Shown: piece by piece, positions 1 to 64,000 of the stretch | Position numbering within the stretch: position 1 is the first letter of the stretch | Layout of the letters: the number at the start of each line of letters is the position of its first letter | DNA from: Nitrososphaerota archaeon | Lineage (GTDB): Archaea > Thermoproteota > Nitrososphaeria > Nitrososphaerales > JACQRY01 | Direction of reading: 5' to 3' | NCBI GenBank assembly: GCA_016184315.1 | Contig: JACPCU010000020.1 | Location: forward strand, 21,025-85,024 | Length of the DNA stretch: 64,000 nucleotides | Notes under the pieces: model-generated | The model's input: only the letters and a program-made list of their open reading frames with translations | Database searches by the model: none | What the model was told of the DNA's origin: nothing | Program-made: the position numbers and the translations under genes

Positions 1-19
1 AACAACCAATTCCCTAGTC

Positions 20-334
20 ATGAAAGAAAGTTATGCTGCTTTTGATACTGGTAATGGAGTTAGCAATACGTTTGATTGTAGGGCTTTACCTAAAATCCGT
101 ACTGAAGAACTGGGACGAATTAGTAACGAAGCTGAATGTGCTTTCTCTCTATGTTCAGGGTTAGATTTCTGTCGGAGAACTGCTAATTCTGATACACCTA
201 AACCCTCAAATCAATCAACGGTAAAAGGCTTGACCGAAGAGAGCCATCTCAGGAGCTGGGAAACCAATCTTAATATGACGACAGAGCTTTTGCATCAATG
301 CCTCAATCACAATTATGAACCTAAAACGACATGA
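20..334 (+). CDS. hypothetical protein, possibly 5'-truncated by the window edge
   Basis: 104-aa ORF. The frame has no stop between nt 2 and 20, so it may begin outside the window. No motif recognised. Lies in visibly AT-richer DNA. Confidence 0.3.
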   Translation: MKESYAAFDTGNGVSNTFDCRALPKIRTEELGRISNEAECAFSLCSGLDFCRRTANSDTPKPSNQSTVKGLTEESHLRSWETNLNMTTELLHQCLNHNYEPKTT

Positions 335-497
335 AGCTTTGAAAGGTTCCCGCAGATAACCAATATATCACCAAGCTGGCTTATTATCGCAATACTTGTC
401 ATCTTCTATTATTTCTTCGTTCAATATATACAGAAAATCAAAGCTGAAAGAAAACTAAATCAATAGGTATGAGCTTCAACTTCTAAGATAGTGCTTC

Positions 498-1481
498 ATG
501 AGTGTAAATCTTGAAAAACTTGACGGACATGGGTTTGAGGACCTAATTGAGAAACTCCTGATTAGGATGGGGTTCAAAACTGAGGGTAGGAAACCCACAG
601 CAGACGGAGGGATAGACATTGTTGCTATATCTGAAGAACCAATATTGAAGGGACGATACATTATCCAGTGCAAGAAGTGGCAGAGCCCAGTTTCTGTTCC
701 AGTCATCAGAGATCTCTACGGGGTGGTCAATGCTGAGAATGCTAACAAAGGAGTGTTGATAACAACCTCTAACTTTACTGCTGACGCTATCGAGTTTGCA
801 CGTGACAAGCCCATAGAGCTGATCGACGGTGCAAGATTAGACGAGCTCATTAGACAACACAGCTTATCCGAAACCACTCTAGGAGACAAGGCCATATCAT
901 CGAGACAGGCAGCTGCGGAATCATTGAGAGTAGAACTTTCAGGTCTTTCAGACCGATATAGAAGAAGAATCAATGAGGTAGAAAACAGCCTCAACGTCTT
1001 GCATTCAAAGGGGTTCGGCAGTGAATCGGAAAAGAGAACATACACAGCATACCGAAAGTTTACGCTTGAAGTAATGGAACGGATAGAAAATCGCTTCGTA
1101 GCCGTCTGTAAAAGTACAATAGACAATATGAAAAGTTCGTTAGAAGCTTCTGGGACGGCTAGACAATTAGGAAAACATCTGCAAGAATTAGCCGAATATG
1201 CTTTTGAAACATGGGAAAATATCAGACGTACTAATCCTCCCTCAGAATTTGCTAGATCACACAAAATATTGGAAGGCATTGCAGCACAAATACTGGAGAG
1301 TTTTCTAGATTTCCTGCACCAAGTCGAAGAATCTCTCAGCGACTACCTAACAGAAAAAGGAAAGATTGACCACTCAGTTACACTCAAACTCCACATTCCA
1401 CAATCCGAATGGGACGAGCTTGTGAGTAGTTGGAAAGATGCATACAGTCTAGTTTACAAAAGATTACGAATCACTTTTTAA
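498..1481 (+). CDS. Mrr-cat (PD-(D/E)xK) restriction-endonuclease-domain protein with an unknown helical C-terminal domain
   Basis: The N-terminal ~120 aa carry classic Mrr catalytic-domain motifs: GHGFEDLIEKLL..MGF, DGGIDIVA, YIIQCKKW, GVLITTSNFT. Residues ~125-327 are helical with no motif I recognise. Confidence 0.75.
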   Translation: MSVNLEKLDGHGFEDLIEKLLIRMGFKTEGRKPTADGGIDIVAISEEPILKGRYIIQCKKWQSPVSVPVIRDLYGVVNAENANKGVLITTSNFTADAIEFARDKPIELIDGARLDELIRQHSLSETTLGDKAISSRQAAAESLRVELSGLSDRYRRRINEVENSLNVLHSKGFGSESEKRTYTAYRKFTLEVMERIENRFVAVCKSTIDNMKSSLEASGTARQLGKHLQELAEYAFETWENIRRTNPPSEFARSHKILEGIAAQILESFLDFLHQVEESLSDYLTEKGKIDHSVTLKLHIPQSEWDELVSSWKDAYSLVYKRLRITF

Positions 1482-1503
1482 TAGTTACCTAAGCCAAGCC
1501 TAC

Positions 1504-2496
1504 TCAAGTTATGATCAGAGACTTGACATCTAGCTCCTCAAGAACCTTCAGGTTAGCTTGATCGTAGATTTTCTTCAGTCTCTCAGGAGAATAATCAGAA
1601 TAATGACTAGCCAAGATCGATCTAGGGACTCTGCCACAGAAAAAATCAATCCACCTATCAGCCACACCTAGATCACTCATTTCATTACAGAACCATTCTC
1701 TAAGCATCTGAGCATTGATCTTTACACCAGACTTCTTACTGACACGGCTGAAAGCTCTCTGAGCTCCTCTTATCGAATAGCCAAATAATGTCTTATAGAC
1801 TCCTAACACATTAGTTATTTCTACACGAGCCTCTCGGTTGAAGAAAGCAATAGAAGAATTTCTCTTAGTCTCTCCCCTATGAATATCATTAGACAGCCTA
1901 ACCATATTTCTACTCGGATCAAGTTGATCCGAAGTTATTGAAAGGGCTTCACCTAATCTAAGTCCAGAGGAACTTAAGAATAGGAAAAGTGCCTTGAAAT
2001 GCACTGTATCAACATGCTCGTAAAATCGTTTCAATTCCTGCTTTGACGGGACAATAATCATCTTAGGAGCTGGTCTCACAAGCTTAAAGGACGATACTAG
2101 GTGAGGTGATCTAAGATAGTCTCTGAAAAAGACTCTAAACGACTTAATGTAATTACTCTTAGAAGCTGGTCTATCTTTGTATCCACTAAGAAATGCTCTT
2201 AGATCTTCATTGTTAATCTTTAAGAGAGGTTTATTTATGATCTTGATGAACCTGTTTATCCTCCATAAATGGTGCTCTTTAATGGTGCTCGGTGCTAGTC
2301 CTAAATCAACTTCTAGGTATCGTCTGAAGCCTTCTAGAACATCATCAACATTACTACTTTCCGTAATAGCATTACCAGAAACCGTAACCAGATATGTTAA
2401 AGTCCTAGCATCATAGGGCACACTCTCAAGTAAAAGGGGCTGTCGTCTAGTTTGGTCCAGGATTCCAGCCTCGGGAGCTGGCGACCGTGGGTTCAA
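1504..2496 (-). CDS. tyrosine recombinase / integrase (archaeal integrative-element type)
   Basis: SAM-like N-domain (VLEGFRRYLEVDLGLAPSTIKEH..) and a catalytic domain with Arg (SGLRLGEAL), LREWF box and C-terminal Tyr (ASHYSDY). The ORF runs antisense through 61 nt of tRNA-Pro. An in-frame GTG at 2423 is an alternative start. Confidence 0.85.
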   Translation of the reverse strand: MNPRSPAPEAGILDQTRRQPLLLESVPYDARTLTYLVTVSGNAITESSNVDDVLEGFRRYLEVDLGLAPSTIKEHHLWRINRFIKIINKPLLKINNEDLRAFLSGYKDRPASKSNYIKSFRVFFRDYLRSPHLVSSFKLVRPAPKMIIVPSKQELKRFYEHVDTVHFKALFLFLSSSGLRLGEALSITSDQLDPSRNMVRLSNDIHRGETKRNSSIAFFNREARVEITNVLGVYKTLFGYSIRGAQRAFSRVSKKSGVKINAQMLREWFCNEMSDLGVADRWIDFFCGRVPRSILASHYSDYSPERLKKIYDQANLKVLEELDVKSLIIT

Positions 2497-2511
2497 ATCC
2501 CACCAGCCCCA
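2436..2511 (+). tRNA. tRNA-Pro (anticodon CGG)
   Basis: Cloverleaf read by hand. Acceptor GGGGCTG/CAGCCCC, anticodon stem CCAGC/GCTGG with loop CTCGGGA (anticodon CGG), T-arm GTGGG-TTCAAAT-CCCAC, discriminator A. No encoded CCA. Confidence 0.9.
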
Positions 2512-2554
2512 CTCCGAATCTCTTGTTCCTGCCTGACGCGACCTAACAACTTAT

Positions 2555-2752
2555 TTGATCATGACCAGTACTGAAGCCAAGTTACGCAGGATCGAAGAAA
2601 AATTGGAAGGGCTGGAGGAAACTATCGAAGTCTTGGCAGAACCTAAGTTACTCCGCGGAATAAAGCGGGCGTTAGACGACATTGCTGAGGGTAGATACCG
2701 AGACTACGATGACGTCGAGCAATTTAGAGCTACGTTCGAATCCAAGGTATGA
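2555..2752 (+). CDS. type II antitoxin (RelB/Phd-like) paired with RelE
   Basis: 65-aa acidic helical protein. ATGA stop/start overlap with the downstream RelE-family toxin. Confidence 0.6.
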   Translation: MIMTSTEAKLRRIEEKLEGLEETIEVLAEPKLLRGIKRALDDIAEGRYRDYDDVEQFRATFESKV

Positions 2753-3006
2753 AGTATCGTCTCAGAGTTCCGAACACCTTTGAGCGCGAGTTAAGAAGAC
2801 TCGGTCAGCAAGATAAGGATAGAGTCTGGAAGACTATAGGAGAGATTCAAGAATCTCCGTATTCGTACAAGTTCCTAACAGGACAGCTCACCGGCACTAA
2901 ATCTGCCAGAGTTGGAAATATCAGGATAATATTTGCAATCGACGAGCATGCGAAACGAATATTACTGCTTCACATAGGTTATAGAGGAAAAGTATACGAA
3001 CATTGA
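2749..3006 (+). CDS. relE: RelE/ParE-family mRNA interferase toxin
   Basis: 85 aa with the archaeal RelE pattern: ..ESPYSYKFLTGQLTGTKSARVGNIRIIFAIDEHAKRILLLHIGYRGKVY. Confidence 0.8.
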   Translation: MKYRLRVPNTFERELRRLGQQDKDRVWKTIGEIQESPYSYKFLTGQLTGTKSARVGNIRIIFAIDEHAKRILLLHIGYRGKVYEH

Positions 3007-3237
3007 AGGCTGATATCTGACTTGAGACAATTCTTTGGGCTAGAGTTTTCAAATCTTACCACACCCATTCCTTAAGATAGGTTGCTAGGTGTATAGAATG
3101 ATCGACCTATGGACAGTTGACTTACCATTCTGTAGGCATCATAAGCCAACGCAAAGACAATGAATACAAAAGTCCAAGACCACGTAAAAAGAACACAAGA
3201 GGATGTCGAAGAGATGAACGCCTTGAGTGACAAGTGA

Positions 3238-3411
3238 TCAACGAACTGTCCACGGCTTGAGTAATATGCATCTTGCGGGTGTCATTCCTCTGCCTTCGAC
3301 GACTATCTCTGTTGCCCTGTGACCATCTGTGTAGGAAACAACTCTTTCAGAAACTTTCTTCCTACAGTAGCACACTATCTTTTCACCAATGATCTCCTGA
3401 CGCTCAGTCAA
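3238..3411 (-). CDS. hypothetical small protein (57 aa, not in the ORF track)
   Basis: TTG start preceded by a strong SD (GGGAGGAAG, ~8 nt spacer). Overlaps by TTGA the stop of a possible 43-aa upstream ORF (3408-3539). No homology recognised. Confidence 0.3.
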   Translation of the reverse strand: MTERQEIIGEKIVCYCRKKVSERVVSYTDGHRATEIVVEGRGMTPARCILLKPWTVR

Positions 3412-3637
3412 TGTTTACTTCCTCCCATTAATGGGACTTCGTATGTTGCTTCCGCTGCTTTACCCTTCTTGCGAAGCCGCTCCAAAGCTTCCAGCACCTC
3501 TAATACTGATATCCAGTACCCATCTGCGCCGTTGCTCACATTAGGTAGGCATCGCTACCACTCTGCCCGTGTAAGACTGCTCAGTAGACTGCGGCGTTAT
3601 CGATCAATTTATAGAAGACCAAGAAACAAGGAAAACC

Positions 3638-3826
3638 ATGCCAGTAGTTCAAGTTGAAATGTGGACGGGGAGAACCGACGGAGAGAAGGAGAAATTGATG
3701 AAGGGCATATCAAAAGCCTTCGAAGAAATCGGAGTGAAGCCGGAAAGACTGACGATAATCATCCATGAAAACCCGAAGAGCAACTGGGGCACGGGAGGAC
3801 AGCCAGCGTCGAAGACGAGTCACTAA
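3638..3826 (+). CDS. 4-oxalocrotonate tautomerase family protein
   Basis: 62 aa starting Met-Pro (catalytic Pro1). MPVVQVEMWTGRT..EKEKLMKGISKAFEE..G.KPE...IIIHE matches the tautomerase family pattern. Confidence 0.8.
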   Translation: MPVVQVEMWTGRTDGEKEKLMKGISKAFEEIGVKPERLTIIIHENPKSNWGTGGQPASKTSH

Positions 3827-4034
3827 CAACCTCGTCCCATCGCAAAACAAAAATGTATTCTGCCACTTCGGCAGGAAAACAGACTTAACGTGGGAACTCG
3901 AAAGCTACGGCTTTTCTACGTCTTCATGGTAATGCTTCTCGCCGTTTTCCCAAATGGAACATATTGCCCTTATGGGCAAAAGCATCTATTGACAATACGC
4001 GGTCAAGTGAGGCAGATAGAATTAAGCCGACATA

Positions 4035-4058
4035 GGTTCAAATCCCAACGGGCCCACT
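4035..4058 (+). repeat. orphan tRNA-Pro-like 3' fragment (T-loop to discriminator), putative att remnant
   Basis: GGTTCAAATCCCAACGGGCCCACT matches tRNA-Pro 2490-2513 at 21/24 positions. No matching 5' acceptor strand (GGGCCCG) within 200 nt upstream, and the 5' T-stem does not pair. Confidence 0.5.
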
Positions 4059-4139
4059 TGCGCACATGGACCCAATAGCTTAGGTCTTGCATTTTTATTC
4101 GCAAGGCTTATAAGTCGTCCACACACATACACACACAGA

Positions 4140-4373
4140 ATGGGAACGAAGAACATAGCTATCTCCGAAGAGGCCTACCAAAGACTCAAAGCTATAAGGA
4201 AGCCTAGGGAAAGCTTCACCGAGGTCATCGAGAGAATCACCCGCAGCAGAAGCATCCTAGAGTTGGCGGGTGTGTTGTCGAAGACCGAAGGGGCTGAACT
4301 GAAGAGCATGATCAAAAAAATTCGCGCGGAACGCTCTAAACGGATACATGAGACAATCCAAAGGTTGCACTGA
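4140..4373 (+). CDS. vapB: VapB-type antitoxin (COG1753/DUF217-like)
   Basis: 77 aa. The N-terminus KNIAISEEAYQRLKAIRKPRESFTEVIERI is typical of archaeal antitoxins paired with PIN toxins. Sits immediately upstream of vapC. Confidence 0.7.
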   Translation: MGTKNIAISEEAYQRLKAIRKPRESFTEVIERITRSRSILELAGVLSKTEGAELKSMIKKIRAERSKRIHETIQRLH

Positions 4374-4375
4374 GC

Positions 4376-4768
4376 TTGCTTGTCGATACCACCTTCATAA
4401 TCGACATTATGCTTAACGATAAAGCTGCAATTAGAAAAGCGCAAGAGCTGGCTGACACATCCACCCCTCTAATTGTTGGAGCCCCAACCATATTCGAACT
4501 GTATGTCGGAGTCGGATTAAGCGTGAAGTCCCAAGAGGAGAAAGTAAAGATTCTTGATGTACTAAAATCGCTTACTCACCTGCCTCTAGACAACCAGTCA
4601 GCGTCAAGAGCCGGACTTATCTACGCTGAAAGAACCAGACAAGCTAGAAAGATCGATACCGAAGACGCAATGCTGGCAGGCATTGCCATTGAAAATCACC
4701 AGCCATTGCTCACTAGAAACATAAAGGATTTCGCCGGAATATCCGAGCTAAGAGTCGAAAGCTACTAG
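4376..4768 (+). CDS. vapC: PIN-domain ribonuclease toxin VapC
   Basis: 130 aa. N-terminal LVDTTFIID (first acidic PIN residue), later conserved acidic residues (DTEDAMLAGIA), C-terminal LLTRNIKDF. Confidence 0.85.
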   Translation: MLVDTTFIIDIMLNDKAAIRKAQELADTSTPLIVGAPTIFELYVGVGLSVKSQEEKVKILDVLKSLTHLPLDNQSASRAGLIYAERTRQARKIDTEDAMLAGIAIENHQPLLTRNIKDFAGISELRVESY

Positions 4769-4849
4769 TGGGACAGCTAGGAAATCCTGATATTGAGCAC
4801 ATTCACTCCCTAATACCGTTTGTCCAGCCAAATTCAAATTCTAACCTGC

Positions 4850-4871
4850 CGCACCCAGATTGGTGCGTTTT
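4850..4871 (+). terminator. hairpin plus T-run downstream of vapC
   Basis: CGCACC-cagatt-GGTGCG followed by TTTT, about 80 nt after the vapC stop. Confidence 0.35.
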
Positions 4872-4920
4872 GACTTATACATATGGAAGCATAGGCATCT
4901 GCTTAATCTTTTAGCCGGAC

Positions 4921-4936
4921 CCCACCGGCCCCACCA
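4921..4936 (+). repeat. second tRNA-Pro-like 3'-end fragment including ACCA
   Basis: CCCACCGGCCCCACCA. The first 14 nt match tRNA-Pro 2499-2512 at 13/14 positions and are followed by CCA. No tRNA body upstream. Confidence 0.35.
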
Positions 4937-5097
4937 CTTGGAAAAGCTGTGAAAGAAATATTTGCGAGATCACAAAGACGAATAAGAGTTGAAAGAAGAA
5001 TCTTTACCGCTTTGTTGAGGCTTTCCTTAGAAGCCCAGAACTTGGCTGTTTTAAGACGGCTAAGAAAGCTGGCACACTGTTTGTCGGATTTGCGGAC

Positions 5098-5397
5098 GTG
5101 ATTGGTGTCAGAGAAGTAGGAGGAGATGTCAGAGGCGTCGTGATTGACAGAACAAACCCACGGAACATGCTATCAAATCCCAACTGGAGGCAAAAATTGG
5201 ACCTAATTACTTCTAGATTTGAGGAGCACCGTACTCGCGTCGAAATTGCAGTTCGAAGCAAGGAGATTTATCTACGCTCGGATGGATTCTATGCTTTTCG
5301 AAACACTGAATTTCCTGAGGAGATCGATGCTATGAGAATGTCAATAGTCCTATTATTCAATGAATTGTTAAAAGAGGCAGGGATTCGAACCTATTAG
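5098..5397 (+). CDS. hypothetical protein
   Basis: 99-aa ORF of balanced composition. The frame stays open upstream to 4993 without a canonical start. No motif recognised. Confidence 0.35.
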   Translation: MIGVREVGGDVRGVVIDRTNPRNMLSNPNWRQKLDLITSRFEEHRTRVEIAVRSKEIYLRSDGFYAFRNTEFPEEIDAMRMSIVLLFNELLKEAGIRTY

Positions 5398-5660
5398 AGG
5401 AATTAGGACTTTCGGAAATGGCAGTCTCTTGTGGATGCCCCCCGTAAAAACCTCAATCACGCATTTCTCGACGGCGTTTCTTCTCTTTGCAAAAGACGCA
5501 AAATGACCTGAGTCTTTCCGATCACAATAGAGAGATAAGCAGATATCATACAGCTCAATGCGCAGAATTACCCGTTGTTATAAGTAAATGCAAACAGCCC
5601 TTGTTTTAAGTTTGTAGCATGACTTAGCTTAAATAGTTTAGACAATATTTCACCGGCGTC

Positions 5661-7727
5661 ATGCAGCCCTCCTCCAAACGCGTCAAGGGCATCTTCTCCG
5701 TCATCGCGTCTCCCAACCGCCTTGAGATACTCCGAATCCTGAACACCCGCGGACCCCTAAGCTACTCAGACCTGAAAATGATGGCAGGATTCAAATCAAA
5801 AAAAGAGTCAGGAAAATTTGCCTACCATCTACGCAAACTCGTCAGAGTAGCACTCGTCTCACTCAACAGATCTGAAAGAAAATACATAGTCACCAACCTA
5901 GGAAGATTGGTGCTCAACCAAGCTAGGCAGCTCGAAGAGCAATCGATGCTGGAGAGCGGACGCCTCTACGTGCGCACATCCAGACAAATGATGGAGGAGT
6001 TCAACGCAGACCGCATCCTCCAATCCCTTGTAAGAGAATCAGGCATGCCCATGGACCTAGCTCAAAGAATAACCAGCGAAGCAGAGCAACGCCTACACAA
6101 ATTCCAAACAAACTATCTGACAGGCCCACTAATACGCGAACTAGTCAACGCCCTCCTAATAGAACAGGGCCTTGAAGAATACCGCCACAAACTCACCAGA
6201 CTAGGTCTGCCCGTCTACGATGTAACCCAACTGGTAGACAAAGCCGGGGAATCAGGACAAGGAGTAGGCGCGTTGATCGAGACCACTGCAAGAGCAGTAC
6301 TATCAGAATACTTGCTTCTTGCTCGCCTACCGAAAGACGTCGCGGACGCCCATCTGAACGGCGATATTCACATAGCCAGAGCAGGAGTTTGGGGACTCAA
6401 GCCTGACAACATCTTCGTAGACGCTGCAACTTTGGCTGACTTCTCTTTGAAGGGCAGGGTTCTGCAGGCTCCCCGATTGAAGCCGGCTGAAGACTTGGAT
6501 GGCGCGTTGAGCCATTTCGCAAACGCGTCACTTCTGATTTCAAGGGAGGCTGCCGTTGAAGCATGCTTCGAAGGACTAGCGCCCTACTTGGCCAAGTACT
6601 CGAACGGATCCGGAGAAGACCTGCGTAGAAGTCTCAGGCGGACCCTGTTTGAAATGGGTGTGGCTGCCAGCAGGCATGGTGACGACGGCTTCATCACCCT
6701 TGTAGCCAAAAACAGCGGCGAAGAAGATGAACGTAGAATAGTCGATGTTCTCATAGGTGCATACGGAGACTACGTTGAAGCCACTCCAAACCCAATGATC
6801 AAACTGGTCTACCACGACGTAGACGGAGGAAGCAAACAACAGCTACCCGAGGGCCTTGTAAACCTGGTAGCTCAGGGAGTGGACATAGCTGTCTGCAGAG
6901 GCCCCCGAGCCCGATCATACATCGGCCTAGCCAAGAACATTCTGCCAGCAGAGATCTCCTCAGGCTTCTCCTCTGTGCACTCATTGTCCGTTAATCTACC
7001 GAGACTCTCCTACGAATCCAGCAAAGATGACACCTACTTCAAAGCCAAGTTGGCGATGCAGCTCAACATAGCCGTCCAAGCATTAGACAACAGGAGAAGG
7101 ATGATGAACGAGTCAACCAAAAAAGGACTCCTCCCAACACTATCATCCAACCCCAGCATCGTCACCATGGAAACAATGCCTCTGTTCGTCAACCTGATCG
7201 GCCTGGACGACGCCTTGGCTCAGCTAGCCGGAGACAAAGCAACAGGCTCCACAAGAAACAAGATGGTTGAAGGAATAGTTCAAACAGCCCTGAAAGTCTC
7301 GGCTGACAGAGGCCTAAAGATAGGCGAAACCATCGGCGTATCTATTCTCGAAGACGACTCCGCGTCAAGGTTCGCAGCAATAGACGCTGACCGCTACGGC
7401 AAACTAGGAAGCGGCCCCACAGGAGGAAAACACTACAGCCACGGCGCCGTACTCTCTTCAGAAGATCTGGATGACGCGGAAACAGTGGAACGAGTCAGCA
7501 TGCTTTCAACCAAGCTGAACGGAGGCTTCCACGCCTCCTTCACACCTGACAAAGGCGAAGCCCTTGCTGAACTGATGGCCAAGGCGAACAAACATCTGTC
7601 CTATTACCGCGTTCAGCCCAAACAATCTATCTGCAAGAACTGCGGCGCAAAGATGATCGGATATGTCGGCAGATGCAGAAATTGCAGATCAATGAGCCTA
7701 ATCCATGCCCCAATGCCCGAAAATTGA
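5661..7727 (+). CDS. wHTH (ArsR-like) + ATP-cone + class III RNR (NrdD)-like domain protein lacking the glycyl-radical C-terminus
   Basis: aa 10-95 form a winged helix (NRLEILRILNTRGPLSYSDL..FAYHLRKL). aa ~100-190 form an ATP-cone (RLYVRTSRQMMEEFNADRILQSL..). The core carries AHLNGDIHIARAG (compare the NrdD GxIHIHD box). C-terminal CxxC..CxxC ribbon, then the protein ends 11 aa later. Confidence 0.7.
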   Translation: MQPSSKRVKGIFSVIASPNRLEILRILNTRGPLSYSDLKMMAGFKSKKESGKFAYHLRKLVRVALVSLNRSERKYIVTNLGRLVLNQARQLEEQSMLESGRLYVRTSRQMMEEFNADRILQSLVRESGMPMDLAQRITSEAEQRLHKFQTNYLTGPLIRELVNALLIEQGLEEYRHKLTRLGLPVYDVTQLVDKAGESGQGVGALIETTARAVLSEYLLLARLPKDVADAHLNGDIHIARAGVWGLKPDNIFVDAATLADFSLKGRVLQAPRLKPAEDLDGALSHFANASLLISREAAVEACFEGLAPYLAKYSNGSGEDLRRSLRRTLFEMGVAASRHGDDGFITLVAKNSGEEDERRIVDVLIGAYGDYVEATPNPMIKLVYHDVDGGSKQQLPEGLVNLVAQGVDIAVCRGPRARSYIGLAKNILPAEISSGFSSVHSLSVNLPRLSYESSKDDTYFKAKLAMQLNIAVQALDNRRRMMNESTKKGLLPTLSSNPSIVTMETMPLFVNLIGLDDALAQLAGDKATGSTRNKMVEGIVQTALKVSADRGLKIGETIGVSILEDDSASRFAAIDADRYGKLGSGPTGGKHYSHGAVLSSEDLDDAETVERVSMLSTKLNGGFHASFTPDKGEALAELMAKANKHLSYYRVQPKQSICKNCGAKMIGYVGRCRNCRSMSLIHAPMPEN

Positions 7728-7843
7728 CAAGAAGATTGAACTAGAAAAGTCAGTCATGAGACGATCAGTTCTTGTCAATAACGTTTCGTCTCAACGTATG
7801 ATCACTGTAGCGAAGAACAGGTAAACTTTTTTTCAACCGAACC

Positions 7844-7855
7844 ATAGATATATCT
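7844..7855 (+). promoter_or_regulatory. TATA-like palindrome upstream of nrdJ
   Basis: ATAGATATATCT lies ~25 nt upstream of the TTG start at 7877, which fits a near-leaderless archaeal promoter. Confidence 0.35.
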
Positions 7856-7876
7856 GCTCATCGTCGGGGGTTTGCT

Positions 7877-10800
7877 TTGTCCACTGAGGGCTATCGATCA
7901 GAAACCAAAAGTGAACTGTTAGGTGACCAAGGACTAAAGATCCAAAGACAGTTCACCAAACAGGGAGAAAACATCTACGACATGTTTGACTGGGAAAAAC
8001 GTCCTTCGGTCATAAGGAACCCTGATGGCAGCATAGTGTTTGAAATGCCTGACGTGGAGGTTCCTAGATTCTGGAATCAGACTGCCACTGACGTCCTTGC
8101 ACAGAAGTATTTACGTAAACGAGGCGTACCGCAGCTAGACAAAGACGGCAAACCTGTCCTTGACGCCAACGGTAACCCCGTCCTAGGATCAGAAACATCC
8201 CTCAAACAAATCGTGCATAGACTTGCCGGCTGCTGGACTCACTGGGGGAAGAAGTACGGCTACTTCGCCTCCGACGCCGATGCTCAAGCCTTCTACGATG
8301 AAATTGCCTACATGCTGACCAACCAGATGGCTGCCCCCAACTCTCCTCAATGGTTCAACACAGGTCTAAACTGGGCCTACGATATTACCGGACCAGCCCA
8401 AGGCCACTACTTTGTTGACCCAGACGCAAAGCAGCTCACCGCCTCCAAAGACGCTTACTCGCATCCCCAAGTGCACGCATGCTTCATCCAACCAATAAAA
8501 GACGACTTGGTGAACGAAGGAGGAATAATGGATCTATGGGTCAGAGAAGCCAGGATCTTCAAGTACGGCAGCGGTAGCGGCACCAACTTCTCCACCCTCC
8601 GAGCAAAAGGAGAAACCCTGTCAGGAGGAGGAATCTCCTCCGGAGTCATGACCTTCCTGAAGATCGGCGACCAAACCGGAGGCGCCATAAAGTCAGGAGG
8701 AACCACTAGAAGAGCAGCTAAGATGGTCATACTCAACATCGATCACCCGGAGATAGAAGACTTCATCACATGGAAGGTAAACGAAGAGAAAAAGTTCGCA
8801 GCACTGGTGCACGCAGGACTCGCTCCAAGCACCATGGAGGCTGCAGGTGACCACGTCTTCGGACAACACTCCAACAACTCTGTCAGAGTTACTGACGAGT
8901 TCATGAAAGCTGTTCTAACTGATGGCCAGTGGAACCTGACATGGAGAAGCGGCGGAGTCGCCAAGACCGTCAAAGCAGCTGACCTGTGGAATAAGATCGC
9001 GGAGTCCGCGTGGGCCTGCGCTGACCCTGGGCTTCAATACGACACCACGATAAACGACTGGCATACATGCCCATCGTCAGGCAGAATCAACGCGAGCAAC
9101 CCTTGCTCAGAATACATGTTCCTTGACAACACTGCGTGCAACCTTGCATCCATCAATCTAACCAAATTCTTTGACCCTGCAACCAAGATGTTCGACGTGC
9201 AGGCCTTCACCCACGCCGTCCGGCTTTGGACTATCGTCTTGGAGCTGTCAGTGCTGCTGGCCCAGTATCCCAGCAAAGAAATCGCTCAGAGAAGCTATGA
9301 AACCCGAACCCTAGGCTTAGGATTCACCAACCTAGGTTCAATGCTAATGATTGCAGGAATACCCTACGACTCAGACAGAGCCAGAGCCATATGCGGCGCA
9401 TTATCAGCCATAATGACCGGAGAAGCCTACGCGACGTCAGCAGAAATAGCCAGTTTCCTCGGCCCCTTCCCCGACTATCAGAAGAACCGTGAACACATGC
9501 TTGAAGCCATCAGGAATCACCGTCGCGCAGCCTACAACGCTAGGCCCGAGGAGTACGATGGTCTCCACACAATTCCCGTAGGCCTCGACCAGAAGAACTG
9601 CCCCCAGTACATTGTGATCTCAGCCATGGATGCTTGGGACAGGGCTCTAGCTCTAGGCGAAAAATACGGGTACAGGAACGCTCAGGCAACCCTGATCGCT
9701 CCTACCGGAACCATAAGCTTCGTCATGGGCGCTGACACTACCGGCATCGAGCCTGACTACGCCTTGGTCAAGGTGAAGAAGCTCTTCGGAGGCGGCTACT
9801 TCAAAATCATCAACAAATCCGTCATGGCTGCACTGAAGAACCTTGGCTACAGCGAGGAGCAGATCGATGACATCATCAAACACGTGATAGGGGCCAACTC
9901 TCTGAAAGATGCGCCTCACATAAACGACGTTACTCTGAAGGTGAAAGGCTTCAGCGAAGAAGACATCCGCAAAATGGAGGACGCCCTGCCCACAGTATTC
10001 GATGTTCAGCAGGCTTTCACAGTGCACGTCCTAGGCAAGGAGACCTTGGAGAGACTGGGCTTCACGTCACCCCAGTATAACTCGCCTTCCTTCAACCTGC
10101 TAAAGTCCATGGGTTTCCCAGAGACTGAAATAGAGAAGGCCAACGAATATGTCTGCGGCACCCAGACAGTTGAAGGAGCACCGCACCTCAAAAAGGAGCA
10201 CTACCCCGTCTTCGACTGCGCCAACAAGTGCGGCCCCAAAGGCAGAAGGTTCATCGACTACATGGCTCATGTCAGGATGATGGCTGCTGCCCAACCCTTC
10301 CTATCAGGATCCATCAGCAAGACCATCAACATGCCCAACGAGGCCACCGTCACAGACGTGCAGAGAGTCTACTTGGAGGGGTGGAGGCTGGGACTCAAGT
10401 CGCTGGCCGTCTACCGGGATGGAAGCAAGATGGTTCAACCTCTCACCACGGGAGTAGAAGAAAAGGAAGAATCAAAAGTCGTCTACAAGGCTGTGAGAAG
10501 ACGCCTCCCCGACGAGCGAACCTCGATAACACACAAATTCAAGATCGGGAACCAAGAGGGTTATCTCACAGTGGGCCTCTACGAAGACGGCAAGCCCGGC
10601 GAACTGTTCATCACCATGTCCAAGCAGGGCAGCACCCTGTCAGGGCTCATGGACGCCTTCGCCACATCCGTCTCAATAGCTCTGCAGTACGGAGTACCCC
10701 TAGAAGTCTTGGTGAACAAATTCATTCACACAAGGTTTGAGCCATCAGGCTGGACTAATAACCCCCAGATCAGATCAGCGAAGTCGATAACGGACTACAT

Positions 10801-11056
10801 CTTCAGGTGGATGGCCATGAAGTTCCTCCCGAAGGAATCTCTGGTTGAAGTCGGGCTCAACGCCAACGAATCCCATAACGGCAACGGGGAGGAGCTGGCT
10901 AAGCCCGAGGCAGCTGGATCGGAGAGGTCTTTGGATTCTAGGAGATTCGACGTCAGGTCTGATGCTCCTGCATGCAAGGACTGCGGCTCACTGATGATGC
11001 GGAGCGGAGCCTGCTACCTGTGCACCGTGTGCGGAAGCACCAGCGGATGCTCCTAA
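7877..11056 (+). CDS. nrdJ: adenosylcobalamin-dependent (class II) ribonucleotide reductase
   Basis: 1059 aa. Contains HACFIQPIKDDL, FKYGSGSGTNFSTLRAKGE, GGTTRRAAKM, SNPCSEYMFLDNTACNLASINL and a C-terminal CxxC..CxxC tail. Confidence 0.95.
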   Translation: MSTEGYRSETKSELLGDQGLKIQRQFTKQGENIYDMFDWEKRPSVIRNPDGSIVFEMPDVEVPRFWNQTATDVLAQKYLRKRGVPQLDKDGKPVLDANGNPVLGSETSLKQIVHRLAGCWTHWGKKYGYFASDADAQAFYDEIAYMLTNQMAAPNSPQWFNTGLNWAYDITGPAQGHYFVDPDAKQLTASKDAYSHPQVHACFIQPIKDDLVNEGGIMDLWVREARIFKYGSGSGTNFSTLRAKGETLSGGGISSGVMTFLKIGDQTGGAIKSGGTTRRAAKMVILNIDHPEIEDFITWKVNEEKKFAALVHAGLAPSTMEAAGDHVFGQHSNNSVRVTDEFMKAVLTDGQWNLTWRSGGVAKTVKAADLWNKIAESAWACADPGLQYDTTINDWHTCPSSGRINASNPCSEYMFLDNTACNLASINLTKFFDPATKMFDVQAFTHAVRLWTIVLELSVLLAQYPSKEIAQRSYETRTLGLGFTNLGSMLMIAGIPYDSDRARAICGALSAIMTGEAYATSAEIASFLGPFPDYQKNREHMLEAIRNHRRAAYNARPEEYDGLHTIPVGLDQKNCPQYIVISAMDAWDRALALGEKYGYRNAQATLIAPTGTISFVMGADTTGIEPDYALVKVKKLFGGGYFKIINKSVMAALKNLGYSEEQIDDIIKHVIGANSLKDAPHINDVTLKVKGFSEEDIRKMEDALPTVFDVQQAFTVHVLGKETLERLGFTSPQYNSPSFNLLKSMGFPETEIEKANEYVCGTQTVEGAPHLKKEHYPVFDCANKCGPKGRRFIDYMAHVRMMAAAQPFLSGSISKTINMPNEATVTDVQRVYLEGWRLGLKSLAVYRDGSKMVQPLTTGVEEKEESKVVYKAVRRRLPDERTSITHKFKIGNQEGYLTVGLYEDGKPGELFITMSKQGSTLSGLMDAFATSVSIALQYGVPLEVLVNKFIHTRFEPSGWTNNPQIRSAKSITDYIFRWMAMKFLPKESLVEVGLNANESHNGNGEELAKPEAAGSERSLDSRRFDVRSDAPACKDCGSLMMRSGACYLCTVCGSTSGCS

Positions 11057-11072
11057 GACAACCATTTAACCA

Positions 11073-12074
11073 CTAGGATCGGAAGTCAATATCTTCGTTG
11101 AGGATCAGGGCTATCAACGCAGCTCTCAGAGTCTTCCCGTAGTGGGCTTGCTGGAAGTATCTTGCCTGTGGAGCCGAGTCTACTTCAGCCTTGATTTCCC
11201 CTGCTCTTGGCAAGGGGTGCATGACGATCAGACTGTCCTTAGCTTTGTCGAGGGTTGACCGGTCAACCACGTAGATTCCCCTGACCTTCTCGTATTCCTG
11301 GGGGTCGGGGAAGCGTTCCCTCTGAATCCGGGTCATATACAGTACATCTGCGGCGCTGATAACCTCCTCCATGGAGCGGTGCTGGCTGATCTTCATCCTG
11401 TTCTCCAAGTCGTAGAGGGCCTCCTCTCTGATCCTTAGTTGCGGAGGTGAAACTAGGAAGACCTGGGGCTCAAACCTAGCCAATGCGTACAGGAGGGAGT
11501 AGACTGTGCGTCCGTACTTCAGGTCTCCTACTATCGCTATGTTGAGGCCGTCTATCTTGCCCTTCTCCTTCATGACGGTGTAGAGGTCTAGCATGGCTTG
11601 GGTGGGATGCTCCTCGGTTCCGCTTCCAGCGTTGATCACGGGCTTGGAGGCTACTTCGGCTGCGAAGCGGGCTGCGCCATCGCTGGGGTGTCGTAGGATG
11701 ATTATGTCTGAGTATCCTTCAAGTATCTTCACTGTGTCGGCTAGGCTTTCGCCTTTCTCGACGGAGACTGAGTGGGGATCCGCGAAGCCTATGGATGATC
11801 CTCCTATGGAGAGCATCGCAGCCTCGAAGCTGAAGATGGTTCGGGTGCTGGGCTCGTAGAAGAGCATAGAGAGGACTCTGCCTTCACCGATCTTCTGTTT
11901 TTTGGAAAGGGGTAGGCTGCTGATACGGTCTGTGGCTTCGAAGAGGCCTTCGAAGTCGTATCTGTCGAGGTCCTTTATGGATACTATGTCTCTGTTGTAG
12001 AAACGGTTTTTCAAGAGTCTGCATGACTGTGCCGCGGGTCGGCTTAAAAGCTTGGCGACTAGGAGCTCAAACAA
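11073..12074 (-). CDS. pyrB: aspartate carbamoyltransferase catalytic subunit
   Basis: Contains FYEPSTRTIFSFE, HPTQAMLD and HPLPR. The true start is probably the in-frame TTG at 12014 (MKNRFYNRDIVSIKDL). Confidence 0.95.
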   Translation of the reverse strand: MFELLVAKLLSRPAAQSCRLLKNRFYNRDIVSIKDLDRYDFEGLFEATDRISSLPLSKKQKIGEGRVLSMLFYEPSTRTIFSFEAAMLSIGGSSIGFADPHSVSVEKGESLADTVKILEGYSDIIILRHPSDGAARFAAEVASKPVINAGSGTEEHPTQAMLDLYTVMKEKGKIDGLNIAIVGDLKYGRTVYSLLYALARFEPQVFLVSPPQLRIREEALYDLENRMKISQHRSMEEVISAADVLYMTRIQRERFPDPQEYEKVRGIYVVDRSTLDKAKDSLIVMHPLPRAGEIKAEVDSAPQARYFQQAHYGKTLRAALIALILNEDIDFRS

Positions 12075-12077
12075 CGT

Positions 12078-12596
12078 ATGCTGGCCGGATCGGCGAAGGC
12101 TTATAGCGCCATATTATTTGATCATATGTCGATGTCGCAAGAGGAGCTTCTCGTCAGAAGAATCAAAGAGGGCACCGTCCTAGACCACGTTGAGGCAGGC
12201 AGAGCCCTTAGAGTCTTGACTGCTTTGGGCATCAAAGGAGAGGACGGCAACATAGTAACAGTAGCTATGAATGTTTTGAGCAGTAAGATGGGCAAGAAGG
12301 ATATTGTTAAGATCGCTGACAGGTTTCTGAGCCAAGAAGAGTCAGATCGGATTGCTCTGATCGCTCCTAGGGCTACTGTCAACCTAATACGGGACTACCG
12401 GGTCGTCGAGAAGCGCGTCGTCCACCTGCCAAAAACGTTCGTCAACATTTTCCGCTGCCCTAATCCCACCTGTATCTCTAATTCACCTGAACCTATTGTT
12501 CCTGAGCTCCAAGTTCTAAGGGCGGATCCGCCTACGTTAAAATGCAAGTACTGCGCAAGGCTGCTGTACCCCGTCGATGTCCTCTCAAACCAGTGA
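12078..12596 (+). CDS. pyrI: aspartate carbamoyltransferase regulatory subunit
   Basis: Contains LLVRRIKEGTVLDHV, KDIVKI and a zinc domain (CPNPTCISN..CKYC). The likely true start is the ATG at 12126. Confidence 0.95.
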   Translation: MLAGSAKAYSAILFDHMSMSQEELLVRRIKEGTVLDHVEAGRALRVLTALGIKGEDGNIVTVAMNVLSSKMGKKDIVKIADRFLSQEESDRIALIAPRATVNLIRDYRVVEKRVVHLPKTFVNIFRCPNPTCISNSPEPIVPELQVLRADPPTLKCKYCARLLYPVDVLSNQ

Positions 12597-12852
12597 AACG
12601 CCGCCTGAGGATAAGCGAAGAAACATCAAGAAAAGGGTCAACCTTCTCATAGCTGGTCTACCGTTCCTAATAGCTTCCCTTACTCTAGGCGGCACTCTTG
12701 CAGGACTCTATTTGCAGAACATCTTGAAGCGGGCGGACTTTATCATACCGATAGTAACTTCACTACTAGGATTAGGCGTCTCCATATACCTGTCCTGCAT
12801 AGTGGCGAATAGAGTAACCTCTAAACCAGTAAAAGAATCAAGAAAACGGTAA
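12577..12852 (+). CDS. small membrane protein (2 predicted TM helices)
   Basis: 91 aa with two hydrophobic stretches (LLIAGLPFLIASLTLGGTLAGLYL; IIPIVTSLLGLGVSIYLSCIV). Confidence 0.45.
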   Translation: MSSQTSETPPEDKRRNIKKRVNLLIAGLPFLIASLTLGGTLAGLYLQNILKRADFIIPIVTSLLGLGVSIYLSCIVANRVTSKPVKESRKR

Positions 12853-12881
12853 GAAAATAGAAAGGGGGGAGGCGCCCACTT

Positions 12882-13214
12882 TTACGCGGCGCTACCCAAG
12901 ATCAGGATTGCGATGACAATACCGTAGATCGCGAGTGCTTCACCGAGGGCGGTGATGATGATCGCAGTAGTCCTGATTTCAGGGCGTTCTGCTGTTCCTG
13001 CTAGGCCCGCAGAACCTGCTCTTCCAATGGCTAATCCTGCTGCAATCGCAGATAGACCGAAGGCTATGGCTGCGCCGATGAACTTGTTGGATGCTGGATC
13101 TGCTGGAAAGAACCCAGCATAAGACTGGGGTGTTTGCGCCAGAGCTGGGAGAAACGGCAGAGATGATACGAGCAACGATAGTCCGTAGAGAATGTACCTT
13201 ACAAGAGTTCTCAT
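12882..13214 (-). CDS. atpK: A-type ATP synthase proteolipid subunit K (c)
   Basis: Gly/Ala-rich hairpin AIAFGLSAIAAGLAIGRAGSAG..ITALGEALAIYGIVIAILIL with the ion-binding Glu. Has an N-terminal hydrophobic extension. Confidence 0.9.
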   Translation of the reverse strand: MRTLVRYILYGLSLLVSSLPFLPALAQTPQSYAGFFPADPASNKFIGAAIAFGLSAIAAGLAIGRAGSAGLAGTAERPEIRTTAIIITALGEALAIYGIVIAILILGSAA

Positions 13215-13240
13215 GAGGCATCCTCAAAGTTTAAGGATAT

Positions 13241-13307
13241 TTGAGTTTTTCGGAGTGTGGAACCAAGTTTCCGATCTTACGAAAGGCTCCGCACTTCCTC
13301 AGACCTA
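13241..13307. repeat. 67-bp direct repeat, copy A (upstream of atpK)
   Basis: 62/67 identical to 14192-14258 by hand alignment. Contains an internal 10-bp stem (GTGTGGAACC / GGCTCCGCAC). Confidence 0.9.
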
Positions 13308-13579
13308 GTCTTACGCGGAAACTACAGCTGCTGATGTCTTGACATAGAGCCATGATACTATTGCGTCATAGCATGAACACCAGTGATTCGATCCCAGTTG
13401 AACAAACCCTTTAGACCATCAACAACACACATGGGGGACAAAGAAGATTAGGCATTTTCCGAAAAAGGGGGACGAGGCTCAGTTCAGCTACCACCGGGAG
13501 ACAAGTTGCAGCCCTAAAAGGGGCCATGGCATGGATTCAGTTCTCCAAAGGAACAAACGCTTGCTAGCTGCCAGCAACG

Positions 13580-13909
13580 TTAGACTCTGAATAGTTCTCT
13601 TGTCCGACGATTGACCTCCCCTTTAAGGATCGGTCCGAGTTCACCGATCTCCCCTAGAATGAGGCTCTTCAGCACAGTTGCAACCTTGTCCAGCTTTACT
13701 ACAGAAGGCACCTTAAGTCCAGTCAGCCCGTACTCAGGGTGACTCTGTTCTATGATAACATCATGACGGGCAGGTTTCTCGGGCATCTTGGAAGAAATGA
13801 ACGCAACGATAACATCTGCTCTTCCCTCGTATATCACAAGGGCAGGCCGAAGCTTCGTTGAAGTCAGATCTGTGAAGGGAAACGGTATGAGAACAAGTTT
13901 TCCCTTCAT
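13580..13909 (-). CDS. mazF: PemK/MazF-family toxin
   Basis: 109 aa. N-terminus GKLVLIPFPFTDLTSTKLRPALVI is the MazF/PemK signature. Confidence 0.85.
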   Translation of the reverse strand: MKGKLVLIPFPFTDLTSTKLRPALVIYEGRADVIVAFISSKMPEKPARHDVIIEQSHPEYGLTGLKVPSVVKLDKVATVLKSLILGEIGELGPILKGEVNRRTRELFRV

Positions 13910-14097
13910 CGGTACTTAACCTTCAAATCCTTCTCCGAATACAAGACAGGCTCGTCCGTGAAGAACCTCTTGAGGGAGGGTTCACTAGCTTTCATTGTCA
14001 GGAATGGCTCCAGCTCATCCACCATCAGATCAACCTTCTTCTTTAGGTCGTTAAGCTCTCGCTTCATCTTCTTTATCTCCACCTCTACTGTGCCCAT
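13906..14097 (-). CDS. putative antitoxin of MazF
   Basis: 63-aa charged coiled-coil protein. 4-nt overlap with the mazF start. Confidence 0.55.
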   Translation of the reverse strand: MGTVEVEIKKMKRELNDLKKKVDLMVDELEPFLTMKASEPSLKRFFTDEPVLYSEKDLKVKYR

Positions 14098-14191
14098 CTC
14101 TACAGATGAGGTAGTCTTTCGTTAATATAAGTTATCTTCTTGAGACCAACGGGTTGCGATGCTGACAACGATCCAAAAGACATTACGCAAG

Positions 14192-14258
14192 TTGAGTTTT
14201 TCGGAGTGCGGAACCAAGTTTCCGATCTTACGAAAAGCTTCGCACTGCCTCAGACTTA
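14192..14258. repeat. 67-bp direct repeat, copy B (covers the 3' end of the small ORF downstream of atpD)
   Basis: See copy A. Overlaps the last 10 sense codons plus the stop of ORF 14228-14368. Confidence 0.9.
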
Positions 14259-14368
14259 CCTTTTTCCAGCCGTTCGCTTACCATCTTCTCGTACTCCGCG
14301 TACTTGGCCTTAAGACTGCTCTTGGCCTGCTCAAACTTCTTGTTTACAACATCTTCAGCTTTGCTCAT
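14228..14368 (-). CDS. small (46 aa) helical protein translationally coupled to atpD; candidate small ATPase subunit (crenarchaeal epsilon-like)
   Basis: Not in the ORF track. Its ATG overlaps the atpD stop (ATGA). Sequence MSKAEDVVNKKFEQAKSSLKAKYAEYEKMVSERLEKGKSEAVRSFS. Its position between atpD and the proteolipid gene matches the small subunit gene in Sulfolobus-type operons. Confidence 0.5.
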   Translation of the reverse strand: MSKAEDVVNKKFEQAKSSLKAKYAEYEKMVSERLEKGKSEAVRSFS

Positions 14369-15009
14369 CTAACACCACTCTTGCTTTCCAACACAGCTTT
14401 GACATGTTTAAGCCTAGCGAAATCCTCTCTCTCCCTCTCCTCAAGGGTTGCTCGGATATACTTAGCTGAATCCTCGTAGGTCGGAATAACAACATACTCC
14501 AAGGCGTTGATAAGCCTCTGAGTCTTCTCCAATTCCTTAGCCAAACTGAAGATGGCGTTCTCCACCTCAGCAGCCTTACATATGCTCGGCAGCACCCTCC
14601 TCATCATCCTAGTAGCATCGTCGAGAGTCGCATTGGTGCCTCCGAACCCGTAGGTTAACCCCATCTCTTTCGTCTTAACTGTCAAAGTAGGCACCTTCAC
14701 ATCAATCATGTTCTTAACATCCACTGCCACATCAACCTGGCTGGGAGTCGTGAAAGCCACTGATTCAAGAGTCATGGGCCCAAGAGTCAAGTAGGCATCA
14801 AGAAGAGACCTGTAAGCATCGGAGAGCGGTTGCCACATGGAGTCCCTAGACTCAGAGGCCTCCTGAATCAGTTCTTCTAGCCGCTTAAGCAGCACTTGAC
14901 GCTTGTCCTCAAGTATTTTGTGGACCATCACTGCTACTTGGAGGCTACGCTTGATCCGGATCAGCTCTATCTTTGTGGGTAGGGGTCTCTTGCTTGACGC
15001 TACTGACAC
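14365..15009 (-). CDS. atpD: A-type ATP synthase subunit D
   Basis: N-terminus PTKIELIRIKRSLQVAVMVHKILEDKRQVLL and overall coiled-coil layout typical of A/V subunit D. Confidence 0.93.
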   Translation of the reverse strand: MSVASSKRPLPTKIELIRIKRSLQVAVMVHKILEDKRQVLLKRLEELIQEASESRDSMWQPLSDAYRSLLDAYLTLGPMTLESVAFTTPSQVDVAVDVKNMIDVKVPTLTVKTKEMGLTYGFGGTNATLDDATRMMRRVLPSICKAAEVENAIFSLAKELEKTQRLINALEYVVIPTYEDSAKYIRATLEEREREDFARLKHVKAVLESKSGVR

Positions 15010-15011
15010 GG

Positions 15012-16427
15012 CTACGATGACCCTCCGCTGCCCCCTGAACTAGGCTTACTGTACTTGTGGATGTATTCTTCCCTGATTTTGGTCAACTCGTTTTCAGGCA
15101 GAACTGAAAGGATGTCCCACGCAATGCTCAAAGTGTCCTCGAGGGTGCGGTTCTCCTCATAACCTTGGTTCAGGAATTGCCGCTCAAACCTTTCGCCGAA
15201 GTCAAGGTATTTCAGGTCTGTTCCTGTCAAACCGCTTTTGCCCACAATTTCTGCAAGTGCTCTAAGCTCCTGAGACCTAGCGAAACCGGCGTAAAGCTGG
15301 TTGCTGACCTCCATGTGGTCGTCCCTCGTCTTGCCTTTGCCGACTCCGTCCTTCATCAGCCTGCTCAGGCTGGAAAGCACGTTTACTGGCGGATAGACCT
15401 CTTTTCGGAACAGGTCCCGTCCAAGAACGATCTGCCCCTCGGTGATGTAACCTGTCAAGTCGGGGATGGGGTGAGTGATGTCGTCGCTGGGCATGGATAG
15501 AATGGGCATCTGGGTGATGCTTCCCTTCTCTCCTTTGATCCTGCCTGCTCTCTCGTAGATGCTAGCAAGATCTGTATAGAGGTATCCTGGGTAACCTTTT
15601 CTTCCAGGCACCTCTTCGCGAGCAGCGCTGATCTCTCTGAGGGCCTCCGCGTAGTTGGTCAGATCAGTGATTATGACGAGAACATGCATGCCCAGCTCGA
15701 AGGCCAAGTATTCTGCCGCTGTGAGAGCAACCCTAGGAGTGGTGATTCTCTCGATGGCAGGGTCGTCTGCAAGGTTGAGGAAGAGGGCGCTTCTCTTTAT
15801 GGCACCGGTCTCTTCAAGGGCTCTGCGGAAGAACCTAGACTCCGTGTGCTGGACACCCACCGCGGCGAAGACCACGGCGAACTCCGCCTGCTCTCCTAGC
15901 ACAGTTGCCTGTCTCGCAACTTGGGCTGCCAGCAGGTTATGTGGCATGCCTGCACCTGAGAAGATGGGTAGCTTCTGGCCTCTGACCAGAGTGTTCATTC
16001 CGTCGATGACGGATACTCCAGTCTGAATGAAGTCAGTAGGATAGTCCCTTCTCTCCGGGTTAATTGGAAGACCGTTAACGTCACGGAAGTCCTCGCCCAC
16101 AGGCTCAGGGAGATTGTCCAGGGGCCTGCCTAGGCCGTCGAAGACCCTTCCGAGCAGCTCAGAGGAGACAGCTATCTCCATGGGTTTACCTAGGAACCTT
16201 GCCTTGGTTCCTATTGTGGAGAGCCCTGTGGTTCCCTCGAAGACCTGTACTACTGCTCTTCCTCCACCTATTTCGAGGACTTTGCCAAGTCTCTGCTCTC
16301 CCCCGGGGGACTCTATCTCTACTAGCTCGTCGTATGCTGCTTGGGTCACCCCATCTAAGATCAGCAGGGGGCCTTTAATCTCAGCGACCTTCGTGTACTC
16401 TATTCCGCCGACCTGTTTAGCTGGCAA
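15012..16427 (-). CDS. atpB: A-type ATP synthase subunit B
   Basis: 471 aa. Contains [34 protein letters not shown] and [21 protein letters not shown]. Confidence 0.97.
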
Positions 16428-18204
16428 CCACTTTCACCTCTTGTGCAGACATCTTCCTAAACCCTTCAACCATATCTTTGCCCAGTTCTTCAAGAAGCTC
16501 TAGCTTCTCGTTAGGCACCGCGAACTTGCTTCTAATCAGCTTCGCGATTATGGGCATCGCCCTGATTTGGGACAATGCGACGCCGCTCTTCAGAGCGTTC
16601 ATCGCCTCGCGATGGAAGTCTGCGTAGAGTGACAGGAGTTTGTACTGCTTCTGGGGACTGCAGTAACTGTCAACCTCGTCGTAGGCGCTCTGCTGAAGGA
16701 AGCCTTCTTTGATCATTCTTGCAACATCAAGGATCAGCTTCTCCTCATCAGGAAGAGCCTCGGGTCCGAGGAGCCTGACGATCTCCTTCAACACGTCTTC
16801 TCGCTGAAGGATGGTGTAGACGTAGCCTCTTTCGCGGTCCCAGTTCTTGCCCACTGTGTCGCCCCACCATTTCTTCACGCTGTCAGCGTAGCCTGAGTAG
16901 CTTGTGATCCAGTTGATAGCCGGATAATGCCTAGAATAAGCGAGCCTTGTTTCTAGACCCCAGAAGGTCTTGATGAATCGTGAGGTATGAGTTGTGACGG
17001 GCTCGGTGAAGTCTGCGCCTGACGGTGAAACCGCTCCGATGAGGGTTACGGAGCCTATGCGCTCCGGCGTGCCTAGTGTTCTGACTCTTCCTGCCCGTTC
17101 ATAAAACTCGGCGAGACGTGAAGCTAAGTAAGATGGGTATCCTTCCTCCGCTGGCATCTCTTCTAATCGTCCACTGATCTCTCTGAGAGCCTCAGCCCAT
17201 CTGCTCGTCGAATCAGCTACGAGCACAACGTCATAACCCATGTCTCTGTAATATTCAGCCATGGTTACCCCGGTGTAAATGCTGGCTTCCCTTGCTGCTA
17301 CAGGCATGTTGCTTGTGTTAGCCACGAGGATGGTTCGGTCCATCAGGGGTAGTCCGGAAGCAGGGTCTTTCAACTCGGGGAACTTGATTAGCACTTCGGT
17401 CATTTCGTTGCCGCGTTCACCGCAGCCCACGTGCAATACGACTTTCGCATCAGCCCAAGCCGCGATTTGGTGGAGGGTAACTGTCTTTCCGGTGCCGAAG
17501 CCTCCTGGAATAGCTGCTGTTCCTCCCTTAACAATGGGGAACAGAGTATCTATAACCCTCTGTCCTGTGACTAGAGGAAGCTCAGGGTCAAACCGCTCAG
17601 CGTAAGGACGAGCCTTCCTGACGGGCCAGCGGTGATACATCTTTAGGTCCTGTTTCTTGCTGTCCTTCTTGACTGTGGCAATCACTTCTTCAACGGTGTA
17701 GTCTCCCTCATCCCTGATCTCTACAACTTCTCCTCCAGGTGAATCTGGAGGCACCATAATCCTATGCTCGATCAGGGGTGTCTCGTTCACGGTTCCAAGA
17801 ATGCTGCCTGCCTGAACAACATCCTTCTTTTTGACTGTGGGTTTGAAGTGCCACTTAGCGTCATAGGAGATAGAGGGCATTGAGATGCCTCTGGTGATGA
17901 AGGCTCCTGACTTCTTCGCAATCTCGTCTAGGGGCCTCTGCATCCCGTCGTAGATCTTGCCGATCATGCCGGGTCCTAGGGACACAGATAATGGTAGACC
18001 AGTACCATAGACGGGTTCACCAGGCTTCAATCCGCTGGTGGACTCGTAGACTTGGACGAACGCCACGTCGCCAGTCAGACGGATAATTTCGCCCACAAGG
18101 CGCTCCTCGCCTACCTCAACAGTCTCATACATCTTGGCCTCCCCCATACCCGAAGCCTTGACGGCAGGGCCACTGATCCAAACTATCTTGCCTTTAGCTG
18201 GCAT
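16417..18204 (-). CDS. atpA: A-type ATP synthase catalytic subunit A
   Basis: 595 aa. Walker [10 protein letters not shown], then [11 protein letters not shown] and [18 protein letters not shown]. Confidence 0.97.
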
Positions 18205-18208
18205 AAAC

Positions 18209-18835
18209 CTAACTTCCTCCGCTCAGCAGGTCGTATACCTGCCTCCTTAAAAGCGGCTTGATTCTTGCAAGCCTAGCCTCAACAGTGTTGTCATACACGA
18301 TGCTACCATCAGTTGACCTGACTTTCACGCCGCCTGCGCAGTTCAGCGGCTGGGGATCCATCTCTATCTTCACTCCCTTACGCTTGCCCACTTCCGATGC
18401 GAGCTTAGAGACGGTTTTCAGGTCCCTCTTGCTACAGGAGCACACCACTTCCTTGACATCGAGTGAGATGATGCTTTCCTCAAGGATACGCTTCAAGGCG
18501 TCATCATAAGAACCCTCGAATTCTAGGCGAGCTATCTTATCCAGAGACTGATGGAAGACCTTGTTGACTGTTTCCTCGGTGAGCTGAAGGCTCTTGTTTC
18601 TTGCCACCAGCTCCGCGTTACCGATGAGTCTGCGTTTAACAGCGTCAGCCTGCCTGTCCTTCGACTCCAAGATCTTAGTGACCGCTTCAACAGCCTCGCG
18701 CCTAGCTGCTTCAAGGATGCTCTCTGCCTCCTTGACGCCTTCGCCTAGAATAGCGATCATCTCCTGCCGTGCTTCGTCGGAGACCTTGTTGACAACGTTT
18801 CTCACAGATGAGCTTGCAGCCATAATTCTAAACAC
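18209..18835 (-). CDS. atpE: A-type ATP synthase subunit E
   Basis: 208 aa. N-terminal coiled coil and C-terminal [22 protein letters not shown] motif. Confidence 0.85.
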
Positions 18836-19130
18836 CCAATATTTGTCTCAGCATCGTCCTGTATTCTATCTTGACAGCCTTAGTCCCAGGCGCAGGAACC
18901 TCGTAGATGAGGGGAACCGGCTTCTTAGATCTCAGCTCTGTCAAACGGGGTCTAAGAGGCTCCGCGACATCACTGCTCACCATGATCAAACCAGTATTCT
19001 TGTCAGCCATCAGGCCTTCAACCGTCTTCAAAGCTTCATCAGGAGTCGTAGCTTCGACACCGTCAACTCCGGCAAGACGGAAACCAGAAACGAAGCTCCT
19101 AGTACCGACTGCGATGACTCGCATCGACAA
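18828..19130 (-). CDS. atpF: A-type ATP synthase subunit F
   Basis: 100 aa. Contains RVIAVGTRSFVSGFRLAGVDGVE. Confidence 0.9.
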   Translation of the reverse strand: MSMRVIAVGTRSFVSGFRLAGVDGVEATTPDEALKTVEGLMADKNTGLIMVSSDVAEPLRPRLTELRSKKPVPLIYEVPAPGTKAVKIEYRTMLRQILGV

Positions 19131-19160
19131 TCGAGGCTCCGCGTTTTTACCAGAATTTAT

Positions 19161-19195
19161 AAGGCTATCTACAGAAAACCTATAAAAATAGCCTT
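19161..19195. promoter_or_regulatory. divergent atpF/atpI control region: 8-bp inverted repeat bracketing two TATA-like boxes
   Basis: AAGGCTAT (19161-19168) and ATAGCCTT (19188-19195), with TTTATAA and TATAAAAATA elements between and around them. Confidence 0.3.
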
Positions 19196-19232
19196 AACAA
19201 CGCCCATATCCACCTCCAAGTGATGAACCTCC

Positions 19233-21326
19233 GTGGGCGTAGTCGAGCTCTCCAAAGTCACTCTGATCCTCCCAAGATCCGAACTTCCTGAGGCAACCAA
19301 AACCCTCTGCCAGTTTGAATGGTTCCACCCCACAGGACCTGAGGCCAAGACCATAGACACACAGGTAGATGCCTTAACATCTAGGACATTCAAAGTCTTC
19401 ATCGACCTAGACGAGTTATCCAGGAACCTTGGACTCAAAGTTGAACCCGGCGTCATGGATGTCCTCTCCAAAGGTGTCAAGACAGAGAAGGAGAAGTTCA
19501 CCGCCACCGACTGGATGAGTCTAGTAACCAAACTTGAGGCTGAAGCCAAGCCTCTGATAGAAGACTTAGGAACAAGAATGCAGGCGATCTCCAAAATGAA
19601 GAAGAATCTTTCAGACTTGGATGCTCTTGAAGCAGCCCTCTCACTAGTCTCGAGCTTCAACGTGGACTTGAAGAGCTTAGAGAAGCTGAAGAGGCTTTAC
19701 ACAGTCTTCACCATAATCTCCACGAAAGACCTGAAAGAAGTAAGGAACAGTCTTCCCGAGGCCGCCATCATCGACAAGTCTCTAACACGCGACCGAAACG
19801 CCGTGCTAGTCATCGCGTTGCGTCAAGACGCAGATAGAGTCGACAGAGCACTAAGAAGCTTCGAGGTCAAGCCCTTCGAGATTCCCCATGATCTTCCGCA
19901 AAGCCCCTCCGAGGCCTATGACGCCGTCAAAAGCCGACTTGAAGATACAAGGAAGAAACTTCAACAACTAGAGCAGGAAACCGATGATCTGTCATCTAAG
20001 AACGCTGGCAGGATTCTTACTCTCAGGGAAACGGGTCAAGTAGCTTACACCGTCCTATCGCAGGTCCGGAAGCCCGGAGAGCTGAAGCGCTTCGCAGTCG
20101 TGGAGGGATATATACCGAATGTGCAGCAGGAAGACTTCCACAAAAGATTCAGCAGGTGGATAAGCGTCTTCGAGGAGGCTGGCCATAAGGAGCATGGAGA
20201 ACACGGTGAAGCAACTCCTTCGGTGCCCACTCTGGCTAGGCACTCAAAGATGGTAAAGCCGTTTGCGAATATTACTCTAACCCAGGGGCCGCCCGGCTAC
20301 GGTGAATTCGACCCGACTGCCATTATCGCTCTGATCTTCCCCGTCTTCTATGGACTCATGTTCGGCGATCTTGGCCACGGCTTGGTTCTCACAGCTTTCG
20401 GCGCCTATCTATTCATGCGGGCCAAAGGAGGTCACCCCATTCGCAGCTGGGGTCAGATGTTCATTGCGGCAGGAGTAGCTGCAATGGTGGTCGGTATAGG
20501 CATCGGAGAAGTATTTGGATTAGAGTTAGGTAAATTCATCCCCCTTCCGTTTCACCCGCTTGAGTTGGTGGAGAGAGGACACGAAGCGATACCCAGCATA
20601 GCTCTTCAGGTGCTATACGTGTTCCTGAAAATCGCTATTGCCTTGGGTACTCTACACATTTTCATAGGATTATTGGTCAATGTTGTAAACGGAATCAAGA
20701 GTCGTGAGACGCTTGAAGTCTATCTGCACCGGGTGCCCTTGCTAATCCTCTATGTTTTCTTCGTCAGCTTCCTATTCGCCTTCTGGGCTGGAGGCAAACA
20801 GATCTCTACGCTTTTCACCAGCACCAACTCCCTGTTTCTACTGAGAGACATTGGAATCCACATCCCGGTCAAACTGGCTAGCTCAATCGCCATCCCCGGA
20901 ATGATTGCCCTTCTTCTCCTAATGGTTGCTGGCAGAGTAGTGTTGACCAAAAAGGGGATGGGACACGGCGACGAGGGAGCAGGCATGGCTGCGCTCATAG
21001 AGTTCGTCGAGCTAGCCTTCGAACGCATCCCAGGTTTCCTTGCAAACACCGTGAGCTATCTTCGAATAGCAGTGTTACTCACAGTCCACGCATCACTCTT
21101 GATCGCCCTGAACTTGGCGTGGTCCATGGGACTCGCCGCAATACCACTAATAGTCGTAGGCAACCTAGGCATAATAGCTCTTGAAGCTCTGATCGTGTTC
21201 ATCCAAGACCTGAGGCTCCACCTATACGAATGGTTCACCAAGTTCTACGAGGGAACCGGCATCATCTATCGGAAAATAATTCCCTCAACCAACTACGTAG
21301 AGCTAGAATGGGAAGAGAAGCCCTAG
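19233..21326 (+). CDS. atpI: A-type ATP synthase subunit I (a)
   Basis: 697 aa. Soluble coiled-coil N-half, multi-TM C-half with LANTVSYLRIAVLLTVH (essential Arg region). Confidence 0.9.
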   Translation: MGVVELSKVTLILPRSELPEATKTLCQFEWFHPTGPEAKTIDTQVDALTSRTFKVFIDLDELSRNLGLKVEPGVMDVLSKGVKTEKEKFTATDWMSLVTKLEAEAKPLIEDLGTRMQAISKMKKNLSDLDALEAALSLVSSFNVDLKSLEKLKRLYTVFTIISTKDLKEVRNSLPEAAIIDKSLTRDRNAVLVIALRQDADRVDRALRSFEVKPFEIPHDLPQSPSEAYDAVKSRLEDTRKKLQQLEQETDDLSSKNAGRILTLRETGQVAYTVLSQVRKPGELKRFAVVEGYIPNVQQEDFHKRFSRWISVFEEAGHKEHGEHGEATPSVPTLARHSKMVKPFANITLTQGPPGYGEFDPTAIIALIFPVFYGLMFGDLGHGLVLTAFGAYLFMRAKGGHPIRSWGQMFIAAGVAAMVVGIGIGEVFGLELGKFIPLPFHPLELVERGHEAIPSIALQVLYVFLKIAIALGTLHIFIGLLVNVVNGIKSRETLEVYLHRVPLLILYVFFVSFLFAFWAGGKQISTLFTSTNSLFLLRDIGIHIPVKLASSIAIPGMIALLLLMVAGRVVLTKKGMGHGDEGAGMAALIEFVELAFERIPGFLANTVSYLRIAVLLTVHASLLIALNLAWSMGLAAIPLIVVGNLGIIALEALIVFIQDLRLHLYEWFTKFYEGTGIIYRKIIPSTNYVELEWEEKP

Positions 21327-21502
21327 GGGCTGTCTAGTCAACCTCTCAGAAATATTCCCTCTGATCTTGAAATTTATATTGCTAGGGGGGAGGCTGCGTT
21401 CCACAACCAAGACATCTAGGCTCCGAATTTGAGTCATATTTGAAGGGCGGGTTCTACAATCCGACAGCGAGGACTTGCCTTATTCGGCGAGCAACATAAC
21501 GC

Positions 21503-22585
21503 TTAGCTGCGCCGCTCCTTAGCGCAGACAACTTTCTCCATCATCCTCTGGACATCCAAACGCTGCTCGACACCGAAAGCTATGGCTGAAAGATTCCTAG
21601 CCTCCAGCTCCAACATCTTCACCAAAGCCAGAGCCAGACTTACCCCAAACTCATCCCACAAGAAGGCGTGCTGCGCCCGCTCATACGTGAGACCGGCAAA
21701 CCCGTCTTCAAGCTTAGACAAAGCCTCTACCCCAGAAACCTCCCTAGGCAGGATGCCTCTATACTCAGTCCTCTCCACTATGTGTAACGCCTCGTTTACC
21801 GACTCAGCTGCAACCATATCCTCCAACAAGCCTATCGGCACACCGATCCCAGATTCAATCAGCAGGCCACGGGCCTCAGGCTTAGGAAGATCCCACAGCT
21901 TAGCCCTCAGAGAAGCCAAAATGTTGAAAGAATCCAAGTCAAGAGTGATGAGCCTCCTGATCTTGGCTTCTCCATCACCATTCTTCTTTCCTGAAGCAGA
22001 CCCATAGGCCCGAACAAGACTTGAATAAAACTCTCTGTCAATGTAAACATCAAAGAGCTGAGGTTCATTCTTCTCCTTGAAGCTCTTCGCAGCAGCCTCA
22101 GCTTCATCTCCGAACTCGCTGCCAGCCAACTGCCTAACTGCATCATCAAGCCCCTGAGCACTTAGAGCCCTAACCACAACGTCCCTCCTACCCACTAGCT
22201 CCTCAGCGTAAAGGTTGACACGCCTACTGATCTCCTCGTAAGGCAGTCCGAACGCCTTACCCTTCAAAACAGTCTTCAGATTCGAAGCGATATGCCTCAG
22301 ATAATAAGCTGAAAGCAGCTCGCTCTGAGGCGAAACCCTCAGCACAGAGAAATGCGTGAACGCAAACTGCTCCCTGAAAGCCATCTCCAGCTTATCAGCC
22401 TTATACGGCCTCTGCACCTTCGAAACAGTTTGGCTGTAGGCCGTGCCCCTCAGCTTAGTCGCCAAGTCTTCAAGGTCACGGGATTCGGCGAGGTTCTCAT
22501 AGTTCTGGTAGGAGAGAAGCCTACCCTTTGCCGCAACCGTCTTGACAGCGGTGTAAACCTCGTCTGAGATAAGGGTCTTGACCAT
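21503..22585 (-). CDS. atpC: A-type ATP synthase subunit C (V-type d)
   Basis: 360-aa all-helical protein with a typical subunit C N-terminus (YTAVKTVAAKGRLLSYQNYENL). Adjacent to atpH. Confidence 0.88.
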   Translation of the reverse strand: MVKTLISDEVYTAVKTVAAKGRLLSYQNYENLAESRDLEDLATKLRGTAYSQTVSKVQRPYKADKLEMAFREQFAFTHFSVLRVSPQSELLSAYYLRHIASNLKTVLKGKAFGLPYEEISRRVNLYAEELVGRRDVVVRALSAQGLDDAVRQLAGSEFGDEAEAAAKSFKEKNEPQLFDVYIDREFYSSLVRAYGSASGKKNGDGEAKIRRLITLDLDSFNILASLRAKLWDLPKPEARGLLIESGIGVPIGLLEDMVAAESVNEALHIVERTEYRGILPREVSGVEALSKLEDGFAGLTYERAQHAFLWDEFGVSLALALVKMLELEARNLSAIAFGVEQRLDVQRMMEKVVCAKERRS

Positions 22586-22587
22586 CT

Positions 22588-22923
22588 CTACGCGCCCAAC
22601 ACACCTTTGACAACCTTCTTCACAGCTTCATCGAACACCTTGTCTATCCTCGCTTTCAGCTTCTCAACGTCCTTCTCAGCATTGGCAATGATCCTCTTAG
22701 CCTCCTCCTCAGCCTCCCTCTGAACATGGTCTATCTCCATCTGAGTCTCCTCAGCCGCCTCCTTTACAGACTCTTCCTTAAGCTTCTCAGCCTCCTGCCT
22801 AGCATAGCTGATCAGATTCCTCTTCAACTCCTCAACGTTACCGCGAATAGAATCCAGTTCACTCTCAAACTGGGTCAGAGCAGATATGACTTCCTGTATC
22901 TGGGAGCCTTCATGAAGAGACAA
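22588..22923 (-). CDS. atpH: A-type ATP synthase subunit H (peripheral stalk)
   Basis: 111-aa highly charged coiled coil directly upstream of atpC. Confidence 0.7.
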   Translation of the reverse strand: MSLHEGSQIQEVISALTQFESELDSIRGNVEELKRNLISYARQEAEKLKEESVKEAAEETQMEIDHVQREAEEEAKRIIANAEKDVEKLKARIDKVFDEAVKKVVKGVLGA

Positions 22924-22980
22924 TTCTGTTCGCCCCTCCCTTCACGTCACTGTAATTAAGCTCTTCGCGTACATCCTTGT

Positions 22981-23328
22981 TCAAGCAGCCGTTAAGCTAA
23001 GGATTGCCTTAGCCAAATCCCCATCAGCGTCCTCCAACGCTGACTGAGCCCTCTCCTTCGAAACACCTGTCTGCTGAACCACCAGGAGAACATCCTCCTC
23101 TGTGAACTTGGGAGTCTCGCGGGCCTTCTCTTCAACCTCCTCTCCTGACACCTGAAACATTCTCATCCCTTTCACAGTCACTTCAGCTACACTTGCATCC
23201 TTTACAATGATATCCTTCGTCCTAGTGCGGATCACAACCTCCTCAACGCCTTCAACCTCCTTCATGTCTACTCCCATACGTTCCAAGAGACGCCTTGTCT
23301 GTCTACGATCAAACGCCAACCACGACAC
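22981..23328 (-). CDS. nac: nascent polypeptide-associated complex protein (NAC alpha)
   Basis: NAC domain (VEEVVIRTRTKDIIVKDASVAEVTVKGMRMFQVSG) plus C-terminal UBA (EEDVLLVVQQTGVSKERAQSALEDADGDLAKAI). Confidence 0.9.
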   Translation of the reverse strand: MSWLAFDRRQTRRLLERMGVDMKEVEGVEEVVIRTRTKDIIVKDASVAEVTVKGMRMFQVSGEEVEEKARETPKFTEEDVLLVVQQTGVSKERAQSALEDADGDLAKAILSLTAA

Positions 23329-23393
23329 CTCTTACCAAACAGTCAAACCAAGACCCGGCATCTATCCCTTAAGCCTTTTCAAATCCTGCCACA

Positions 23394-23948
23394 CTACTCA
23401 GCATCATCTAGACTTGGCTTACCAGCTGCACCCTGACGAACCTTGACAGCCATGCCTTTCCTGAAACTCATCATGTTCTTGGATGAGAGGACAGCCTTCC
23501 CTACTGCAATGACTTTTCCTTGCGGACTGAGAACAGCAACCTCAGACTTGGGATAAACGTTTCGCCCACAGTGAACAACGTGTTTGGCGAAGACAGAAAG
23601 ACCGGTGGAAACAGATTCAACCGCGTCTTCGTTTACCGTGACACAATTTTCTACGAAGGACTTTGAAGTACTAAGAACTTCGGCGCCGAACACCGTCAGG
23701 GCAACGCCACCTTCAGATCTCACCGTGGCTAGAAGTCTACCATTCCATGAAACACTTCTCAGCCTACCCGTTCTCCTAGAAGTCACATACGTAAAAGAGT
23801 CAAAGGGAACCCCGTCGCTAACACCCTTCCCAAAAAGATAGTCCAACGTCATCGCGAATTTTCTCCCCCAATCCAACTCTGAATCCTTCCCCGTAGGGCC
23901 AAGTGTTCGGGGAATTAAGCTTCTCGCGCAAAACCTAAGTAGCCTCAA
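23394..23948 (-). CDS. PUA-domain RNA-binding protein (pre-PUA + PUA)
   Basis: C-terminal PUA pattern: KSEVAVLSPQGKVIAVGKAVLSSKNMMSFRKGMAVKVRQG. The likely true start is the internal Met (MTLDYLFGKG). Confidence 0.7.
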   Translation of the reverse strand: MRLLRFCARSLIPRTLGPTGKDSELDWGRKFAMTLDYLFGKGVSDGVPFDSFTYVTSRRTGRLRSVSWNGRLLATVRSEGGVALTVFGAEVLSTSKSFVENCVTVNEDAVESVSTGLSVFAKHVVHCGRNVYPKSEVAVLSPQGKVIAVGKAVLSSKNMMSFRKGMAVKVRQGAAGKPSLDDAE

Positions 23949-23977
23949 ACGCCCTGCAACATCTAGGCAAGAGAAAA

Positions 23978-24412
23978 TTGAGGGTTTGTGAAGTCTGCGG
24001 CGAGCCTATACGCGGAGTTCCTCAGACCGTTATGATTGACGGAGGGAAACTCACTGTATGCGGCCACTGCTCTAGACTAGGCACACCAGTAGCTGCGCCA
24101 GTAGCACTACCGAAATCGTTTCCCAAATCTTTGGCCACTAATAGACCAAGGCCTGCACCTAGGCTTAGGAATCCCACTCCGCTGCTCAAAGAACCGGAGT
24201 TGGATCTGAGGCCTGACTACAACTTGGTTATCAGGCAAGCCAGAGAGAAGCTGAATCTCTCACAAGAAGAGCTCGGCCGAAAGATAAATGAAAAGCCCTC
24301 AGTCATAAGACTTATCGAAACCGCTAGGCTCAAGCCTGATAATGTCCTAGCGAGCAAGATCAAACACTTCCTCAAAGTAGATCTACTGATACCTGCTGAA
24401 GAGTTAGCGTAG
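23978..24412 (+). CDS. mbf1: archaeal multiprotein-bridging factor 1 (Zn ribbon + XRE HTH)
   Basis: N-terminal CEVCG..CGHC ribbon. C-terminal HTH LVIRQAREKLNLSQEELGRKINEKPSVIRLIE. Confidence 0.9.
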   Translation: MRVCEVCGEPIRGVPQTVMIDGGKLTVCGHCSRLGTPVAAPVALPKSFPKSLATNRPRPAPRLRNPTPLLKEPELDLRPDYNLVIRQAREKLNLSQEELGRKINEKPSVIRLIETARLKPDNVLASKIKHFLKVDLLIPAEELA

Positions 24413-24444
24413 CAGAAATGTTCCTTGAACGGTGAAGAGTAAGA

Positions 24445-25707
24445 CTGTCTTCAGCTAACAAAGCCATCCTCGTAACATACCCCGACAGATTTAGACGAAG
24501 CGAAGCCGTCAGCCTAGCTGAAGCAGCAGGCTACAACATAATCCAAACCTTTACGCAAAGATTCCTCTTTAAAGCCGAGTACGGCGTAGGCGCAGGAAAA
24601 GCCATCGAAATAGCCCTATCTGCGAAGGACATTGCTGCCGACGTAATACTGTTCGACGAGAAGCTGAAACCCGTGCAGCTCTACAATCTAGGCAAGCTCA
24701 TCGGAGTCGAAGTAGTGGACAGAGAGAAGCTCATACTTCAGATCTTCGCGAAAAGAGCCTCTACAGCAGAGGCCAAGCTGCAGGTTCGCCTAGCCCACTT
24801 GAGATACGAAATGGCAGGAGCAAGACAGAAGGTTCGCTTGGCCAAAGCGGGTGAGCAACCGGGCTTCTTCGGCCTCGGAAGATACGAAGTCGAAGTCTAT
24901 AACCGGGACCTCAAAACAAGAATATCAGCACTGCAAAGGAAACTGGAAAAGATAGCTAAGAGGAGAAGCCTCTACCAGCGTCAAAGAAGCAGAATGAACA
25001 TCGCCACTGTTTCTCTTGCAGGCTACACTGCAGCGGGAAAGACTAGTCTCTTCAACGCCCTAACCGGAGAAAGAAAAGAGGTGGGAGCAGGCTCCTTCAC
25101 AACTCTAGCAACAACCAGTAGGAGCATAATGTTGGACAACTCCAAAACGCTTCTGTCTGATACCGTAGGCTTCATCAGCGGCCTACCTCTATACATGATT
25201 GAAGCCTTCAAGTCAACCTTGGAGGAGCTGACTCATGCAGCCTTGGTGCTTTTGGTGGTGGATGTCAGCGAGCCGCCTGGAGACGTTCTCCTCCGCTTCC
25301 AAGACTCCATTGCTGTTCTTACTCAGTTGGAGGTTTCACCCTCCAAGACCCTTGTGGTTCTGAATAAAGCTGATTTGACTGCTAAGGAGCACTTGGAGGA
25401 TGTCCGGAAAGCTATCTGCGTGGTTCCAGAGGGATCCATCGTGGTCTCAGCGAGGACAGGCTTTGGACTAGAGGACTTGAAAAAGCGGATCCATGAATCT
25501 ATCTTCGAATACGACGAGTCCAGAACGGTGATTCCTCCAGAGGAGATTGCAGGGGCATCAGATGAAATCGAATGGTTGAGGAGCAATGCAACAGTAGATC
25601 TAAGTAGAAGACAGGACGGCGCATTAGAAGCCTATGTTAAAGGACCTACATGGATTGTCCAACACTTCAAAGCGTTGTTCGGAGAACGTCGTGAAGTAAA
25701 TGCCTAG
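24445..25707 (+). CDS. hflX: GTPase HflX
   Basis: G domain (GYTAAGKTSLFNALTG, SDTVGFI, NKADL). HflX N-domain homology continues upstream of the tracked GTG (24673) to the frame opening at 24436. The only start-like codon there is CTG at 24445, 9 nt after GGTGA. Confidence 0.88.
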   Translation: MSSANKAILVTYPDRFRRSEAVSLAEAAGYNIIQTFTQRFLFKAEYGVGAGKAIEIALSAKDIAADVILFDEKLKPVQLYNLGKLIGVEVVDREKLILQIFAKRASTAEAKLQVRLAHLRYEMAGARQKVRLAKAGEQPGFFGLGRYEVEVYNRDLKTRISALQRKLEKIAKRRSLYQRQRSRMNIATVSLAGYTAAGKTSLFNALTGERKEVGAGSFTTLATTSRSIMLDNSKTLLSDTVGFISGLPLYMIEAFKSTLEELTHAALVLLVVDVSEPPGDVLLRFQDSIAVLTQLEVSPSKTLVVLNKADLTAKEHLEDVRKAICVVPEGSIVVSARTGFGLEDLKKRIHESIFEYDESRTVIPPEEIAGASDEIEWLRSNATVDLSRRQDGALEAYVKGPTWIVQHFKALFGERREVNA

Positions 25708-26224
25708 GGTTGCTGTCCTCAGAATCGGTTACAGGCTGGTCAGAGATGACCGAATCACCACTCACATTGCTTTGGTTGCACGGGCCTTTGGAGCTGACTG
25801 CATATACACCGTGGGAGGGGAGGAAGATCTTGCGGAGACGATTAGGAATGTCAACAAGCGGTGGGGTGGAGACTTCCAAGTCGAGTTTGTTGACGATTGG
25901 AAGAAAGTCGTAAGACAGTGGAAGAATAGTGGAGGACTAGTAGTCCATCTTACGATGTATGGGTTAGGTATGGAAACAGTTGAGGAGGTTCAAAGAGGAG
26001 AGAGAAACATTTTGGTCGTTGTGGGGGCAGAGAAGGTTCCTCGGGAACTCTACAGCATGGCTGACTATAATGTTGCTGTAAGTCATCAGCCTCACTCCGA
26101 GGTTTCAGCCCTAGCAGTGTTCTTGGATAGATACTTCAAAGGAGAAGAGTTGAAGAAGAATTTCCGGGATGCGAAGATGAAGATTACCCCCTCAGCCAAA
26201 GGCAAGAATGTAGTAGAACTCTAA
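25700..26224 (+). CDS. tRNA (cytidine56-2'-O)-methyltransferase aTrm56 (SPOUT)
   Basis: VAVLRIGYRLVRDDRITTHIALVARAFGAD and WGGDFQVE are typical of the aTrm56/COG1303 family. Confidence 0.88.
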   Translation: MPRVAVLRIGYRLVRDDRITTHIALVARAFGADCIYTVGGEEDLAETIRNVNKRWGGDFQVEFVDDWKKVVRQWKNSGGLVVHLTMYGLGMETVEEVQRGERNILVVVGAEKVPRELYSMADYNVAVSHQPHSEVSALAVFLDRYFKGEELKKNFRDAKMKITPSAKGKNVVEL

Positions 26225-26283
26225 CCATATGATCCGACTACGAGAAAACCTTTAATCTTTCTCAAACGAATAATAACCATTCT

Positions 26284-26823
26284 ATGTCAGAACCTCGCAC
26301 AACGCCTCCACGCCTTAGAATAGAGTATGAAGACTCCTTCGTAAAGATCGCAGGGCTCCTAGGAGGAGAAGAATACGTCCGGGTTGCCCGAGCCCTTTTG
26401 AACAACGAGAACGCTACCGATGAAGAGATCGCAAGTGCCACCGGCCTCAAGATCAACACTGTGAGGAAGGCTCTCTACGACCTCTTCGGAAGATCCCTGA
26501 TCTCAGGCATAAGGGTAAGAGACCTGAAGAGAGGATGGTTCGTATACAGATGGAAGGCCCAGCGAGATCAGGTGGACGGCTTCATAGAGACACAGAAACG
26601 CAAAGTGTTGGAGCGATTAAAGATCAGGCTTGAAAACGAAGATACCCACGAATTCTACCACTGCGGAGTAGATACATGTCAGAGGCTGACCTTTGAACAG
26701 GCCATAGAAGTCTTCTTCAAATGCCCCTCATGCGGGCACCCCTTCTCACTCATAGAGAACGGCAGGCTCAAAGAATCTTTGGCTTGGAAGATCAAAGACA
26801 TCGAATCAGAGATACAGAAATAA
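26284..26823 (+). CDS. tfe: transcription factor E (TFE alpha)
   Basis: Winged helix (DEEIASATGLKINTVRKALYDLF) and Zn ribbon (FYHCG..C....FKCPSCG). Confidence 0.9.
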   Translation: MSEPRTTPPRLRIEYEDSFVKIAGLLGGEEYVRVARALLNNENATDEEIASATGLKINTVRKALYDLFGRSLISGIRVRDLKRGWFVYRWKAQRDQVDGFIETQKRKVLERLKIRLENEDTHEFYHCGVDTCQRLTFEQAIEVFFKCPSCGHPFSLIENGRLKESLAWKIKDIESEIQK

Positions 26824-26830
26824 TCTTCAC

Positions 26831-26870
26831 GCCCGAAACATACCGAAACTATAGCGGAAATGGTAGCCCG
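26831..26870. repeat. att-like direct repeat, distal copy (tRNA-Gln 3' end plus flank)
   Basis: A 40-nt segment matching 28222-28261 with 3 substitutions and 2 single-nt indels. The last 20 nt (ATAGCGGAAATGGTAGCCCG) are identical. A degenerate third copy lies at 26923-26948. Confidence 0.8.
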
Positions 26871-27087
26871 TAATAGGTTGTCACTGTCTATCGTTAACGT
26901 AGCCTTAGAGTAGCAAATTCTTGCCCGAAATATAGCGATGGTGGACGGAAGTAGGTTTACAATAAGCCATCGCTTCTCATGCTATGTTGGGTTAGGAGAA
27001 TCACGGCACGTGCCGTTGAGTTTTATGGTGGGAAACGGGCAGACTCGTAACTAAACCTGTTCAGTTTTCCCGACTCGGCTTACCCAT

Positions 27088-28023
27088 CTACTCTGCTTTG
27101 TGCATTACCCATTCTGCCAGGCCATAATCTACACATAGCTTGGCTACCTCTCTGGGACCGAGATATCTGATTTCTTCGGTCTCAGCTCCACTCTCCATTG
27201 AATAATTTTCTAGGCTATCCTCGGGTGTATGAACCGCGAAGAAGAAGCGAGCATAACCTGCCATTTCAGCAAAGCGATCCTTGTAATCTAAATAGTCTTG
27301 CCGTCCTGCCTTCGATTTAACCTGAACGGAGATCTTTTCATTTGTCACAGGCGAGAGCAGCTCGAGGTCTATCGTTTTCTGTGGCCCGCCCAGCTTGCCG
27401 ATGCGTTTCCAACCAGCACCCCTGAAGATGAGATCAACAAGGAGCTCGAAATCCTTCCAATGAAGGCCTCGAATCAAACTTTCAATATTATCGACTAGAG
27501 TTTTGTATGCTGCCTGAGCCTCTTCGATGCGAGGTGGTGTCTTCCCGTTGATTTTATTGACCAGGTACTCAAATTCCTTGACTTTACAAATAGTGCCCCT
27601 GTAGCCCTGCATGCTTAACAGGCTCCCTCGCAATCTGTCCGTCGACAGTTTGTTATCTTTGACATCGGTGCTTCGCCATTGGTCGATGACTTTCCTGAAC
27701 CTACTACCGTCGCCAAGCTTAGTTACCTCGGGGTTCGAGAAGCACCACCGAAGAGAATTCCCGTGGAAGGTTACCCACAGCACGTCAGTGCCCGCCTCGT
27801 AAAATTCTTTGATCTGATTCAGATCTCGCCTGATAGCCCCTTTGTCGTTTCTTATCTTTTGAAGTTGCTTTTCTACATGATTCCAGCGGCGGGCTACACA
27901 GTCTTCGTGTGAGATTTCATTATAGCCAAACCGTATGGTCTGATTTTCTAAGCACTCTTTTTCCCATCCACCTTCCGATCCAAGCTTTATGTAGCATGCA
28001 CGATTTGGTTTTATCTCCTGCAT
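27088..28023 (-). CDS. Mrr-cat-like PD-(D/E)xK nuclease domain protein with an unknown N-terminal domain
   Basis: The C-terminal half (HWKDFELLVDLIFRGAGW .. TIDLELL .. ISVQVKSK) parallels the Mrr catalytic motifs seen in ORF 498-1481. The N-terminal ~190 aa (ACYIKLGSEGGWEKECLENQTIRFGY..) are unassigned. Confidence 0.6.
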   Translation of the reverse strand: MQEIKPNRACYIKLGSEGGWEKECLENQTIRFGYNEISHEDCVARRWNHVEKQLQKIRNDKGAIRRDLNQIKEFYEAGTDVLWVTFHGNSLRWCFSNPEVTKLGDGSRFRKVIDQWRSTDVKDNKLSTDRLRGSLLSMQGYRGTICKVKEFEYLVNKINGKTPPRIEEAQAAYKTLVDNIESLIRGLHWKDFELLVDLIFRGAGWKRIGKLGGPQKTIDLELLSPVTNEKISVQVKSKAGRQDYLDYKDRFAEMAGYARFFFAVHTPEDSLENYSMESGAETEEIRYLGPREVAKLCVDYGLAEWVMHKAE

Positions 28024-28251
28024 ACGTGATTCAGCAGGCTCTACTACTCCTTAGCTCGGATTTAAGGCATGCTGGGGTGTGGTATACAGGTCTTTGCTAT
28101 ACTCTTCTATCCTTTTTCCCTAAAGACGGCTTGAAATTGAAGTAAAGGTAGCCCGTGACAGGTTCGGTTCCATGTTCGCAAGATCTTATAACGTCAGATA
28201 GGTGTTTTATGCCCTTTTTCTGCCTGAAATATAGCCGAAACATAGCGGAAA

Positions 28252-28327
28252 TGGTAGCCCGGGGCAGATTCGAACTGCCGTCACCGGCTCCAAAGGCCAG
28301 TATGCTTGACCGCTACACCACCGGGCT
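28252..28327 (-). tRNA. tRNA-Gln (anticodon UUG) with encoded CCA
   Basis: The reverse complement reads AGCCCGG..CTGGC-CTTTGGA-GCCGG..GGCAG-TTCGAAT-CTGCC-CCGGGCT-A-CCA. The cloverleaf was checked by hand. Confidence 0.9.
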
Positions 28328-28374
28328 GAAACAGCAGACGCTGAGCCTGTCAACGAACCGACATGATGGGCTCA

Positions 28375-29490
28375 TTAAGCTTTCCCAACCCCAGCTTGTT
28401 CAACCACATCCAACACCTTTTCAACCGGATCCTCCATCCAGTTAAGTAAGCGCTGTGCCTTCTTCTTGATGTCAGTCCTCAGAGATTCCTCCTCCAGATA
28501 TTTAGCCACAGATCTGATTATTCCACGGATGTCCTTGGCTGGCTGAACAAGGCCTCTGCGGGCCAAGAAGCCTAGAACCAGCACCTTGGATCCTCCCATG
28601 AAGGCTGAGACTGTGGGAACCCCTAGGAGAGCTGCTTCCGCAGTCATTGTGCCCCCTAAGCCAACAAATACATCTGTTGACCTCAGAAGGCCGACGCCGT
28701 CAACAGGCTCAGCAGGAACGTAAACATTAGCTGGAAGACCTTGGGAGAACTCTTCGACCTGCTCCTTGTATCGGCACAGGGCGATGATATTGCAGTCAGG
28801 GTGTTCCTGAGCAAGTGAATTGACAAGCATTTTCGCAGAGATTCTAGTATTGCTAAGCATGTAGGCAGCGGAGCTCTCTTCAAGCCTAACTGTGACAGTT
28901 CTTTTGCTCCAGTCTAGGGCGAGAGGAGGCCGTGAAGCAGCGTTTCGCGGCAGCCGTTTCAGCCATGCCGCAGGATCCAGAGCTCTATATCTCGTAATCC
29001 TGTTTCTGGTAATGCCGAAGCGTGTCCATAGGTGAAGAGGGATTATCCAAGGCGTGACCAGCATTGACGAGAGAGGTATCGTGAGCCTCCCTACGCTCTC
29101 CGCGTGGGGCGAGTCGTTTATGCAGATATGTTTGACTCCAAGTCCAAAAGCGACTCTTGCACACTCAGGGGAACTGAAAGATACTGCACAATCAACATTC
29201 TCTCCGGCAATTCTCTTTGCGAGCAGAGCTGAGCGTTCAACACTTGCCTCCAACTTCTCTCTAAGAGCTGCTCCGCCATGTCTACCGATCAACTCAAGGC
29301 TTAGACCTGCAATCGGTGCAAGGCCTTCAACCTCACGGTAATGCCTGGATGTGGCTATTACATGATGCCCTCTCTCCTGGAGCTGAGCAATCAGAGGCTT
29401 GAAGAACAGGAGCTGCTTAGGTGTTAAAACGTCTATCCAGATCTTCAAGACCTCGTCAACAGACAGGGAAGAGACGTTAGTTATAACCAC
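28375..29490 (-). CDS. DUF354-family protein (GT-B / epimerase-like fold, predicted glycosyltransferase)
   Basis: N-terminus KIWIDVLTPKQLLFFKPLIAQLQERGHHVIATSRHYRE..LIGRHGG matches the DUF354/COG1817 pattern from memory. Confidence 0.7.
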   Translation of the reverse strand: MVITNVSSLSVDEVLKIWIDVLTPKQLLFFKPLIAQLQERGHHVIATSRHYREVEGLAPIAGLSLELIGRHGGAALREKLEASVERSALLAKRIAGENVDCAVSFSSPECARVAFGLGVKHICINDSPHAESVGRLTIPLSSMLVTPWIIPLHLWTRFGITRNRITRYRALDPAAWLKRLPRNAASRPPLALDWSKRTVTVRLEESSAAYMLSNTRISAKMLVNSLAQEHPDCNIIALCRYKEQVEEFSQGLPANVYVPAEPVDGVGLLRSTDVFVGLGGTMTAEAALLGVPTVSAFMGGSKVLVLGFLARRGLVQPAKDIRGIIRSVAKYLEEESLRTDIKKKAQRLLNWMEDPVEKVLDVVEQAGVGKA

Positions 29491-29581
29491 TTTCCGAACG
29501 ATTTGTCAGAAACAGGCTCATAGCAAGAATAGAACAAAGGATGGAGGTGGGAGATGGCTTCTCCCACATCGGGTTTTGCTG

Positions 29582-30262
29582 TTAGACGATGGCTGATATT
29601 TTTTCCTGAGAGATCTTCTCGAATACTCCCTGCTGCTTTCTGACAACTCCGAATTCGAGTCTTCCCTTGTCTCCAGACGGCTCGGTGATGGCTTTCACGG
29701 CTAATTGCATTCCCTGCTCGAAGGACAGGTCTTCTCGGTAGCCTTGAAGCAGAATCTCCATGGCTTTGTCGGAGTCTTGTCCTACTGATGCAGCCTTGCC
29801 GTTAGAGTATGTTCCTCCAGGCTCTATCTGGTAGAGTTGGAGCCCCAGCTGATCTGCTCCTCCGAGGATCATCGATGCTCCAGGAGGTCTCACCGTGTAC
29901 AGGGTGAAGGAGTGGAAGTAGGCGCCCAGATGCTTAGCTAAGGAGAGAACATCTAAGGGCGTATCATACACGAGTCTGTGGCGCTGAGCCTGAACTCTGG
30001 CTTCATCCACCAGCTGCACCAAGTCTCCTACGTACCCGGATCCGGTTGCTCCCACATGGTCGTCGACTACGAAGATTTTCTCCGGGGCTTCCATGAGAGG
30101 CTTCGGTTGTCTAACCAGGCTTGCTAGGAGCACGTACTCCTTGGTCTTGAAGCCTATGGTCGTGGAGCCTCTTCGCACTGCTTCGAGAGCCGCGTCAACC
30201 TGGATTAGTCTGCCTTCAGGCCCGTAGAAGAAGGGATATCTGTATGGAGGGGCTTCGCTCAT
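29582..30262 (-). CDS. psmA: proteasome alpha-type subunit (divergent N-terminus)
   Basis: GPEGRLIQVDAALEAVRRGSTTIGFK and the overall alpha-subunit layout. The canonical YDRAITVFSPDGR is replaced by YRYPFFYGPEGR. Confidence 0.85.
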   Translation of the reverse strand: MSEAPPYRYPFFYGPEGRLIQVDAALEAVRRGSTTIGFKTKEYVLLASLVRQPKPLMEAPEKIFVVDDHVGATGSGYVGDLVQLVDEARVQAQRHRLVYDTPLDVLSLAKHLGAYFHSFTLYTVRPPGASMILGGADQLGLQLYQIEPGGTYSNGKAASVGQDSDKAMEILLQGYREDLSFEQGMQLAVKAITEPSGDKGRLEFGVVRKQQGVFEKISQEKISAIV

Positions 30263-30850
30263 TTAGTTCGCCTCCTTCGAGACCGTTGCTGAGCCGTTCA
30301 GCGAAATGGTTACCGTGACCACACCGTTCCCAGAGCCGGGGTCACGCTCCATGGCTGCTCTAACAGCTTTTTCAGCGAGCTGCTTGGCCTCATCTAAGCT
30401 GATACCCTCTTTGTAGCCTCCTTCTAAAACACCGTAGGCCAATGGGGAACCTGACCCTGAGGAAGCGAAGTTCTCCGTTGTAAGTGAACCGCTTATGTCC
30501 GCTGCGTAGATATGAGCACCCTGGGGGTCTACTCCTGCAACCAGCAGGTCTGCGAAGAAGGGTTGATACGACCTCATACCCGAGTAAGCTATGTTTGAGA
30601 TCAGCTTTGCAGTCTCCTTAACACTCAAAGGGAAGTTTCTTCGGAGACCTATCAGCTTCCTCTCTGCTTTGGCAAGTTTGATCACGTACTCCGCATCCGA
30701 CATGAGGCCAGACATGGCCACGGAAATAGAGTCGTCTAGAGGATAGATCTTCTGGACGTCTTTGGAGCCTACGAAGAAGCCTTTGCTCGCACGTCTATCA
30801 GATGCGAGCGCTACACCTTCGCCGCTCTTGACCGCCACTATTGTCGTCAT
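30263..30850 (-). CDS. psmB: proteasome beta-type subunit, no propeptide
   Basis: Starts MTTIVAV (Thr directly after the initiator Met). Asp17 and Lys33 equivalents are present. Contains GSGSPLAYGVLE. Confidence 0.9.
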   Translation of the reverse strand: MTTIVAVKSGEGVALASDRRASKGFFVGSKDVQKIYPLDDSISVAMSGLMSDAEYVIKLAKAERKLIGLRRNFPLSVKETAKLISNIAYSGMRSYQPFFADLLVAGVDPQGAHIYAADISGSLTTENFASSGSGSPLAYGVLEGGYKEGISLDEAKQLAEKAVRAAMERDPGSGNGVVTVTISLNGSATVSKEAN

Positions 30851-30924
30851 GTCTTGTCACCAGTAATATGGAAAAGAAGGTTAGATGACGACTAGTAAAC
30901 GGGAAACCTGGTCACAAACAGCGT

Positions 30925-31572
30925 CTATGATGCTCTAGGTTCACTAGACTCTGAGCTTAGTAGCATTACTCCGCTTCCAAGCTGCTTCGTGTAGAAGCTG
31001 GCGAGATGCCTATACAATTCATGAGCCGCTATAAGAGCCCTCCTCATGTCCACTGATTCTCCTACTCTTGCCTGTATGGTCATGGATCCATCTCTGACTC
31101 GGAGATCTACTTGCACATCTCCTTTCTCGGTGATCCATGTTAGGACTGCTTCACCTTCAGTCTCAGCGTATCTAAGCCAGCGTAGGCTCCCGAACCATGA
31201 GCCACGCAGAGCTGTGAACAGGGTCTTAGTGTCCACGAAGGGTGGAACGTAAGCTCGAATAACTGGGAGTGTTCGCTCGGATCCGCCTTCTGACAGGGGT
31301 AGGCGGGGTGCTGCTTTCCTGTTTAGCCGGTAGCCGTCAGGGGTCCTTTCTACGAACCCGTCGCGGTGGAGCCTTGCTAATGCCCGTGAGAGGGTTTCTT
31401 GATGCATGCCGAGCTTTCTCTTCAGCCCTTGGAAGGATACTGTTGATTCGCCTTCGGTGCCAAGAGCCTTCAAGATCTCAATCTCTCGGCTGCTCAGCTC
31501 ATAGTCCTCCTCGAAGGCTTCTACGCTGGCACCCATCTCTAAGGGTTTCAAGGCTGCATCATGCTCCTCCAT
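30925..31572 (-). CDS. winged-helix transcriptional regulator with an unknown C-terminal domain
   Basis: wHTH: LSSREIEILKALGTEGESTVSFQGLKRKLGMHQETLSRALARLHRDGFVERTPDGYRL. Lies upstream of psmB-psmA on the same strand. Confidence 0.6.
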   Translation of the reverse strand: MEEHDAALKPLEMGASVEAFEEDYELSSREIEILKALGTEGESTVSFQGLKRKLGMHQETLSRALARLHRDGFVERTPDGYRLNRKAAPRLPLSEGGSERTLPVIRAYVPPFVDTKTLFTALRGSWFGSLRWLRYAETEGEAVLTWITEKGDVQVDLRVRDGSMTIQARVGESVDMRRALIAAHELYRHLASFYTKQLGSGVMLLSSESSEPRAS

Positions 31573-31670
31573 CGGTAGTTTACTCTGGTCTCCAACATGT
31601 AATCCAAAGAGCAGTATTTAATGACTAAGTTTGAACAACCAGCTCTGTCTTATTGTTGCAGTAAACCCGT

Positions 31671-32081
31671 CTAAGATAAATCAGCATCCTTTTCCATAGC
31701 TTGACCTATGTAGCTGTAGACGCCTACTTTCAAGACTTTGAGCGCTAGAAGGGCGCATTTGATCCTCGCCGGTCCGAGATCGGGGTTTCCCAGATTATCC
31801 AAGACATCCTTTTTGCCTATTGCTCTTACTTCGTCCAAGGTTTTGCCTTGAACCAGCTCTGTTAGCATAGACGCTGAAGCGCGGCTGATGGCGCATCCCT
31901 GACCGTTGAATCTAACGTCTTTCACGATACCCTTAGCGTCGACCTTCATCTGGATCTCTATCACATCCCCACAAAGAGGATTCGAATCCTTCGCCTTAAT
32001 GTCAGGGTTCTCCAACTCACCGAAGTTCCTAGGATTCTTGTAATGGTCGAGTATGATCTCTCTGTATATATCGTAGGTCAT
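31671..32081 (-). CDS. sufU: Fe-S cluster assembly sulfur-transfer/scaffold protein SufU
   Basis: Contains ILDHYKNPRNFG, NPLCGD, GQGCAIS and IKCALLA. Confidence 0.9.
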   Translation of the reverse strand: MTYDIYREIILDHYKNPRNFGELENPDIKAKDSNPLCGDVIEIQMKVDAKGIVKDVRFNGQGCAISRASASMLTELVQGKTLDEVRAIGKKDVLDNLGNPDLGPARIKCALLALKVLKVGVYSYIGQAMEKDADLS

Positions 32082-33316
32082 GCGAACACCTGGCGGACCT
32101 TTTCCAGGCCACCAGCTAATAAGTCGACCTCCTCCTCCTTGTTATACAGATAGAAACTGGCCCTCGCCGTCGCGGGCACATTAAGCCTCTCCATGAGAGG
32201 CATTGCGCAGTGATGCCCGGCCCTGATAGCGATCCCTTCTCCGTCTAGGATGGACGCTATGTCATGGGGATGAGCAGAATCCATAGTGAATGCGACTACT
32301 CCACCGCGACTATCAACATCAGGGGGACCGTAGATCCTTACCCCCTTAACCTCTGATAGTTTCTCAAGGGCGTACCCAGTGATCTTCTCCTCATGGGCCC
32401 TCACATTAGACATACCTAGGTTCTGCAGGAAGTCTACTGCTACACCCAAACCTATGGCGCCCTCAATATGCATGGTGCCCGCCTCAAACTTCCATGGGAC
32501 ATCATTCCACTTGGCATCCCTCAAGTGAACCTCTCTAATCATGTCGCCTCCACCTAGGAAGGGAGGCATCTCCTCCAACAGCTCTTTGCGAGCATACAGA
32601 AAGCCGCTTCCAGTCGGGGCCAGCATCTTGTGGCCAGAAGCGGTCAGAAAATCGCATCCAATATCCTGAATGTCCACTAGCATATGAGGAACAGACTGAG
32701 CACCGTCAAGAAGCACCGTTATTCCGTTACTATGGGCTTTCCTGACGATCTCTTTCACAGGGTTGACTGTTCCCAGCACGTTGGAAACATGGGTTAGAGC
32801 GAGCAGTTTGGCTCCACGTTCAATCAGTTCGTCGAGTTCATCGGTTTTGAGCTTGCCTTCCTCATCGATATCCACGTATTCAAGCTCCGCCTTCTTCTCT
32901 TTGGCCAGCAGCTGCCAGGGAATAATATTGCTGTGATGCTCCATCACTGTGAGAATGATCTTGTCGCCCTGAGCGATATTCTTCCTACCCCAGCTATATG
33001 CCACGAGGTTAATAGCTTCTGTGGTTCCTCTTGTAAACACGATTTCAGCAGGCTCTTTAGCGTTGATGAAGGATGCTGTCTTCTTCCTAGCTCCCTCGTA
33101 CTCCGCTGTTGCTTCCTCGCTTATCTGATAGACTCCTCGATGCACGTTAGCGTTATACTCAGAGTAATACCTGCAAATAGCGTCAATAACAGCTTGAGGC
33201 TTCTGGGATGTTGCGCCGCTGTCGAGATAAATCAAAGGTTTCCCGTGGACCGTTCTCCTCAATATGGGGAACTGCCTGCGGATCTCCTCGACATTCAAAA
33301 CCTTTGAAGTTAACAC
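32078..33316 (-). CDS. sufS: cysteine desulfurase SufS
   Basis: 412 aa. Contains YLDSGATSQKP, SGHKMLAPTG (PLP Lys) and RAGHHCA. Confidence 0.95.
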   Translation of the reverse strand: MLTSKVLNVEEIRRQFPILRRTVHGKPLIYLDSGATSQKPQAVIDAICRYYSEYNANVHRGVYQISEEATAEYEGARKKTASFINAKEPAEIVFTRGTTEAINLVAYSWGRKNIAQGDKIILTVMEHHSNIIPWQLLAKEKKAELEYVDIDEEGKLKTDELDELIERGAKLLALTHVSNVLGTVNPVKEIVRKAHSNGITVLLDGAQSVPHMLVDIQDIGCDFLTASGHKMLAPTGSGFLYARKELLEEMPPFLGGGDMIREVHLRDAKWNDVPWKFEAGTMHIEGAIGLGVAVDFLQNLGMSNVRAHEEKITGYALEKLSEVKGVRIYGPPDVDSRGGVVAFTMDSAHPHDIASILDGEGIAIRAGHHCAMPLMERLNVPATARASFYLYNKEEEVDLLAGGLEKVRQVFA

Positions 33317-33355
33317 AAGTTACTCCCCCATATTAACACATACCGATAGTGGTTC

Positions 33356-33727
33356 CTAAGGTATCTGAACATATATCCTTGAACCCTGTATTTTAACGTT
33401 AAACATCTTCAACGGAATCGTGGCAGGAGGATTCAACGCTTCACCTGTAGTCACGTCGAACTGGGATAAGTGGAGGGGACAGGTAATGCGGTTCTCCATC
33501 AGAAACCCAATGGAGAGATCAGCTTCCTCATGGGTGCATGTGCCGTCCATAGCATGTATCTGACCGTTATGGTTGACCACCAAGATCCTCTTTCCCTCAT
33601 ACTCCAAGCCCTTCATGGAGCCTGATGGGAGATCGTTAACATCGCAGACCTCTACCATCTCCGCCATACCGCTGCGCCTTGAATAACCATTCCGCGGGAT
33701 GTTATCTGCCTCTTTCCCACTTTTCAT
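33356..33727 (-). CDS. Rieske [2Fe-2S] domain protein
   Basis: CTHEEADLS ... CPLHLSQF Rieske ligand boxes. The likely true start is MAEMVEV at 33667, which removes the overlap with sufD. Confidence 0.85.
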   Translation of the reverse strand: MKSGKEADNIPRNGYSRRSGMAEMVEVCDVNDLPSGSMKGLEYEGKRILVVNHNGQIHAMDGTCTHEEADLSIGFLMENRITCPLHLSQFDVTTGEALNPPATIPLKMFNVKIQGSRIYVQIP

Positions 33728-35024
33728 CGAGGAAGCCTGCTACCCTTTCTTTCAAGTCAGGAAGCTGCACTTTGCGCAGCGCTGACTCAAAGAACCCTTT
33801 CACAATGACTGAGCGAGCTGTCTGCTCGTCAAGCCCCCTAGTCATAAGGTAGAAGATCTGTTCCTCGTCGATCTGGGCTACAGAAGCAGAATGTGAGCAC
33901 TTCACGTCGTTGGTCTCTATTTCCAGAGCCGGGATGGCGTCAGCCCTAGCCTGAGGGTTAAGCAAAAGAGAGTGCTCAGATAGGAACGAGTTTGAGCCTA
34001 TGCCTGTTTTACCTATCTTGATCATGCCTTTGAACATACCCTTAGATTTGTCTTTGAAGACACCCGTCGAATAGATGTCGCCTGTAGTATGCTGACCAAT
34101 ATGGCTCAAAGTGGATGCTAAGTCGAATTGCTGCTCGCCGGATCCGAATACGACTTCAACCTGCTGAGCATTTGCACCCGGGCCGTCTAGAATCGCACTG
34201 GTGTTGGCCCTCGTGAATTGTCCTCCGAGGGGGCACGCAACCCAGTTCAGATTGCTATCTCGTCCGCTGAGAGCTCTTCTGTTTGTGAAGATCACCACAT
34301 TGTTGCTGAAACTCTGTATGTCAGCTGTGTTCAGCTCAGCCCCCTCTCCCAAGTGAATCTCTAAGACGTTGCTCTGAAGGGACTGAATCTTGTTGGTCTG
34401 ATGGTCTCCTGAGTAGCCTTCCTCAACAAAAGTGGCCTTGCTACCATTACCCATCACAATTATCGACAGGTTGAACATTCCTACGCCGAGTTTGTTGAGT
34501 ACCTTGACGCTGCGGGTAGGTGCCTCTAGATGCACGTCGTTGGGAACGTAAAGAAAGACTCCGTTGGCGAAGAGGGCTGTGTTCAGGGCTACCAGCTTAT
34601 CCTCCTCAGCTTTGATCGCCCTGTTCCTGAAGTAAGGCTCTATCAGGTCGCGGTGCTGTTTGATGGCTGTGGAGATATCTGTGAAGATAACTTTCTTCCT
34701 AGCTAATTCTGCTGCGGGTGAAACCTTTGCAAGTGAAGAGTCCACTTGAAGATGGAGACTACTTTCACTTGACTCTTTGATGTAGGTCTCCAACTCGGCG
34801 GGAAGATTAGATGATCTGGGTGAGGGGAGAGCTTCCAGCGTTTTCAGGTCGACGCTTCTGAGATCTGTGTGGCGCACATACATGCTGGACTGTTCTAATG
34901 GAGTCTTCTCGAAGGTTTCCCATGCCTTCAAACGGATCTCTGCTAGCCAGTCAGGTTCCGATCTGAGCTTGATCAGTTCCTTTACTGTTTCGCGTGAGAC
35001 TCCCGCCAACGCTAGTTCGGACAC
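33702..35024 (-). CDS. sufD: Fe-S cluster assembly protein SufD
   Basis: 440 aa. The C-terminal beta-helix region ends with DEEQIFYLMTRGLDEQTARSVIVKGF. Confidence 0.9.
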   Translation of the reverse strand: MSELALAGVSRETVKELIKLRSEPDWLAEIRLKAWETFEKTPLEQSSMYVRHTDLRSVDLKTLEALPSPRSSNLPAELETYIKESSESSLHLQVDSSLAKVSPAAELARKKVIFTDISTAIKQHRDLIEPYFRNRAIKAEEDKLVALNTALFANGVFLYVPNDVHLEAPTRSVKVLNKLGVGMFNLSIIVMGNGSKATFVEEGYSGDHQTNKIQSLQSNVLEIHLGEGAELNTADIQSFSNNVVIFTNRRALSGRDSNLNWVACPLGGQFTRANTSAILDGPGANAQQVEVVFGSGEQQFDLASTLSHIGQHTTGDIYSTGVFKDKSKGMFKGMIKIGKTGIGSNSFLSEHSLLLNPQARADAIPALEIETNDVKCSHSASVAQIDEEQIFYLMTRGLDEQTARSVIVKGFFESALRKVQLPDLKERVAGFLDEKWERGR

Positions 35025-35078
35025 TGGTCTTCACTTGTCCATGGAATGATTCTAAGGGGTTTCTTAAGGGATGCTCCT

Positions 35079-36488
35079 TTAGCCGACTCCGCCTGACATC
35101 TCTAGGGCCATCAGTCGGTTCATCTCCACTGCGTAGGTCATAGGCAGCTCTTTGGTGAATGGTTCGATGAAGCCCATGACGATCATGTTGTATGCTTCGA
35201 CTTCGCTGAGGCCTCTGGACATCAGGTAGAAGATCTGGTCTTCGCCGATTTTGCCTACGGTAGCCTCATGGGAGATGGTGGCTGTGTCGTCGTTGATCTC
35301 AACGTAGGGATATGTGTCTGTCCGGGACTCTTCGTCGAGGAGCAGAGCGTCGCACCTGACATGGGATGTTACGTGGTGAGCACCCTTCGCTACGTGGAGT
35401 AGGCCTCGGTAGCTGGTTCTACCGCCGTCCTTGGAGACGGATTTGGAGGTTATTCGTGAATAGGTGTGGGGAGCCATGTGGACGGCTTTGGCGCCCGCGT
35501 CCTGATGTCTTCCTCTACCGGCGTATGCTACGGAGATGACCTCCGCTCTTGATCTGGGACCGAGTAGATAGACTGAAGGATACTTCATGGTAAGTTTGCT
35601 ACCTATGTTGGCGTCGATCCACTCTACGGCTGCATCTTCGTAGGCGTAGGCTCTCTTGGTGACGAGGTTGTAAACGTCTTTGGACCAATTCTGGATAGTT
35701 GTGTACCGTACCTTAGCACTCTTCTTGGCTATTATTTCGACTACGGCTGAGTGTATGGACTGCTTAGAGTAAACTGGTGCAGTGCATCCTTCGATATAGT
35801 GGACTGAGGCTCCTTCGTCAACAATGATAAGAGTACGTTCGAACTGACCCATGTTTGCAGCGTTGATCCTGAAATAGGCTTGGAGAGGCATTTCAACGTG
35901 GACGCCCGGAGGGACGTAGACGAAGCTTCCTCCGCTCCAAACCGCGCTGTTCAGGGCCGCGAACTTGTTGTCATTAGGAGGGATGACTGTGCCGAAATAC
36001 TTCTTGAAGATGTCAGGATACTTTCTGAGACCTGAATCTGTGTCGAGGAAGACTACTCCTTTATCCTCCAGATCTTTGAGGAGGCTGTGGTAAACAACCT
36101 CAGACTCGTATTGGGCTCCTACACCGGAGAGAAACTTCTGTTCAGCTTCAGGTATGCCCAAGCGGTCAAAGGTCTTCCGGATGCTTTCAGGAACATCCTC
36201 CCAGGACTGGCTATTCCTGTCAGTGGGCTTCATGTAATAATAGATGTTGTTGAAATCTATCTCTGACAGGTCTCCGCCCCAATTGGGCATTGGTCTTGAA
36301 TCAAAGTGTTCGAGGGCTTTCAGTCTGAACCTTGTCATCCATTCAGGCTCATTCTTCATGCGGGAGATGTCTTGGACTACTTGTGAGGAGAGGCCTTTCT
36401 CGCTCTTGTAGGTGTAGTTGTCGGTGCTGTCCTTGAAGTCGTATTTGCTATAATCGAAGTTTAGAAGTTCTTTGGTTTCCGTGGTCAT
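35079..36488 (-). CDS. sufB: Fe-S cluster assembly protein SufB
   Basis: 469 aa. Contains [10 protein letters not shown] and [26 protein letters not shown]. Confidence 0.95.
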
Positions 36489-36529
36489 TTACATCAACTC
36501 TTTACATAAATTTGCATGCATTTAACTCT

Positions 36530-37294
36530 TCAAGCTCCACCTTTGATCCAGCCGTAACCCTTCTCCTCCAATTGATCAGCCAGCTCCTTCCCTCCTGAAT
36601 GAACGATCTTCCCTTCGAACATCACGTGCACGAATTGGGGTGAAATGTAACGAAGGATTCTCTGGTAGTGAGTGATGATAGCTACACCCAGATCCGGGCC
36701 TGCCAGCTTGTTCACGCCTTCAGCAACAACTTTCAGAGCGTCGATGTCTAGACCAGTATCCGTCTCATCGAGCACTGCTATTCGGGGCTCCAGCATAGCC
36801 ATCTGCAGTATCTCGCACTTCTTCTTCTCTCCGCCGGAGAATCCTTCGTTCAAATACCTGCTTGTGAAAGAAGGGTCGATCTGAAGCAGATTGAGCTTCT
36901 GATCTAGTGTTCTTTTGAACTGGATGAAGGGAACACCGCCCTTCCCAGGTGTGCCATTGGGGCTATGAATAGAGTCGTAAGATGAGCGTAAGAAGCTTGT
37001 CAAGTTTACACCTGAGACTGTAACGGGGTATTGGAATGCTAAGAAGAGGCCTTTGCGAGCCCTCTTGTCGGCTGTTAGTCCCCCTATGCTCTCGCCGTTC
37101 AAAATTATTTCCCCGTTGTTTATTTTGTATCGGGGGTGGCCCATTATTGTGTATGCTAGGGTGCTCTTCCCCGAGCCGTTTGGGCCCATTATCGCGTGGA
37201 TTTCTCCCTGCTTTACTTTGAAGTTGACGCCCTTCAGTATTTGTTTCCCGTCTACGCTGACGTGTAGATCTTTGACTTCGAGTTCATACACCAT
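36530..37294 (-). CDS. sufC: Fe-S cluster assembly ATPase SufC
   Basis: Walker A GPNGSGKST, signature FSGGEKKK, Walker B AVLDETDTGLD. Confidence 0.95.
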   Translation of the reverse strand: MVYELEVKDLHVSVDGKQILKGVNFKVKQGEIHAIMGPNGSGKSTLAYTIMGHPRYKINNGEIILNGESIGGLTADKRARKGLFLAFQYPVTVSGVNLTSFLRSSYDSIHSPNGTPGKGGVPFIQFKRTLDQKLNLLQIDPSFTSRYLNEGFSGGEKKKCEILQMAMLEPRIAVLDETDTGLDIDALKVVAEGVNKLAGPDLGVAIITHYQRILRYISPQFVHVMFEGKIVHSGGKELADQLEEKGYGWIKGGA

Positions 37295-37307
37295 GTTCTC
37301 AACGCAT

Positions 37308-37324
37308 CTATAACGGCGTTATAG
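37308..37324. promoter_or_regulatory. perfect 7-3-7 palindrome between the TATA-like element and the sufC start (candidate operator)
   Basis: CTATAAC-GGC-GTTATAG lies 14 nt upstream of the sufC ATG. AT-rich TATA-like sequence lies further upstream, within the divergent region shared with the PAC2 gene. Confidence 0.3.
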
Positions 37325-37406
37325 AAGATATTTAAGTGTTTAAAGACATTGTGCATCAACTGTGCTGTAAAGATAAAAGCCGGAAGTAGCAACAAGGAGG
37401 GTTGGA

Positions 37407-38165
37407 ATGACGGACGACGATATTAGAATCATAGATGTCAGGAAGCCCTCATCTGATCGACCGATAGTGGTAGAAGGCTTACCGGATGTAGGGTTAGTAG
37501 GCGCCTTAGCTGCTTCACATCTCGTAGATGAGCTGGGCCTTGAAGAAGTTGCTCATGTGGAGAGTAGCTTGCTGCCCCCAGTCATGGTTCTCCATAAGGG
37601 AGTATTATCGGATCCGATTCGTATTTTAGGTAACGGGAAGGCTCCAATCCTTGTTCTCATGTCTGAGGTTGCTATCCCACCGTATTTCGTTCACGGTCTG
37701 GCTGAAACCGTGGTTGGATGGCTTGTGGGCAAGAAAGTTAGCACTTTGATCTCTTTAGGGGGGATACCTGCGCAGAACAGGGTGGACATCGAGACTCCAT
37801 CTGTCTTCGGCGTTGCCAACGGGGATCAGGCTCGGGACTCTCTTACGAAGGCGAATGTGGAGGTTATGCAGGAAGGTTTCATCGCTGGAGCATACGCTCT
37901 TCTCTTGAAGAACTGCAGGAGAAATAATATCCCAGCTATGGCTCTCCTAGCTCAGGCTCATCTGAACTATCCTGACCCCGGTGCTGCCGCGTCGGTACTA
38001 CAGGTCTTGAACAACATTCTAGACCTAAAGGTCAATGTGGGGGTACTTCTACAGAAGGCTGACGAACTCAGGTTGAGGACGAGGGACTTGATGAGACAGG
38101 CTCAGAAAACCATACAAGGCATGGGTAAGATGAGCGAGCAGGAAATACCTCTGATGTACAGTTAA
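37407..38165 (+). CDS. PAC2-family proteasome assembly chaperone-like protein
   Basis: IVVEGLPDVGLVGALAASHLVDELGLEEVAHVES.. is typical of the archaeal PAC2/COG1938 family. Confidence 0.75.
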   Translation: MTDDDIRIIDVRKPSSDRPIVVEGLPDVGLVGALAASHLVDELGLEEVAHVESSLLPPVMVLHKGVLSDPIRILGNGKAPILVLMSEVAIPPYFVHGLAETVVGWLVGKKVSTLISLGGIPAQNRVDIETPSVFGVANGDQARDSLTKANVEVMQEGFIAGAYALLLKNCRRNNIPAMALLAQAHLNYPDPGAAASVLQVLNNILDLKVNVGVLLQKADELRLRTRDLMRQAQKTIQGMGKMSEQEIPLMYS

Positions 38166-38186
38166 CGGAGGCGAACACGGGGGGAC

Positions 38187-38597
38187 ATGTCAGAAGGTTA
38201 TTCCGACTGGTTTGATGAATTGTATGAGAGGGTTAGACGTGAGGCGCTGCGACCTCTCTGGGATATTGCTGAAGGATGCCTAGAGCCACTTGTAGATGTC
38301 CATGAGTTGGAGAAAGAGATAGTCATAACAGCAGATCTTCCATGTGTGCAGAGTAAAGACGACATTTCGATCAAGGCATATGAAGACAGCGTCGAACTTG
38401 AAGCCAGTATGGATAGAGGAATCATATGGGAGAACTGGGGGACTGTACAGCGGCATCTACACTTCAGAACCTTCAAGAAGCGCATCCGACTCAGATCTAA
38501 AACAGATCCTAAGAAGGCGAAGGCATCCTTCAAACAAGGGATTCTCACACTGAGACTGCCGAAGGTTTCTAGGGGTGTTCCCGTCGAAGTACGCTAA
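38187..38597 (+). CDS. hsp20: small heat-shock protein (Hsp20/alpha-crystallin)
   Basis: Contains VDVHELEKEIVITADLPCV and KASFKQGILTLRLPK. Confidence 0.9.
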   Translation: MSEGYSDWFDELYERVRREALRPLWDIAEGCLEPLVDVHELEKEIVITADLPCVQSKDDISIKAYEDSVELEASMDRGIIWENWGTVQRHLHFRTFKKRIRLRSKTDPKKAKASFKQGILTLRLPKVSRGVPVEVR

Positions 38598-38703
38598 GGC
38601 AGCCCTCCCATGACAATACCCAAGGAACTTGGAACCGGTTTCCACTGGTAAAGGTTAATTGAACCCCATTTACCGAAGCTTTTCTAGAACACGCTGAGTC
38701 TTA

Positions 38704-39705
38704 ATGATACAAATAGACGCGGAAAGAATCTTCAAAGAGATCGAAGAAAAGAAACCCAAAAGAGTCACTCTGAATGCCCCTGACGGCATCCTAAAGGAAA
38801 CTCTCTCCATCGCCTCCCAAATAGGCGCCAAATACGGCATCGAAGCCATCCTGATGGGTGACTCCTGCTACGGCACCTGCGACACCACTGACGACGATGT
38901 GGCGAGGCTCGGCGCAGATATTGCGTTCAACATAGGTCACACGATCTCGCTTCAGAAACTAGGCAAGCACACAGTTCTCATAGATGCTTTCGATGACATG
39001 CCGTTTGACAAAGTATTAGGGAAGGCTCTGCCTACACTGAAGAGTTTCCAGAAGATCGGGGTGGTTACCTCAAGCCAGCACCTGCCTCAAGTAAGCAAGG
39101 CCAAAGCCTTCCTTGAGGAAAACGGGTTGACCCCTGTAATCGGAAAAGGCAAAGGCCAACTCCTAGATGGACAAGTGTTCGGATGCGAGTTTTACCCCGC
39201 TTTCAACATAAGAGAACAGGCTGATGCTTTCATATTTCTAGGTCAGAGCAGGTTCCACGCTCTAGGCGTAGCCCTGTCCACAGGTAAACCGACCTTCATG
39301 CTTGACCCCTACATGGAGGAAATAGTAGACATGGAGTCATCAGCAAGCGAACGGCAAAAGAAAGCAATCCTCAGAGTATACAAGGCTCTCGACGCGGAGA
39401 GAATAGGCATAATCATCGGTCTCAAAGAAGGGCAAATCATGGTGAGACGCTCCTTGGATCTCAAAAAGAAACTGGAATCCTTGGGGAAGAAAGTCGATCT
39501 AATAGCAATGAGGGAAGTTACAGACATGCGTCTAGCAGCCTTCAGAAACATAGACGCCTTCATCCAGACCGCCTGTCCACGCATATCTGTAGACGGGGAG
39601 ACCTTTGACAGACCAGTACTATCCTCCCCCCAAGCAGAAGCCCTCATCCTGCTCCTTGAAGGCAAGGATCTGGGGATGTTCCTGCAGAGAGGACACTGGC
39701 TGTAA
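38704..39705 (+). CDS. dph2: diphthamide synthesis radical-SAM enzyme Dph2
   Basis: 333 aa. Contains LMGDSCYGTCDTTDDD, GQSRFHALGVAL and QTACPRISVD. Confidence 0.9.
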   Translation: MIQIDAERIFKEIEEKKPKRVTLNAPDGILKETLSIASQIGAKYGIEAILMGDSCYGTCDTTDDDVARLGADIAFNIGHTISLQKLGKHTVLIDAFDDMPFDKVLGKALPTLKSFQKIGVVTSSQHLPQVSKAKAFLEENGLTPVIGKGKGQLLDGQVFGCEFYPAFNIREQADAFIFLGQSRFHALGVALSTGKPTFMLDPYMEEIVDMESSASERQKKAILRVYKALDAERIGIIIGLKEGQIMVRRSLDLKKKLESLGKKVDLIAMREVTDMRLAAFRNIDAFIQTACPRISVDGETFDRPVLSSPQAEALILLLEGKDLGMFLQRGHWL

Positions 39706-39998
39706 GGAGGGTTCTGTTCTATTTCAGATGCTCCTAGAAAATCCAGACCCGGCCAGCCCACCCCTAACCGAAGACATCCATTATCCTCCTTCATTTATAT
39801 AACCCCCTAGGCTATTCTTACACCAGCGCAAACACCAACACACATCAATTATCAGACACTTGGTAGAAAACATATACGAAAACTAACTATAATCAACTGT
39901 CATCAACATGATTACGAAATCTACTACGACAACCAAAACCCCGAGGAGAACAAGATTCAAACAATTAATACTACCCATATTTACTGGGAAGATGGAAA

Positions 39999-40568
39999 TT
40001 GAGTTCGAAGACTGTTGTGCCGGGCGACAAGCTCGGCGTGATAGAGGAGTTTGAAGCTGGGGAAGGCGCTTTGACGCATGACGGCATAGTTAGAGCTGCT
40101 TCCGTCGGCCAAGTGAAGCTGGACCTGAAGAAACACGTTGTAGCCATAGGTAAAGTTAGGCAGGGCACGCTGATACCGGTTCCCGGAGACTCAATCATAG
40201 GCAAAGTTGAGTCAGCTCAAAGTTCAGCTGCAAACGTATTGATCCTTTCCGTCAACGATAAGACAAATCGCGGCGGTTTCACTGGCTTAGCCTTGTTCAA
40301 AATAGGTAGACCCATGGGGAGGGGCAGGCAGCGCAGAACCACTGCCTGTAAGACTGGAGACTTGGTTCGGGCTACAGTCATAAGTGACAAGAACACGATC
40401 ATACATATCTCTCTAGACGGCCCCAGAGACGGGGTTATCTACGCTGTGTGCAGCATATGCGGAGGCGCCCTCTTCAGAGCTAACAACAGCGCCAAATGCG
40501 ATACATGCGGCAACATAGAGGACAGGAAGCTAGCGCCAGACTTCGGAAACATGGATCTTAAACTTTAG
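39999..40568 (+). CDS. csl4: exosome complex RNA-binding protein Csl4
   Basis: N-terminus VVPGDKLGVIEEFEAGEGA, S1-like core, C-terminal Zn ribbon CSICG..CDTCG. Confidence 0.88.
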   Translation: MSSKTVVPGDKLGVIEEFEAGEGALTHDGIVRAASVGQVKLDLKKHVVAIGKVRQGTLIPVPGDSIIGKVESAQSSAANVLILSVNDKTNRGGFTGLALFKIGRPMGRGRQRRTTACKTGDLVRATVISDKNTIIHISLDGPRDGVIYAVCSICGGALFRANNSAKCDTCGNIEDRKLAPDFGNMDLKL

Positions 40569-40636
40569 CATAACACCTAGGCTTCGGAAAGATTTTAGTC
40601 CAAGAGGTTAGGCGACTAAGGAGGCTAGCTGAGACC

Positions 40637-41563
40637 ATGGGCATGTCGTCAGATGAAGTCAAATACGTTTGGTTCAACGGTTCCTTCGTCCCTTACTCCG
40701 AGGCTAAAGTCCCTATCCTAACCCATGCTTTGCACTACGGCACGGGGGTCTTCGAAGGCATCAGAGCCTACCCGACTGACAACAATGTCTGCATCTTCCG
40801 ACTCAAAGAACATGTCGTAAGAATGCTTAACTCAGCTAAAGTCTACCAGTTCAAAACACAGTATACCGAAGAAGAGCTGAGCGGAGCCACCGTAGAGCTT
40901 CTCAGGAAGAACCAGATAAAGGGCTCAGCCTACATAAGACCCATCATATTCGTCGGAGCAAGACCCGGCGGCATAGAATTGGGCTACTCAGGGTTCCCCG
41001 TCTGGGCAGCCATAGTGGTCTTCCCGTTCAAAGCCTACTTCGACAAGGCTGAGCTAAGAGTATGCGTCTCCCAGTGGAGAAGAATATCGGAGCAGTCTTT
41101 GGCGCCCCAAGTGAAGGCTTGCGCCAACTACCTTAACTCCGCCATAGCCAAATTCGAAGCCAAAGCCAACGGCTATGATGAAGCCATCCTGCTGGACAAC
41201 ACCGGCTCAGTAAGCGAAGGCTCAGGAGAAAACATCTTCATCGTGAGGAACGGCAAGCTCTACACTCCGCCAATAGCGTCAGGAATCCTTGAAGGCATCA
41301 CTAGGGATAGCGTGTTTCACATCGCGAAGGATCTGAATATTGAGCTGACTGAGAGAGGAGTCGCCAGGGCTGAGCTATACACCTGCGACGAACTGTTCTT
41401 CACAGGAACAGCTGCAGGAGTAACCCCCATACTAGAGGTTGACAAACGACCAGTAGGCAACGGCGAAGTAGGTCCAGTCACAAAACTGATCAAAGAAGAA
41501 TACAACAAAATCGTCAACGGAAAATCCAAGAAATACGCCCAGTGGTTGACACCCATATACTAA
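40637..41563 (+). CDS. ilvE: branched-chain amino acid aminotransferase
   Basis: Contains HALHYGTGVFEGIRAY, KACANYLNS and GITRDSV. Confidence 0.95.
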   Translation: MGMSSDEVKYVWFNGSFVPYSEAKVPILTHALHYGTGVFEGIRAYPTDNNVCIFRLKEHVVRMLNSAKVYQFKTQYTEEELSGATVELLRKNQIKGSAYIRPIIFVGARPGGIELGYSGFPVWAAIVVFPFKAYFDKAELRVCVSQWRRISEQSLAPQVKACANYLNSAIAKFEAKANGYDEAILLDNTGSVSEGSGENIFIVRNGKLYTPPIASGILEGITRDSVFHIAKDLNIELTERGVARAELYTCDELFFTGTAAGVTPILEVDKRPVGNGEVGPVTKLIKEEYNKIVNGKSKKYAQWLTPIY

Positions 41564-41580
41564 CAGGCCAAGGTAACCGA

Positions 41581-42414
41581 TTGCCACGTAAAGACAACCG
41601 AGGAAAAATAGCTTTTCAAGGCGAAAGAGGAGCCTACAGCGAGGCTGCAGCCTACAAATACTTCGGCCCATCCACAGAACTGCTCCCCCTAAGAACCCTC
41701 TCAGAAGTATTCCACGCAGTAGAAGAAAGAGAAGTAAGATCAGCCATAGTTCCCGTTGAAAACTCCTTGGAAGGCAGCGTAAGCGAAACCTACGACCTGC
41801 TCCGCACCACCAACGTCAAGGTAAGAGGAGAAGTAAACCTCAGGATCGTCCACTGCCTCATCGCCAGACCAAACGTAGCACTCAAAGACGTCAAGATCGT
41901 CTACTCACACCCCCAAGCCCTAGGACAGACAAGGCAGTTCATCGAGAAGCGCCACCTGACCCCCCAGCCCACCTACGACACAGCAGGCAGCGTAATGATG
42001 CTCAAAGAAGCCTCCAAATCAGTAGCCGCCATAGCCAGCGCCCACGCAGCCGAAATCTACGGTATGAAAGTCCTGAAAAAAGGCATAGAGGACAACCACA
42101 ACAACTACACTCGTTTCTTCATCCTCTCGCTAAGAGACGCCCCGAAAACAGGCAGCGACAAAACCTCCATAATCTTCTCAGCTAAACACATCCCCGGCTC
42201 ACTATACCGCATACTAGGAGAATTCGCCAAACGAAACCTGAACCTCACAAAGATAGAGTCACGACCCACTCGCAGAACACCATGGGAATACAACTTCTAC
42301 CTCGACTTCGAAGGCCACAGAACAGACAAGAAATGCGTCGATGCACTAAAACAAGTTCAGAAAAAGACCGTCTTTCTAAAAGTCATCGGCTCCTACCCAA
42401 AAGCCGAACTCTAA
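41581..42414 (+). CDS. pheA: prephenate dehydratase
   Basis: IAFQGERGAYSEAAA and VPVENSLEGSV, plus a C-terminal ACT domain (SLYRILGEFAKRNLNLTKIESRP). I prefer the TTG at 41581 over the tracked GTG at 41542, which overlaps ilvE. Confidence 0.9.
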   Translation: MPRKDNRGKIAFQGERGAYSEAAAYKYFGPSTELLPLRTLSEVFHAVEEREVRSAIVPVENSLEGSVSETYDLLRTTNVKVRGEVNLRIVHCLIARPNVALKDVKIVYSHPQALGQTRQFIEKRHLTPQPTYDTAGSVMMLKEASKSVAAIASAHAAEIYGMKVLKKGIEDNHNNYTRFFILSLRDAPKTGSDKTSIIFSAKHIPGSLYRILGEFAKRNLNLTKIESRPTRRTPWEYNFYLDFEGHRTDKKCVDALKQVQKKTVFLKVIGSYPKAEL

Positions 42415-42531
42415 ACACACCCCATCCCAACCTGTCTTCGTGTTACCCCCTTAACGTATTCTGCACAAACATATGCAAACAGCAACCGTTGAAACTTAAC
42501 GATTAAAGATAACCCCAGTGAAGACGGCTTT

Positions 42532-42948
42532 ATGGCCAAATGGCTATTCAAAGAAGAACCAACGCACTACTCCTTCAATCAACTACAGAAAGATGGGAAA
42601 ACCATGTGGGACGGAGTCGAAAACAACCTCGCCCTGAAGAATATCAGAAGCGTGAAGAAAGGCGACCAAGCGTTATACTACCATACGGGAGACGAAAAAG
42701 CCGTCGTAGGCATAATGAAAGTCGTATCAGACTCCTACCCAGATCCAAAGAAACATGACCCCAAGCTCGCAGTAGTGGATGTTCAGCCAGAAAAAAATCT
42801 GAAACGACCTGTAACATTAAGGGAGATCAAAGCTAACCCTAAGCTTAAGAGCATAGACCTGGTAAGACTACCAAGGTTATCCGTGATGCCCATTACAGAA
42901 GACGCGTGGAATGAGATTCTGGCCATGACTGAGAAGCCAATTCGATGA
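42532..42948 (+). CDS. EVE (PUA-like) domain protein
   Basis: Contains AKWLFKEEPTHYSF..MWDGVENNLALKNIRSVKKGDQALYYHTG. Confidence 0.88.
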   Translation: MAKWLFKEEPTHYSFNQLQKDGKTMWDGVENNLALKNIRSVKKGDQALYYHTGDEKAVVGIMKVVSDSYPDPKKHDPKLAVVDVQPEKNLKRPVTLREIKANPKLKSIDLVRLPRLSVMPITEDAWNEILAMTEKPIR

Positions 42949-42965
42949 TCGGGAAGTGAATCTGG

Positions 42966-43349
42966 TTGAACCCTTGGTTGAAAAGACGATGGTGGGAACT
43001 CAGAGTAGGACACGGCAGCTACTTGGTCTTCGCCTTAACTTTCGTCAACTTCGTCCTGATCGCATACCGTCTGCTAATCGAACAGGTACCCCAATTAAAC
43101 GCCGTATTTCCACACCTTTGGCTCTTCGCCATAATCTTCCTCATAGTTTACGCACCTGCAGCAGTGCTAATAGGACACTGGCACAAGAAGTCTCAGCTCC
43201 CCACCGAGCAGGACATAGGCTTCCTATCCAGTCCCTTATGGGCCAGGCTCTACCGGCTTCAGCTGCAAGTCATGCAGGGCACAGCAAGCAAAGAAGAAGT
43301 CGAACAGATGATGCAGATTCTCAGAAAAGCTGAGAAAGCAGGCACATAA
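42966..43349 (+). CDS. small membrane protein
   Basis: 127 aa with two clear TM helices. Preferred over the overlapping 42956 ORF, which is Arg/Ser-rich. Confidence 0.5.
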   Translation: MNPWLKRRWWELRVGHGSYLVFALTFVNFVLIAYRLLIEQVPQLNAVFPHLWLFAIIFLIVYAPAAVLIGHWHKKSQLPTEQDIGFLSSPLWARLYRLQLQVMQGTASKEEVEQMMQILRKAEKAGT

Positions 43350-43411
43350 CAAATCACCATGTTCTGGGAAAGAGTATAACTACTGTCAACCAAGAAAAGT
43401 GTATAGTATCT

Positions 43412-45232
43412 ATGTGTGGAATAGGCGGCTGCCTAGGTGAACAAGCAACCCCCGACCAAATGAAAAAGATGTCAGTGCTCATCAAACACAGGGGGCCAGA
43501 CGACTATGGAGAATTCACAGACAAAGAAATAGCCCTATTCAACAACAGGCTCAGCATCATAGACATAGAAGGCGGCCGTCAACCCATATTCAACGAAGAC
43601 GGAAACGTAGTGGTAGTCTACAACGGAGAGATATACAACTTCCCTGAACTAAGACAAGAATTAGAAAAAAAAGGGCATCACTTCAAAACCCGAACCGACA
43701 CCGAAGTCATAGCCCACGGATACGAAGAATACGGTACATCAATCTTCCCCAAGCTCAACGGCATGTTCGCCATAGCCCTCTGGGACAGAAAACAGAAGAG
43801 ACTATTACTCGTAAGGGACAGAGTAGGGATCAAACCTCTCTACTACTCAAAGATGAAGGACAACCTCGTTTTCTGCAGTGAAATGAAGGGCATTCTAGCC
43901 CACCATGAGATCTCGCCATCTGTGAACAAGTACGCTCTTTACTGTCTGATCAGCCTAAACTACATCCCCTTCGAACATACGCTTCTCAAAGACGTACTCA
44001 AGGTTCCGCCAGGACACTACTTCGACTCGCTGAACGGAGTGACCCGATACTGGACTCCCCCAGCATTAGATGAAGCCCATTCTCCCAATATGGAGACGAT
44101 TAGAAGAGCAGTCGAGGAGTCTGTGAAAAGACAGCTCATTTCAGACGTCCCAGTCGGCTCTTTCCTATCGGGCGGCTTGGACACCAGCACCATTGTAGCT
44201 TTTGCATCAAAGCACTACCAAGGAAAACTCAAGACCTTCTGCATGGGCTTCGGCCACGAAGATGACGAACTTGAAGATGCGAAGCTAGTAGCTGAACACT
44301 TCGGCACAGACCATTACAGCATGACCATCACCGACAAGGCTGCCCTAGACCTATACCCAAAGATGATATGGCACTCAGAGCAGCCTAAACTCAACACCTA
44401 CAGCTGGTTCGTCAATGAGTTTGCCAGCAAGCATGTCAAGGTGTGTCTTAGTGGGCTCGGAGGAGACGAGCTCTTCTTCGGCTACCCGACGTCAAGCAGA
44501 TTCACAGGCTTCAAAAGAGCCCAACAATTGATGAATCTTCCCGGTTCATCTCTTCTAGCCGTATTTGCAAGTGGCAGGAGAAGACAGATACTGTCCAACA
44601 TAAGAAAGCGGTCAGACACCTACCTGTCTATTGTATCACCAGTTTATGGTCGCAACGATCATCAATACTTCTCCTCCCCTAAGGAAGAAGTAGAAGCCTA
44701 TCGCGGAAACCTTACCGGCAAAGTCAACCAGTTTTTCCAGTCAGAAGCAAGTTTTGTTCAACAGGCCTACAACGCAGAGTTCTTCACTAAACTGCCCGAT
44801 GACTTCCTTTCAGTGGAGGATGCCATGAGCATGGCACAGTCATTGGAGAACAGGGTTCCTCTTTTGGATAATGATCTCCTCGACACCATGCTTCCAGTTC
44901 CATACGCCAGTAACTATTCGGGTGGAGTAGGCAAGGTCTTGCTTAGGCAAGCAGTAAAAGATGTTTTGCCCAGAAGATGTCTGGAGAAGCCCAAGCAAGG
45001 CTTCAGCCTAAACATAGTGGAGTGGTGGAAGACAGAACTGGGAGAAGAAATAAGGAGAATAATCCCAGAGTCTAAAGCTGTCAAGAAATTCTTTAGCGTA
45101 GAGAAGCTAAAGCAGATGATCCCACAAGCCCACGAGTCCTATGGCCAGGTATCCATCCTGTGGCACGTGTATGCTTTCCACATTTGGCATGACCTTTTCA
45201 TTGATAAGGAACAACATAGATTAGGTAACTGA
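43412..45232 (+). CDS. asnB: asparagine synthase (glutamine-hydrolysing)-like amidotransferase
   Basis: N-terminal MCGI (Cys2 nucleophile), and FLSGGLDTS PP-loop. Confidence 0.9.
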   Translation: MCGIGGCLGEQATPDQMKKMSVLIKHRGPDDYGEFTDKEIALFNNRLSIIDIEGGRQPIFNEDGNVVVVYNGEIYNFPELRQELEKKGHHFKTRTDTEVIAHGYEEYGTSIFPKLNGMFAIALWDRKQKRLLLVRDRVGIKPLYYSKMKDNLVFCSEMKGILAHHEISPSVNKYALYCLISLNYIPFEHTLLKDVLKVPPGHYFDSLNGVTRYWTPPALDEAHSPNMETIRRAVEESVKRQLISDVPVGSFLSGGLDTSTIVAFASKHYQGKLKTFCMGFGHEDDELEDAKLVAEHFGTDHYSMTITDKAALDLYPKMIWHSEQPKLNTYSWFVNEFASKHVKVCLSGLGGDELFFGYPTSSRFTGFKRAQQLMNLPGSSLLAVFASGRRRQILSNIRKRSDTYLSIVSPVYGRNDHQYFSSPKEEVEAYRGNLTGKVNQFFQSEASFVQQAYNAEFFTKLPDDFLSVEDAMSMAQSLENRVPLLDNDLLDTMLPVPYASNYSGGVGKVLLRQAVKDVLPRRCLEKPKQGFSLNIVEWWKTELGEEIRRIIPESKAVKKFFSVEKLKQMIPQAHESYGQVSILWHVYAFHIWHDLFIDKEQHRLGN

Positions 45233-45256
45233 CCACACTAGATAGGGTAATCAAAC

Positions 45257-45922
45257 ATGGTGGAATTCGACTATCAGTGGAAACACCTACCGAGCAAGAA
45301 TATAGAATACAATCAGGAAAGAGTCAAGGAACTGCTTAGTTTCACAGGTTTGGAGAAGTCTTTCTTCCAAGGCAAGAAATGTCTAGACTGCGGCTGCGGC
45401 AACGGCAGATACACATACGCCTTACTCCAACTCGGGGCATCACATGTTGACAGTTTCGATGTGAGTGAAAGAGCAGTCGAAGCATGCAGAAAGATTAACG
45501 ACAACGCGTACGTAGGTGATCTGATGCGCCTAGAACCTACCAAGGCTTATGGTTTTGTTCTCTGCTGGGGTGTTCTTCATCACACAAGTGATCCTCGGGT
45601 TGCGTTCAACAAGGTTTCCGCACAGGTCACGCCGAACGGCATACTGCACGTCATGCTGTACCACAAAGATACGCAGGGCATCTATAAGAAACATAGGCAG
45701 AAGTGGAAGACCCTGACAGAGGAAGAGCGGGTCAACTACGTAAGACGACTAGCTGAGGAACGCGGCGGGGATGCCCATGGTTGGTACGACGCCCTCAATC
45801 CCGAATACAACTGGTCATTCAGCGAAAAAGAAATAATTTGTTGGTTCAAAGAGGAAGACTTCGCCAATATAAGGCTAATCACAAAGCACAACATCAACGT
45901 CAATGGTGTAAAACAACAATAA
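45257..45922 (+). CDS. class I SAM-dependent methyltransferase
   Basis: Motif I CLDCGCGNGRY. Also CWGVLHHTSDPRVAF, which is shared with ORF 49026. Confidence 0.85.
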   Translation: MVEFDYQWKHLPSKNIEYNQERVKELLSFTGLEKSFFQGKKCLDCGCGNGRYTYALLQLGASHVDSFDVSERAVEACRKINDNAYVGDLMRLEPTKAYGFVLCWGVLHHTSDPRVAFNKVSAQVTPNGILHVMLYHKDTQGIYKKHRQKWKTLTEEERVNYVRRLAEERGGDAHGWYDALNPEYNWSFSEKEIICWFKEEDFANIRLITKHNINVNGVKQQ

Positions 45923-45947
45923 AGTATTCCAGCCGCTCGCTGCACAT

Positions 45948-46814
45948 CTAGTTCTGATTAGAACGTTTTGAAACTCTGCCTAGCAGAACAGTCATCAGCC
46001 TCCTCCTCTGAGTCCTAGCTACAAATGCCCGGAACTCGGGTGCAAAAGGCTTGTAAAACCCGTTATTCGGTCGGTCGACAAATCCCCTGAAATACTGCAT
46101 CAATATTCTAATTATAGATCTACGCGGAATGTCACCCACCGCCAAGTTCTTCACCCATCGAGCCACAAAGAAAACCGGATCATAGCCCAAGGTATGTCCC
46201 ATATGCCCCCATTCAACAAACCTATGGCTACCCACACCAAAGCTAGCAAGATGATCGTAACTTAAATCGCTGTAGCAAGCCACCCTTAAGCCTCTGCGGA
46301 GAGCCTCGTAAACCAGCCACGACTCGTATCCGCATTGCTCTGGGAACTGGTTGCCTATTAAACGGAGAAGTCTGTGTGAGACCATCCTTCCTGACCCCTC
46401 GGGAGGCTTCCATCCGTCCGGAGGATACTTGAGGCCACGTGAACCGCTTGCAACATCAACGTTTCCAGAAGCCATCTTGGTGATAAGCTGTTCAGCATAG
46501 TCATGTGGATAGCTGCAGTCATCTCCGCTGATCAGAACAAAGTCCGATGAGTCGATAAAGCTATTCTTGATTGCGAAGCTTAGACACGCGTTCCAGTTCT
46601 TTACTACCCTGCGAATATCGTATCCTTCATCTTCTCTGCGGAGCACGGTTAGGGGGACACTCTGGCTTCTAACAGGGTCAGCAGGGGGGTTGCTGCCATC
46701 GTCGAATATGATTATGTGTCGGGGAGGAACACTCTGTGCGTAAAGTGACTGCAGAGACGAATCTAGTATCTTGGCGCGGTTCCGTGTAGTCATAATCACC
46801 CAGTAATTTTTCAA
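45948..46814 (-). CDS. family 2 glycosyltransferase
   Basis: Contains VIMTTRNRAKILDSSLQSLYAQS..IIIFDDGS and a DxD-like GDD. Confidence 0.85.
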   Translation of the reverse strand: MKNYWVIMTTRNRAKILDSSLQSLYAQSVPPRHIIIFDDGSNPPADPVRSQSVPLTVLRREDEGYDIRRVVKNWNACLSFAIKNSFIDSSDFVLISGDDCSYPHDYAEQLITKMASGNVDVASGSRGLKYPPDGWKPPEGSGRMVSHRLLRLIGNQFPEQCGYESWLVYEALRRGLRVACYSDLSYDHLASFGVGSHRFVEWGHMGHTLGYDPVFFVARWVKNLAVGDIPRRSIIRILMQYFRGFVDRPNNGFYKPFAPEFRAFVARTQRRRLMTVLLGRVSKRSNQN

Positions 46815-46836
46815 CTAGATTCGAATCCCATTGATG

Positions 46837-47778
46837 TTAACTTGATTGGGTCTTCATCCAGTCGACTACGCTCTTTAACCCTTCTTCTAAGGTTACTTTC
46901 GGCTGCCAACCTAGCATCTTCTTTGCCCTATTGTTGTCCAAGAGCATCCTTCGGATTTCACCTGGCTTGGCCTCGGATCGACGTGGCTTGATCTCTGTTT
47001 TGAGTATCTTGGATAGGGTGTTGTACAGATGGTTGACGGATGTTTCAGTGTTGGTGGAGAGAATGATAGGTCTACTATCTGTCCGAGTACTCATGGCTGT
47101 GATTAAAGCGTCTACGATGTCAGAGACGTAGATGAAATCTCTTGTGGATTCACCGTCACCCCAAATCTCAGATGCTTCGTTTCTCAACAGTTTCTCCGTG
47201 AATTCAGCGATAACAGGCTTCCAGTTGGATGTGGATCGTTGACGGGGCCCGTAGACGGTTGCGAAGCGGAAGATGGTGCAGGGGACTCCGAATGTCTTGC
47301 TGTAGACTCTGATCTCGTTTTCGGAAGCCAGTTTGTGAACATCATAGGGAGTTGCTGGGTCATCGGGGAAGCCTTCGTCTATGGGAAGGCGGCCTTCTCC
47401 GATGCCGTATATCCCTGAGTTACTAGAGTAGATCACCTTGGCCTTGTTCTGTTTGGCCAGCTCCAAGATGGAGATGGTGCTCTTCTGGTTCACGTCAAGG
47501 TCCCGCCAAGGGTCTGCGAAACTGTTTTGCCTAGGATGACATGCCAAATGGTAGATAACATCTGGGATAGAAGATGCTAGATGTTTACGCACATTCTCAT
47601 AGCTTGACGCTAGGTCTATGTTAACCAGCTTCACCTTATTTTTTGCTTGGATTAGATTACTTTCTCTGCCTGTCGATAAATTGTCGACTATTGCAACCTT
47701 GTGTCCTAAGGCGATGAGCTGATCAACTAGATGGGAGCCTATGAACCCTGCGCCACCTGTAACTAGAATGTTCTTCAT
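46837..47778 (-). CDS. NAD-dependent nucleotide-sugar epimerase/dehydratase
   Basis: Contains ILVTGGAGFIGSHL and YDVHK (YxxxK). Confidence 0.9.
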   Translation of the reverse strand: MKNILVTGGAGFIGSHLVDQLIALGHKVAIVDNLSTGRESNLIQAKNKVKLVNIDLASSYENVRKHLASSIPDVIYHLACHPRQNSFADPWRDLDVNQKSTISILELAKQNKAKVIYSSNSGIYGIGEGRLPIDEGFPDDPATPYDVHKLASENEIRVYSKTFGVPCTIFRFATVYGPRQRSTSNWKPVIAEFTEKLLRNEASEIWGDGESTRDFIYVSDIVDALITAMSTRTDSRPIILSTNTETSVNHLYNTLSKILKTEIKPRRSEAKPGEIRRMLLDNNRAKKMLGWQPKVTLEEGLKSVVDWMKTQSS

Positions 47779-48753
47779 CGTTTGCCTCCAGCGACTTCCT
47801 CAGCAACTATCATATGAGTCTTAACAACCTTCTCTGCACTGTGATGCTTCAAGACATATTCTCTACTCAATTTACCCAACTGCTGACGATAAGAAGCATC
47901 CCGCAGCCTCACCATAGCATCATAGATCTGCTCAGAGTTGCACGCGTTTACTGTAGGCGCAGCCTCACCATAGCATTTCTCATGCCACTGGGACAGATAG
48001 ATTACGTACGAACTTCACAGAGTGAATCTGAAGTTCATGGACAAGGGTCTTGCTTCTCTCTACGTCAAGCCCCCATTCCGCCAGTATCAGAGTGGTGTCG
48101 TTGAATTCCTTATCATATTTTGCATACGCCTTAAGCAAAACATCATTGCCTTTCTCAGACCATTTGTGCCTAGCAGGGGCAAAGAACACCAAGCCATCAT
48201 GTTGCCGCCTTATCTCAACAGGCTTGTATCTCTCGGTATCGATGAAGAAGGGGACGAACCTTAGTCTAGATTCATCTATACCTGCAAGCCTGAAGAAGGG
48301 CGTTGTATCAGGATTAGTATAGAGAACTCGTTTAGCACGTCTATAGCTTAGGAGCAACATATGCAACCGTATATCCGAATAAATCTTCTTGGGGTAGATC
48401 TGCATTCTCTTCGAATGGGGCAGATAACGTATGAGACCTGCATCATAAGGTACATACGCTCTGTGTACAAACTGGGCGTATAGGGAAGAAGGAACATGGC
48501 AAAAGACTACGTCATACTTATTCATCAAGCTCATTATCTTGAGAACATTAATCTTGTCGCTGACGAATCTATCTTTCTTGAAGGTCTTGATCCATGACGA
48601 TTTAGACGCTTCAGGGTCTTCCCATCTGGGATCTGAGAACTTGGCCGCCTTATCGCTGAAGACCAGCAAATCGGCTTCTATTCCCATATGTCTCATGGCT
48701 TTGGTGACATGGTAGGCATCTTGCGCCATGTTGAAAGCGTTAAGAATCTTCAT
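47775..48753 (-). pseudogene. GT-B (GT1/GT4-like) glycosyltransferase, frame-disrupted
   Basis: The 257-aa N-part stops at 47980. A GT-like C-terminus (..NSEQIYDAMVRLRDASYRQQLGKLSREYVLKHHSAEKV..) continues in another frame from 48014 to a TGA that overlaps the epimerase ATG (ATGA). A 19-nt direct repeat sits at the junction. Confidence 0.55.
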
Positions 48754-49025
48754 TACAGAGCTGGGTAATCGTTAGGGTTCAATGATAAATCTCTTCCCAA
48801 CAGAATTAGACTAGTTATTGATGGGATGGCATTGCTAGGAAATAACACCTAGCAAAATCTTCATGGCTTAGACAGAATAAAGAGACACAGTATCATACAC
48901 AGATGAACTACAAAGATAATAGGCTCTATGAGGATGCAGATCCTTAATGGGTTTCTTTACTGCGAAAAGAAGAATGCTAATGCAGAAGCAAAATCTGGGC
49001 GCGTCATAAGCCAGGGGCAGTCAAA

Positions 49026-49874
49026 ATGAATGTCAAAAAATGGTTATTGGAAAAATTAATGCAAATCGAGTTCATGAAAAATGAGCTGGATGTCAGAAAG
49101 CGAGAGTCTTTGACCAGAGAAAAGAAAACCGTTGAAAGCTTTGATTGGCAGTGGAGATACTTAGCAGAAGATGGGCCTGACAAGAAGGGGGCTGTTTTAC
49201 TCTGGGCGCCGGGTTGGCGAGAAAAAGTTGATAGTATGATTCAAGATGAGTTAGGTCTTACAAAGGAGAATCTTGTCGGCAAGAAGGTTTTGGACGTAGG
49301 CTGTGGTCAGGGCCGCTGGACTTACGGCTTTAAGAAGATAGATTGTGATGTCTTAGGAATTGACACAAGCCCTGCTGGTATTGAATACGCGAGAAGATGG
49401 GGTCTCAACACTAGGGTTTTGAATCTCTTCGAAATAGCCAATGCTGATCTTGCTGGCAAATTCGACTTCGTATGGTGTTGGGGCGTAATCCACCATACTG
49501 CAGATCCTAAGCGAGCTTTCCAAGCCATTGTCGAAGCCGCCAAACCGGAAGGTTTTATCCACTGCTACGTGTACAGTCATCCTCGCTCACGCCGAATCAA
49601 AATGATGCGTGCCTTCCTGAAGCCATTTAGCTTCCCTACGCGCCGCTGGATCATTAGATTCTGGGTTAGAGTAGGCTTCTATCACGGCAGCGTGCATGAA
49701 GCCTTTGATGCATTGTCACCTGACATCAATAAGGAGATCCCTGAGGAAGAAATCCGAAATTGGTGCAAGGAGTTGGGGTTACGTTATGAACGACGTTATC
49801 CAGCATGGGCACGTAGTAGCAAAGACATTTTCTTTAACGCGTGGCGGGATTCAGGCCCAAACCATAAGGTTTGA
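49026..49874 (+). CDS. class I SAM-dependent methyltransferase (paralog of 45257-45922)
   Basis: Contains VLDVGCGQGRW and CWGVIHHTADPKRAF. Confidence 0.85.
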   Translation: MNVKKWLLEKLMQIEFMKNELDVRKRESLTREKKTVESFDWQWRYLAEDGPDKKGAVLLWAPGWREKVDSMIQDELGLTKENLVGKKVLDVGCGQGRWTYGFKKIDCDVLGIDTSPAGIEYARRWGLNTRVLNLFEIANADLAGKFDFVWCWGVIHHTADPKRAFQAIVEAAKPEGFIHCYVYSHPRSRRIKMMRAFLKPFSFPTRRWIIRFWVRVGFYHGSVHEAFDALSPDINKEIPEEEIRNWCKELGLRYERRYPAWARSSKDIFFNAWRDSGPNHKV

Positions 49875-49928
49875 CAATTGAGGTTCTGTTCTTTCTTCGA
49901 AACTTAGCAGGCTAGATCATCCTCCCGT

Positions 49929-50114
49929 TCATTGAAGATTAATGTGCAATGGCGAAGACCCTGGGAACATCCACGCTCTGTAACCTAGGACAAGTTTTTG
50001 ATAACTCTGCGGGGTTATGCGATTCTTGAGTTTATATTGGAAGGGAGGAGATACACACCCATACCACGAAGAGTTATCACAACCTAAGACAGTTTCACCT
50101 ATCTCCAAGGTCAT
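49929..50114 (-). CDS. hypothetical small protein (doubtful)
   Basis: The 61-aa ORF start overlaps the upstream gene's stop (ATGA). Trp/Cys/Tyr-rich composition argues against real coding. Confidence 0.2.
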
Positions 50115-52150
50115 GAATTGAGCTGCTCAGCCAAAACTGCGGGATCAATGGTAGGTCTTTCACATACGGATCTTCTGCAGATGTAGGCTGTGGTTTGATT
50201 GTTAACTGGGGCTTTACCTTTGAGTAGCGTTATCTTTTCTGATCCGTCTTGACTTACTTGTAATGCTACGATCAGATTCGGCCTGTAGGGTTCGAAAACT
50301 ATGGACAGCATCTTACCGAGGCTTTCTGAATTAGATTCACCAACCAGAGCCACTTCCACGGGAGGAGACAGATAGGCTCCTAGGGCGGTGAGCCAGCTTG
50401 ATACCGATGTAGGCTGCTGGTCTATTACGCGTGCTATTGATTTTAGGGCCTTCTCGGATGCCTCCCTGAATCTTGATTCACCGGTGTAGCCGTAGAGTAA
50501 TAGTAGCATTTTTGTTGCTATGGAGCCTGCCGAAGGTATGGAGTAATCAAACGTGTTTTTGGGTCTGGCGATGAGCTGTTCATGGTCGCTAGGAGTGTCG
50601 TAGAAGCCTCCGTTCTGAGGGTCTTGGAAACGATTCAGAATCGTTTCTGTGAGCGAGTAAGCTGATTCGAACCATTTTGGATCAAAGGTTGTCTGGTATA
50701 GGCTGAGAAAACCGTCTGCGAGGAACGCATAGTCCTCCAGCAAACCGTTAGCTTTGGATACGCCATCCTTCCACGTGTGCATCAGTCTACCGTTAGCAAT
50801 CATGTTTTCGGAAACGAATTTCGCATTAGCTTCAGCAACGGCCTTGTAATCATCTCTCTTCAAGACTCTGGTTGCTTCAGAGAAGCTTCTCATCATCAAG
50901 CCGTTCCATGAAGCCATGACTTTATCGTCTCTAGCTGGACTCACTCGTTTCTCTCTAGTATCAAAGACTTTCTTTTTGCCTTCGTCTACGATCTTGTTTA
51001 GTTCTTCAATCGACATTTCCAGAGTCTGGGCTACTCCCTCAGGCTCAGATGAGATGTTCAGTATGTTCTTACCATCAAAATTGCCTTCTTCGGACACGTT
51101 GAAGAATTCGCAGAAGACTCGTCCTTTCTCCTTGCCCAGTAATTCTTCAATTTCCTGTTTGCTCCAAATGTAATATTTGCCCTCCTCTCCTTCGCTGTCC
51201 GCGTCCTGAGTAGAGAAGAAGCCTCCTTGAAGATGTCGCATTTGGCTGATCACATAGTCCAGTGTTTCCTCCACCACTTTCTTGAAGAGAGGTTTCTGAG
51301 TTGCTTGGTAGGCGTGCAGGTAGACCAAGCTCAGCTGCGCGTTGTCATAAAGCATCTTCTCGAAGTGAGGCACCAGCCAATGGGAATCCACGGAGTAGCG
51401 GTGGAAACCTCCTCCAACATGATCGTAGATACCTCCTCTGGCCATTTTTGTAAGCGTATGCTCAACCATGCGTAACCCATAGTTCAGTCCGGGGTGTGTG
51501 CTGAGCCAAAGGAGAAGTTCCAGAATGGACGGTTGGGGGAACTTAGGTGCTCCGCCGAAGCCGCCGTTCGTCCTGTCGTAGGAATAGGTGAACTGCAGAA
51601 ACGCGTTCTCCAACGTGGCAAAGGTCATTTCAAAGCTTTCTGCAGGAGGGATTTTGTGATTCAACGCTTCACTTATTGAGAGCGCGCTCTTCTCGACCTC
51701 TTGCCGCTTCTGCTTATAAGCATCTGCGACGGCGGTCAACACCCGTTTGAACGATGGTATTTCTCCTCGATCTTCGGGAGGGAAGTATGTGCCCCCATAG
51801 AACGGTTTGCCTTCAGGTGTCAGGAATACTGTCATGGGCCAGCCTCCTTGTCCAGTGATGGCTTGAACAGCATCCATGTAGATCGCGTCAAGATCAGGTC
51901 GTTCTTCTCGGTCGACCTTTATGCTGACGAAGTTCCCGTTCATCAACTGAGCAGTTTCATGGTCTTCAAAGGACTCCTTTTCCATCACGTGACACCAGTG
52001 GCAAGCGGAGTAGCCTATGCTGACGAGGATCGGTTTGTCTTCGCCCTTGGCTTTTGTTAGGGCTTCTTCGCCCCATGGATACCAGTCTACCGGGTTGTTC
52101 GCGTGTTGCTGGAGGTAGGGGCTTGTTTCTTTGGCTAACCTGTTAGGCAT
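50111..52150 (-). CDS. thioredoxin-domain protein, DUF255/YyaL (SSP411-like) family
   Basis: Contains [47 protein letters not shown]. Confidence 0.9.
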
Positions 52151-52348
52151 CTATGTTCGACACGATCTTGCGGTTTGTGCAGATATGAAAGGCTTACTTC
52201 ACCCTGTCTGATAACTCTACGGGCTTCTAACCACTGGTTGAGTTCACATTAGAATGGGGAGATGCGCACGCATTCAATGAAGAGTCATTGGGGGGCCTTT
52301 TCAAGACATTTTCCTTGTCCTAGTGGTTTCACCGTTAACGAAAACTCC

Positions 52349-53437
52349 TTAAGAATTGATGCTACATCCTTGCGACCAGTAAGTTTTCTTTGCCCAAAGA
52401 CTTACGTTTACCAGACTTATCATGACTGGAACTTCAATCAAGGGACCTATTACGGTTGCAAAGGCTTCAAGTGAAACAAGACCGAAAACAGAGACTGCCA
52501 CAGCAATGGCTAGCTCGAAGTTGTTACTCGCGGCCGTGAACGCGAGTGAAGTAGTTCTCGGATAGTCTAATTTCGCGTAGCATCCAAAGGCGAATGAAGC
52601 CAAGAACATTATGACGAAGTAGACCAACAACGGTATTGCAACTCGAATAACAACAAGAGGAAGGTTCACTATGTATTCGCCTTTGAGGGCGAACATTACT
52701 ACTATTGTAAATAATAGGGCGAGAAGAGAGGTGGGACTAATCTTTGAGAGGTAACTCTTGTACCAATCCATCCCTTTTCTACGCTGGAGATAGAATCTAC
52801 TTATCATCCCTCCGAAGAATGGAATGCCAAGATAGATTGCGACGGACTGAGCTACCTCCAACAATGAAAGTTGAACTACTACAGATTCGCCAGAAATCCA
52901 CGAGCCAGCTATAGTTATGTAGAAATAAGCCAGAATAGAGTAGAAAGCTATCTGAAAGACCGAGTTCAATGCTACAAGTATGGCTGCCCACTCGTTATCT
53001 CCTTTAGCAAGGTTGTTCCAAACTACCACCATAGCTATGCACCTCGCCAAGCCTACGACGATGATCCCGTTTCTAAGGGCCGGTTGATCTGCGAGAAAAA
53101 TCCAAGCTAAAGCAAACATAAGAAGAGGGCCCATCCCCCAATTCAAAACGAGCGAGGATGAGAGCATGGTTCTAGAGTCTCTTGCTCCTATTACAGTCTT
53201 CAAATTCTCATACTTGACCCTCGCCAATGGCGGATACATCATCCATATCAGTCCGACTGCTATAGGGATAGACGTTGTGCCAATACTCATAGAACCGACA
53301 ATGCTAGAAGCTTCTGGTACAGCATAACCTAACCCAACGCCAAGTATCATCGCCAAGAAAACCCATAATGTAAGAAATTTACTGAGCCAAGGAAGCCTAG
53401 TATCAGGCTTCCCAGTTACCTCCAAGATAGTCAGCAA
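52349..53437 (-). CDS. acr3: arsenite efflux permease, ACR3 family
   Basis: Ten-TM-type protein with LARCIAMVVVWNNLAKGDNEWAAILVALNSVFQI, the ACR3 signature with conserved Cys. Confidence 0.88.
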   Translation of the reverse strand: MLTILEVTGKPDTRLPWLSKFLTLWVFLAMILGVGLGYAVPEASSIVGSMSIGTTSIPIAVGLIWMMYPPLARVKYENLKTVIGARDSRTMLSSSLVLNWGMGPLLMFALAWIFLADQPALRNGIIVVGLARCIAMVVVWNNLAKGDNEWAAILVALNSVFQIAFYSILAYFYITIAGSWISGESVVVQLSLLEVAQSVAIYLGIPFFGGMISRFYLQRRKGMDWYKSYLSKISPTSLLALLFTIVVMFALKGEYIVNLPLVVIRVAIPLLVYFVIMFLASFAFGCYAKLDYPRTTSLAFTAASNNFELAIAVAVSVFGLVSLEAFATVIGPLIEVPVMISLVNVSLWAKKTYWSQGCSINS

Positions 53438-53918
53438 TTTTATCCATGCAACGTATTTAATTGTGTCGATATGAAGTAAGAATCATGAACGTCTCAATTA
53501 CTTGACGTTAAAACGACTACCATTGAGATCTGCTAAGTTGATAATAATAGAGACTACGCCTTAGAGTTGAAGTAGTTTGCTGTGAGCGTGGTAAATACTG
53601 CTCAGCCTAAAGTAAGACCGAGCTGATTCAGATACGATCCCATTATTCAAAGCTAACCCTCCGTTAGCAGTAAGCCAATGGCTCACATATGTAGGAACTT
53701 TGTTTGCGAGAAGCCAGACCAGATCCATACTTCTTCAAGAAGCTCTTGGCGCATCTTAACCCATTTTTGAAAACAGCATCACCACAGCTATGCTGTGATT
53801 TGCTCTCATTTCTAAATACGGTTTTGTTCAATCGTAGAGACCTAGCCAGTCCGTTAGTCATCCATGTCCATTAGATATTGGTTATTCAAATATGGAACGC
53901 TCGGTTTCCTTCAAAGTG

Positions 53919-53975
53919 TCGTTGACAGTATTAGACCAGTTTTCAGTTTGGTTGACGAGTTTGAATGTCAACGAA
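53919..53975. promoter_or_regulatory. GTTGAC-motif cluster upstream of the aquaporin gene
   Basis: TCGTTGACA (53919-53927) and its perfect inverse TGTCAACGA (53967-53975), with a third GGTTGACGA between them (53950-53958). Confidence 0.3.
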
Positions 53976-54082
53976 AACTTGTCAGTTCTTTGAGTGATAA
54001 TGTAACATCCTCTGAATAAGTGAGATAAGTAATTATTTCCGATAAGTTTAATACACGTCACGCAAGGACGTGTAAACTGACT

Positions 54083-54772
54083 ATGATTAACACGAAGGCT
54101 GTGTTAGCTGAGCTTGTTGGAACATTTACATTGGTATTCTTCATAGTGATGTCAATCATCGTATATGTAGTGGTTCTCAAGAACGATTCACCCACTGGCG
54201 CCCTTGTTGGAATTGCTCTGGTTCACGGTGTAGCCCTACTCTCACTTGTCTATGCGATCGGCCCTGTCTCAGGGTGTCATCTTAATCCTGCGGTAACCAT
54301 CGCTTTGACAGCAATCAAAAAGATAAAGCCTGCTGATGCAGTAGCCTACATAATTGTCCAGATAATAGGTGCGACAATTGCATCCTTCTTAGCAGCTTCC
54401 ATTCTTCCACAAGGAAGCGCAGTGAAGTTCGGACTTACCCTTCCGAGTGCCAATATAGGGAACAGTCAAGCAGTAGCTATTCTTGTAGAGATAGTGCTAA
54501 CATTCTTCCTCATGATGAGCATCATGGGCGGCGCGGTCTCACCGAAAGCTCCCCCAGGCGCATCAGGCTTGACGATCGGCCTTACCCTTGCTGGCGCTAT
54601 ATTTATAGGCGCCCCTCTCAGCGGTGCATCACTGAACCCGGCGAGAACTGTAGGTCCTGCCCTCGTATCTGGTGTGTTCGACGCTCACATCATTTACTGG
54701 ATCGGCCCCATTGTAGGGGCCTTGATCGCTGCATTCCTATACAAATATGCCATTATGGAAAAAGAACGCTAG
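54083..54772 (+). CDS. aqpM: MIP-family channel (aquaporin/aquaglyceroporin)
   Basis: Two NPA boxes: GCHLNPAVT and GASLNPART. Confidence 0.93.
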   Translation: MINTKAVLAELVGTFTLVFFIVMSIIVYVVVLKNDSPTGALVGIALVHGVALLSLVYAIGPVSGCHLNPAVTIALTAIKKIKPADAVAYIIVQIIGATIASFLAASILPQGSAVKFGLTLPSANIGNSQAVAILVEIVLTFFLMMSIMGGAVSPKAPPGASGLTIGLTLAGAIFIGAPLSGASLNPARTVGPALVSGVFDAHIIYWIGPIVGALIAAFLYKYAIMEKER

Positions 54773-54814
54773 GAAAAGTTGACCGTCACAACCATCTAAT
54801 CAAAGTGCTCAGTT

Positions 54815-55921
54815 CTATTTGCTGGTTGGGACGAATCGTTTAGATATTAGCGTAGGAACAATGGCGCTTAGTATCACAGCCACCACAGTAATAGTAAACT
54901 GAGCCGAGTCCAAGAACCCAAGGTCCCTACCCAAAGTAGCTGTGATTGTGCCCACAGTTAGACCTGTACTGAATAACATAGTCGAGAACATAGGTGCTTG
55001 AGGAATCCATTTCCTGCAAAGCCAGTAAGTGCCTATGAACTTGGAGACTAGCTTAGCTATTAGAACACCGACAACAAGAAGCAAGCTGCTACTAACTGCA
55101 GCCAAAGATATCAACATGCCTGCTTTGACGAAAAACGCTGGTGCCAGAAGCCCAAAAGTCACTGTCCTCAGCTTTGAGAGTACTTGTTGATGCTGTTGAA
55201 TACTATTAGCGAATATCAGCCCCAGTATGAATGCTCCAAATACCGCGTGCAACTTGGCTTCATCAGCAAAGAAGGATACTCCCAGAAGTGAAGCCAACAC
55301 AAGTCTAAACTCTATCTCCACAGATCTGCCGCCATAGGCTTTGACAACTGTCCCCAAGAGCCTAGGTACAAGATAAACGAGCAAGAGTAGTAGACCTACG
55401 AAAACTATCGTAATAATATCAAAGGAGGGCGCGACCAAGTTTATGCCAATAAGTGTAAGAATATCATTGACAAACGTTGAGGCTATGATAGTCTTTGCAA
55501 TTGACCCTTTGATTAAATCATACTCTGTAAGTACCGCGTAAACCACGGCTACAGATGTGGTTGTCAATGCTAATGAAGCAGATAATTTCGCTTGCAAGCT
55601 CCACCCCGTGACCAAACTCAGGAAAAGAAATACTCCTAGGAGCGGAGCCAAAAACGCCAGAAAACCAATAGAAAAGCTCTCCTTTGCCCTTGATCTCAGA
55701 AGGACAAACTCAACTTCCGCTCCTGCCAGAAAGGTCAGAATAAGTCCGCCAAATGTCCCCAAGAAGTCAAGCCAAGGCGCCAAACCTACACCTAACACAT
55801 TGGCAATTAGAATCCCTATGATGACCTCAAAGATGGATGACGATATTCTGGTCTTTAAAGCTATAATACCTGCAACAACTATGCTTATTGAAATTAGGGC
55901 AGTACTGTAAAGATCAACCAT
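54815..55921 (-). CDS. cation:proton antiporter (CPA2-type membrane domain)
   Basis: 368-aa polytopic protein with a Na+/H+ exchanger-like pattern (FLAGAEVEF, GLLAPAFFVKAG). Confidence 0.8.
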   Translation of the reverse strand: MVDLYSTALISISIVVAGIIALKTRISSSIFEVIIGILIANVLGVGLAPWLDFLGTFGGLILTFLAGAEVEFVLLRSRAKESFSIGFLAFLAPLLGVFLFLSLVTGWSLQAKLSASLALTTTSVAVVYAVLTEYDLIKGSIAKTIIASTFVNDILTLIGINLVAPSFDIITIVFVGLLLLLVYLVPRLLGTVVKAYGGRSVEIEFRLVLASLLGVSFFADEAKLHAVFGAFILGLIFANSIQQHQQVLSKLRTVTFGLLAPAFFVKAGMLISLAAVSSSLLLVVGVLIAKLVSKFIGTYWLCRKWIPQAPMFSTMLFSTGLTVGTITATLGRDLGFLDSAQFTITVVAVILSAIVPTLISKRFVPTSK

Positions 55922-56104
55922 TGTTGCCTACCATTCCAATTCTGTTGGTAGGCATTATCATCCTCGTACATGGAGGCGGTTCTGGCTTCTTTTCAAGCCA
56001 CGGCTAATGCCATAGCCAACAACGATGAAAGTTGAAGCAAACTTAAATGTTTCTTTGTGCCTCCGACGCCAATCATATAAGATCCTGTACCCCCAACTAG
56101 TCAA

Positions 56105-56350
56105 GTGAGATACTCCCAGATGACGGATCGAAAACAGGAGATAGCTGCAAAAGCCTTGAAGATTTTGGAGATGATTCCTACAGAAGACTCAGTCGCAACT
56201 CTTAGGCAGATCTCTTCTCCCACTGCCCAGCGATCAGATTTGAAGTATGCTTACAAGTTGCTGCAAATGCTGGATGAAGGCAGGTTAGATGAAGCTGAAT
56301 CTAAGCTGGAGATGTTGACTTCTTGGCATGAACAGTGCGTCGGAGGCTAG
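56105..56350 (+). CDS. hypothetical small helical protein
   Basis: 81-aa ORF of balanced composition. No motif recognised. Confidence 0.4.
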   Translation: MRYSQMTDRKQEIAAKALKILEMIPTEDSVATLRQISSPTAQRSDLKYAYKLLQMLDEGRLDEAESKLEMLTSWHEQCVGG

Positions 56351-56895
56351 CTTGAGATGAAAGAGACAAATGTAGACCTCTTCACACTCATACTATTTCA
56401 TTGGGTAGCGTGTTCACACAACAGCCAATATGCCGAGCCCTCATAAAGACCTAAGCCATTCGCATACACCCTAAACTTACACGTATGCTGGCACCGCATC
56501 TATAGAAAGAGTGACTCCACCATCTTCCTATGTCTTTCCGAAACTTTTGCAGACAGCAACCATCTTCCCTGCAATCCACCATATACATATCCAACGAATC
56601 TCCGAGCAAAGATATGGGACTCCGCGAATCCAGTGGATTTTTTCTCCGCGCACACAGCAACAACCCATGGCCAACATACCGATCAAAAACGTAAACCACC
56701 ACCGCCAAACAACAAGGAAAACAAGCCGACCAGCAAAAATCAGCCAAAAACAGACCCTGAACCTACTTAAACCCCCCCTAGTCACCTAATCAACACAGGA
56801 GCCCACAAAAACAAAAAACTTCACAACACCAGCTAAGCCGACTGAAAATAGTTAAATAACATGCTTCAAGGCCTAGGGCAAAACAGTGTGCAGCG

Positions 56896-57174
56896 TTGAA
56901 GATGCCAAAGGAGCTCAAAACCTACTGCAAGAAATGCAACAAGTACACCAACCATACCGTCTCCATCTACAAGAGAGGAAAGGAAAGGACAGGAGCAGAA
57001 GGAGCAAGGAGACACGCCGAGGACAAGAAGGGCTACGGAGGACAGAAATTTCCCGAGCTCGTCAGAACAGCTAAGACCACCAAAAAGCAGACCCTCAAAC
57101 TGAAATGCTCCGTCTGCGGTAAACAGATCATGAAGCCAGGACTCAGATTACGAAAGCTGGAGATACAAGCTTAG
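56896..57174 (+). CDS. rpl44e: 50S ribosomal protein L44e (eL42)
   Basis: PKELKTYCKKCNKYTNHTVSIYKRGK..KCSVCGK. The likely true start is the ATG at 56902. Confidence 0.95.
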   Translation: MKMPKELKTYCKKCNKYTNHTVSIYKRGKERTGAEGARRHAEDKKGYGGQKFPELVRTAKTTKKQTLKLKCSVCGKQIMKPGLRLRKLEIQA

Positions 57175-57190
57175 AAGGAGCAAGAACGCT

Positions 57191-57388
57191 TTGAAAAAAG
57201 AGCGAATATCTATTCCAAGACCTCAGACAGCCTTCATCTTGGTTCAATGCCCCAACTGTGGCAACGAAGTCACAGTATTCTCCACGTCAACCGCCAAAGT
57301 GAAATGCAACGTCTGCGACGCCATTATCGCTGAAAACACAGGTGGCAAAGCAAAGATCAACGGCACAGTCCTGAGACGCCTAGACTAA
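57191..57388 (+). CDS. rps27e: 30S ribosomal protein S27e (eS27)
   Basis: FILVQCPNCGNEVTVFSTSTAKVKCNVCDAIIAENTGGKAKI. Confidence 0.95.
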   Translation: MKKERISIPRPQTAFILVQCPNCGNEVTVFSTSTAKVKCNVCDAIIAENTGGKAKINGTVLRRLD

Positions 57389-57617
57389 TCTGTTCACCCC
57401 CCTACTCCTACCACATCCACTCTAGATCATCAGTTGAGCCTTGAGATAGGTTGAAGGCTTCTGATAGCTGTGCCGTAGACTAGGAACAGCGTCTTGAAGT
57501 TTATGTTAGAAAGGGGGAGAAAAGCATCCACACTCTAAACATCCATCAGAACCAGTTAAAACAAAGGCTAATTACCAGCGCCATTAAGGTTCGTCTAGGA
57601 AGCGTGAAGCGTAGAAA

Positions 57618-58400
57618 ATGGAAGCCATAAGCGGAGAGATGCCTGAAGAAGGAGAGATCGTCATCGCGACTGCCACCGAAGTCACGAAGTACGGCGTCTA
57701 CGTCTCTCTGGATGAATACAATAACATGCGGGGCTTCCTCCACATATCTGAAATATCTACTGGGTGGGTCAGGCACATAGACCGTTACGTCAGACCCAAG
57801 CAGAAAGTTGTCTTGAAGGTTATCAGAGTAAACAGGGAGCGGCGCGAAGTAGATCTGTCGCTTAGACAGGTGACGGGCGAAGAGAGGAAGAGCAAGCTCA
57901 TCGCCGTCAAGAGAGCGGAAAAGGCCTTCAGCATAATGGAGATCATCAGAGCCAAGCTCAATATTAGCCAGCAGGAGGAAGCAGCTTTGAATCAGAAGCT
58001 GATGGAGAAGTATGGCGGCACCTATGAGGCTCTTGAGGTTCTAGTCAAACTGGGCTCTAAGGCTTGGGAAACGCTGGGGGTCAATGCTGAGCAATTATCT
58101 GTCATAGAGACTGTAGCCAAAGAGAAGATCACAATTCCAACGGTGTCCATCAGAGGCAACATTGAAGCTCGATCAGATCTCCCTCAGGGCATAGAAGTCA
58201 TCAAGAAAGCTATGCTGGCCGCGGAAGCTGTGGGGGACGGCGGCGTTGTGGAAGTAAGATATGTAGGAGCCCCGCGCTACACAATTACCGTTACAGCTGA
58301 GAACTATAAGATCGCTGAGAAGGTCCTTGAAAACGCTGTGGAGACAGCCAAAACCGCAATAGAGAAGAGCAAAGGAACCTTCATCTTCAAGAGAACCTAG
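57618..58400 (+). CDS. eif2a: translation initiation factor aIF2 alpha
   Basis: S1 domain: PEEGEIVIATATEVTKYGVYVSLDEYNNMRGFLHISEISTGWVRHI. Confidence 0.95.
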   Translation: MEAISGEMPEEGEIVIATATEVTKYGVYVSLDEYNNMRGFLHISEISTGWVRHIDRYVRPKQKVVLKVIRVNRERREVDLSLRQVTGEERKSKLIAVKRAEKAFSIMEIIRAKLNISQQEEAALNQKLMEKYGGTYEALEVLVKLGSKAWETLGVNAEQLSVIETVAKEKITIPTVSIRGNIEARSDLPQGIEVIKKAMLAAEAVGDGGVVEVRYVGAPRYTITVTAENYKIAEKVLENAVETAKTAIEKSKGTFIFKRT

Positions 58401-58418
58401 AGGCGACTAGAATTCAAA

Positions 58419-58598
58419 CTGCTTAGAAAATGCCCTAAATGCAACATTTACACGTTGAAAACCGAGTGCAAGATCTGCTCTGGGCCCACTGTCACAGCTC
58501 ATCCACCTAAATTCTCGCCTGATGATCGTTACACTCGTTATAGGGTGGCAGCCAGATACCAGGAGCAGAAGGAACAGGCTCAGCCCGTAGACAGCTAG
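58419..58598 (+). CDS. nop10: H/ACA RNP protein Nop10
   Basis: Not in the ORF track. LRKCPKCNIYTLKTECKICSGPTVTAHPPKFSPDDRYTRYR is the Nop10 signature. There is no ATG/GTG/TTG upstream of the Zn ribbon; CTG at 58419 is the only start-like codon. In frame with eif2a behind a single TAG. Confidence 0.85.
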   Translation: MLRKCPKCNIYTLKTECKICSGPTVTAHPPKFSPDDRYTRYRVAARYQEQKEQAQPVDS

Positions 58599-60805
58599 GC
58601 TGAGGGTTCCCCTACAACCTGATAGATCAGGACTGCTGCAACTACACGCCCAGAGTTGTCGAAGGTGCTCGGCGAAGCGTAGACGAGCTTCAGGAACTGG
58701 CTTTCGGGACTGACGGGGCAGTCTGGACCAACGTTGAGATCAGTTGGATATTTCACTGAGCATTCGAAGGCTACGATGGTGTTCTCCTCATAGTTCTGCT
58801 TGAAGCGGCCGTCCTGTCCAACGTATCCAACTACTTTAACGGGGAACATTCTGCCAAGTAAGGTGCTGTTCCAGAACATCTGCTTGGGAGTCAATCCGTC
58901 CGACTCTACAAAACTGTCTAGATTCAATCCGCCTATCCTGATGAACCACTGCTTCTTCGCCTCGTCTCCTCCTACAGGCTGCCCGCTGCCGGGAACCACC
59001 CAGATGATGAAGGAACGGCCTGTGGCTTGATCCTGTACTCTTATGCCTCCCATGAAGACGACTATATATTTGGCGCCCAGTGAACCGATGATCTTGCTGG
59101 CATTCTTCTCGTTGGACATGAACATTTTGCCCAGTTGAGCGATACGGGTCTGGTTTATCGTAGCGTTATCTGCAAGTGTGGTTCTGTTGCCCATTACTGT
59201 GATCCAGTAGCCGTAGTCCCACCAAGCGGCCATCACCGCATCAGACGGAGTGTTTTCACGGATCCACTTCAAAGCTTCAAGCCAGTCGGGGATCTGTGTT
59301 CTGAAGCCTAAGCTTGATGAAGCTATGCTCACCGGGACATCGCTGGAGTCAAGCCAGTTTCCCTGCGGAGGGTAGAAGACGGGGAAGGCTAACAGGACGA
59401 TCATAACTGCACTGAAGAAGACCTTCGCCTCGGATCTCTCACTTGCTCGCCCAGTCTTGCGTCTAACAACAGTGGCGGTACTCGGTTTGATGACTGCCTT
59501 TAGAAGCTCTGAGAGACCGACTGCTCCTAGGAATGCGAATGCGAGTGCTGAGAAGACCATGAGCCTAGAGAAGGATGCTGAAACGTAGACTCCTGTGATG
59601 GCGAAGAAGAGCAGGAATGCTGAGTTGAGGTCACGTTTTCTTAAGAGCAGGATGGCTCCGAATCCTGCTAGAAATATGAGCGCGAAGGATGAAGCAAGGT
59701 AGTCTTGACCTGTGGGGACGAAGTGTTCAGCAACGGACTCGACTAGGGGGTTGTCGCTGCGGAGATAGGGGTAGATTACTGTCAGATATCTTCCACTGAG
59801 CCCTGAGACAGCTCCTGAGCTTAAGGCAACTCCAACTATCAGTGCGAAGGCGAAAAGCATCTTGACTAATGTGCGGGAATAACTCTTAGGTTCGGTGAAC
59901 CGTTTCACTATTAGTGCAAGGTAAGCAAAGCCCAACGGCGCGAGGAGAAGCATTCCTGCAGCGCCTGCGATGATGTTCGGACCAGGTCGGGGGAACCCTG
60001 CTGCCACTGTGAGTGCAGACGCGACGAAGAAGGCACCTGCTGTGACTGTCTTCTTCAAATCTATGTTGAGGAAGGGGGAGGCTAGGAAGACTAGGCCGAA
60101 TACGATACTGAAGTATTGGGTGCCTCCCCAAGCTGTGTAAGCATAGCCAAGGATCAATCCACCGGCAATCGATCTGATTGCGAGTCCTCTGTTTGAAACT
60201 TTAGGGCCGTAGACTGTGAGGTAAAGGTAGATTCCTAGGAGGGCAAGGAAGAGGGCAAGGGGTTCAGATTTGAACCAGCCTAAAGTTCCTCTCAGAATAA
60301 TGGGTGGTGAGACAGCTATTATGAGTGATGCGAAAAGGCCTGCTGAGGTGCCTGCTATCCGCCTAATTAAAAGGAATACGATTATCGTGGTTAGGGCTCC
60401 GAATATCACGGGGAATAGCACCAAGAAATCGTAAAGGCTTATCGGAGCGCCAAGGATCGCTTTGACAAACAGGTAGAGACCCGCGCCCGCGAAGTGGAGT
60501 CCTACTTGTGAGCTGGAGGCCACAGGTCGCCCCTCGGGGTACCATGTGGAGTGGTCAACCCACGTAAAGTAATTCAAGGCGCCTGCCGGCCCGTATAGGT
60601 CAACGTTCTTTACGATGAAGTCTGTTGCGTAGTAGTCGAAGTAAGGGTCGAATTCGTTCAAATAGAAGCCGTATTGGGCCGGAGTCGTCCTTACAATGAG
60701 CGCGATGGCGAAGATGGCTGACAGTGAAAGAAGCATCAAGATCGACATGCTTGAAGACTTGGGGCGCGTAATCTTCCCCAACTCTGCTAAACCTGAGCGC
60801 CTCAT
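58595..60805 (-). CDS. aglB: dolichyl-phosphooligosaccharide-protein glycotransferase AglB (STT3)
   Basis: 736 aa. Multi-TM N-half and the WWDYGYWI catalytic motif. Confidence 0.95.
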   Translation of the reverse strand: MRRSGLAELGKITRPKSSSMSILMLLSLSAIFAIALIVRTTPAQYGFYLNEFDPYFDYYATDFIVKNVDLYGPAGALNYFTWVDHSTWYPEGRPVASSSQVGLHFAGAGLYLFVKAILGAPISLYDFLVLFPVIFGALTTIIVFLLIRRIAGTSAGLFASLIIAVSPPIILRGTLGWFKSEPLALFLALLGIYLYLTVYGPKVSNRGLAIRSIAGGLILGYAYTAWGGTQYFSIVFGLVFLASPFLNIDLKKTVTAGAFFVASALTVAAGFPRPGPNIIAGAAGMLLLAPLGFAYLALIVKRFTEPKSYSRTLVKMLFAFALIVGVALSSGAVSGLSGRYLTVIYPYLRSDNPLVESVAEHFVPTGQDYLASSFALIFLAGFGAILLLRKRDLNSAFLLFFAITGVYVSASFSRLMVFSALAFAFLGAVGLSELLKAVIKPSTATVVRRKTGRASERSEAKVFFSAVMIVLLAFPVFYPPQGNWLDSSDVPVSIASSSLGFRTQIPDWLEALKWIRENTPSDAVMAAWWDYGYWITVMGNRTTLADNATINQTRIAQLGKMFMSNEKNASKIIGSLGAKYIVVFMGGIRVQDQATGRSFIIWVVPGSGQPVGGDEAKKQWFIRIGGLNLDSFVESDGLTPKQMFWNSTLLGRMFPVKVVGYVGQDGRFKQNYEENTIVAFECSVKYPTDLNVGPDCPVSPESQFLKLVYASPSTFDNSGRVVAAVLIYQVVGEPSA

Positions 60806-60857
60806 AGGGTTCGCTTGAACCGAGAGCGATTTAGCCAGCCCTTAAAGCCTTTGTGGC

Positions 60858-61130
60858 TTACTCCTTTATGCTCTCTAAGGTGCTTACCGCGGACCAGATT
60901 GTAACTCTAGCGTAGGATGGCATGTTCGGATCCTGTGAAACCTCGTCTAGGAGGCTGATGGCGTTAGCGGCCCTCACAGAGGGAGAGATGCTGTTGTCCT
61001 GTAACATAATTATGGAGTCTTTCACGATCTTCCTGATGTTTCTTGGGGTGGTGGTGCTGTCGGCTATAGTCTGGAGTGTAGCCATGGCTTTAGATAGTTT
61101 TTCTTCGTTGACTTTGCTTATAGGGCTCAT
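60858..61130 (-). CDS. UPF0147-family small protein
   Basis: 90 aa. TPRNIRKIVKDSIIMLQD..SVRAANAISLLDEVSQDPNMPSYARVTIWSAVS is typical of archaeal UPF0147/COG1698. Confidence 0.75.
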   Translation of the reverse strand: MSPISKVNEEKLSKAMATLQTIADSTTTPRNIRKIVKDSIIMLQDNSISPSVRAANAISLLDEVSQDPNMPSYARVTIWSAVSTLESIKE

Positions 61131-61251
61131 AAATATTCACCTGAATTAGGCGGAATTCTGTTTAGATGCGTTAAGTGGCAGCTGCGGGTCGTAATATAAA
61201 CTTTGACTTACACAACACCTTCTTGTCAGAACTGATATTAAGCGGAGTCGT

Positions 61252-61626
61252 TTGATCTGTTCAACAAGTGTTTCATCGTTGGCTCAGAAGAGGGGGTTAG
61301 CTGTCGCTGCAGAGATTCTGAGGAAAGGGGCGACTCTACTGAAAGAGCCCTGTCCGAAATGTGGAGGAGTGCAGATACGCTACAAGAACAGAACCCTCTG
61401 CACCAACTGTGACGATCTCAGCAATATTGAAGCTCTCGAAGCACCGCAGCCAACGGAAGTAATAGGCAAGCTCAAGGATCTCATAGCTGCGAAGATAGGC
61501 GAAGCAAGCCTACTGCTCAAAGAAGAAAAAAACATTGAAAGACAAACCCAGCTTGCAGCTCTCCTCCTAAGATACGTTGAACTAATGGAGAAGACTTCAA
61601 CCATATTGGAGAAAGAGCAGCCATGA
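61252..61626 (+). CDS. UPF0148 / autoantigen-p27-like Zn-ribbon protein
   Basis: AAEILRKGATLLKEPCPKCGGVQIRYKNRTLCTNC pattern. Confidence 0.6.
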   Translation: MICSTSVSSLAQKRGLAVAAEILRKGATLLKEPCPKCGGVQIRYKNRTLCTNCDDLSNIEALEAPQPTEVIGKLKDLIAAKIGEASLLLKEEKNIERQTQLAALLLRYVELMEKTSTILEKEQP

Positions 61627-62753
61627 GCAGCCTCAAACATTCCCATCTCTACTCATATCATGCGGCCAACAGCCGCCTAGCTAGCTTCGCGGGCTACGAT
61701 ATGCCACTATGGTACAAGGGCATAAGCAATGAACACATGGCTGTAAGAACCGCGGCAGGCCTCTTTGATGTTTCTCACATGGGTAGGTTCAGCATCAAAG
61801 GACGGGATGCTAACTCCTTCATCGACCATATGATACCGACCAACCTCGTTAAGGTTGCTGACGGCGGTGCCGCTTACTCAGTTCTTTGTGACGATAATGC
61901 GGGTATCATGGATGATATCTTGGTTTACAGATTCTCATCTGACGACTTCATCATAGTTGTTAATGCGGCGAACATTGACAAAGACTATGGATGGTTCAAA
62001 CAGCACCTAGATGGCTATCAGGCAACCATGATTGATGAGACTCAGAGTATAGCTTTGCTGGCGCTGCAGGGGCCTAAGGCTAAGGCTATTATTCAGAGTT
62101 TGACTGCTGAAGATGTCGGTAACATCAAACGGTTCACCCATAGACGCGTCGCCCTGAGCGGCGTGGACGCATTGATTTCTAGAACAGGGTATACTGGGGA
62201 AGACGGGTTTGAGATCTTCGTACCTGATTGCCATGTTAGCAGGCCGTTACAGGCTGAAAAGGTTTGGAGCCAGATCCTCTCGGATTTCGCTACGTGGGGA
62301 GTATTGCCTTGCGGACTGGGCGCTAGGGACACCTTGAGGCTCGAAGCAGGTCTCTGCCTGTACGGTCAAGACATTGATGGCTCAACTAATCCGTTTGAAG
62401 CAAATCTTGCTTGGCTTGTGCATATGGATAAGGGAGATTTCGTTGGCAGGAAGGCCCTTATGGAACTGAAGGATCACGAAACGAGGAAGAGAATAGGGAT
62501 AAGCATGGAGGTAGGAGGCATACCTAGACATGGATGTGAGGTTTTGGTTAAATCCGAGTATGTGGGCAGGGTTACCAGCGGAAGTTTCTCGCCTCTATTG
62601 CGGAAAGGTATAGCCATGGGGTATGTTGCTGAACGATATACAGGTGAAGGAACAGCGGTGGAGGTTTCCATACGGGGAAAGGAGTGGCCTGCCACTGTCA
62701 AGAATCCGCCTTTCTACGATCCCAAGCTCTATGGCTGGAAGAGAGTGGCCTAA
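61623..62753 (+). CDS. gcvT: glycine cleavage system T protein (aminomethyltransferase)
   Basis: Contains FAGYDMPLWYKGISNEHMAVRTAAGLFDVSHMGRF and ARDTLRLEAGLCLYG. Confidence 0.95.
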   Translation: MSSLKHSHLYSYHAANSRLASFAGYDMPLWYKGISNEHMAVRTAAGLFDVSHMGRFSIKGRDANSFIDHMIPTNLVKVADGGAAYSVLCDDNAGIMDDILVYRFSSDDFIIVVNAANIDKDYGWFKQHLDGYQATMIDETQSIALLALQGPKAKAIIQSLTAEDVGNIKRFTHRRVALSGVDALISRTGYTGEDGFEIFVPDCHVSRPLQAEKVWSQILSDFATWGVLPCGLGARDTLRLEAGLCLYGQDIDGSTNPFEANLAWLVHMDKGDFVGRKALMELKDHETRKRIGISMEVGGIPRHGCEVLVKSEYVGRVTSGSFSPLLRKGIAMGYVAERYTGEGTAVEVSIRGKEWPATVKNPPFYDPKLYGWKRVA

Positions 62754-62900
62754 GGGGTATAGTTGTGCTCCTTGGGGAGATGGTAGGGGGAGAGGGAGAC
62801 GGACAAAGAGACACCTCCCTATATATGTTGGAAGACTGAAGTTGTGGGAGCATGGCGGGGAAAGGTTAAAGGGTTTCCTGTGGTGCGTTGAGGTTTCGTC

Positions 62901-63314
62901 TTGAATGTAGATGGATACGAGGTTCTTGAAGGTCTCCTTTACAGCAGGGAGCATGAGTGGACCAGAGTTGTCTCTCCGAAGAGGGTTATCGCAGGAATAA
63001 CTGATTACGCTGTGAAGCTTCTTCATGATGTTGTTTATGTGACTCTTCCCGAGGTGGGCTCTGAAGTTAGGCATATGCAGGTCTTCGGCTCCGTTGAGTC
63101 CATCAAGGCTGTGTCTGATCTTTATTCGCCGTTGACGGGGAAGGTTTTGGCGTCCAACAGGGCTTTGGAGAAGACGCCTGAGCTTGTAGGCCAGTCTCCT
63201 TACGGTGATGGATGGATCATTGAAGTGGAGCCCACTAACCTGGATGCTGAGTCTAAGGCTCTGCTTAACGCTGAGGGCTATGCGTCATTGATCAGGGGTT
63301 TGGGTAAGAAGTAG
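62901..63314 (+). CDS. gcvH: glycine cleavage system H protein
   Basis: LYSREHEWTRV and the lipoyl-Lys motif VESIKAVSDLYSPLTG. Confidence 0.95.
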   Translation: MNVDGYEVLEGLLYSREHEWTRVVSPKRVIAGITDYAVKLLHDVVYVTLPEVGSEVRHMQVFGSVESIKAVSDLYSPLTGKVLASNRALEKTPELVGQSPYGDGWIIEVEPTNLDAESKALLNAEGYASLIRGLGKK

Positions 63315-63342
63315 GGTTTTAGCTGAGCTGGTTGCTTAATCT

Positions 63343-64000
63343 ATGGCTAGGGGTAAGCTGGGGCTCATCGTAAACCCTGTTGCGGGGATATGCGGCAAGG
63401 CGGGGTTCAAAGGCTCGGACGATCCTCGAGCCGTGGAGCAAGCTAAGAAACTGGGTTTCGCTCCAGTTGCTCCTGAACGAGCAGTCAGAGCTCTTGCACC
63501 ACTCAGAAGCGTTGATGTTGAAGTCTGCACTTTTCCAAGAGAAATGGGGGAAGATGAGGCTTTGCAGGCAGGGTTGACTCCGCGTATCATTGGGAGCATT
63601 TCTTCAGGCAGAACTGGTGCGGAGGACACTATTAGGGCTGCAAGGATTATGCGGAGTGAGAATGTGGGAGTAATTCTTTTTGTCGGAGGAGACGGCACCG
63701 CCAGAAACGTGTTGGATGCTGTCGGTACATCCATACCTGCTCTAGGTGTCCCATCAGGAGTGAAAACTTATTCCGCTGTTTTCATGGTTAATCCTTTTGT
63801 TGCAGGACTGCTGGCGAAGAAGTTCTTGGAGTCAGGGCTACCTGTAGGCGAATCAGAGGTGCTTGACATTGATGAGGGAGCCTATCGTCGAGGCGTTTTG
63901 ACTGTGAAGCTCTACGGCTATCTTTCATGTCCTTATGAGCCTGCTCTTCTTCAATCATCCAAGGCCATCATTGTCGATGATGACGATGCTGAGAATCGTT
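63343..64000 (+). CDS. ATP-NAD kinase-family protein (COG3199-like), 3'-truncated by the window end
   Basis: Not in the ORF track because there is no stop before the window end. Contains KLGLIVNPVAGICGKAGFKGSDD and FVGGDGTARN. Confidence 0.8.
   Translation, partial: MARGKLGLIVNPVAGICGKAGFKGSDDPRAVEQAKKLGFAPVAPERAVRALAPLRSVDVEVCTFPREMGEDEALQAGLTPRIIGSISSGRTGAEDTIRAARIMRSENVGVILFVGGDGTARNVLDAVGTSIPALGVPSGVKTYSAVFMVNPFVAGLLAKKFLESGLPVGESEVLDIDEGAYRRGVLTVKLYGYLSCPYEPALLQSSKAIIVDDDDAENR

What the first reader, a model, noticed from the sequence alone, without database searches (positions are those of the whole stretch)
5661..7727. wHTH + ATP-cone + NrdD-like pseudoenzyme directly upstream of nrdJ: candidate archaeal nucleotide-sensing RNR regulator
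Seen in sequence: one 688-aa ORF joins four parts. These are an ArsR-type winged helix (aa ~10-95), an ATP-cone (aa ~100-190), a ~450-aa region with class III RNR-like features (AHLNGDIHIARAG versus the NrdD GxIHIHD box), and a C-terminal CxxC..CxxC ribbon. The protein ends 11 residues after the last Cys. Established knowledge: in genuine NrdD the glycyl-radical motif (RVCGY-type) follows the Zn ribbon. That motif cannot be present here, and Cys is scarce in the core. The gene lies 150 nt upstream of, and co-oriented with, the B12-dependent RNR. Inference: bacteria regulate RNR with NrdR (Zn ribbon + ATP-cone), for which archaea have no recognised equivalent. This fusion would join a DNA-binding domain to an ATP/dATP sensor and a catalytically dead substrate/effector-binding RNR shell.
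Basis: partly seen in the sequence, partly recalled or inferred. Interest (0 to 1): 0.6.

Follow-up and report, generated by a model that had tools for sequence, protein, structure and literature searches.

The report
Dead RNR turned archaeal gene regulator
An ammonia-oxidising archaeon carries, directly upstream of its ribonucleotide reductase gene, a copy of the anaerobic reductase that has lost its catalytic residues and gained a DNA-binding domain; it is probably an undescribed archaeal regulator of DNA-precursor synthesis.

Summary
ORF 5661-7727 encodes a 688-aa protein with four parts: an ArsR-like winged helix, an ATP-cone, a class III RNR (NrdD) barrel and a Cys4 zinc ribbon. It ends 149 nt upstream of nrdJ.

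It cannot be an enzyme. The glycyl-radical tail is absent, and both the thiyl-radical Cys and the second active-site Cys are substituted. No nrdG lies in the window.

It is not a one-off. At least 597 species matched the family pattern. All 80 loci retrieved are Nitrososphaerota, and all 77 with enough sequence have an RNR directly downstream on the same strand.

About 750-aa relatives, one traced to Bathyarchaeota, keep a tail without the radical Gly. They sit upstream of a genuine nrdD (22 loci) or a class II RNR (3), often near pyrBI. Aigarchaeal forms are shorter. None of 191 HTH-bearing members has the glycyl motif. A rough tree puts them all in one clade, sister to archaeal NrdD.

The regulator-to-RNR spacers carry a spacing-specific dyad, GTCAA-N5-6-TTGAC-like, in 35 of 77 loci against 3 of 162 controls. 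The window has only GTCAA half-sites.

Best reading: a pseudoenzyme transcription factor that controls RNR, analogous to NrdR but not a member. DNA binding and nucleotide sensing are inferred, not shown. I found no paper describing it.

The parts
5661..7727 (+). Whole gene: 688-aa wHTH + ATP-cone + NrdD-like pseudoenzyme + Zn ribbon
   Evidence: ORF. Pfam and NCBIfam hits. 100% identical to a Thaumarchaeota MAG protein annotated 'helix-turn-helix domain-containing protein'.
5691..5915 (+). Winged helix-turn-helix (aa 11-85). The recognition helix 'ESGKFAYHLRKL' lies at about aa 47-62.
   Evidence: DUF7347 37.1 bits and HTH_20. Weak match to SmtB, E 0.062. The model has helices at 6-15, 18-30, 35-42 and 47-62 and a wing at 66-77. 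G51, Y55 and H56 are invariant. The recognition-helix motif was chosen as the most conserved peptide for locus retrieval.
5967..6194 (+). ATP-cone (aa 103-178) of the 'VRTS' type
   Evidence: PF03477 at aa 103-174. 29/29 family members match it. The model shows a beta-hairpin plus four helices. It is homologous to the inner cone of Methanocaldococcus NrdD. V104, F114, I119, E126, I158 and R159 are invariant.
6246..7610 (+). NrdD-like alpha/beta-barrel core (aa about 196-650) without the radical apparatus
   Evidence: PF13597 at 94.6 bits. Foldseek top hits are all NrdD. Profile against PDB gives E 5.8e-38. The catalytic Cys residues and loop 2 are substituted.
7632..7685 (+). C-terminal Cys4 zinc ribbon (C658, C661, C672, C675). 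The protein ends 13 aa later with no glycyl-radical domain.
   Evidence: C658, C661 and C672 are invariant and C675 is at least 90% conserved. The ribbon aligns with the NrdD ribbon. 178/191 family members keep it.
5629..5644 (+). Putative own promoter: TATA-like TTAAATA (5629-5635) followed by TTAGACA (5638-5644), a one-mismatch TTGACA half-site
   Evidence: Sequence. In relatives, 23 of 39 regulator promoters with a TATA-like word are followed within 12 nt by a TTGAC-like word. In control intergenic DNA the figure is 0 of 84.
7723..7779 (.). Perfect 11-nt inverted repeat ATTGACAAGAA / TTCTTGTCAAT with 35 nt between the arms. The right arm is conserved box 1 (GTCAA at 7774-7778).
   Evidence: the repeat finder I2. 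GTCAA is invariant in the 13-locus alignment.
7820..7826 (+). Box 2: GGTAAAC (GGTCAAC or TGTCAAC in relatives), about 22 nt upstream of the nrdJ TATA box
   Evidence: G122, T123 and A126 are invariant in alignment A2.
7844..7853 (+). nrdJ TATA box ATAGATATAT
   Evidence: TATAT is invariant across 13 loci. It lies about 25-30 nt upstream of the TTG start at 7877.
7877..11056 (+). nrdJ, class II (B12-dependent) RNR with a TSCPD domain and no ATP-cone; the presumed regulated target
   Evidence: Ribonuc_red_lgC E 8e-135, Ribonuc_red_2_N and TSCPD. NF005122 1244 bits against a cutoff of 859; TIGR02504 NrdJ_Z 606 bits against 400.

Best explanation
The gene encodes a transcription factor derived from an archaeal class III ribonucleotide reductase.

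Origin (inferred): an NrdD that carried a 'VRTS'-type ATP-cone was duplicated. The copy gained an N-terminal ArsR-like winged helix and lost the glycyl radical, the thiyl Cys and loop 2. In the thaumarchaeal branch it also lost the whole glycyl-radical tail.

Proposed mechanism (inferred):
- The NrdD-like barrel serves mainly as a dimerisation scaffold.
- The barrel places two wHTH domains on GTCAA-type half-sites in the spacer upstream of the RNR promoter. A half-site also lies just downstream of the TATA box of the gene's own promoter.
- Adenine-nucleotide binding (ATP versus dATP) to the cone repositions the cone, as it does in real NrdD enzymes. Because the wHTH is attached to the cone, this would change DNA binding.
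- RNR transcription would thereby be coupled to the dNTP pool.

It would work like NrdR without being related to it in its DNA-binding part.

Shown: the architecture, the catalytic death, the conservation, the synteny with RNR genes of two classes, and the conserved non-coding dyads. Inferred: DNA binding, the target, the ligand, and the sign of regulation.
For: Architecture and fold.

Catalytic death: an alignment with E. coli and Methanocaldococcus NrdD shows Ec C384, C175 and loop 2 substituted, and no C-terminal R[IV]xGY. 0/191 HTH-bearing homologues have a glycyl motif. 0/83 in the sister-clade loci have one. No hidden frame exists. No nrdG or second nrdD lies in the 64-kb window.

Selection: intact full-length orthologues at 40-66% identity occur in at least 597 species.

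Synteny:
- An RNR lies directly downstream on the same strand in 77/77 Nitrososphaerota loci with enough sequence.
- In the ~750-aa sister clade, the next RNR downstream is a genuine NrdD with R[IV]TGY and no HTH in 22 loci, often behind a small CxxC redoxin gene.
- In that clade it is a class II RNR in 3 loci.
- pyrB/pyrI are frequent neighbours.

Single origin: an NJ tree places all HTH forms in one clade, sister to archaeal NrdDs.

cis elements:
- GTCAA is the most enriched 5-mer in the regulator-to-RNR spacers, 3.05x over other intergenic DNA.
- An unbiased Gibbs sampler converges on TTGTCAA.
- The exact dyad GTCAA-N5-6-TT[GC]A[CT] occurs in 35/77 spacers against 3/162 controls. At other spacings it occurs 0-1 times. 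It is found in both Nitrosopumilaceae-type loci (13/32) and the others (22/45).
- Conserved boxes appear in the alignments.
- A TTGAC-like word follows the regulator's own TATA in 23/39 promoters against 0/84 controls.

Precedent for cone repositioning by ATP and dATP in NrdD: PMC12662201 and PMC11226230.
Against: - There are no experimental data of any kind.
- The window's own spacer lacks the exact dyad. It has one TTGTCAA box, a second inverted copy 35 nt away that overlaps the stop codon, and a degenerate box 2.
- The motif statistics are inflated by relatedness among the loci. The Gibbs matrix (PWM) was trained on the same set that it scored.
- GTCAA is not enriched in the sister-clade loci. 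That test is confounded by a gene lying in the spacer.
- The conserved boxes lie 20-100 nt upstream of the TATA box, so the sign of regulation (activation or repression) cannot be read off.
- The cone lacks the canonical Lys-Arg pair (V-R-T-S instead of V-x-K-R), so nucleotide binding is uncertain.
- About half of the sister-clade loci with enough sequence show no RNR within 3-4 kb downstream.
Confidence: 0.6

Rival explanations
1. It is a working anaerobic (class III) ribonucleotide reductase, as many database records call it.
For: The best Pfam and NCBIfam hits are NrdD. JGI and NCBI name many homologues 'anaerobic ribonucleoside-triphosphate reductase'. The fold is NrdD.
Against: Scores are far below every NrdD equivalog cutoff (82.5 against 326 bits). 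There is no glycyl-radical motif, no thiyl Cys, no second Cys and no loop 2. No nrdG lies in the window. In the sister clade a genuine NrdD sits next to the HTH form. The first 100 residues are a DNA-binding domain.
Confidence: 0.02
2. It is a nucleotide-sensing protein partner of the RNR (or of aspartate transcarbamoylase). It would regulate enzyme activity by protein-protein contact, for example by supplying in trans an ATP-cone that the window's NrdJ lacks. The wHTH would serve as a protein-interaction or dimerisation module rather than a DNA reader.
For: The window's NrdJ has no ATP-cone. RNR alpha subunits form dimers, and an NrdD-like shell could in principle contact an RNR. Tight co-localisation is equally expected for a subunit. 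ATP-cones supplied by a different subunit are known (NrdB cones, PMC5794259, listed).
Against: The partner RNR varies: class II with or without its own cone (L006 has one), or class III. This is hard to reconcile with one conserved protein interface. The recognition helix of the wHTH is the most conserved element. Spacing-specific dyads are conserved in the adjacent non-coding DNA. The two genes have separate promoters.
Confidence: 0.12
3. It is a DNA-binding regulator, but a broader one for nucleotide metabolism (pyrimidine synthesis via pyrBI, or replication genes). The RNR would be only one target or an incidental one, and the ligand need not be ATP/dATP.
For: pyrB/pyrI lie next to the gene or the RNR in the window, in marine relatives and in many sister-clade and aigarchaeal loci. 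In some of those there is no RNR in between. The cone is non-canonical.
Against: In Nitrososphaerota the invariant neighbour is the RNR (77/77), not pyrBI. No GTCAA box was seen in the window's pyrB-pyrI region. The conserved dyad is in the RNR spacer.
Confidence: 0.2
4. It is an evolutionary relic, a decaying nrdD copy without a present function.
For: There is progressive loss of NrdD features from the ~750-aa forms to the thaumarchaeal and aigarchaeal forms.
Against: Full-length intact ORFs of constant length occur in hundreds of species at 40-66% identity. They have invariant residues in the wHTH, the cone and the ribbon. The genomic position is fixed.
Confidence: 0.02

Closest known systems
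NrdR (bacterial RNR repressor; Zn ribbon + ATP-cone)
   Same: It joins a DNA-binding module to an ATP-cone. It is genetically tied to RNR genes. The predicted logic is the same: the adenine-nucleotide state of the cone decides DNA binding at paired boxes upstream of nrd genes (PMC9110341, PMC12176259).
   Different: The DNA-binding module is an ArsR-like winged helix, not an N-terminal Zn ribbon. It carries an extra ~450-aa NrdD-derived barrel plus the NrdD C-terminal ribbon. The cone is of the VRTS type, without the K-R pair. The candidate boxes are GTCAA dyads, not NrdR boxes. It has a different evolutionary origin and is found in Nitrososphaeria and Bathyarchaeia.
NrdD, class III anaerobic ribonucleotide reductase (for example Methanocaldococcus NrdD, T4, T. 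maritima, P. copri, S. thermophilus)
   Same: It shares the barrel fold, the GDIH and NLPR motifs, the Cys4 ribbon and the adjoining ATP-cone. It is 29% identical to Methanocaldococcus NrdD over 406 aa.
   Different: It has no glycyl-radical domain or motif, no thiyl Cys, no second Cys and no loop 2. It has an added wHTH. It occurs in aerobic ammonia oxidisers, with no activase in the window.
Enzyme-derived transcription factors such as NrtR (Nudix-like domain + wHTH; PMC2330246, listed)
   Same: The principle is the same: a catalytically impaired copy of a pathway enzyme fused to a winged helix regulates that pathway, and databases misannotate it as the enzyme.
   Different: The enzyme family, the pathway and the domain order (HTH N-terminal here) are different. 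No ligand or operator has been demonstrated here.
ArsR/SmtB-family winged-helix repressors
   Same: The N-terminal ~90 aa match HTH_20, HTH_5 and DUF7347, and weakly match SmtB.
   Different: No metal-sensing sites were examined. The sensor here would be the fused cone and barrel.

Membership tests
Class III RNR (NrdD) | PFL-like ten-stranded alpha/beta barrel with NrdD sequence signature | tested here: met
   PF13597 94.6 bits. The 36 best Foldseek hits are all NrdD. Profile against PDB gives E 5.8e-38.
Class III RNR (NrdD) | C-terminal glycyl-radical motif (RVxGY) after the Zn ribbon | tested here: not met
   The protein ends 13 aa after the ribbon. No motif appears in any downstream frame. 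0/191 family members have it.
Class III RNR (NrdD) | Thiyl-radical Cys on the finger loop (E. coli C384 / T4 C290) | tested here: not met
   The aligned position is Ala or a gap in the window protein and is non-Cys in all 29 family members aligned. The window's C412 nearby is not conserved. A looser count over 191 homologues finds some Cys within 45 aa before the NLPR motif in 39 of them, the window's C412 included.
Class III RNR (NrdD) | Second active-site Cys (E. coli C175 / T4 C79) and loop 2 (xRGGQ) | tested here: not met
   Both are substituted. The alignment is at low identity, so exact columns carry some uncertainty.
Class III RNR (NrdD) | Dedicated radical-SAM activase NrdG in the genome | tested here: inconclusive
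   No NrdG-like hit in the 64-kb window (best E 3.6). The rest of the genome was not available.
Class III RNR (NrdD) | Score above NCBIfam equivalog cutoff | tested here: not met
   TIGR02487 82.5 bits against a cutoff of 326.
NrdR | N-terminal Zn-ribbon DNA-binding domain | tested here: not met
   The N-terminus is a wHTH. The only ribbon is C-terminal and aligns with the NrdD ribbon.
NrdR | ATP-cone that binds ATP/dATP | tested here: inconclusive
   The ATP-cone fold and profile match are present. The canonical K-R is replaced by R-T-S. Binding is not testable here.
NrdR | Binds paired boxes upstream of nrd operons | not testable with these tools
   Conserved GTCAA dyads and boxes lie upstream of the RNR, but occupancy is unknown. 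The motif is not an NrdR box.
ArsR/SmtB-like winged helix | wHTH fold with recognition helix and beta wing | tested here: met
   DUF7347 is above its cutoff. HTH_20 matches 27/29 members and HTH_5 matches 9/29. The model shows the helices and the wing. SmtB matches at E 0.062.
ATP-cone (PF03477) | Beta-hairpin lid plus four-helix bundle, profile match | tested here: met
   25.5 bits here (cutoff 25.8). 29/29 members match at E<=0.01, with a best of 9.9e-13. Secondary structure at aa 103-178 agrees.

The most novel reading that the evidence does not exclude
This family would be the long-missing archaeal counterpart of NrdR. It would be a pseudo-RNR that reads the dNTP/ATP pool through its retained cone, and perhaps through remnants of the barrel. 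It would directly control transcription of whichever RNR the cell uses (class II in aerobic ammonia oxidisers, class III in anaerobic Bathyarchaeia), and possibly pyrimidine synthesis. It would have been inherited vertically since before the split of Bathyarchaeia and Nitrososphaeria.
Probability: 0.5. Interest if true: 0.8.

Novelty: new variant of a known kind. Interest (0 to 1): 0.68.

Why it matters
Control of RNR transcription in archaea is largely unexplained. NrdR is rare there (PMC9110341).

This family is present in apparently every retrieved ammonia-oxidising archaeon, a group of global importance for the nitrogen cycle, and in relatives traced to Bathyarchaeota and Aigarchaeota. If it is the RNR regulator, three things follow:
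- It gives a directly testable handle on dNTP homeostasis and replication control in these organisms.
- It is a clean example of an enzyme paralogue recruited as the regulator of its own pathway.
- It offers a natural experiment on what an ATP-cone and an RNR barrel do once catalysis is removed.

There is also a practical point. Many database records call these proteins 'anaerobic ribonucleoside-triphosphate reductase'. This wrongly implies anaerobic dNTP synthesis in metabolic reconstructions of aerobic Thaumarchaeota.

Tried and rejected
1. The k-mer AACTGATC, frequent upstream of the regulator, turned out to be the conserved 3' coding end of the upstream gene in Nitrosopumilaceae. I dropped it.

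2. GATC/GATCA repeats are about 1.4-2x enriched, with spacings near 10 and 21 nt. They occur in the window at 7763-7767 and 7800-7804. They are absent from many loci. I kept them only as a side note.

3. I looked for the same GTCAA enrichment in the sister-clade loci and found none. The spacer there is mostly a small redoxin gene, so the test says little.

4. Rfam scan of 5000-8200: no RNA family, for example no riboswitch.

5. The sigma-70 and terminator scan is not informative for an archaeon.

6. I searched the window for nrdG, a second nrdD and radical-SAM motifs. There was nothing. The one CxxxCxxC ORF is an ATP-synthase subunit.

7. No GTCAA box lies in the pyrB-pyrI region of the window.

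8. TTGTCAA is not significantly over-represented in the window as a whole: 16 occurrences against 9.6 expected, and 4/100 shuffles reach 16.

9. Seven full-text literature searches and look-ups in papers on RNR phylogeny, the RNR database and NrdR found no description of this architecture. The library lacks most subscription journals, so absence is not proof.

10. I could not map the P. copri specificity-site residues onto the family, because the numbering was inconsistent. Only the loss of loop 2 is claimed.
Full report
**1. What is there**

The window has an ATG-initiated ORF at 5661..7727 on the + strand, encoding 688 aa.

Pfam finds four elements:
- An N-terminal winged helix: DUF7347 at aa 11-85, 37.1 bits against a cutoff of 27.6, plus ArsR-like HTH_20.
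- An ATP-cone at aa 103-174: 25.5 bits, a hair under the 25.8 cutoff.
- The anaerobic RNR family NRDD: 94.6 bits against a cutoff of 26.2.
- A short C-terminal zinc ribbon.

NCBIfam's NrdD equivalog models match only weakly (TIGR02487 at 82.5 bits against a cutoff of 326).

The next gene, 7877..11056 on the same strand after a 149-nt spacer, is a B12-dependent class II RNR. It has a TSCPD domain and no ATP-cone. pyrB, pyrI and the A-type ATP synthase operon follow.

An AlphaFold model built on a 29-sequence alignment is confident (pLDDT 85.9, pTM 0.74). It shows the following:
- A wHTH, with helices at 6-62 and a wing at 66-77.
- A long connecting helix.
- A beta-hairpin plus four-helix cone at 103-178.
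- A large alpha/beta domain.

Its 36 best PDB matches are all class III RNR structures (E 3.5e-21 to 6e-13). A family profile hits PDB NrdD sequences at E 5.8e-38 to 1e-27. All 29 diverse members scanned match NRDD, DUF7347 and ATP-cone.

The protein ends 13, not 11, residues after the last Cys. It has six Cys in all, four of them in the ribbon.

**2. It is not an enzyme**

I aligned the protein and 28 relatives with two reference sequences:
- E. coli NrdD, read from the K-12 genome.
- Methanocaldococcus NrdD, a hit of the representative search, with its intein removed.

The alignment shows the following:
- The GDIH and NLPR motifs and the Cys4 ribbon line up.
- The thiyl-radical Cys (E. coli C384, in 'MGCRSF') is replaced.
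- The second active-site Cys (C175) is replaced.
- Loop 2 ('ARGGQ') is gone.
- The thaumarchaeal proteins stop right after the ribbon, where real NrdDs continue into 'RVCGY' or 'RITGY'.

No reading frame after the stop codon hides such a motif. This disposes of the frameshift refuter.

Among 191 HTH-bearing homologues of at least 520 aa, none has a glycyl-radical motif, and 178 keep the ribbon.

The window contains no NrdG-like gene and no second NrdD. The rest of the genome could not be checked.

**3. It is a large, old, conserved family**

The word-indexed search returned more than 5000 significant hits. The best are 45-67% identical and of the same length. Where named, they come from Thaumarchaeota/Nitrososphaerales MAGs. 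They carry inconsistent names: 'ArsR family transcriptional regulator', 'helix-turn-helix domain-containing protein' or 'anaerobic ribonucleoside-triphosphate reductase'.

The exhaustive representative search gave 1122 cluster representatives at E<=1e-3.

A scan of one genome per GTDB species found at least 597 species with a relative. The 80 best all carry Nitrososphaerota-type or generic 'archaeon' titles, including Nitrososphaera, Nitrosopumilus, Nitrosarchaeum, Nitrosotalea and Nitrosotenuis.

Two further forms exist:
- About 750-aa proteins, for example RLI06026.1 from Bathyarchaeota. They retain a C-terminal tail homologous to the glycyl-radical domain, but the Gly position holds N, K, S, R, T and other residues.
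- 545-600-aa proteins from Aigarchaeota/Caldarchaeum. These have lost even the ribbon.

A rough neighbour-joining tree (no support values) places all HTH-bearing forms in one clade, with Aig and Thaum together. That clade is sister to archaeal genuine NrdDs.

The cone is of the same 'VRTS' type as the inner cone of Methanocaldococcus NrdD. The same VRTS motif occurs in some of the genuine NrdDs that lie next to sister-clade regulators.

The simplest history is one duplication of an archaeal nrdD plus a wHTH fusion, followed by stepwise loss of catalytic parts.

**4. Genomic context**

In four initial contigs and then in all 77 Nitrososphaerota loci with enough downstream sequence, a class II RNR gene follows directly on the same strand. 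The gap is about 100-450 nt.

I retrieved 80 metagenomic loci for the ~750-aa sister clade. The pattern there is as follows:
- In 22 loci the next RNR downstream is a genuine NrdD with an R[IV]TGY motif and no HTH.
- That NrdD usually lies behind a small CxxC redoxin gene resembling NrdH or glutaredoxin.
- In 3 loci the downstream gene is a class II RNR.
- pyrB/pyrI are frequent neighbours.
- About half of the loci with at least 2.5 kb of downstream sequence show no RNR there.

One of the short (565-aa) forms is divergent from pyrB.

A pseudo-NrdD with a DNA-binding head therefore sits next to the working RNR whatever its class. This is the strongest argument for a regulatory link.

**5. Candidate operators**

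The recognition helix ('ESGKFAYHLRKL') is the most conserved segment of the protein. The locus-retrieval tool picked it as the pattern. A conserved DNA site is therefore expected.

In the spacers between the regulator and the RNR:
- GTCAA is the most enriched 5-mer relative to other intergenic DNA of the same loci (3.05x, present in 72/78).
- A Gibbs sampler started at random converges on TTGTCAA plus an A/T tract.
- An alignment of 13 Nitrososphaerales-type spacers shows an invariant GTCAA (box 1; window 7774-7778).
- The same alignment shows a second GGT[CA]AAC box about 22 nt upstream of an invariant TATA box (window 7820-7826 and 7844-7853).
- Nitrosopumilaceae share a 'GGTGTCAACAAAATTGA' block about 45 nt upstream of their TATA box.

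Both clades fit an inverted dyad. The exact pattern GTCAA-N5-6-TT[GC]A[CT] occurs as follows:

| Set | Loci with the dyad |
|---|---|
| Regulator-to-RNR spacers, all | 35/77 |
| of which Nitrosopumilaceae-type | 13/32 |
| of which others | 22/45 |
| Control intergenic chunks | 3/162 |
| Regions upstream of the regulator | 3/80 |
| Spacers, at any other spacing tried | 0-1 |

The looser TGTSAA-N6-TTSACA pattern with up to 2 mismatches gives 38/77 against 9/162.

At the regulator's own promoter, a TATA-like word is followed within 12 nt by a TTGAC-like word in 23 of 39 cases. For control TATA-like words the figure is 0 of 84. This is a position typical of archaeal repression, which hints at autoregulation.

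The window itself has no exact dyad. It has the following instead:
- TTGTCAA at 7772-7778.
- A perfect 11-nt inverted partner at 7723-7733, overlapping the stop codon.
- A degenerate box 2.
- TTAGACA after its own TATA box.

These statistics are not corrected for shared ancestry, and the Gibbs matrix was scored on its training set. They are suggestive, not proof.

**6. How it probably works**

Shown:
- The architecture.
- The loss of catalysis.
- Purifying conservation.
- RNR synteny across two RNR classes.
- Conserved spacing-specific dyads.

Inferred:
- The NrdD-like barrel dimerises as NrdD does and presents two wHTH domains to GTCAA half-sites.
- The cone binds adenine nucleotides.
- ATP or dATP repositions the cone, as in S. 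thermophilus and P. copri NrdD (PMC12662201 and PMC11226230). This would move the attached wHTH and switch DNA binding, coupling RNR transcription to the dNTP pool.

The cone keeps the Glu (E112), the K/R (R118) and the C-terminal Y-R-H...R helix motif. It has V-R-T-S where canonical cones have V-x-K-R, so ligand binding is plausible but uncertain.

Loop 2 and the effector-readout Asn are lost in the thaumarchaeal clade.

The upstream position of the boxes does not tell whether the protein activates or represses.

**7. Comparison with known systems**

Functionally the closest is NrdR, which combines a DNA-binding module with an ATP-cone and controls nrd genes. This protein fails NrdR's defining N-terminal Zn ribbon and has a different origin. 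It is therefore an analogue, not a member.

It is a member of the NrdD superfamily by fold and descent, but it fails every catalytic criterion.

It resembles enzyme-derived regulators such as NrtR in principle.

Seven full-text searches and five paper look-ups found no description of this architecture. The library is incomplete, so prior description elsewhere cannot be excluded.

**8. Verdict**

This is a real feature.

I rate it a new variant of a known kind: an ATP-cone-bearing, RNR-linked transcription factor built on a dead RNR.

My confidence in each claim:

| Claim | Confidence |
|---|---|
| Not an enzyme | about 0.95 |
| DNA-binding regulator | about 0.75 |
| RNR is a direct target | about 0.65 |
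| Adenine-nucleotide sensing by the cone | about 0.5 |

Interest: 0.68.

Noticed in passing
window 498-4768: The DNA upstream of the regulator looks like an integrated element. It holds an Mrr-type restriction endonuclease (498-1481), an archaeal phage-type integrase (1504-2496, minus strand) whose 5' end overlaps a tRNA-Pro(CGG) at 2436-2512, and a PIN-domain toxin (4376-4768).
   Followed up: partly
L004 about 5790-5925; L014, L019, L024 at the equivalent place upstream of the regulator: In several relatives a tRNA-like 3' end (GGTTCAAATCCGGGCGACCCCA) lies directly upstream of the regulator gene. ARAGORN calls no tRNA there, so it may be an intron-containing thaumarchaeal tRNA. The window lacks it at that position and has a 99-aa ORF without a Pfam match (5098-5397) instead.
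   Followed up: partly
window 13580-13909 (-): A PemK/MazF-type toxin gene, with a small upstream ORF, sits between the ATP-synthase c subunit (12882-13214) and D subunit (14365-15009) genes.
   Followed up: no
window 7877-11056; L006 8432-11017: The window's NrdJ starts with TTG, has a C-terminal TSCPD domain and has no ATP-cone. The RNR of a marine relative (L006) has an N-terminal ATP-cone and no TSCPD hit. The regulator therefore accompanies RNRs with and without their own activity site.
   Followed up: partly
L095, L107, L108, L114, L124-L127, L131, L134, L137, L158 (between regulator and nrdD): In many sister-clade loci a ~110-aa CxxC redoxin (NrdH/glutaredoxin-like, 'VVYTSxGCxKC') lies between the regulator-like gene and the genuine nrdD. 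This suggests a regulator-redoxin-nrdD unit.
   Followed up: partly
window 11073-12596; L006, L089, L090 and many of L093-L168: pyrB and pyrI (aspartate transcarbamoylase) recur next to the regulator or RNR pair across Thaumarchaeota, the sister clade and a short (565-aa) form. This hints at a wider nucleotide-metabolism neighbourhood or regulon.
   Followed up: partly
window 7763-7767 and 7800-7804; L063, L073, L074, L076, L080, L081 spacers: GATCA words recur in the regulator-RNR spacers (about 2x enriched). In Nitrosarchaeum-type loci they appear as GATCA-N17-GATCA-N15-GATCA. Their meaning is unknown.
   Followed up: partly
P0262 (Methanocaldococcus bathoardescens NrdD, 1297 aa): This genuine archaeal NrdD has two cones, a canonical 'VIKRD' cone followed by a 'VRTS' cone. 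It also carries a large intein inserted after 'TQTPAES'.
   Followed up: no
database names: Many orthologues in aerobic ammonia oxidisers are labelled 'anaerobic ribonucleoside-triphosphate reductase' or 'ribonucleoside-triphosphate reductase (formate)' by NCBI and JGI. This is a systematic misannotation.
   Followed up: yes

Follow-up and report, generated by a model that had tools for sequence, protein, structure and literature searches.

A MazF-type toxin-antitoxin pair inserted between 67-bp direct repeats in the A-ATPase operon of a Nitrososphaeria archaeon

The stretch of DNA analysed here, referred to as the window, is 64,000 nucleotides long and comes from an uncultured Nitrososphaeria (Thaumarchaeota) archaeon. 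It contains an A-ATPase operon into which a small segment with two genes has been inserted (Table 1). The operon and the inserted genes are all on the minus strand, where they follow one another in the order atpF, atpE, atpA, atpB, atpD, a 46-aa ORF, one repeat copy (copy B), a 63-aa ORF, mazF, 272 nt with no assigned gene, a second repeat copy (copy A), 26 nt and atpK; atpI is transcribed divergently. The 46-aa ORF could not be placed in a family by searches of Pfam, NCBIfam, PADLOC and PDB. Homologues of 41-64 aa are nevertheless present 3' of atpD in 41 of the 42 Nitrososphaeria loci examined, which draws attention to a conserved and so far unnamed gene of ~46 aa in the thaumarchaeal ATPase operon. 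An earlier annotation made from the letters of this DNA, which we call the sequence-only reading, had recognized atpK, mazF, an antitoxin partner and the small ORF coupled to atpD, and our searches agree with each of these gene calls.

Table 1. Features of the ATPase operon and of the segment inserted in it, in transcription order (window coordinates).
Feature	Coordinates	Strand	Remarks
atpF	18828-19130	-	first in transcription order
atpE	18209-18835	-	
atpA	16417-18204	-	
atpB	15012-16427	-	
atpD (A/V-ATPase subunit D, 214 aa)	14365-15009	-	PF01813, 4.5e-56
Conserved 46-aa ORF, target gene with duplicated 3' end	14228-14368	-	overlaps atpD by 4 nt
Repeat copy B (attL-like)	14192-14258	-	authentic 3' end of the 46-aa ORF (9 codons and stop) and 36 nt of downstream spacer
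Inserted segment, 884 bp	13308-14191	-	missing from relatives
TATA-like box CTTATAT	14125-14131	-	begins 34 nt before the antitoxin ATG
Putative antitoxin, 63 aa	13906-14097	-	N-terminal coiled coil; C-terminal conserved EPxxYSxKDLKVxY; no curated family
PemK/MazF-family toxin gene, 109 aa	13580-13909	-	PF02452, 2.6e-11, residues 2-106 of 109
Orphan tail, 272 nt	13308-13579	-	hairpin directly 3' of the mazF stop; T5 run
Repeat copy A (attR-like)	13241-13307	-	non-coding duplicate; last 14 nt are part of the conserved atpK upstream motif
Conserved atpK-proximal motif TCCGAAAAACTCAAATATCCTTAAACTTTGAGGATGCCTC	13215-13254	-	perhaps a promoter or ribosome-binding region; complete only next to copy A; seen on aligning L015 and L017
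atpK (A/V-ATPase c subunit, 110 aa)	12882-13214	-	PF00137, 3.4e-17

The two inserted genes overlap in the tetranucleotide ATGA, an arrangement of translational coupling. The MazF protein is identical to NCBI entry MBI2184693.1, named PemK/MazF toxin, and a total of 2040 MazF homologues were found. In every locus that shows the relevant side, a homologue of the 63-aa ORF lies directly 5' of the MazF homologue, overlapping or abutting it. Across seven further genomic contexts the partner homologues share 44-68% identity with the 63-aa protein, and the closest MazF homologues are 66-83% identical to ours. The neighbourhoods of these pairs are unrelated to one another, comprising BSP-family and GNAT genes, nucS, uvrC, SdpI/PadR genes, or dihydroorotate dehydrogenase. 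That mazF and its partner are kept together in such different surroundings argues that they form a conserved two-gene module moving as a unit. The 63-aa partner is very probably the antitoxin; profile searches of Pfam, NCBIfam, PADLOC and PDB returned no significant match for it.

Nucleotide similarity between the window and other toxin-antitoxin (TA) loci is limited to positions 13573-14100, that is, to the two genes. The heptamer CTTATAT is found 35-36 nt before the antitoxin ATG at two other loci as well (L018 and L022, described below), and is a plausible archaeal TATA box that would give the cassette its own promoter. A scan for bacterial promoters and terminators was uninformative, with 2 terminator-like sites against 1.7 expected. 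The sequence-only reading had noted 270 nt of unassigned sequence beyond mazF; the segment is there, with a true length of 272 nt. Neither a supported ORF nor a coding signal is present in it, and shuffled sequence folds at least as well (z = +1.9 and +0.3). A search for copies of 13308-13579, which the same reading had proposed, covered the other TA loci, the rest of the window and the PLSDB plasmids, and returned no homologue of this segment or of the other non-coding parts of the insert. The 272-nt tail and the 94-nt head were aligned locally in search of a third, degenerate repeat copy or a footprint, with scores no better than those of shuffles. The TA pair accounts for the only supported ORFs in the 884 bp, which contain no integrase or integrase fragment and show no similarity to the window's integrase or its other ORFs. 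The closest integrase gene (1504-2496) is 11 kb off, at another site. Among viral contigs, relatives of this MazF amounted to a single match at 30% identity.

The insert is flanked by ungapped direct repeats that are identical at 62 of 67 positions (93%), with a start-to-start distance of 951 nt and an E-value of 8e-21 in a blastn self-comparison. A 26-nt exact core, GGAACCAAGTTTCCGATCTTACGAAA, has two occurrences in the window when up to three mismatches are allowed and zero in 100 shuffles. The 67-mer itself was searched for across the 64 kb, as had been suggested earlier, and no copy beyond these two was found, which rules out a dispersed repeat. A different repeat in the window (33832/35209) reflects sufB/sufD paralogy and is irrelevant here. 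The repeats, the 884 bp between them and the 26 nt that separate copy A from the atpK ATG had all been given correctly by the sequence-only reading, while the "10 sense codons" it counted in copy B are nine complete codons and one base of the tenth, plus the stop. Read in the gene direction, copy B comprises the last nine full codons of the 46-aa ORF (KSEAVRSFS), TAA and 36 nt of spacer. Copy A has the equivalent layout, RSEEVRSLS followed by TAA, and is non-coding, because an in-frame TAG upstream closes the frame and a start codon is absent.

Given that the source is a metagenome-assembled genome, such a structure might be suspected of being an assembly artefact or a chimera of strain variants. 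However, 10 Logan contigs of the same study, assembled independently from different runs, are 100% identical over the region spanning both junctions (up to 2.6 kb). The repeats are also imperfect, and k-mer collapse gives no such product. We therefore regard an artefact as having next to no probability; the repeat-insert structure is real and is fixed in that population.

To place the junction in context, relatives of AtpD were collected from genomes, metagenomes and Logan assemblies. Empty sites with a single copy are present in L015, L017, L011, L012 and L013 (AtpD identity of 82%, 80% and 64% for the first three, with 54% and 51% for the other two) and in most other loci where atpK was found. 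In L015 and L017 the small ORF is followed by atpK after 65-70 nt. The spacer is 29 nt in L011, L012 and L013 are compact too, and in most of the further metagenomic loci with atpK found, this gene is ~150-400 nt from atpD. L015 and L017 hold one copy of the repeated segment, to which both copies in the window can be aligned. Copy B matches from the small ORF to ...CCGAAAAACTCAA (...CTCAA) and then diverges into the insert, and copy A matches from AGGTCTGAGG through TCCGAAA(A/G)ACTCAAATAT..AAAC..GGA..ATG into atpK. The 884 bp are therefore an insertion accompanied by target duplication, and both flanking genes are intact. This agrees with the earlier proposal of an insertion between repeats, for which a comparison of the atpD-atpK junction in relatives had been the suggested check; the empty sites with one repeat copy are its result. 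Judged from these alignments, the ancestral junction consisted of the small ORF, the 67-mer, 26 nt and atpK, to which the 884 bp were added as the 67-mer was duplicated. The empty site can be reconstructed as ...GAAAAAGG + one 67-mer + ATATCCTTAAAC....

No empty-site allele of the same species was found among the collected loci, so the halves of each copy are not assignable to host or element. Five differences separate copy A from copy B. At these positions copy A agrees with L014, L015 and L017 twice (AGG and a Leu codon) and copy B once (GCA). The relatives' states are thus split between the copies, so both look partly derived, and the five differences do not discriminate among the models of mechanism considered below.

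Does the insertion deprive atpK of its expression? The sequence-only reading held that atpK had been split from the operon, and a physical separation from atpD is indeed what we see. Conservation in L015 and L017 covers the 40 nt preceding the atpK ATG, of which 14 fall inside copy A. atpK retains this conserved upstream segment in full, so the separation need not mean that its expression is lost. A TATA-like CTTATAAG is located inside the small-ORF end of ammonia-oxidiser relatives, ~45 nt before atpK. Together with the conserved 40 nt, this makes an atpK-proximal promoter plausible, and such a promoter would explain the junction's tolerance of insertions.

The same reading had hinted that the repeat is a structured RNA, perhaps an atpK leader. 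If so, the duplicated 67-mer might have been kept because both flanks of the insert require it, as an atpK leader or as a processing signal. Folding predicts a hairpin in either copy (-20.8 and -17.6 kcal/mol), with weak z-scores of -2.2 and -1.6. Two base-pair changes in the stem had been cited: one, U-G to C-G, does fall within the stem of the predicted fold, and the other, G-C to G-U, is absent from it. The remaining differences open or close pairs and are non-compensatory. In L015 and L017 the equivalent segments are no more stably folded than shuffled versions (z of -0.2 and -0.1), conservation of the repeat among relatives is confined to its last 14 nt, and no Rfam family matched between 11000 and 16000 at E<=1. 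Retention as a structured RNA is thus very unlikely.

The junction between the small ORF and atpK has received other sequences as well. One of the same sequencing runs also yielded a sister population (L014), whose AtpD is 90% identical. Beginning 14 nt beyond the small-ORF stop, it has a convergent gene of the RelE family (TIGR02385, 3.7e-9) together with a partner ORF. On the atpK side of L014 no AtpK of ~90% identity was recovered, and the far side of the insert is unassembled. In a more distant clade (L061, L065, L073 and L093), one to five other genes are present at the junction, and L074 has ~470 nt of extra non-coding sequence there; close relatives of this insert-bearing clade have a compact junction. 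No flanking repeats were found around the junction inserts of L061, L065, L073, L074 or L093. Taken together, these loci indicate that the small-ORF/atpK junction is a repeatedly used insertion point.

A similar layout, a small cargo between copies of a gene 3' end, is seen at two tRNA genes in the window, tRNA genes being classical att targets. The 3' end of tRNA-Pro (2490-2513) is repeated at 3046-3069 and at 4035-4058; the first interval contains only a RelE/ParE-like pair (2555-3006), and an archaeal phage integrase gene (PF16795, 1504-2496), encoding a tyrosine integrase, abuts the tRNA gene. At tRNA-Gln, a 40-nt repeat (26831-26870 and 28222-28261) made up of the last 10 nt of the tRNA and 30 nt downstream brackets a single Mrr-like gene, and a third, partial copy is present.

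More directly comparable are the two closest TA loci with enough flanking sequence, both of which show the architecture of the window at other targets. In L018 (MazF 83% identical) the TA pair is located between 64-nt repeats, 81% identical to each other. The repeat derives from 3'-distal coding sequence of a convergent GNAT gene (PF00583), inside which one copy is located. The GNAT gene now continues into the insert with 25 new codons, and the other copy retains the original last four codons and the stop. A similar change of stop codon has been illustrated for a gene-inserted thaumarchaeal element (Krupovic et al., 2019; PMC6563490). At the second site (L022, L023 and L024; MazF 74% identical) the repeats are ~89 nt long, come from the 3' end of uvrC and are present in three copies, at 7371-7459 (inside the uvrC 3' end), 5657-5746 and 4424-4512. 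These three copies bound two adjacent inserts in a tandem array, one consisting of two unknown genes and the other of the TA pair, a 55-aa ORF and a 5' fragment of a second mazF. The orientation of the TA pair relative to the target gene is opposite in the window and in L018, as expected if the pair is cargo. We found neither terminal inverted repeats nor end motifs shared among the three inserts, and no flanking repeats at the more distant TA loci L106 and L107. All other long direct repeats in 500 kb from 94 loci are due to paralogy (atpA/atpB, sufB/sufD, UvrA) or are within repetitive genes.

How did the cassette enter? We lean towards the view that the repeats are attL/attR-like products of a Campbell-type crossover and that the insert is an integrase-less, CIME-like element. 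We infer the recombination mechanism, the history of decay and the pattern of transcription as follows. Before insertion, the locus contained atpD, the ~46-aa ORF, a spacer of ~62 nt and atpK. An element with a MazF-type TA pair would then have entered at the 3' end of the small ORF by a single reciprocal crossover between the ~67-bp chromosomal site and a similar, non-identical copy on the element, with the crossover point most likely inside the 26-bp stretch identical in both copies. Such an event would leave one hybrid copy on each side and both neighbours intact, with copy B retaining the last codons and stop of the small ORF and copy A retaining the full conserved region upstream of atpK. 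The insert may be what is left of a larger element, the TA pair having survived longer than the rest, or a minimal element that used an integrase in trans; with either history it would be the archaeal equivalent of a CIME, which is att-flanked and without integration genes. The TA pair would be expressed from its own TATA box, and atpK probably from the retained upstream motif.

Several observations fit a crossover at an att-like site. The repeat consists of the 3' end of a protein-coding gene plus downstream sequence, a type of target reported for 14 of 68 thaumarchaeal integrated elements (PMC6563490). The uvrC site has been used twice, which requires site specificity. Tyrosine-recombinase elements typically build arrays by using one site again (PMC6563490; PMC5704250), and the accretion of decayed att-flanked elements is CIME behaviour (PMC5704250). 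There are also features that fit less comfortably. No integrase was found in the L018 or L022 inserts, and there is none in that of the window, so the involvement of a recombinase is something we purely infer. The 67-bp repeat compares with att sites that have a median of 17 bp in thaumarchaeal elements and measure 29-69 bp in Crenarchaeota, and the smallest described thaumarchaeal cryptic element is 2.6 kb, the 884-bp insert being three times smaller (PMC6563490). Three independent decays to little beyond a TA pair make a demanding history, unless TA addiction explains it. Of the two mechanisms offered by the sequence-only reading, the comparative evidence favours the Campbell-type crossover over an unusually long target duplication. 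What is favoured is a reusable att-like site of a now integrase-less element, and not specifically a free circle of 0.95 kb.

In the long target-site duplication, a process supplied in trans, either repair or something resembling transposition, would have pasted the cassette into a staggered break with overhangs of ~67 nt, which were then filled in; the copies would have been identical at first and have drifted since. The repeat lengths are comparable in the three contexts (64, 67 and ~89 nt), and no insert contains a recombinase. Relative to L014 both copies are derived, copy B at AAG and TTT and copy A at GAA, which is compatible with divergence after duplication. However, copy B, the functional one, shows no less change than copy A, which is free of constraint; drift would not be expected to give this. 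The inserts lack terminal inverted repeats and conserved ends, the targets are always gene 3' ends, as for integrases, and the double use of the L022 uvrC site, with its three copies, needs site specificity. To our knowledge, no mechanism yields duplications of 60-90 bp. We consider this route quite unlikely.

Homologous recombination that needs no site-specific enzyme is another route, and in our estimate a similarly improbable one. It could involve a small circle carrying the junction of a related strain, or unequal crossing-over between alleles with cassettes on opposite sides of the 67 bp. That the copies differ at 5 positions fits this route, as does the finding that the copy A codons (AGG and Leu) are those of L014, L015 and L017 while those of the functional copy B are not, which is expected if one copy comes from another lineage. 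Also in its favour, the same samples contain a sister population whose junction carries a different TA pair. Yet recombination of this kind accounts for the spread of an insert and not for its origin, the GNAT and uvrC sites would each call for a coincidence of their own, and homologous recombination is poorly served by 67 bp with 7% mismatch.

The att-like crossover of an integrase-less element can be extended to a more general, and unlikely, proposal: Nitrososphaeria may harbour a class of integrase-less mini-elements, each composed of little beyond a TA pair and a 60-90-bp mimic of a host gene 3' end, that are inserted or re-inserted by integrases in trans and whose loss is punished by the TA pair. 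The 3' end of the small ORF would then be a recurrent landing site, for MazEF here and for RelE in the sister lineage.

Our last question was how the insert relates to known systems. Like transposons and casposons, it is flanked by a direct duplication of its target. Those elements, in contrast, have terminal inverted repeats and their own or a borrowed transposase or casposase, none of which was found in the insert, and their target-site duplications are 2-15 bp, compared with 67 bp here. With type II MazEF/PemIK systems the cassette shares the PemK/MazF toxin, a small upstream partner with an ATGA overlap, a promoter of its own (predicted here) and co-movement of the two genes. The partner, however, is not MazE/AbrB, RHH, Phd or any other curated antitoxin, being an unclassified coiled-coil protein of 59-65 aa, and an mRNA interferase activity neutralised by this partner is putative for the present pair.

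Thaumarchaeal CIEs (Krupovic et al., 2019; PMC6563490) have in common with the insert the host phylum, the type of target and the flanking direct repeats; TA modules are known CIE cargo, and the target ORF is either preserved or given a new stop, as in L018. CIEs are defined by an integrase, span 2.6-98 kb and have a median att length of 17 bp, whereas the insert has no integrase and att-like repeats of 67 bp. The insert also resembles CIMEs in its small cargo, its lack of an integrase and its direct repeats, which take in the 3' end of the target gene. CIME accretion has a parallel in the homologous L022 locus, where the TA insert is in tandem with a second insert at one site. Unlike in CIMEs, the host here is archaeal, the insert is far smaller (0.9 kb, with only the TA pair), no mobilising partner element was identified, and both excision and the att function of the repeats are putative.

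While current understanding of TA systems and of integration is unchanged by this insert, it provides a base-resolved example of foreign DNA entering an essential operon without damage: the duplicated target restores the gene end on one side of the insert and the upstream region of atpK on the other. It also suggests that TA pairs in Nitrososphaeria are leftovers of decayed integrated elements, or minimal att-flanked travellers. Surveys that define elements by their integrase miss TA-only, att-flanked units of this sort. The best-supported description of the insert is that of a CIME-like TA mini-element, an instance of an already known kind, and it is the recurrence in Nitrososphaeria of TA-only inserts with long att-like repeats at gene 3' ends that deserves systematic follow-up.

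In nearly all Nitrososphaeria loci examined (the window and about 40 others among L011-L104), atpD is followed by an ORF of 41-64 aa, which in most cases overlaps or abuts it. The predicted product is helical and rich in lysine and glutamate and had no match in Pfam, NCBIfam or the PDB; it could represent a small subunit of the ATPase, or an assembly factor, that has escaped annotation. In seven loci of ammonia-oxidiser relatives (L026, L029, L034, L041, L055, L056 and L081), the final codons of the small ORF contain a TATA-like CTTATAA(G/A), roughly 45 nt before atpK, and a Shine-Dalgarno-like sequence follows it ahead of atpK. The arrangement suggests that the small ORF of these relatives harbours an internal promoter for atpK. 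A small two-helix membrane ORF of 70-91 aa is oriented convergently to atpK in the window, L011 and L061, and lies between atpK and pyrI wherever the locus reaches that far. Its position is kept across distant relatives, and it is not assigned to any family.

The MazF partner in the window belongs to an unclassified family of 59-65 aa, with further members in the comparison loci L018, L020, L022, L106 and L107. Its N-terminal half is a coiled-coil, and a C-terminal EPxxYSxKDLKVxY motif is invariant.

The junction between the small ORF and atpK also holds other cargo. In L014, a sister population (AtpD 90%) from the same sample series as the window, a different toxin-antitoxin (TA) pair is found at this junction, on a contig that stops short of atpK. 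In a more distant Nitrososphaeria clade (L061, L065, L073, L074 and L093), the cargo varies and includes a 66-75-aa zinc-ribbon protein and proteins of 141 and ~200 aa, with a large additional ORF in L061 and about 470 nt of non-coding sequence in L074. No flanking repeats were present around the cargo of these five loci.

Features of the TA, junction and integration loci
Feature	Locus	Position	Strand	Remark
MazF partner ORF	window	13906-14097	minus
Small ORF	window	14228-14368	minus
RelE-family toxin	L014	1112-1369	minus	within 957-1629
RelE partner ORF	L014	1379-1615	minus	begins 14 nt past small-ORF stop
Junction interval	L061	2718-5393
Junction interval	L065	4295-4809
Junction interval	L073	3213-4704
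Junction interval	L074	4289-4758
Junction interval	L093	2714-4199
Two-helix membrane ORF	window	12577-12852	plus
Two-helix membrane ORF	L011	6163-6375
Two-helix membrane ORF	L061	5747-6001
Second mazF, 5' fragment	L022	4513-4578		in TA-bearing insert; begins 1-2 nt past repeat
55-aa ORF	L022	5480-5647		in TA-bearing insert
311-aa ORF	window	27088-28023	minus	weak match to Mrr restriction endonuclease
tRNA-Gln	window	28252-28327	minus
Archaeal phage integrase ORF	window	1504-2496	minus	PF16795
tRNA-Pro	window	2436-2512	plus
Putative antitoxin and RelE/ParE-like toxin	window	2555-3006		sole content of first tRNA-Pro repeat interval
Tautomerase gene	window	3638-3826		within second tRNA-Pro repeat interval

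At the uvrC site of L022, which carries a close homologue of the TA pair, three copies of the uvrC 3' end (~89 nt) bound two inserts (4424-7459; also in L023, L024 and L025). The TA-bearing insert includes a 55-aa ORF with no Pfam match; a 214-aa protein encoded by the other has CARF/CasR-like matches, which are weak.

The window itself contains further repeats at tRNA genes. At tRNA-Gln, an imperfect direct repeat of 40 nt (26831-26870 and 28222-28261, 83%) extends into the tRNA 3' end, has a third, partial copy at 28144-28166, and encloses a single ORF, the Mrr-like one; 26831-28327 is probably another stripped integrated element. The region 1504-4058 is an integration hot spot at tRNA-Pro, where the tRNA 3' end (2490-2513) has further copies at 3046-3069 (71%) and 4035-4058 (88%). 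The integrase ORF here enters tRNA-Pro in the antisense direction, as SSV-type integrases also do at their tRNA.

What the first reader, a model, noticed from the sequence alone, without database searches (positions are those of the whole stretch)
26831..28327. Integrase-less 1.35-kb islet at the 3' end of tRNA-Gln bounded by a 40-nt direct repeat
The 20-mer ATAGCGGAAATGGTAGCCCG occurs at 28242-28261 and again at 26851-26870. In the first copy it covers the last 10 nt of tRNA-Gln including the encoded CCA, plus 10 nt of 3' flank. Similarity extends to 40 nt with 3 substitutions and 2 single-nt indels. A third, more degenerate copy lies at 26923-26948. The repeat itself is built from three ~11-nt units (GAAAnnTAGCn). 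That could reflect reiterated copies of the tRNA terminus from repeated integration and excision. The enclosed DNA carries one gene (a nuclease fusion) and no recombinase. This is the expected picture for a decayed or satellite-type tRNA-targeting element, or a cargo cassette mobilised in trans.
Basis: partly seen in the sequence, partly recalled or inferred. Interest (0 to 1): 0.55.

Follow-up and report, generated by a model that had tools for sequence, protein, structure and literature searches.

The report
Integrase-less nuclease islet at tRNA-Gln
A 1.4-kb stretch carrying one restriction-type nuclease gene sits at the end of a tRNA-Gln gene in a thaumarchaeal genome, bracketed by copies of the tRNA's end; it looks like a worn-down remnant of an integrating mobile element, which is a known and fairly ordinary thing.

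Summary
A 20-bp exact repeat (26851-26870 = 28242-28261; 40 nt at about 90%) covers the last 10 nt of tRNA-Gln(UUG) plus its trailer. It brackets 1371 bp holding one gene and no recombinase.

The gene encodes an Mrr-superfamily nuclease (invariant D..QxK). Its best fold matches are MspJI and AspBHI, and its homologues sit in defence islands.

The closest relative keeps the flanking gene order but has a dehydrogenase gene in this slot. Independent k=31 assemblies of the source samples break exactly where expected if chromosomes lacking the DNA between the two cores co-exist. A distant relative carries a 6-kb integrase-bearing element in the same tRNA-Gln. A 42%-identical integrase lies 25 kb away in this window, next to tRNA-Pro.

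Best reading: a non-autonomous, decayed, att-flanked islet, similar to a bacterial CIME.

- The ~11-nt units are not integration scars. They are a tRNA-Gln trailer conserved at other Nitrososphaerota tRNA-Gln genes with housekeeping neighbours.
- The nuclease gene has host-like composition, and nothing shows active mobilisation in trans.

This is a new member of a known kind, of modest interest.

The parts
28252..28327 (-). tRNA-Gln(UUG), intron-less, with encoded CCA. Its 3' end is the integration target.
   Evidence: ARAGORN; Rfam RF00005, 61 bits.
28222..28261 (-). Copy A (attL-like): the last 10 nt of the tRNA plus a 30-nt trailer. The exact 20-bp core is 28242-28261.
26831..26890 (-). Copy B (attR-like). 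The exact core is 26851-26870 and the trailer copy is 26831-26850, ending 8 nt from the TFE stop codon. 26871-26890 is a worn T-arm-like part (GACAG..CTATT ACGGGCT) that differs from the resident tRNA.
28116..28175 (-).
   Evidence: Family D1 (83% over 23 nt); the 9-mer GGTAGCCCG; alignment A1; Smith-Waterman score 26-28 against a background maximum of 25.
26918..26960 (-). Copy D: an inner degenerate copy, 92 nt from copy B, lacking one ~14-nt unit.
   Evidence: Family D4.
27088..28023 (-). The only gene of the islet: a 311-aa two-domain Mrr-superfamily nuclease with an N-terminal beta-rich domain and a C-terminal PD-(D/E)xK-type domain (invariant D219, Q234, K236).
   Evidence: Pfam Mrr_cat, 19 bits, below the cut-off; 1182 homologues; invariant columns; AF2 pLDDT 90.6; Foldseek top hits MspJI, NucS and AspBHI.
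26284..26823 (+). TFE (TFIIE-alpha) gene, the conserved flank on the distal side, convergent with the islet.
   Evidence: Pfam TFIIE_alpha, 8.9e-16; synteny with L012.
28375..29490 (-). DUF354 gene, the conserved flank upstream of tRNA-Gln. This adjacency holds down to 45% protein identity.
   Evidence: Pfam DUF354, 4.9e-50.

Best explanation
The DNA between the two 20-bp cores (26871-28241, period 1391 bp) is a small non-autonomous genomic islet lodged in the attachment site at the 3' end of tRNA-Gln(UUG).

Inferred origin: incoming circular DNA carried its own slightly different copy of a tRNA-Gln 3' end plus trailer. It recombined with the resident tRNA end by Campbell-type site-specific integration. 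The crossover fell inside the 20 identical base pairs. This rebuilt the tRNA (copy A) and pushed the old end plus trailer next to TFE (copy B). The reaction is of the kind catalysed by archaeal tyrosine integrases. The islet encodes none, so it has either lost its integrase through deletion or depended on one supplied elsewhere.

The two worn inner copies (C and D) are read as leftovers of earlier integration, accretion and deletion at the same site.

The single cargo gene encodes an Mrr-superfamily D..QxK nuclease. It is most likely a modification-dependent (type IV-like) restriction enzyme, that is, a defence gene.

Shown: the repeats, the gene content, non-synteny in the nearest relative, use of this tRNA by an integrase-bearing element in a relative, and assembly-graph breaks at the core edges.
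Inferred: the integrase-mediated origin, the decay history, the existence of an islet-less allele, and the nuclease's biochemical role.
For: 1. Exact 20-bp direct repeat overlapping the tRNA 3' end, with none expected by chance. Thaumarchaeal att sites are typically this short (median 17 bp), and 57% lie in tRNA 3' ends (PMC6563490).
2. Identity is mosaic. The core has 0 differences in 20. The trailer has 4 in about 20. The T-arm part has about 9 in 18. Copies B, C and D share AACCT..ACGGGCT where the tRNA has AATCTGCCCCGGGCT. This fits recombination between two diverged partners better than uniform decay of a duplication.
3. The nearest relative, L012, has a different gene in the slot. Homology ends at the TFE stop codon and at the CCA end.
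4. Logan contigs are built with k=31 and end at graph branches (PMC12424806).
   - L004 spans exactly 26841-28271.
   - L003 and L005 start at 28271.
   - L016 ends at 26870.
   - A simulation shows 26841-28271 is exactly the k-mer span specific to the filled allele when compared with an allele joined in the core.
5. L029 carries a 6-kb element with a 266-aa archaeal phage integrase, flanked by a 45-nt tRNA-Gln repeat. L020, L022 and L039 are the matching empty sites.
6. A 42%-identical integrase lies in this window at 1504-2370, next to tRNA-Pro and an Mrr_cat nuclease.
7. Nuclease homologues lie beside HEPN_AbiV and beside a type I R-M system. The family is spread across bacteria and archaea.
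Against: - There is no integrase, integrase fragment or excisionase in or beside the islet.
- No element with this att was found in IMG/VR.
- The nuclease gene has host-like GC, GC3 and codon usage (0.473, 0.516, distance 0.21, against host values of 0.50, 0.56 and 0.20). The tRNA-Pro integrase (GC 0.388) and its neighbouring Mrr gene (GC 0.424) are clearly foreign in composition. Any acquisition of the islet is therefore either old or from a similar donor.
- The islet-less allele is inferred from contig ends only. No junction sequence was seen.
- One sample is inconsistent: L003 starts at 28271 but reads through 26870.
- L012 is too distant (about 75% DNA identity) to count as a true empty site.
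- Copies C and D are only marginally above background.
- Part of the repeat is a conserved trailer that could be duplicated for other reasons.
Confidence: 0.55

Rival explanations
1. Integration without any integrase. A circular or linear DNA fragment carrying a tRNA-Gln 3' end plus trailer came from another Nitrososphaerota strain or from the genome's own tRNA-Gln(CUG) locus. It entered by ordinary homologous recombination across 40-60 bp of about 90% identity. Later loss happens by the same route.
For: - The repeat partners look like two diverged versions of the same tRNA-Gln end plus trailer.
- That trailer is a native feature of tRNA-Gln genes in other Nitrososphaerota.
- tRNA-Gln(CUG) genes share the whole 3' exon with this tRNA, so ectopic homology exists.
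- The islet has no integrase.
- Its composition is host-like.
Against: - The homology is very short, with only 20 bp exact.
- The geometry, with the crossover at the extreme 3' end of a tRNA, is the signature of tyrosine-recombinase elements. The same tRNA is demonstrably used by one such element.
- This model does not explain the extra inner copies.
Confidence: 0.18
2. The islet is an active single-gene cassette or satellite. A tyrosine integrase encoded elsewhere excises and re-inserts it in trans, for example the one at 1504-2370 or one outside the window.
For: - Intact 20-bp cores.
- Apparent presence/absence or cassette polymorphism bounded exactly by the cores.
- An integrase of the family that targets tRNA-Gln in L029 is present 25 kb away.
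- That integrase element also carries an Mrr-type nuclease.
Against: - The resident integrase sits at tRNA-Pro. Nothing resembling the tRNA-Gln core lies next to it, and the core occurs nowhere else in the window.
- The contig breaks fit the deletion junction and not the circle junction.
- Deletion between direct repeats needs no integrase.
- No similar cassette ends flank the nuclease homologues.
Confidence: 0.1
3. There is no mobile element. The nuclease is a long-resident gene. The copies are duplications of a functional tRNA-Gln trailer (terminator or processing signal) that insulate convergent transcription units. The population variation comes from deletion between them.
For: - The trailer is conserved at unoccupied tRNA-Gln genes elsewhere.
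- The nuclease has host-like composition.
- The copies sit at the ends of transcription units: after the tRNA, before and after the nuclease gene, and next to the TFE stop.
Against: - The copies include tRNA-internal sequence (acceptor 3' strand, CCA and T-arm remnants), not only the trailer.
- The motif is absent after tRNA-Pro and from the rest of the 64 kb.
- The nearest relative lacks both the gene and the copies.
- The family is a patchily distributed defence-island gene.
Confidence: 0.12
4. The repeat is a chance match, or the arrangement is a MAG misassembly.
For: Nothing specific. The MAG comes from a multi-strain metagenome.
Against: - No matches in 100 shuffles.
- Independent Logan contigs from other runs reproduce the arrangement. 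L002 reads from inside the tRNA through the nuclease into TFE and Trm56. L003-L006 agree at 99.5-100% identity.
Confidence: 0.02

Closest known systems
Cryptic integrated elements (CIE) and other tRNA-integrated iMGEs of Thaumarchaeota (Krupovic et al. 2019, PMC6563490)
   Same: - Integrated at the 3'-distal end of a tRNA gene.
- Short direct-repeat att (20 bp here; reported median 17 bp).
- Restriction-type cargo is common in these elements.
   Different: - Reported elements are multigene, 2.6-140 kb, and were recognised largely by their XerC/D-type integrase.
- This islet is 1.4 kb with one gene and no integrase.
- It carries extra worn att-like copies.
CIMEs (cis-mobilizable elements) of streptococcal ICE families (definition in PMC5704250; Pavlovic 2004 and Bellanger 2011 cited there)
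   Same: - Retains attL- and attR-like repeats at a tRNA or gene 3' end but lacks integration genes.
- Multiple att copies suggest tandem accretion followed by deletion.
   Different: - CIMEs are bacterial and tied to conjugative elements with a known cognate ICE.
- Here the host is an archaeon, no cognate autonomous element is identified, and mobilisation is untested.
The 6-kb integrase-bearing element in tRNA-Gln(UUG) of locus L029 (found here)
   Same: - Same target gene in the same DUF354-tRNA-Gln context.
- Direct repeat of the tRNA 3' end.
- Its integrase family is also present in this window (42% identity).
   Different: - The L029 att is 45 nt, perfect, lies wholly inside the tRNA (anticodon loop to CCA), and has the integrase 26 nt from the distal att.
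- The window's repeat shares only 10 exact nt with the tRNA and extends 30 nt into the trailer.
Integron gene cassettes
   Same: A single gene plus a recombination site, with the recombinase supplied from elsewhere.
   Different: - There is no attC-type imperfect palindrome, no IntI and no attI platform.
- The repeats here are direct copies of a tRNA end.
Mrr / MspJI superfamily of modification-dependent restriction endonucleases (PMC2938202)
   Same: - Variable N-terminal domain plus a C-terminal catalytic domain with a D...(Q/E)xK motif (D219, Q234, K236 invariant).
- MspJI and AspBHI are among the top structural matches.
   Different: - The Pfam Mrr_cat score is below the gathering cut-off (19 against 21 bits).
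- TM-scores are low (about 0.3).
- There are no PADLOC, NCBIfam or PDB sequence hits.
- Substrate and activity are unknown.

Membership tests
tRNA-targeting tyrosine-recombinase integrative element (archaeal iMGE) | Direct repeats (att) flank the element, one of them overlapping the 3' end of a tRNA gene | tested here: met
   20-bp exact and 40-nt ~90% repeat; 10 nt lie in tRNA-Gln.
tRNA-targeting tyrosine-recombinase integrative element (archaeal iMGE) | Encodes its own integrase, intact or as split SSV-type halves | tested here: not met
   Only one ORF of gene size lies inside. A phmmer search with an archaeal integrase hits only 1507-2550 in the window.
tRNA-targeting tyrosine-recombinase integrative element (archaeal iMGE) | Absent from the same site in related genomes (empty site) | tested here: inconclusive
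   The nearest relative, L012, has another gene in the slot and no repeat. Contig breaks fit an islet-less allele, but no junction sequence was seen.
tRNA-targeting tyrosine-recombinase integrative element (archaeal iMGE) | Foreign base composition or codon usage | tested here: not met
   GC 0.473 and GC3 0.516 lie within the host range. The tRNA-Pro integrase is 0.388 and 0.353.
tRNA-targeting tyrosine-recombinase integrative element (archaeal iMGE) | Excises as a circle | not testable with these tools
   This needs raw reads or PCR. The contig ends do not fit the circle junction.
CIME-like decayed, att-flanked, integrase-less island | attL and attR retained while integration and transfer genes are lost | tested here: met
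CIME-like decayed, att-flanked, integrase-less island | A cognate autonomous element with the same att specificity exists and can mobilise it | tested here: inconclusive
   An integrase-bearing element uses tRNA-Gln in L029. The integrase in this window is at tRNA-Pro. No viral-contig match was found. The rest of the genome was not available.
Transposon or casposon insertion with target-site duplication | Terminal inverted repeats and an exact, sharply bounded TSD | tested here: not met
   No inverted repeats at the ends. The repeat is mosaic, with graded identity and indels.
Integron cassette | attC imperfect palindrome with IntI/attI nearby | tested here: not met
   The repeats are direct tRNA-end copies and no palindromic arms were found.
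Mrr superfamily (type IV) restriction endonuclease (the cargo gene) | C-terminal PD-(D/E)xK-type domain with D...(Q/E)xK, and a variable N-terminal DNA-binding domain | tested here: met
   D219, Q234 and K236 are invariant in 38 sequences. Mrr_cat match at residues 185-239. Two-domain AF2 model. MspJI and AspBHI are among the top hits. Motif definition from PMC2938202.
Mrr superfamily (type IV) restriction endonuclease (the cargo gene) | Cleaves modified DNA | not testable with these tools
   This needs biochemistry.

The most novel reading that the evidence does not exclude
The islet is a living, minimal (1.4-kb, one-gene) defence cassette. Its only mobility functions are tRNA-Gln-end att sites. 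A tyrosine integrase encoded elsewhere in the thaumarchaeal genome shuffles it in and out of the chromosome. This would be an archaeal counterpart of integron cassettes or CIMEs, smaller than any integrated element so far described in Thaumarchaeota (2.6 kb minimum in PMC6563490). The conserved 11-nt-periodic tRNA-Gln trailer would serve as the recombinase landing pad.
Probability: 0.1. Interest if true: 0.6.

Novelty: new member of a known kind. Interest (0 to 1): 0.3.

Why it matters
If correct, this adds a very small, integrase-less, att-flanked defence islet to the thaumarchaeal mobilome. Surveys that look for integrases would miss such elements. It also shows that tRNA-Gln(UUG) downstream of DUF354 is a recurrent integration hot spot across Nitrososphaerota.

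In practical terms, contig break points in k=31 assemblies can reveal presence/absence alleles without access to the reads.

The biology itself is well known in bacteria and in crenarchaea: integrated elements decay into att-flanked remnants that carry a restriction-type gene. The finding therefore refines a catalogue rather than changing a concept.

Tried and rejected
- **Circle model.** A circular excised form predicts contig ends at 28261 and 26851, and a TFE-side end at 26880. The observed ends are 28271, 26841 and 26870, so this was rejected in favour of a deletion or empty junction.
- **DUF354 contig ends.** All six DUF354 contigs end at 28260. I first took this as part of the polymorphism. 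It is explained more simply: tRNA-Gln(CUG) genes with a canonical 37/38 intron share the 3' exon, as seen in the JGI loci.
- **Viral-contig scans.** Scans for the tRNA 3' end and for the core found nothing. A scan for the variant end CTGTCACGGGCTACCA hit mostly jumbo-phage tRNA-Val genes and nothing relevant, so it was a chance match.
- **Protein-based locus searches with DUF354.** One distant genome hit was found and no metagenome hit.
- **A motif remnant beside TFE in L012.** An apparent remnant seen by eye is not above background.
- **Cassette ends at homologue loci.** The islet's non-coding ends share no similarity with the loci of nuclease homologues.
- **Transposon/TSD and integron readings.** Both were rejected on anatomy.
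- **Second tRNA-Pro copy.** None was found in the window.
- **Direct junction search.** The islet-less and circle junctions were not found in any fetched locus.
Full report
**Setting.** The window is archaeal. The finding lies between a TFE (TFIIE-alpha) gene (26284-26823, +) and tRNA-Gln(UUG) (28252-28327, -). Upstream of the tRNA on the same strand are a DUF354 gene and two proteasome subunit genes. On the other side, aTrm56 and an HflX-type GTPase precede TFE. The proteins match exactly an NCBI metagenome-assembled genome labelled Thaumarchaeota/Nitrososphaerota (MBI2184708-11, 95.5-kb contig).

**The observation.**
- The 20-mer occurs exactly twice in 64 kb, with none expected even at 3 mismatches.
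- It spans the last 10 nt of the tRNA, including an encoded CCA, plus 10 nt of trailer.
- Gapped, the two 40-nt copies agree in 37 of 41 columns, with 2 substitutions and 2 indels.
- The weak copy at 26923-26948 exists.
- I found a further copy at about 28116-28175. The 9-mer GGTAGCCCG occurs three times in the window, all at this locus, against 0.22 expected.
- An alignment of the four copies shows a common plan: T-arm 3' part, acceptor 3' strand, CCA, then trailer.
- The order, read from the tRNA, is A, 106 nt, C, nuclease gene, D, 92 nt, B.
- In a whole-window Smith-Waterman scan, B scores 58. C and D score 26-28 against a background maximum of 25, so each is only marginal alone.
- Between the cores there is one gene-sized ORF (27088-28023, -) and no recombinase.

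**The cargo gene.**
- The 311-aa protein gives only a sub-threshold Mrr_cat hit. PADLOC, NCBIfam and PDB sequence searches give nothing useful.
- It has 1182 homologues at E<=1e-3. The named ones are mostly bacterial, and the best non-self hit is 67% identical.
- In an alignment of 38 members, D219, Q234 and K236 are invariant. This is the D...(Q/E)xK motif that defines the Mrr superfamily, whose members combine a variable N-terminal recognition domain with a C-terminal catalytic domain (PMC2938202).
- An AlphaFold model is confident (pLDDT 90.6). Its best PDB matches are MspJI, NucS/EndoMS and AspBHI, although TM-scores are low at about 0.3.
- Homologues sit next to HEPN_AbiV and next to a type I R-M operon in an archaeal contig.
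- I therefore read it as a probable modification-dependent restriction (defence) nuclease. The activity is inferred and has not been shown.

**Is the segment an insert?**
- The closest relative with context is L012 (GCA_016206275.1; TFE 91%, HflX 77%, DUF354 72% identical). It keeps HTH-HflX-Trm56-TFE on one side and tRNA-Gln-DUF354 on the other.
- In L012 a 296-aa NAD-binding dehydrogenase gene occupies the slot. There is no repeat of the tRNA end.
- Alignable DNA stops precisely at the TFE stop codon and at the CCA end.
- The nuclease is therefore not syntenic. At about 75% DNA identity, however, L012 is not a true empty site.

**Evidence from independent assemblies.** Logan contigs are built with k=31 and end where the graph branches (PMC12424806). 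A 20-bp repeat cannot by itself cause such a branch.
- Contig L004 spans exactly 26841-28271.
- L003 and L005 start at 28271.
- L005 ends at 26844, next to a C/G SNP at 26843.
- A TFE-side contig, L016, ends at 26870.
- A simulation shows that 26841-28271 is exactly the set of 31-mers specific to the filled allele when an allele joined within the core is also present.
- A circular junction would predict different ends.
- The same breaks would also arise if another cassette lay between the same two cores.
- L002 reads through both junctions in its sample, and L006 reads through the distal one in its sample, so no islet-less signal appears there.
- L003 is inconsistent: it starts at 28271 but reads through 26870.
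- No junction sequence was seen directly, so the polymorphism remains an inference.
- The common end of all DUF354 contigs at 28260 has a mundane cause. Intron-containing tRNA-Gln(CUG) genes share the 3' exon.

**The target site in relatives.**
- A metagenome scan for the tRNA's 3' end returned 37 loci.
- DUF354-tRNA-Gln adjacency holds down to 45% protein identity.
- L029 has two copies of the last 45 nt of the tRNA, 6 kb apart, enclosing a 266-aa archaeal phage integrase 26 nt from the distal copy. L020, L022 and L039 are the matching empty sites.
- This tRNA is therefore a proven integration target.
- A phmmer search with the L029 integrase found a 42%-identical integrase in the window itself at 1504-2370. 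It abuts tRNA-Pro and lies beside a strong Mrr_cat nuclease gene. Both genes have clearly foreign composition.

**The ~11-nt units.**
- The trailer GCTATGTTTCGGCTATATTTC is not found after tRNA-Pro or anywhere else in the window.
- A very similar tandem pair with 11-nt spacing follows tRNA-Gln(CUG) in L019 and in L023/L045. One unit follows it in L018.
- In 250 kb of fetched loci, the window's trailer finds its best matches exactly there, scoring 36 and 35 against a background maximum of 31.
- Those loci have housekeeping neighbours, no second copy and no integrase. For L019, the adjacent aminotransferase is 83-85% identical to proteins of MAGs labelled Nitrososphaerales, and L023/L045 carry the orthologous gene.
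- The units are therefore an old tRNA-Gln trailer of unknown role, possibly termination. They are not scars of repeated integration.

**Synthesis.**
- The mosaic identity best fits Campbell-type recombination between the resident tRNA end and a diverged tRNA-Gln-end sequence on incoming DNA. The core is perfect, the trailer differs slightly, and the T-arm part is strongly different and shared among B, C and D but not with the tRNA.
- A 20-bp att at a tRNA 3' end is typical for Thaumarchaeota (PMC6563490).
- The structure has no integrase and has extra worn att-like copies. This matches the definition of a decayed, att-flanked island, or CIME (PMC5704250).
- Against a recent or active element: composition is host-like, no cognate autonomous element was found, and there is no circle signal.
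- Rivals that remain open are integrase-free homologous recombination, active mobilisation in trans, and a native gene framed by duplicated trailers.

**Verdict.** This is a new member of a known kind, of modest interest.

Noticed in passing
window 498-2512: A tyrosine integrase (1504-2370, minus strand; Pfam Archaeal phage integrase plus SAM-like N domain) abuts tRNA-Pro(CGG) at 2436-2512. Next to it is a strong Mrr_cat restriction endonuclease gene (498-1481, E=2e-34). Both have very low GC (0.388 and 0.424 against a host value of 0.50). This is probably the end of an integrated element that extends beyond the window's left edge. No second tRNA-Pro copy lies in the window. Logan contig L075 ends 30 nt into tRNA-Pro, which implies a graph branch at 2435|2436.
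   Followed up: partly
window 2555-3006 and 4140-4768: Two toxin-antitoxin pairs lie just beyond tRNA-Pro. One is a ParE-like toxin (2749-3006) with a small upstream partner (2555-2752). The other is VapB/VapC-PIN (4140-4373 and 4376-4768).
   Followed up: partly
L019 2923-2960; L023 5933-5975; L045 4726-4768; L018 414-445; window 28205-28251: A tandem GCTATnTTTC trailer with 11-nt spacing directly follows tRNA-Gln genes of both isoacceptors in several Nitrososphaerota lineages. Its function is unknown (terminator, processing signal or protein-binding site).
   Followed up: partly
L029 3889-9907 (JGI Ga0078972_1001240): A 6-kb integrated element in tRNA-Gln(UUG) has a perfect 45-nt att and an intact 266-aa archaeal integrase at 9037-9837. 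L020, L022 and L039 are the empty sites. Its other ORFs have no Pfam match.
   Followed up: partly
L012 808-903; L001 3665-3782; JGI loci: tRNA-Gln(UUG) carries non-canonical introns in the relatives L012 (one, in the D-arm) and L001 (two) but is intron-less in the window. tRNA-Gln(CUG) genes carry a canonical 37/38 intron and share an identical 3' exon with the UUG gene. ARAGORN in bacterial mode misses all the intron-containing genes.
   Followed up: no
window 26843, 26664 and 26133-26234: Strain-level SNPs are visible between Logan contigs and the MAG. One (C/G at 26843) lies inside the distal repeat's trailer, so several strains co-exist in the samples.
   Followed up: no
L021 1367-3509 versus L020 5689-6055: In another DUF354-tRNA-Gln lineage, about 2 kb with two extra ORFs lies between the tRNA and the next conserved gene in one contig but not in its relative. 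This may be another variable insert near the same tRNA.
   Followed up: no
L033 5335-5986; L047, L049, L040: In a more distant group (TFE about 65% identical), tRNA-Gln is followed about 135 nt later by TFE on the same strand. tRNA-Gln/TFE adjacency is therefore old, but the orientation differs from the window.
   Followed up: no
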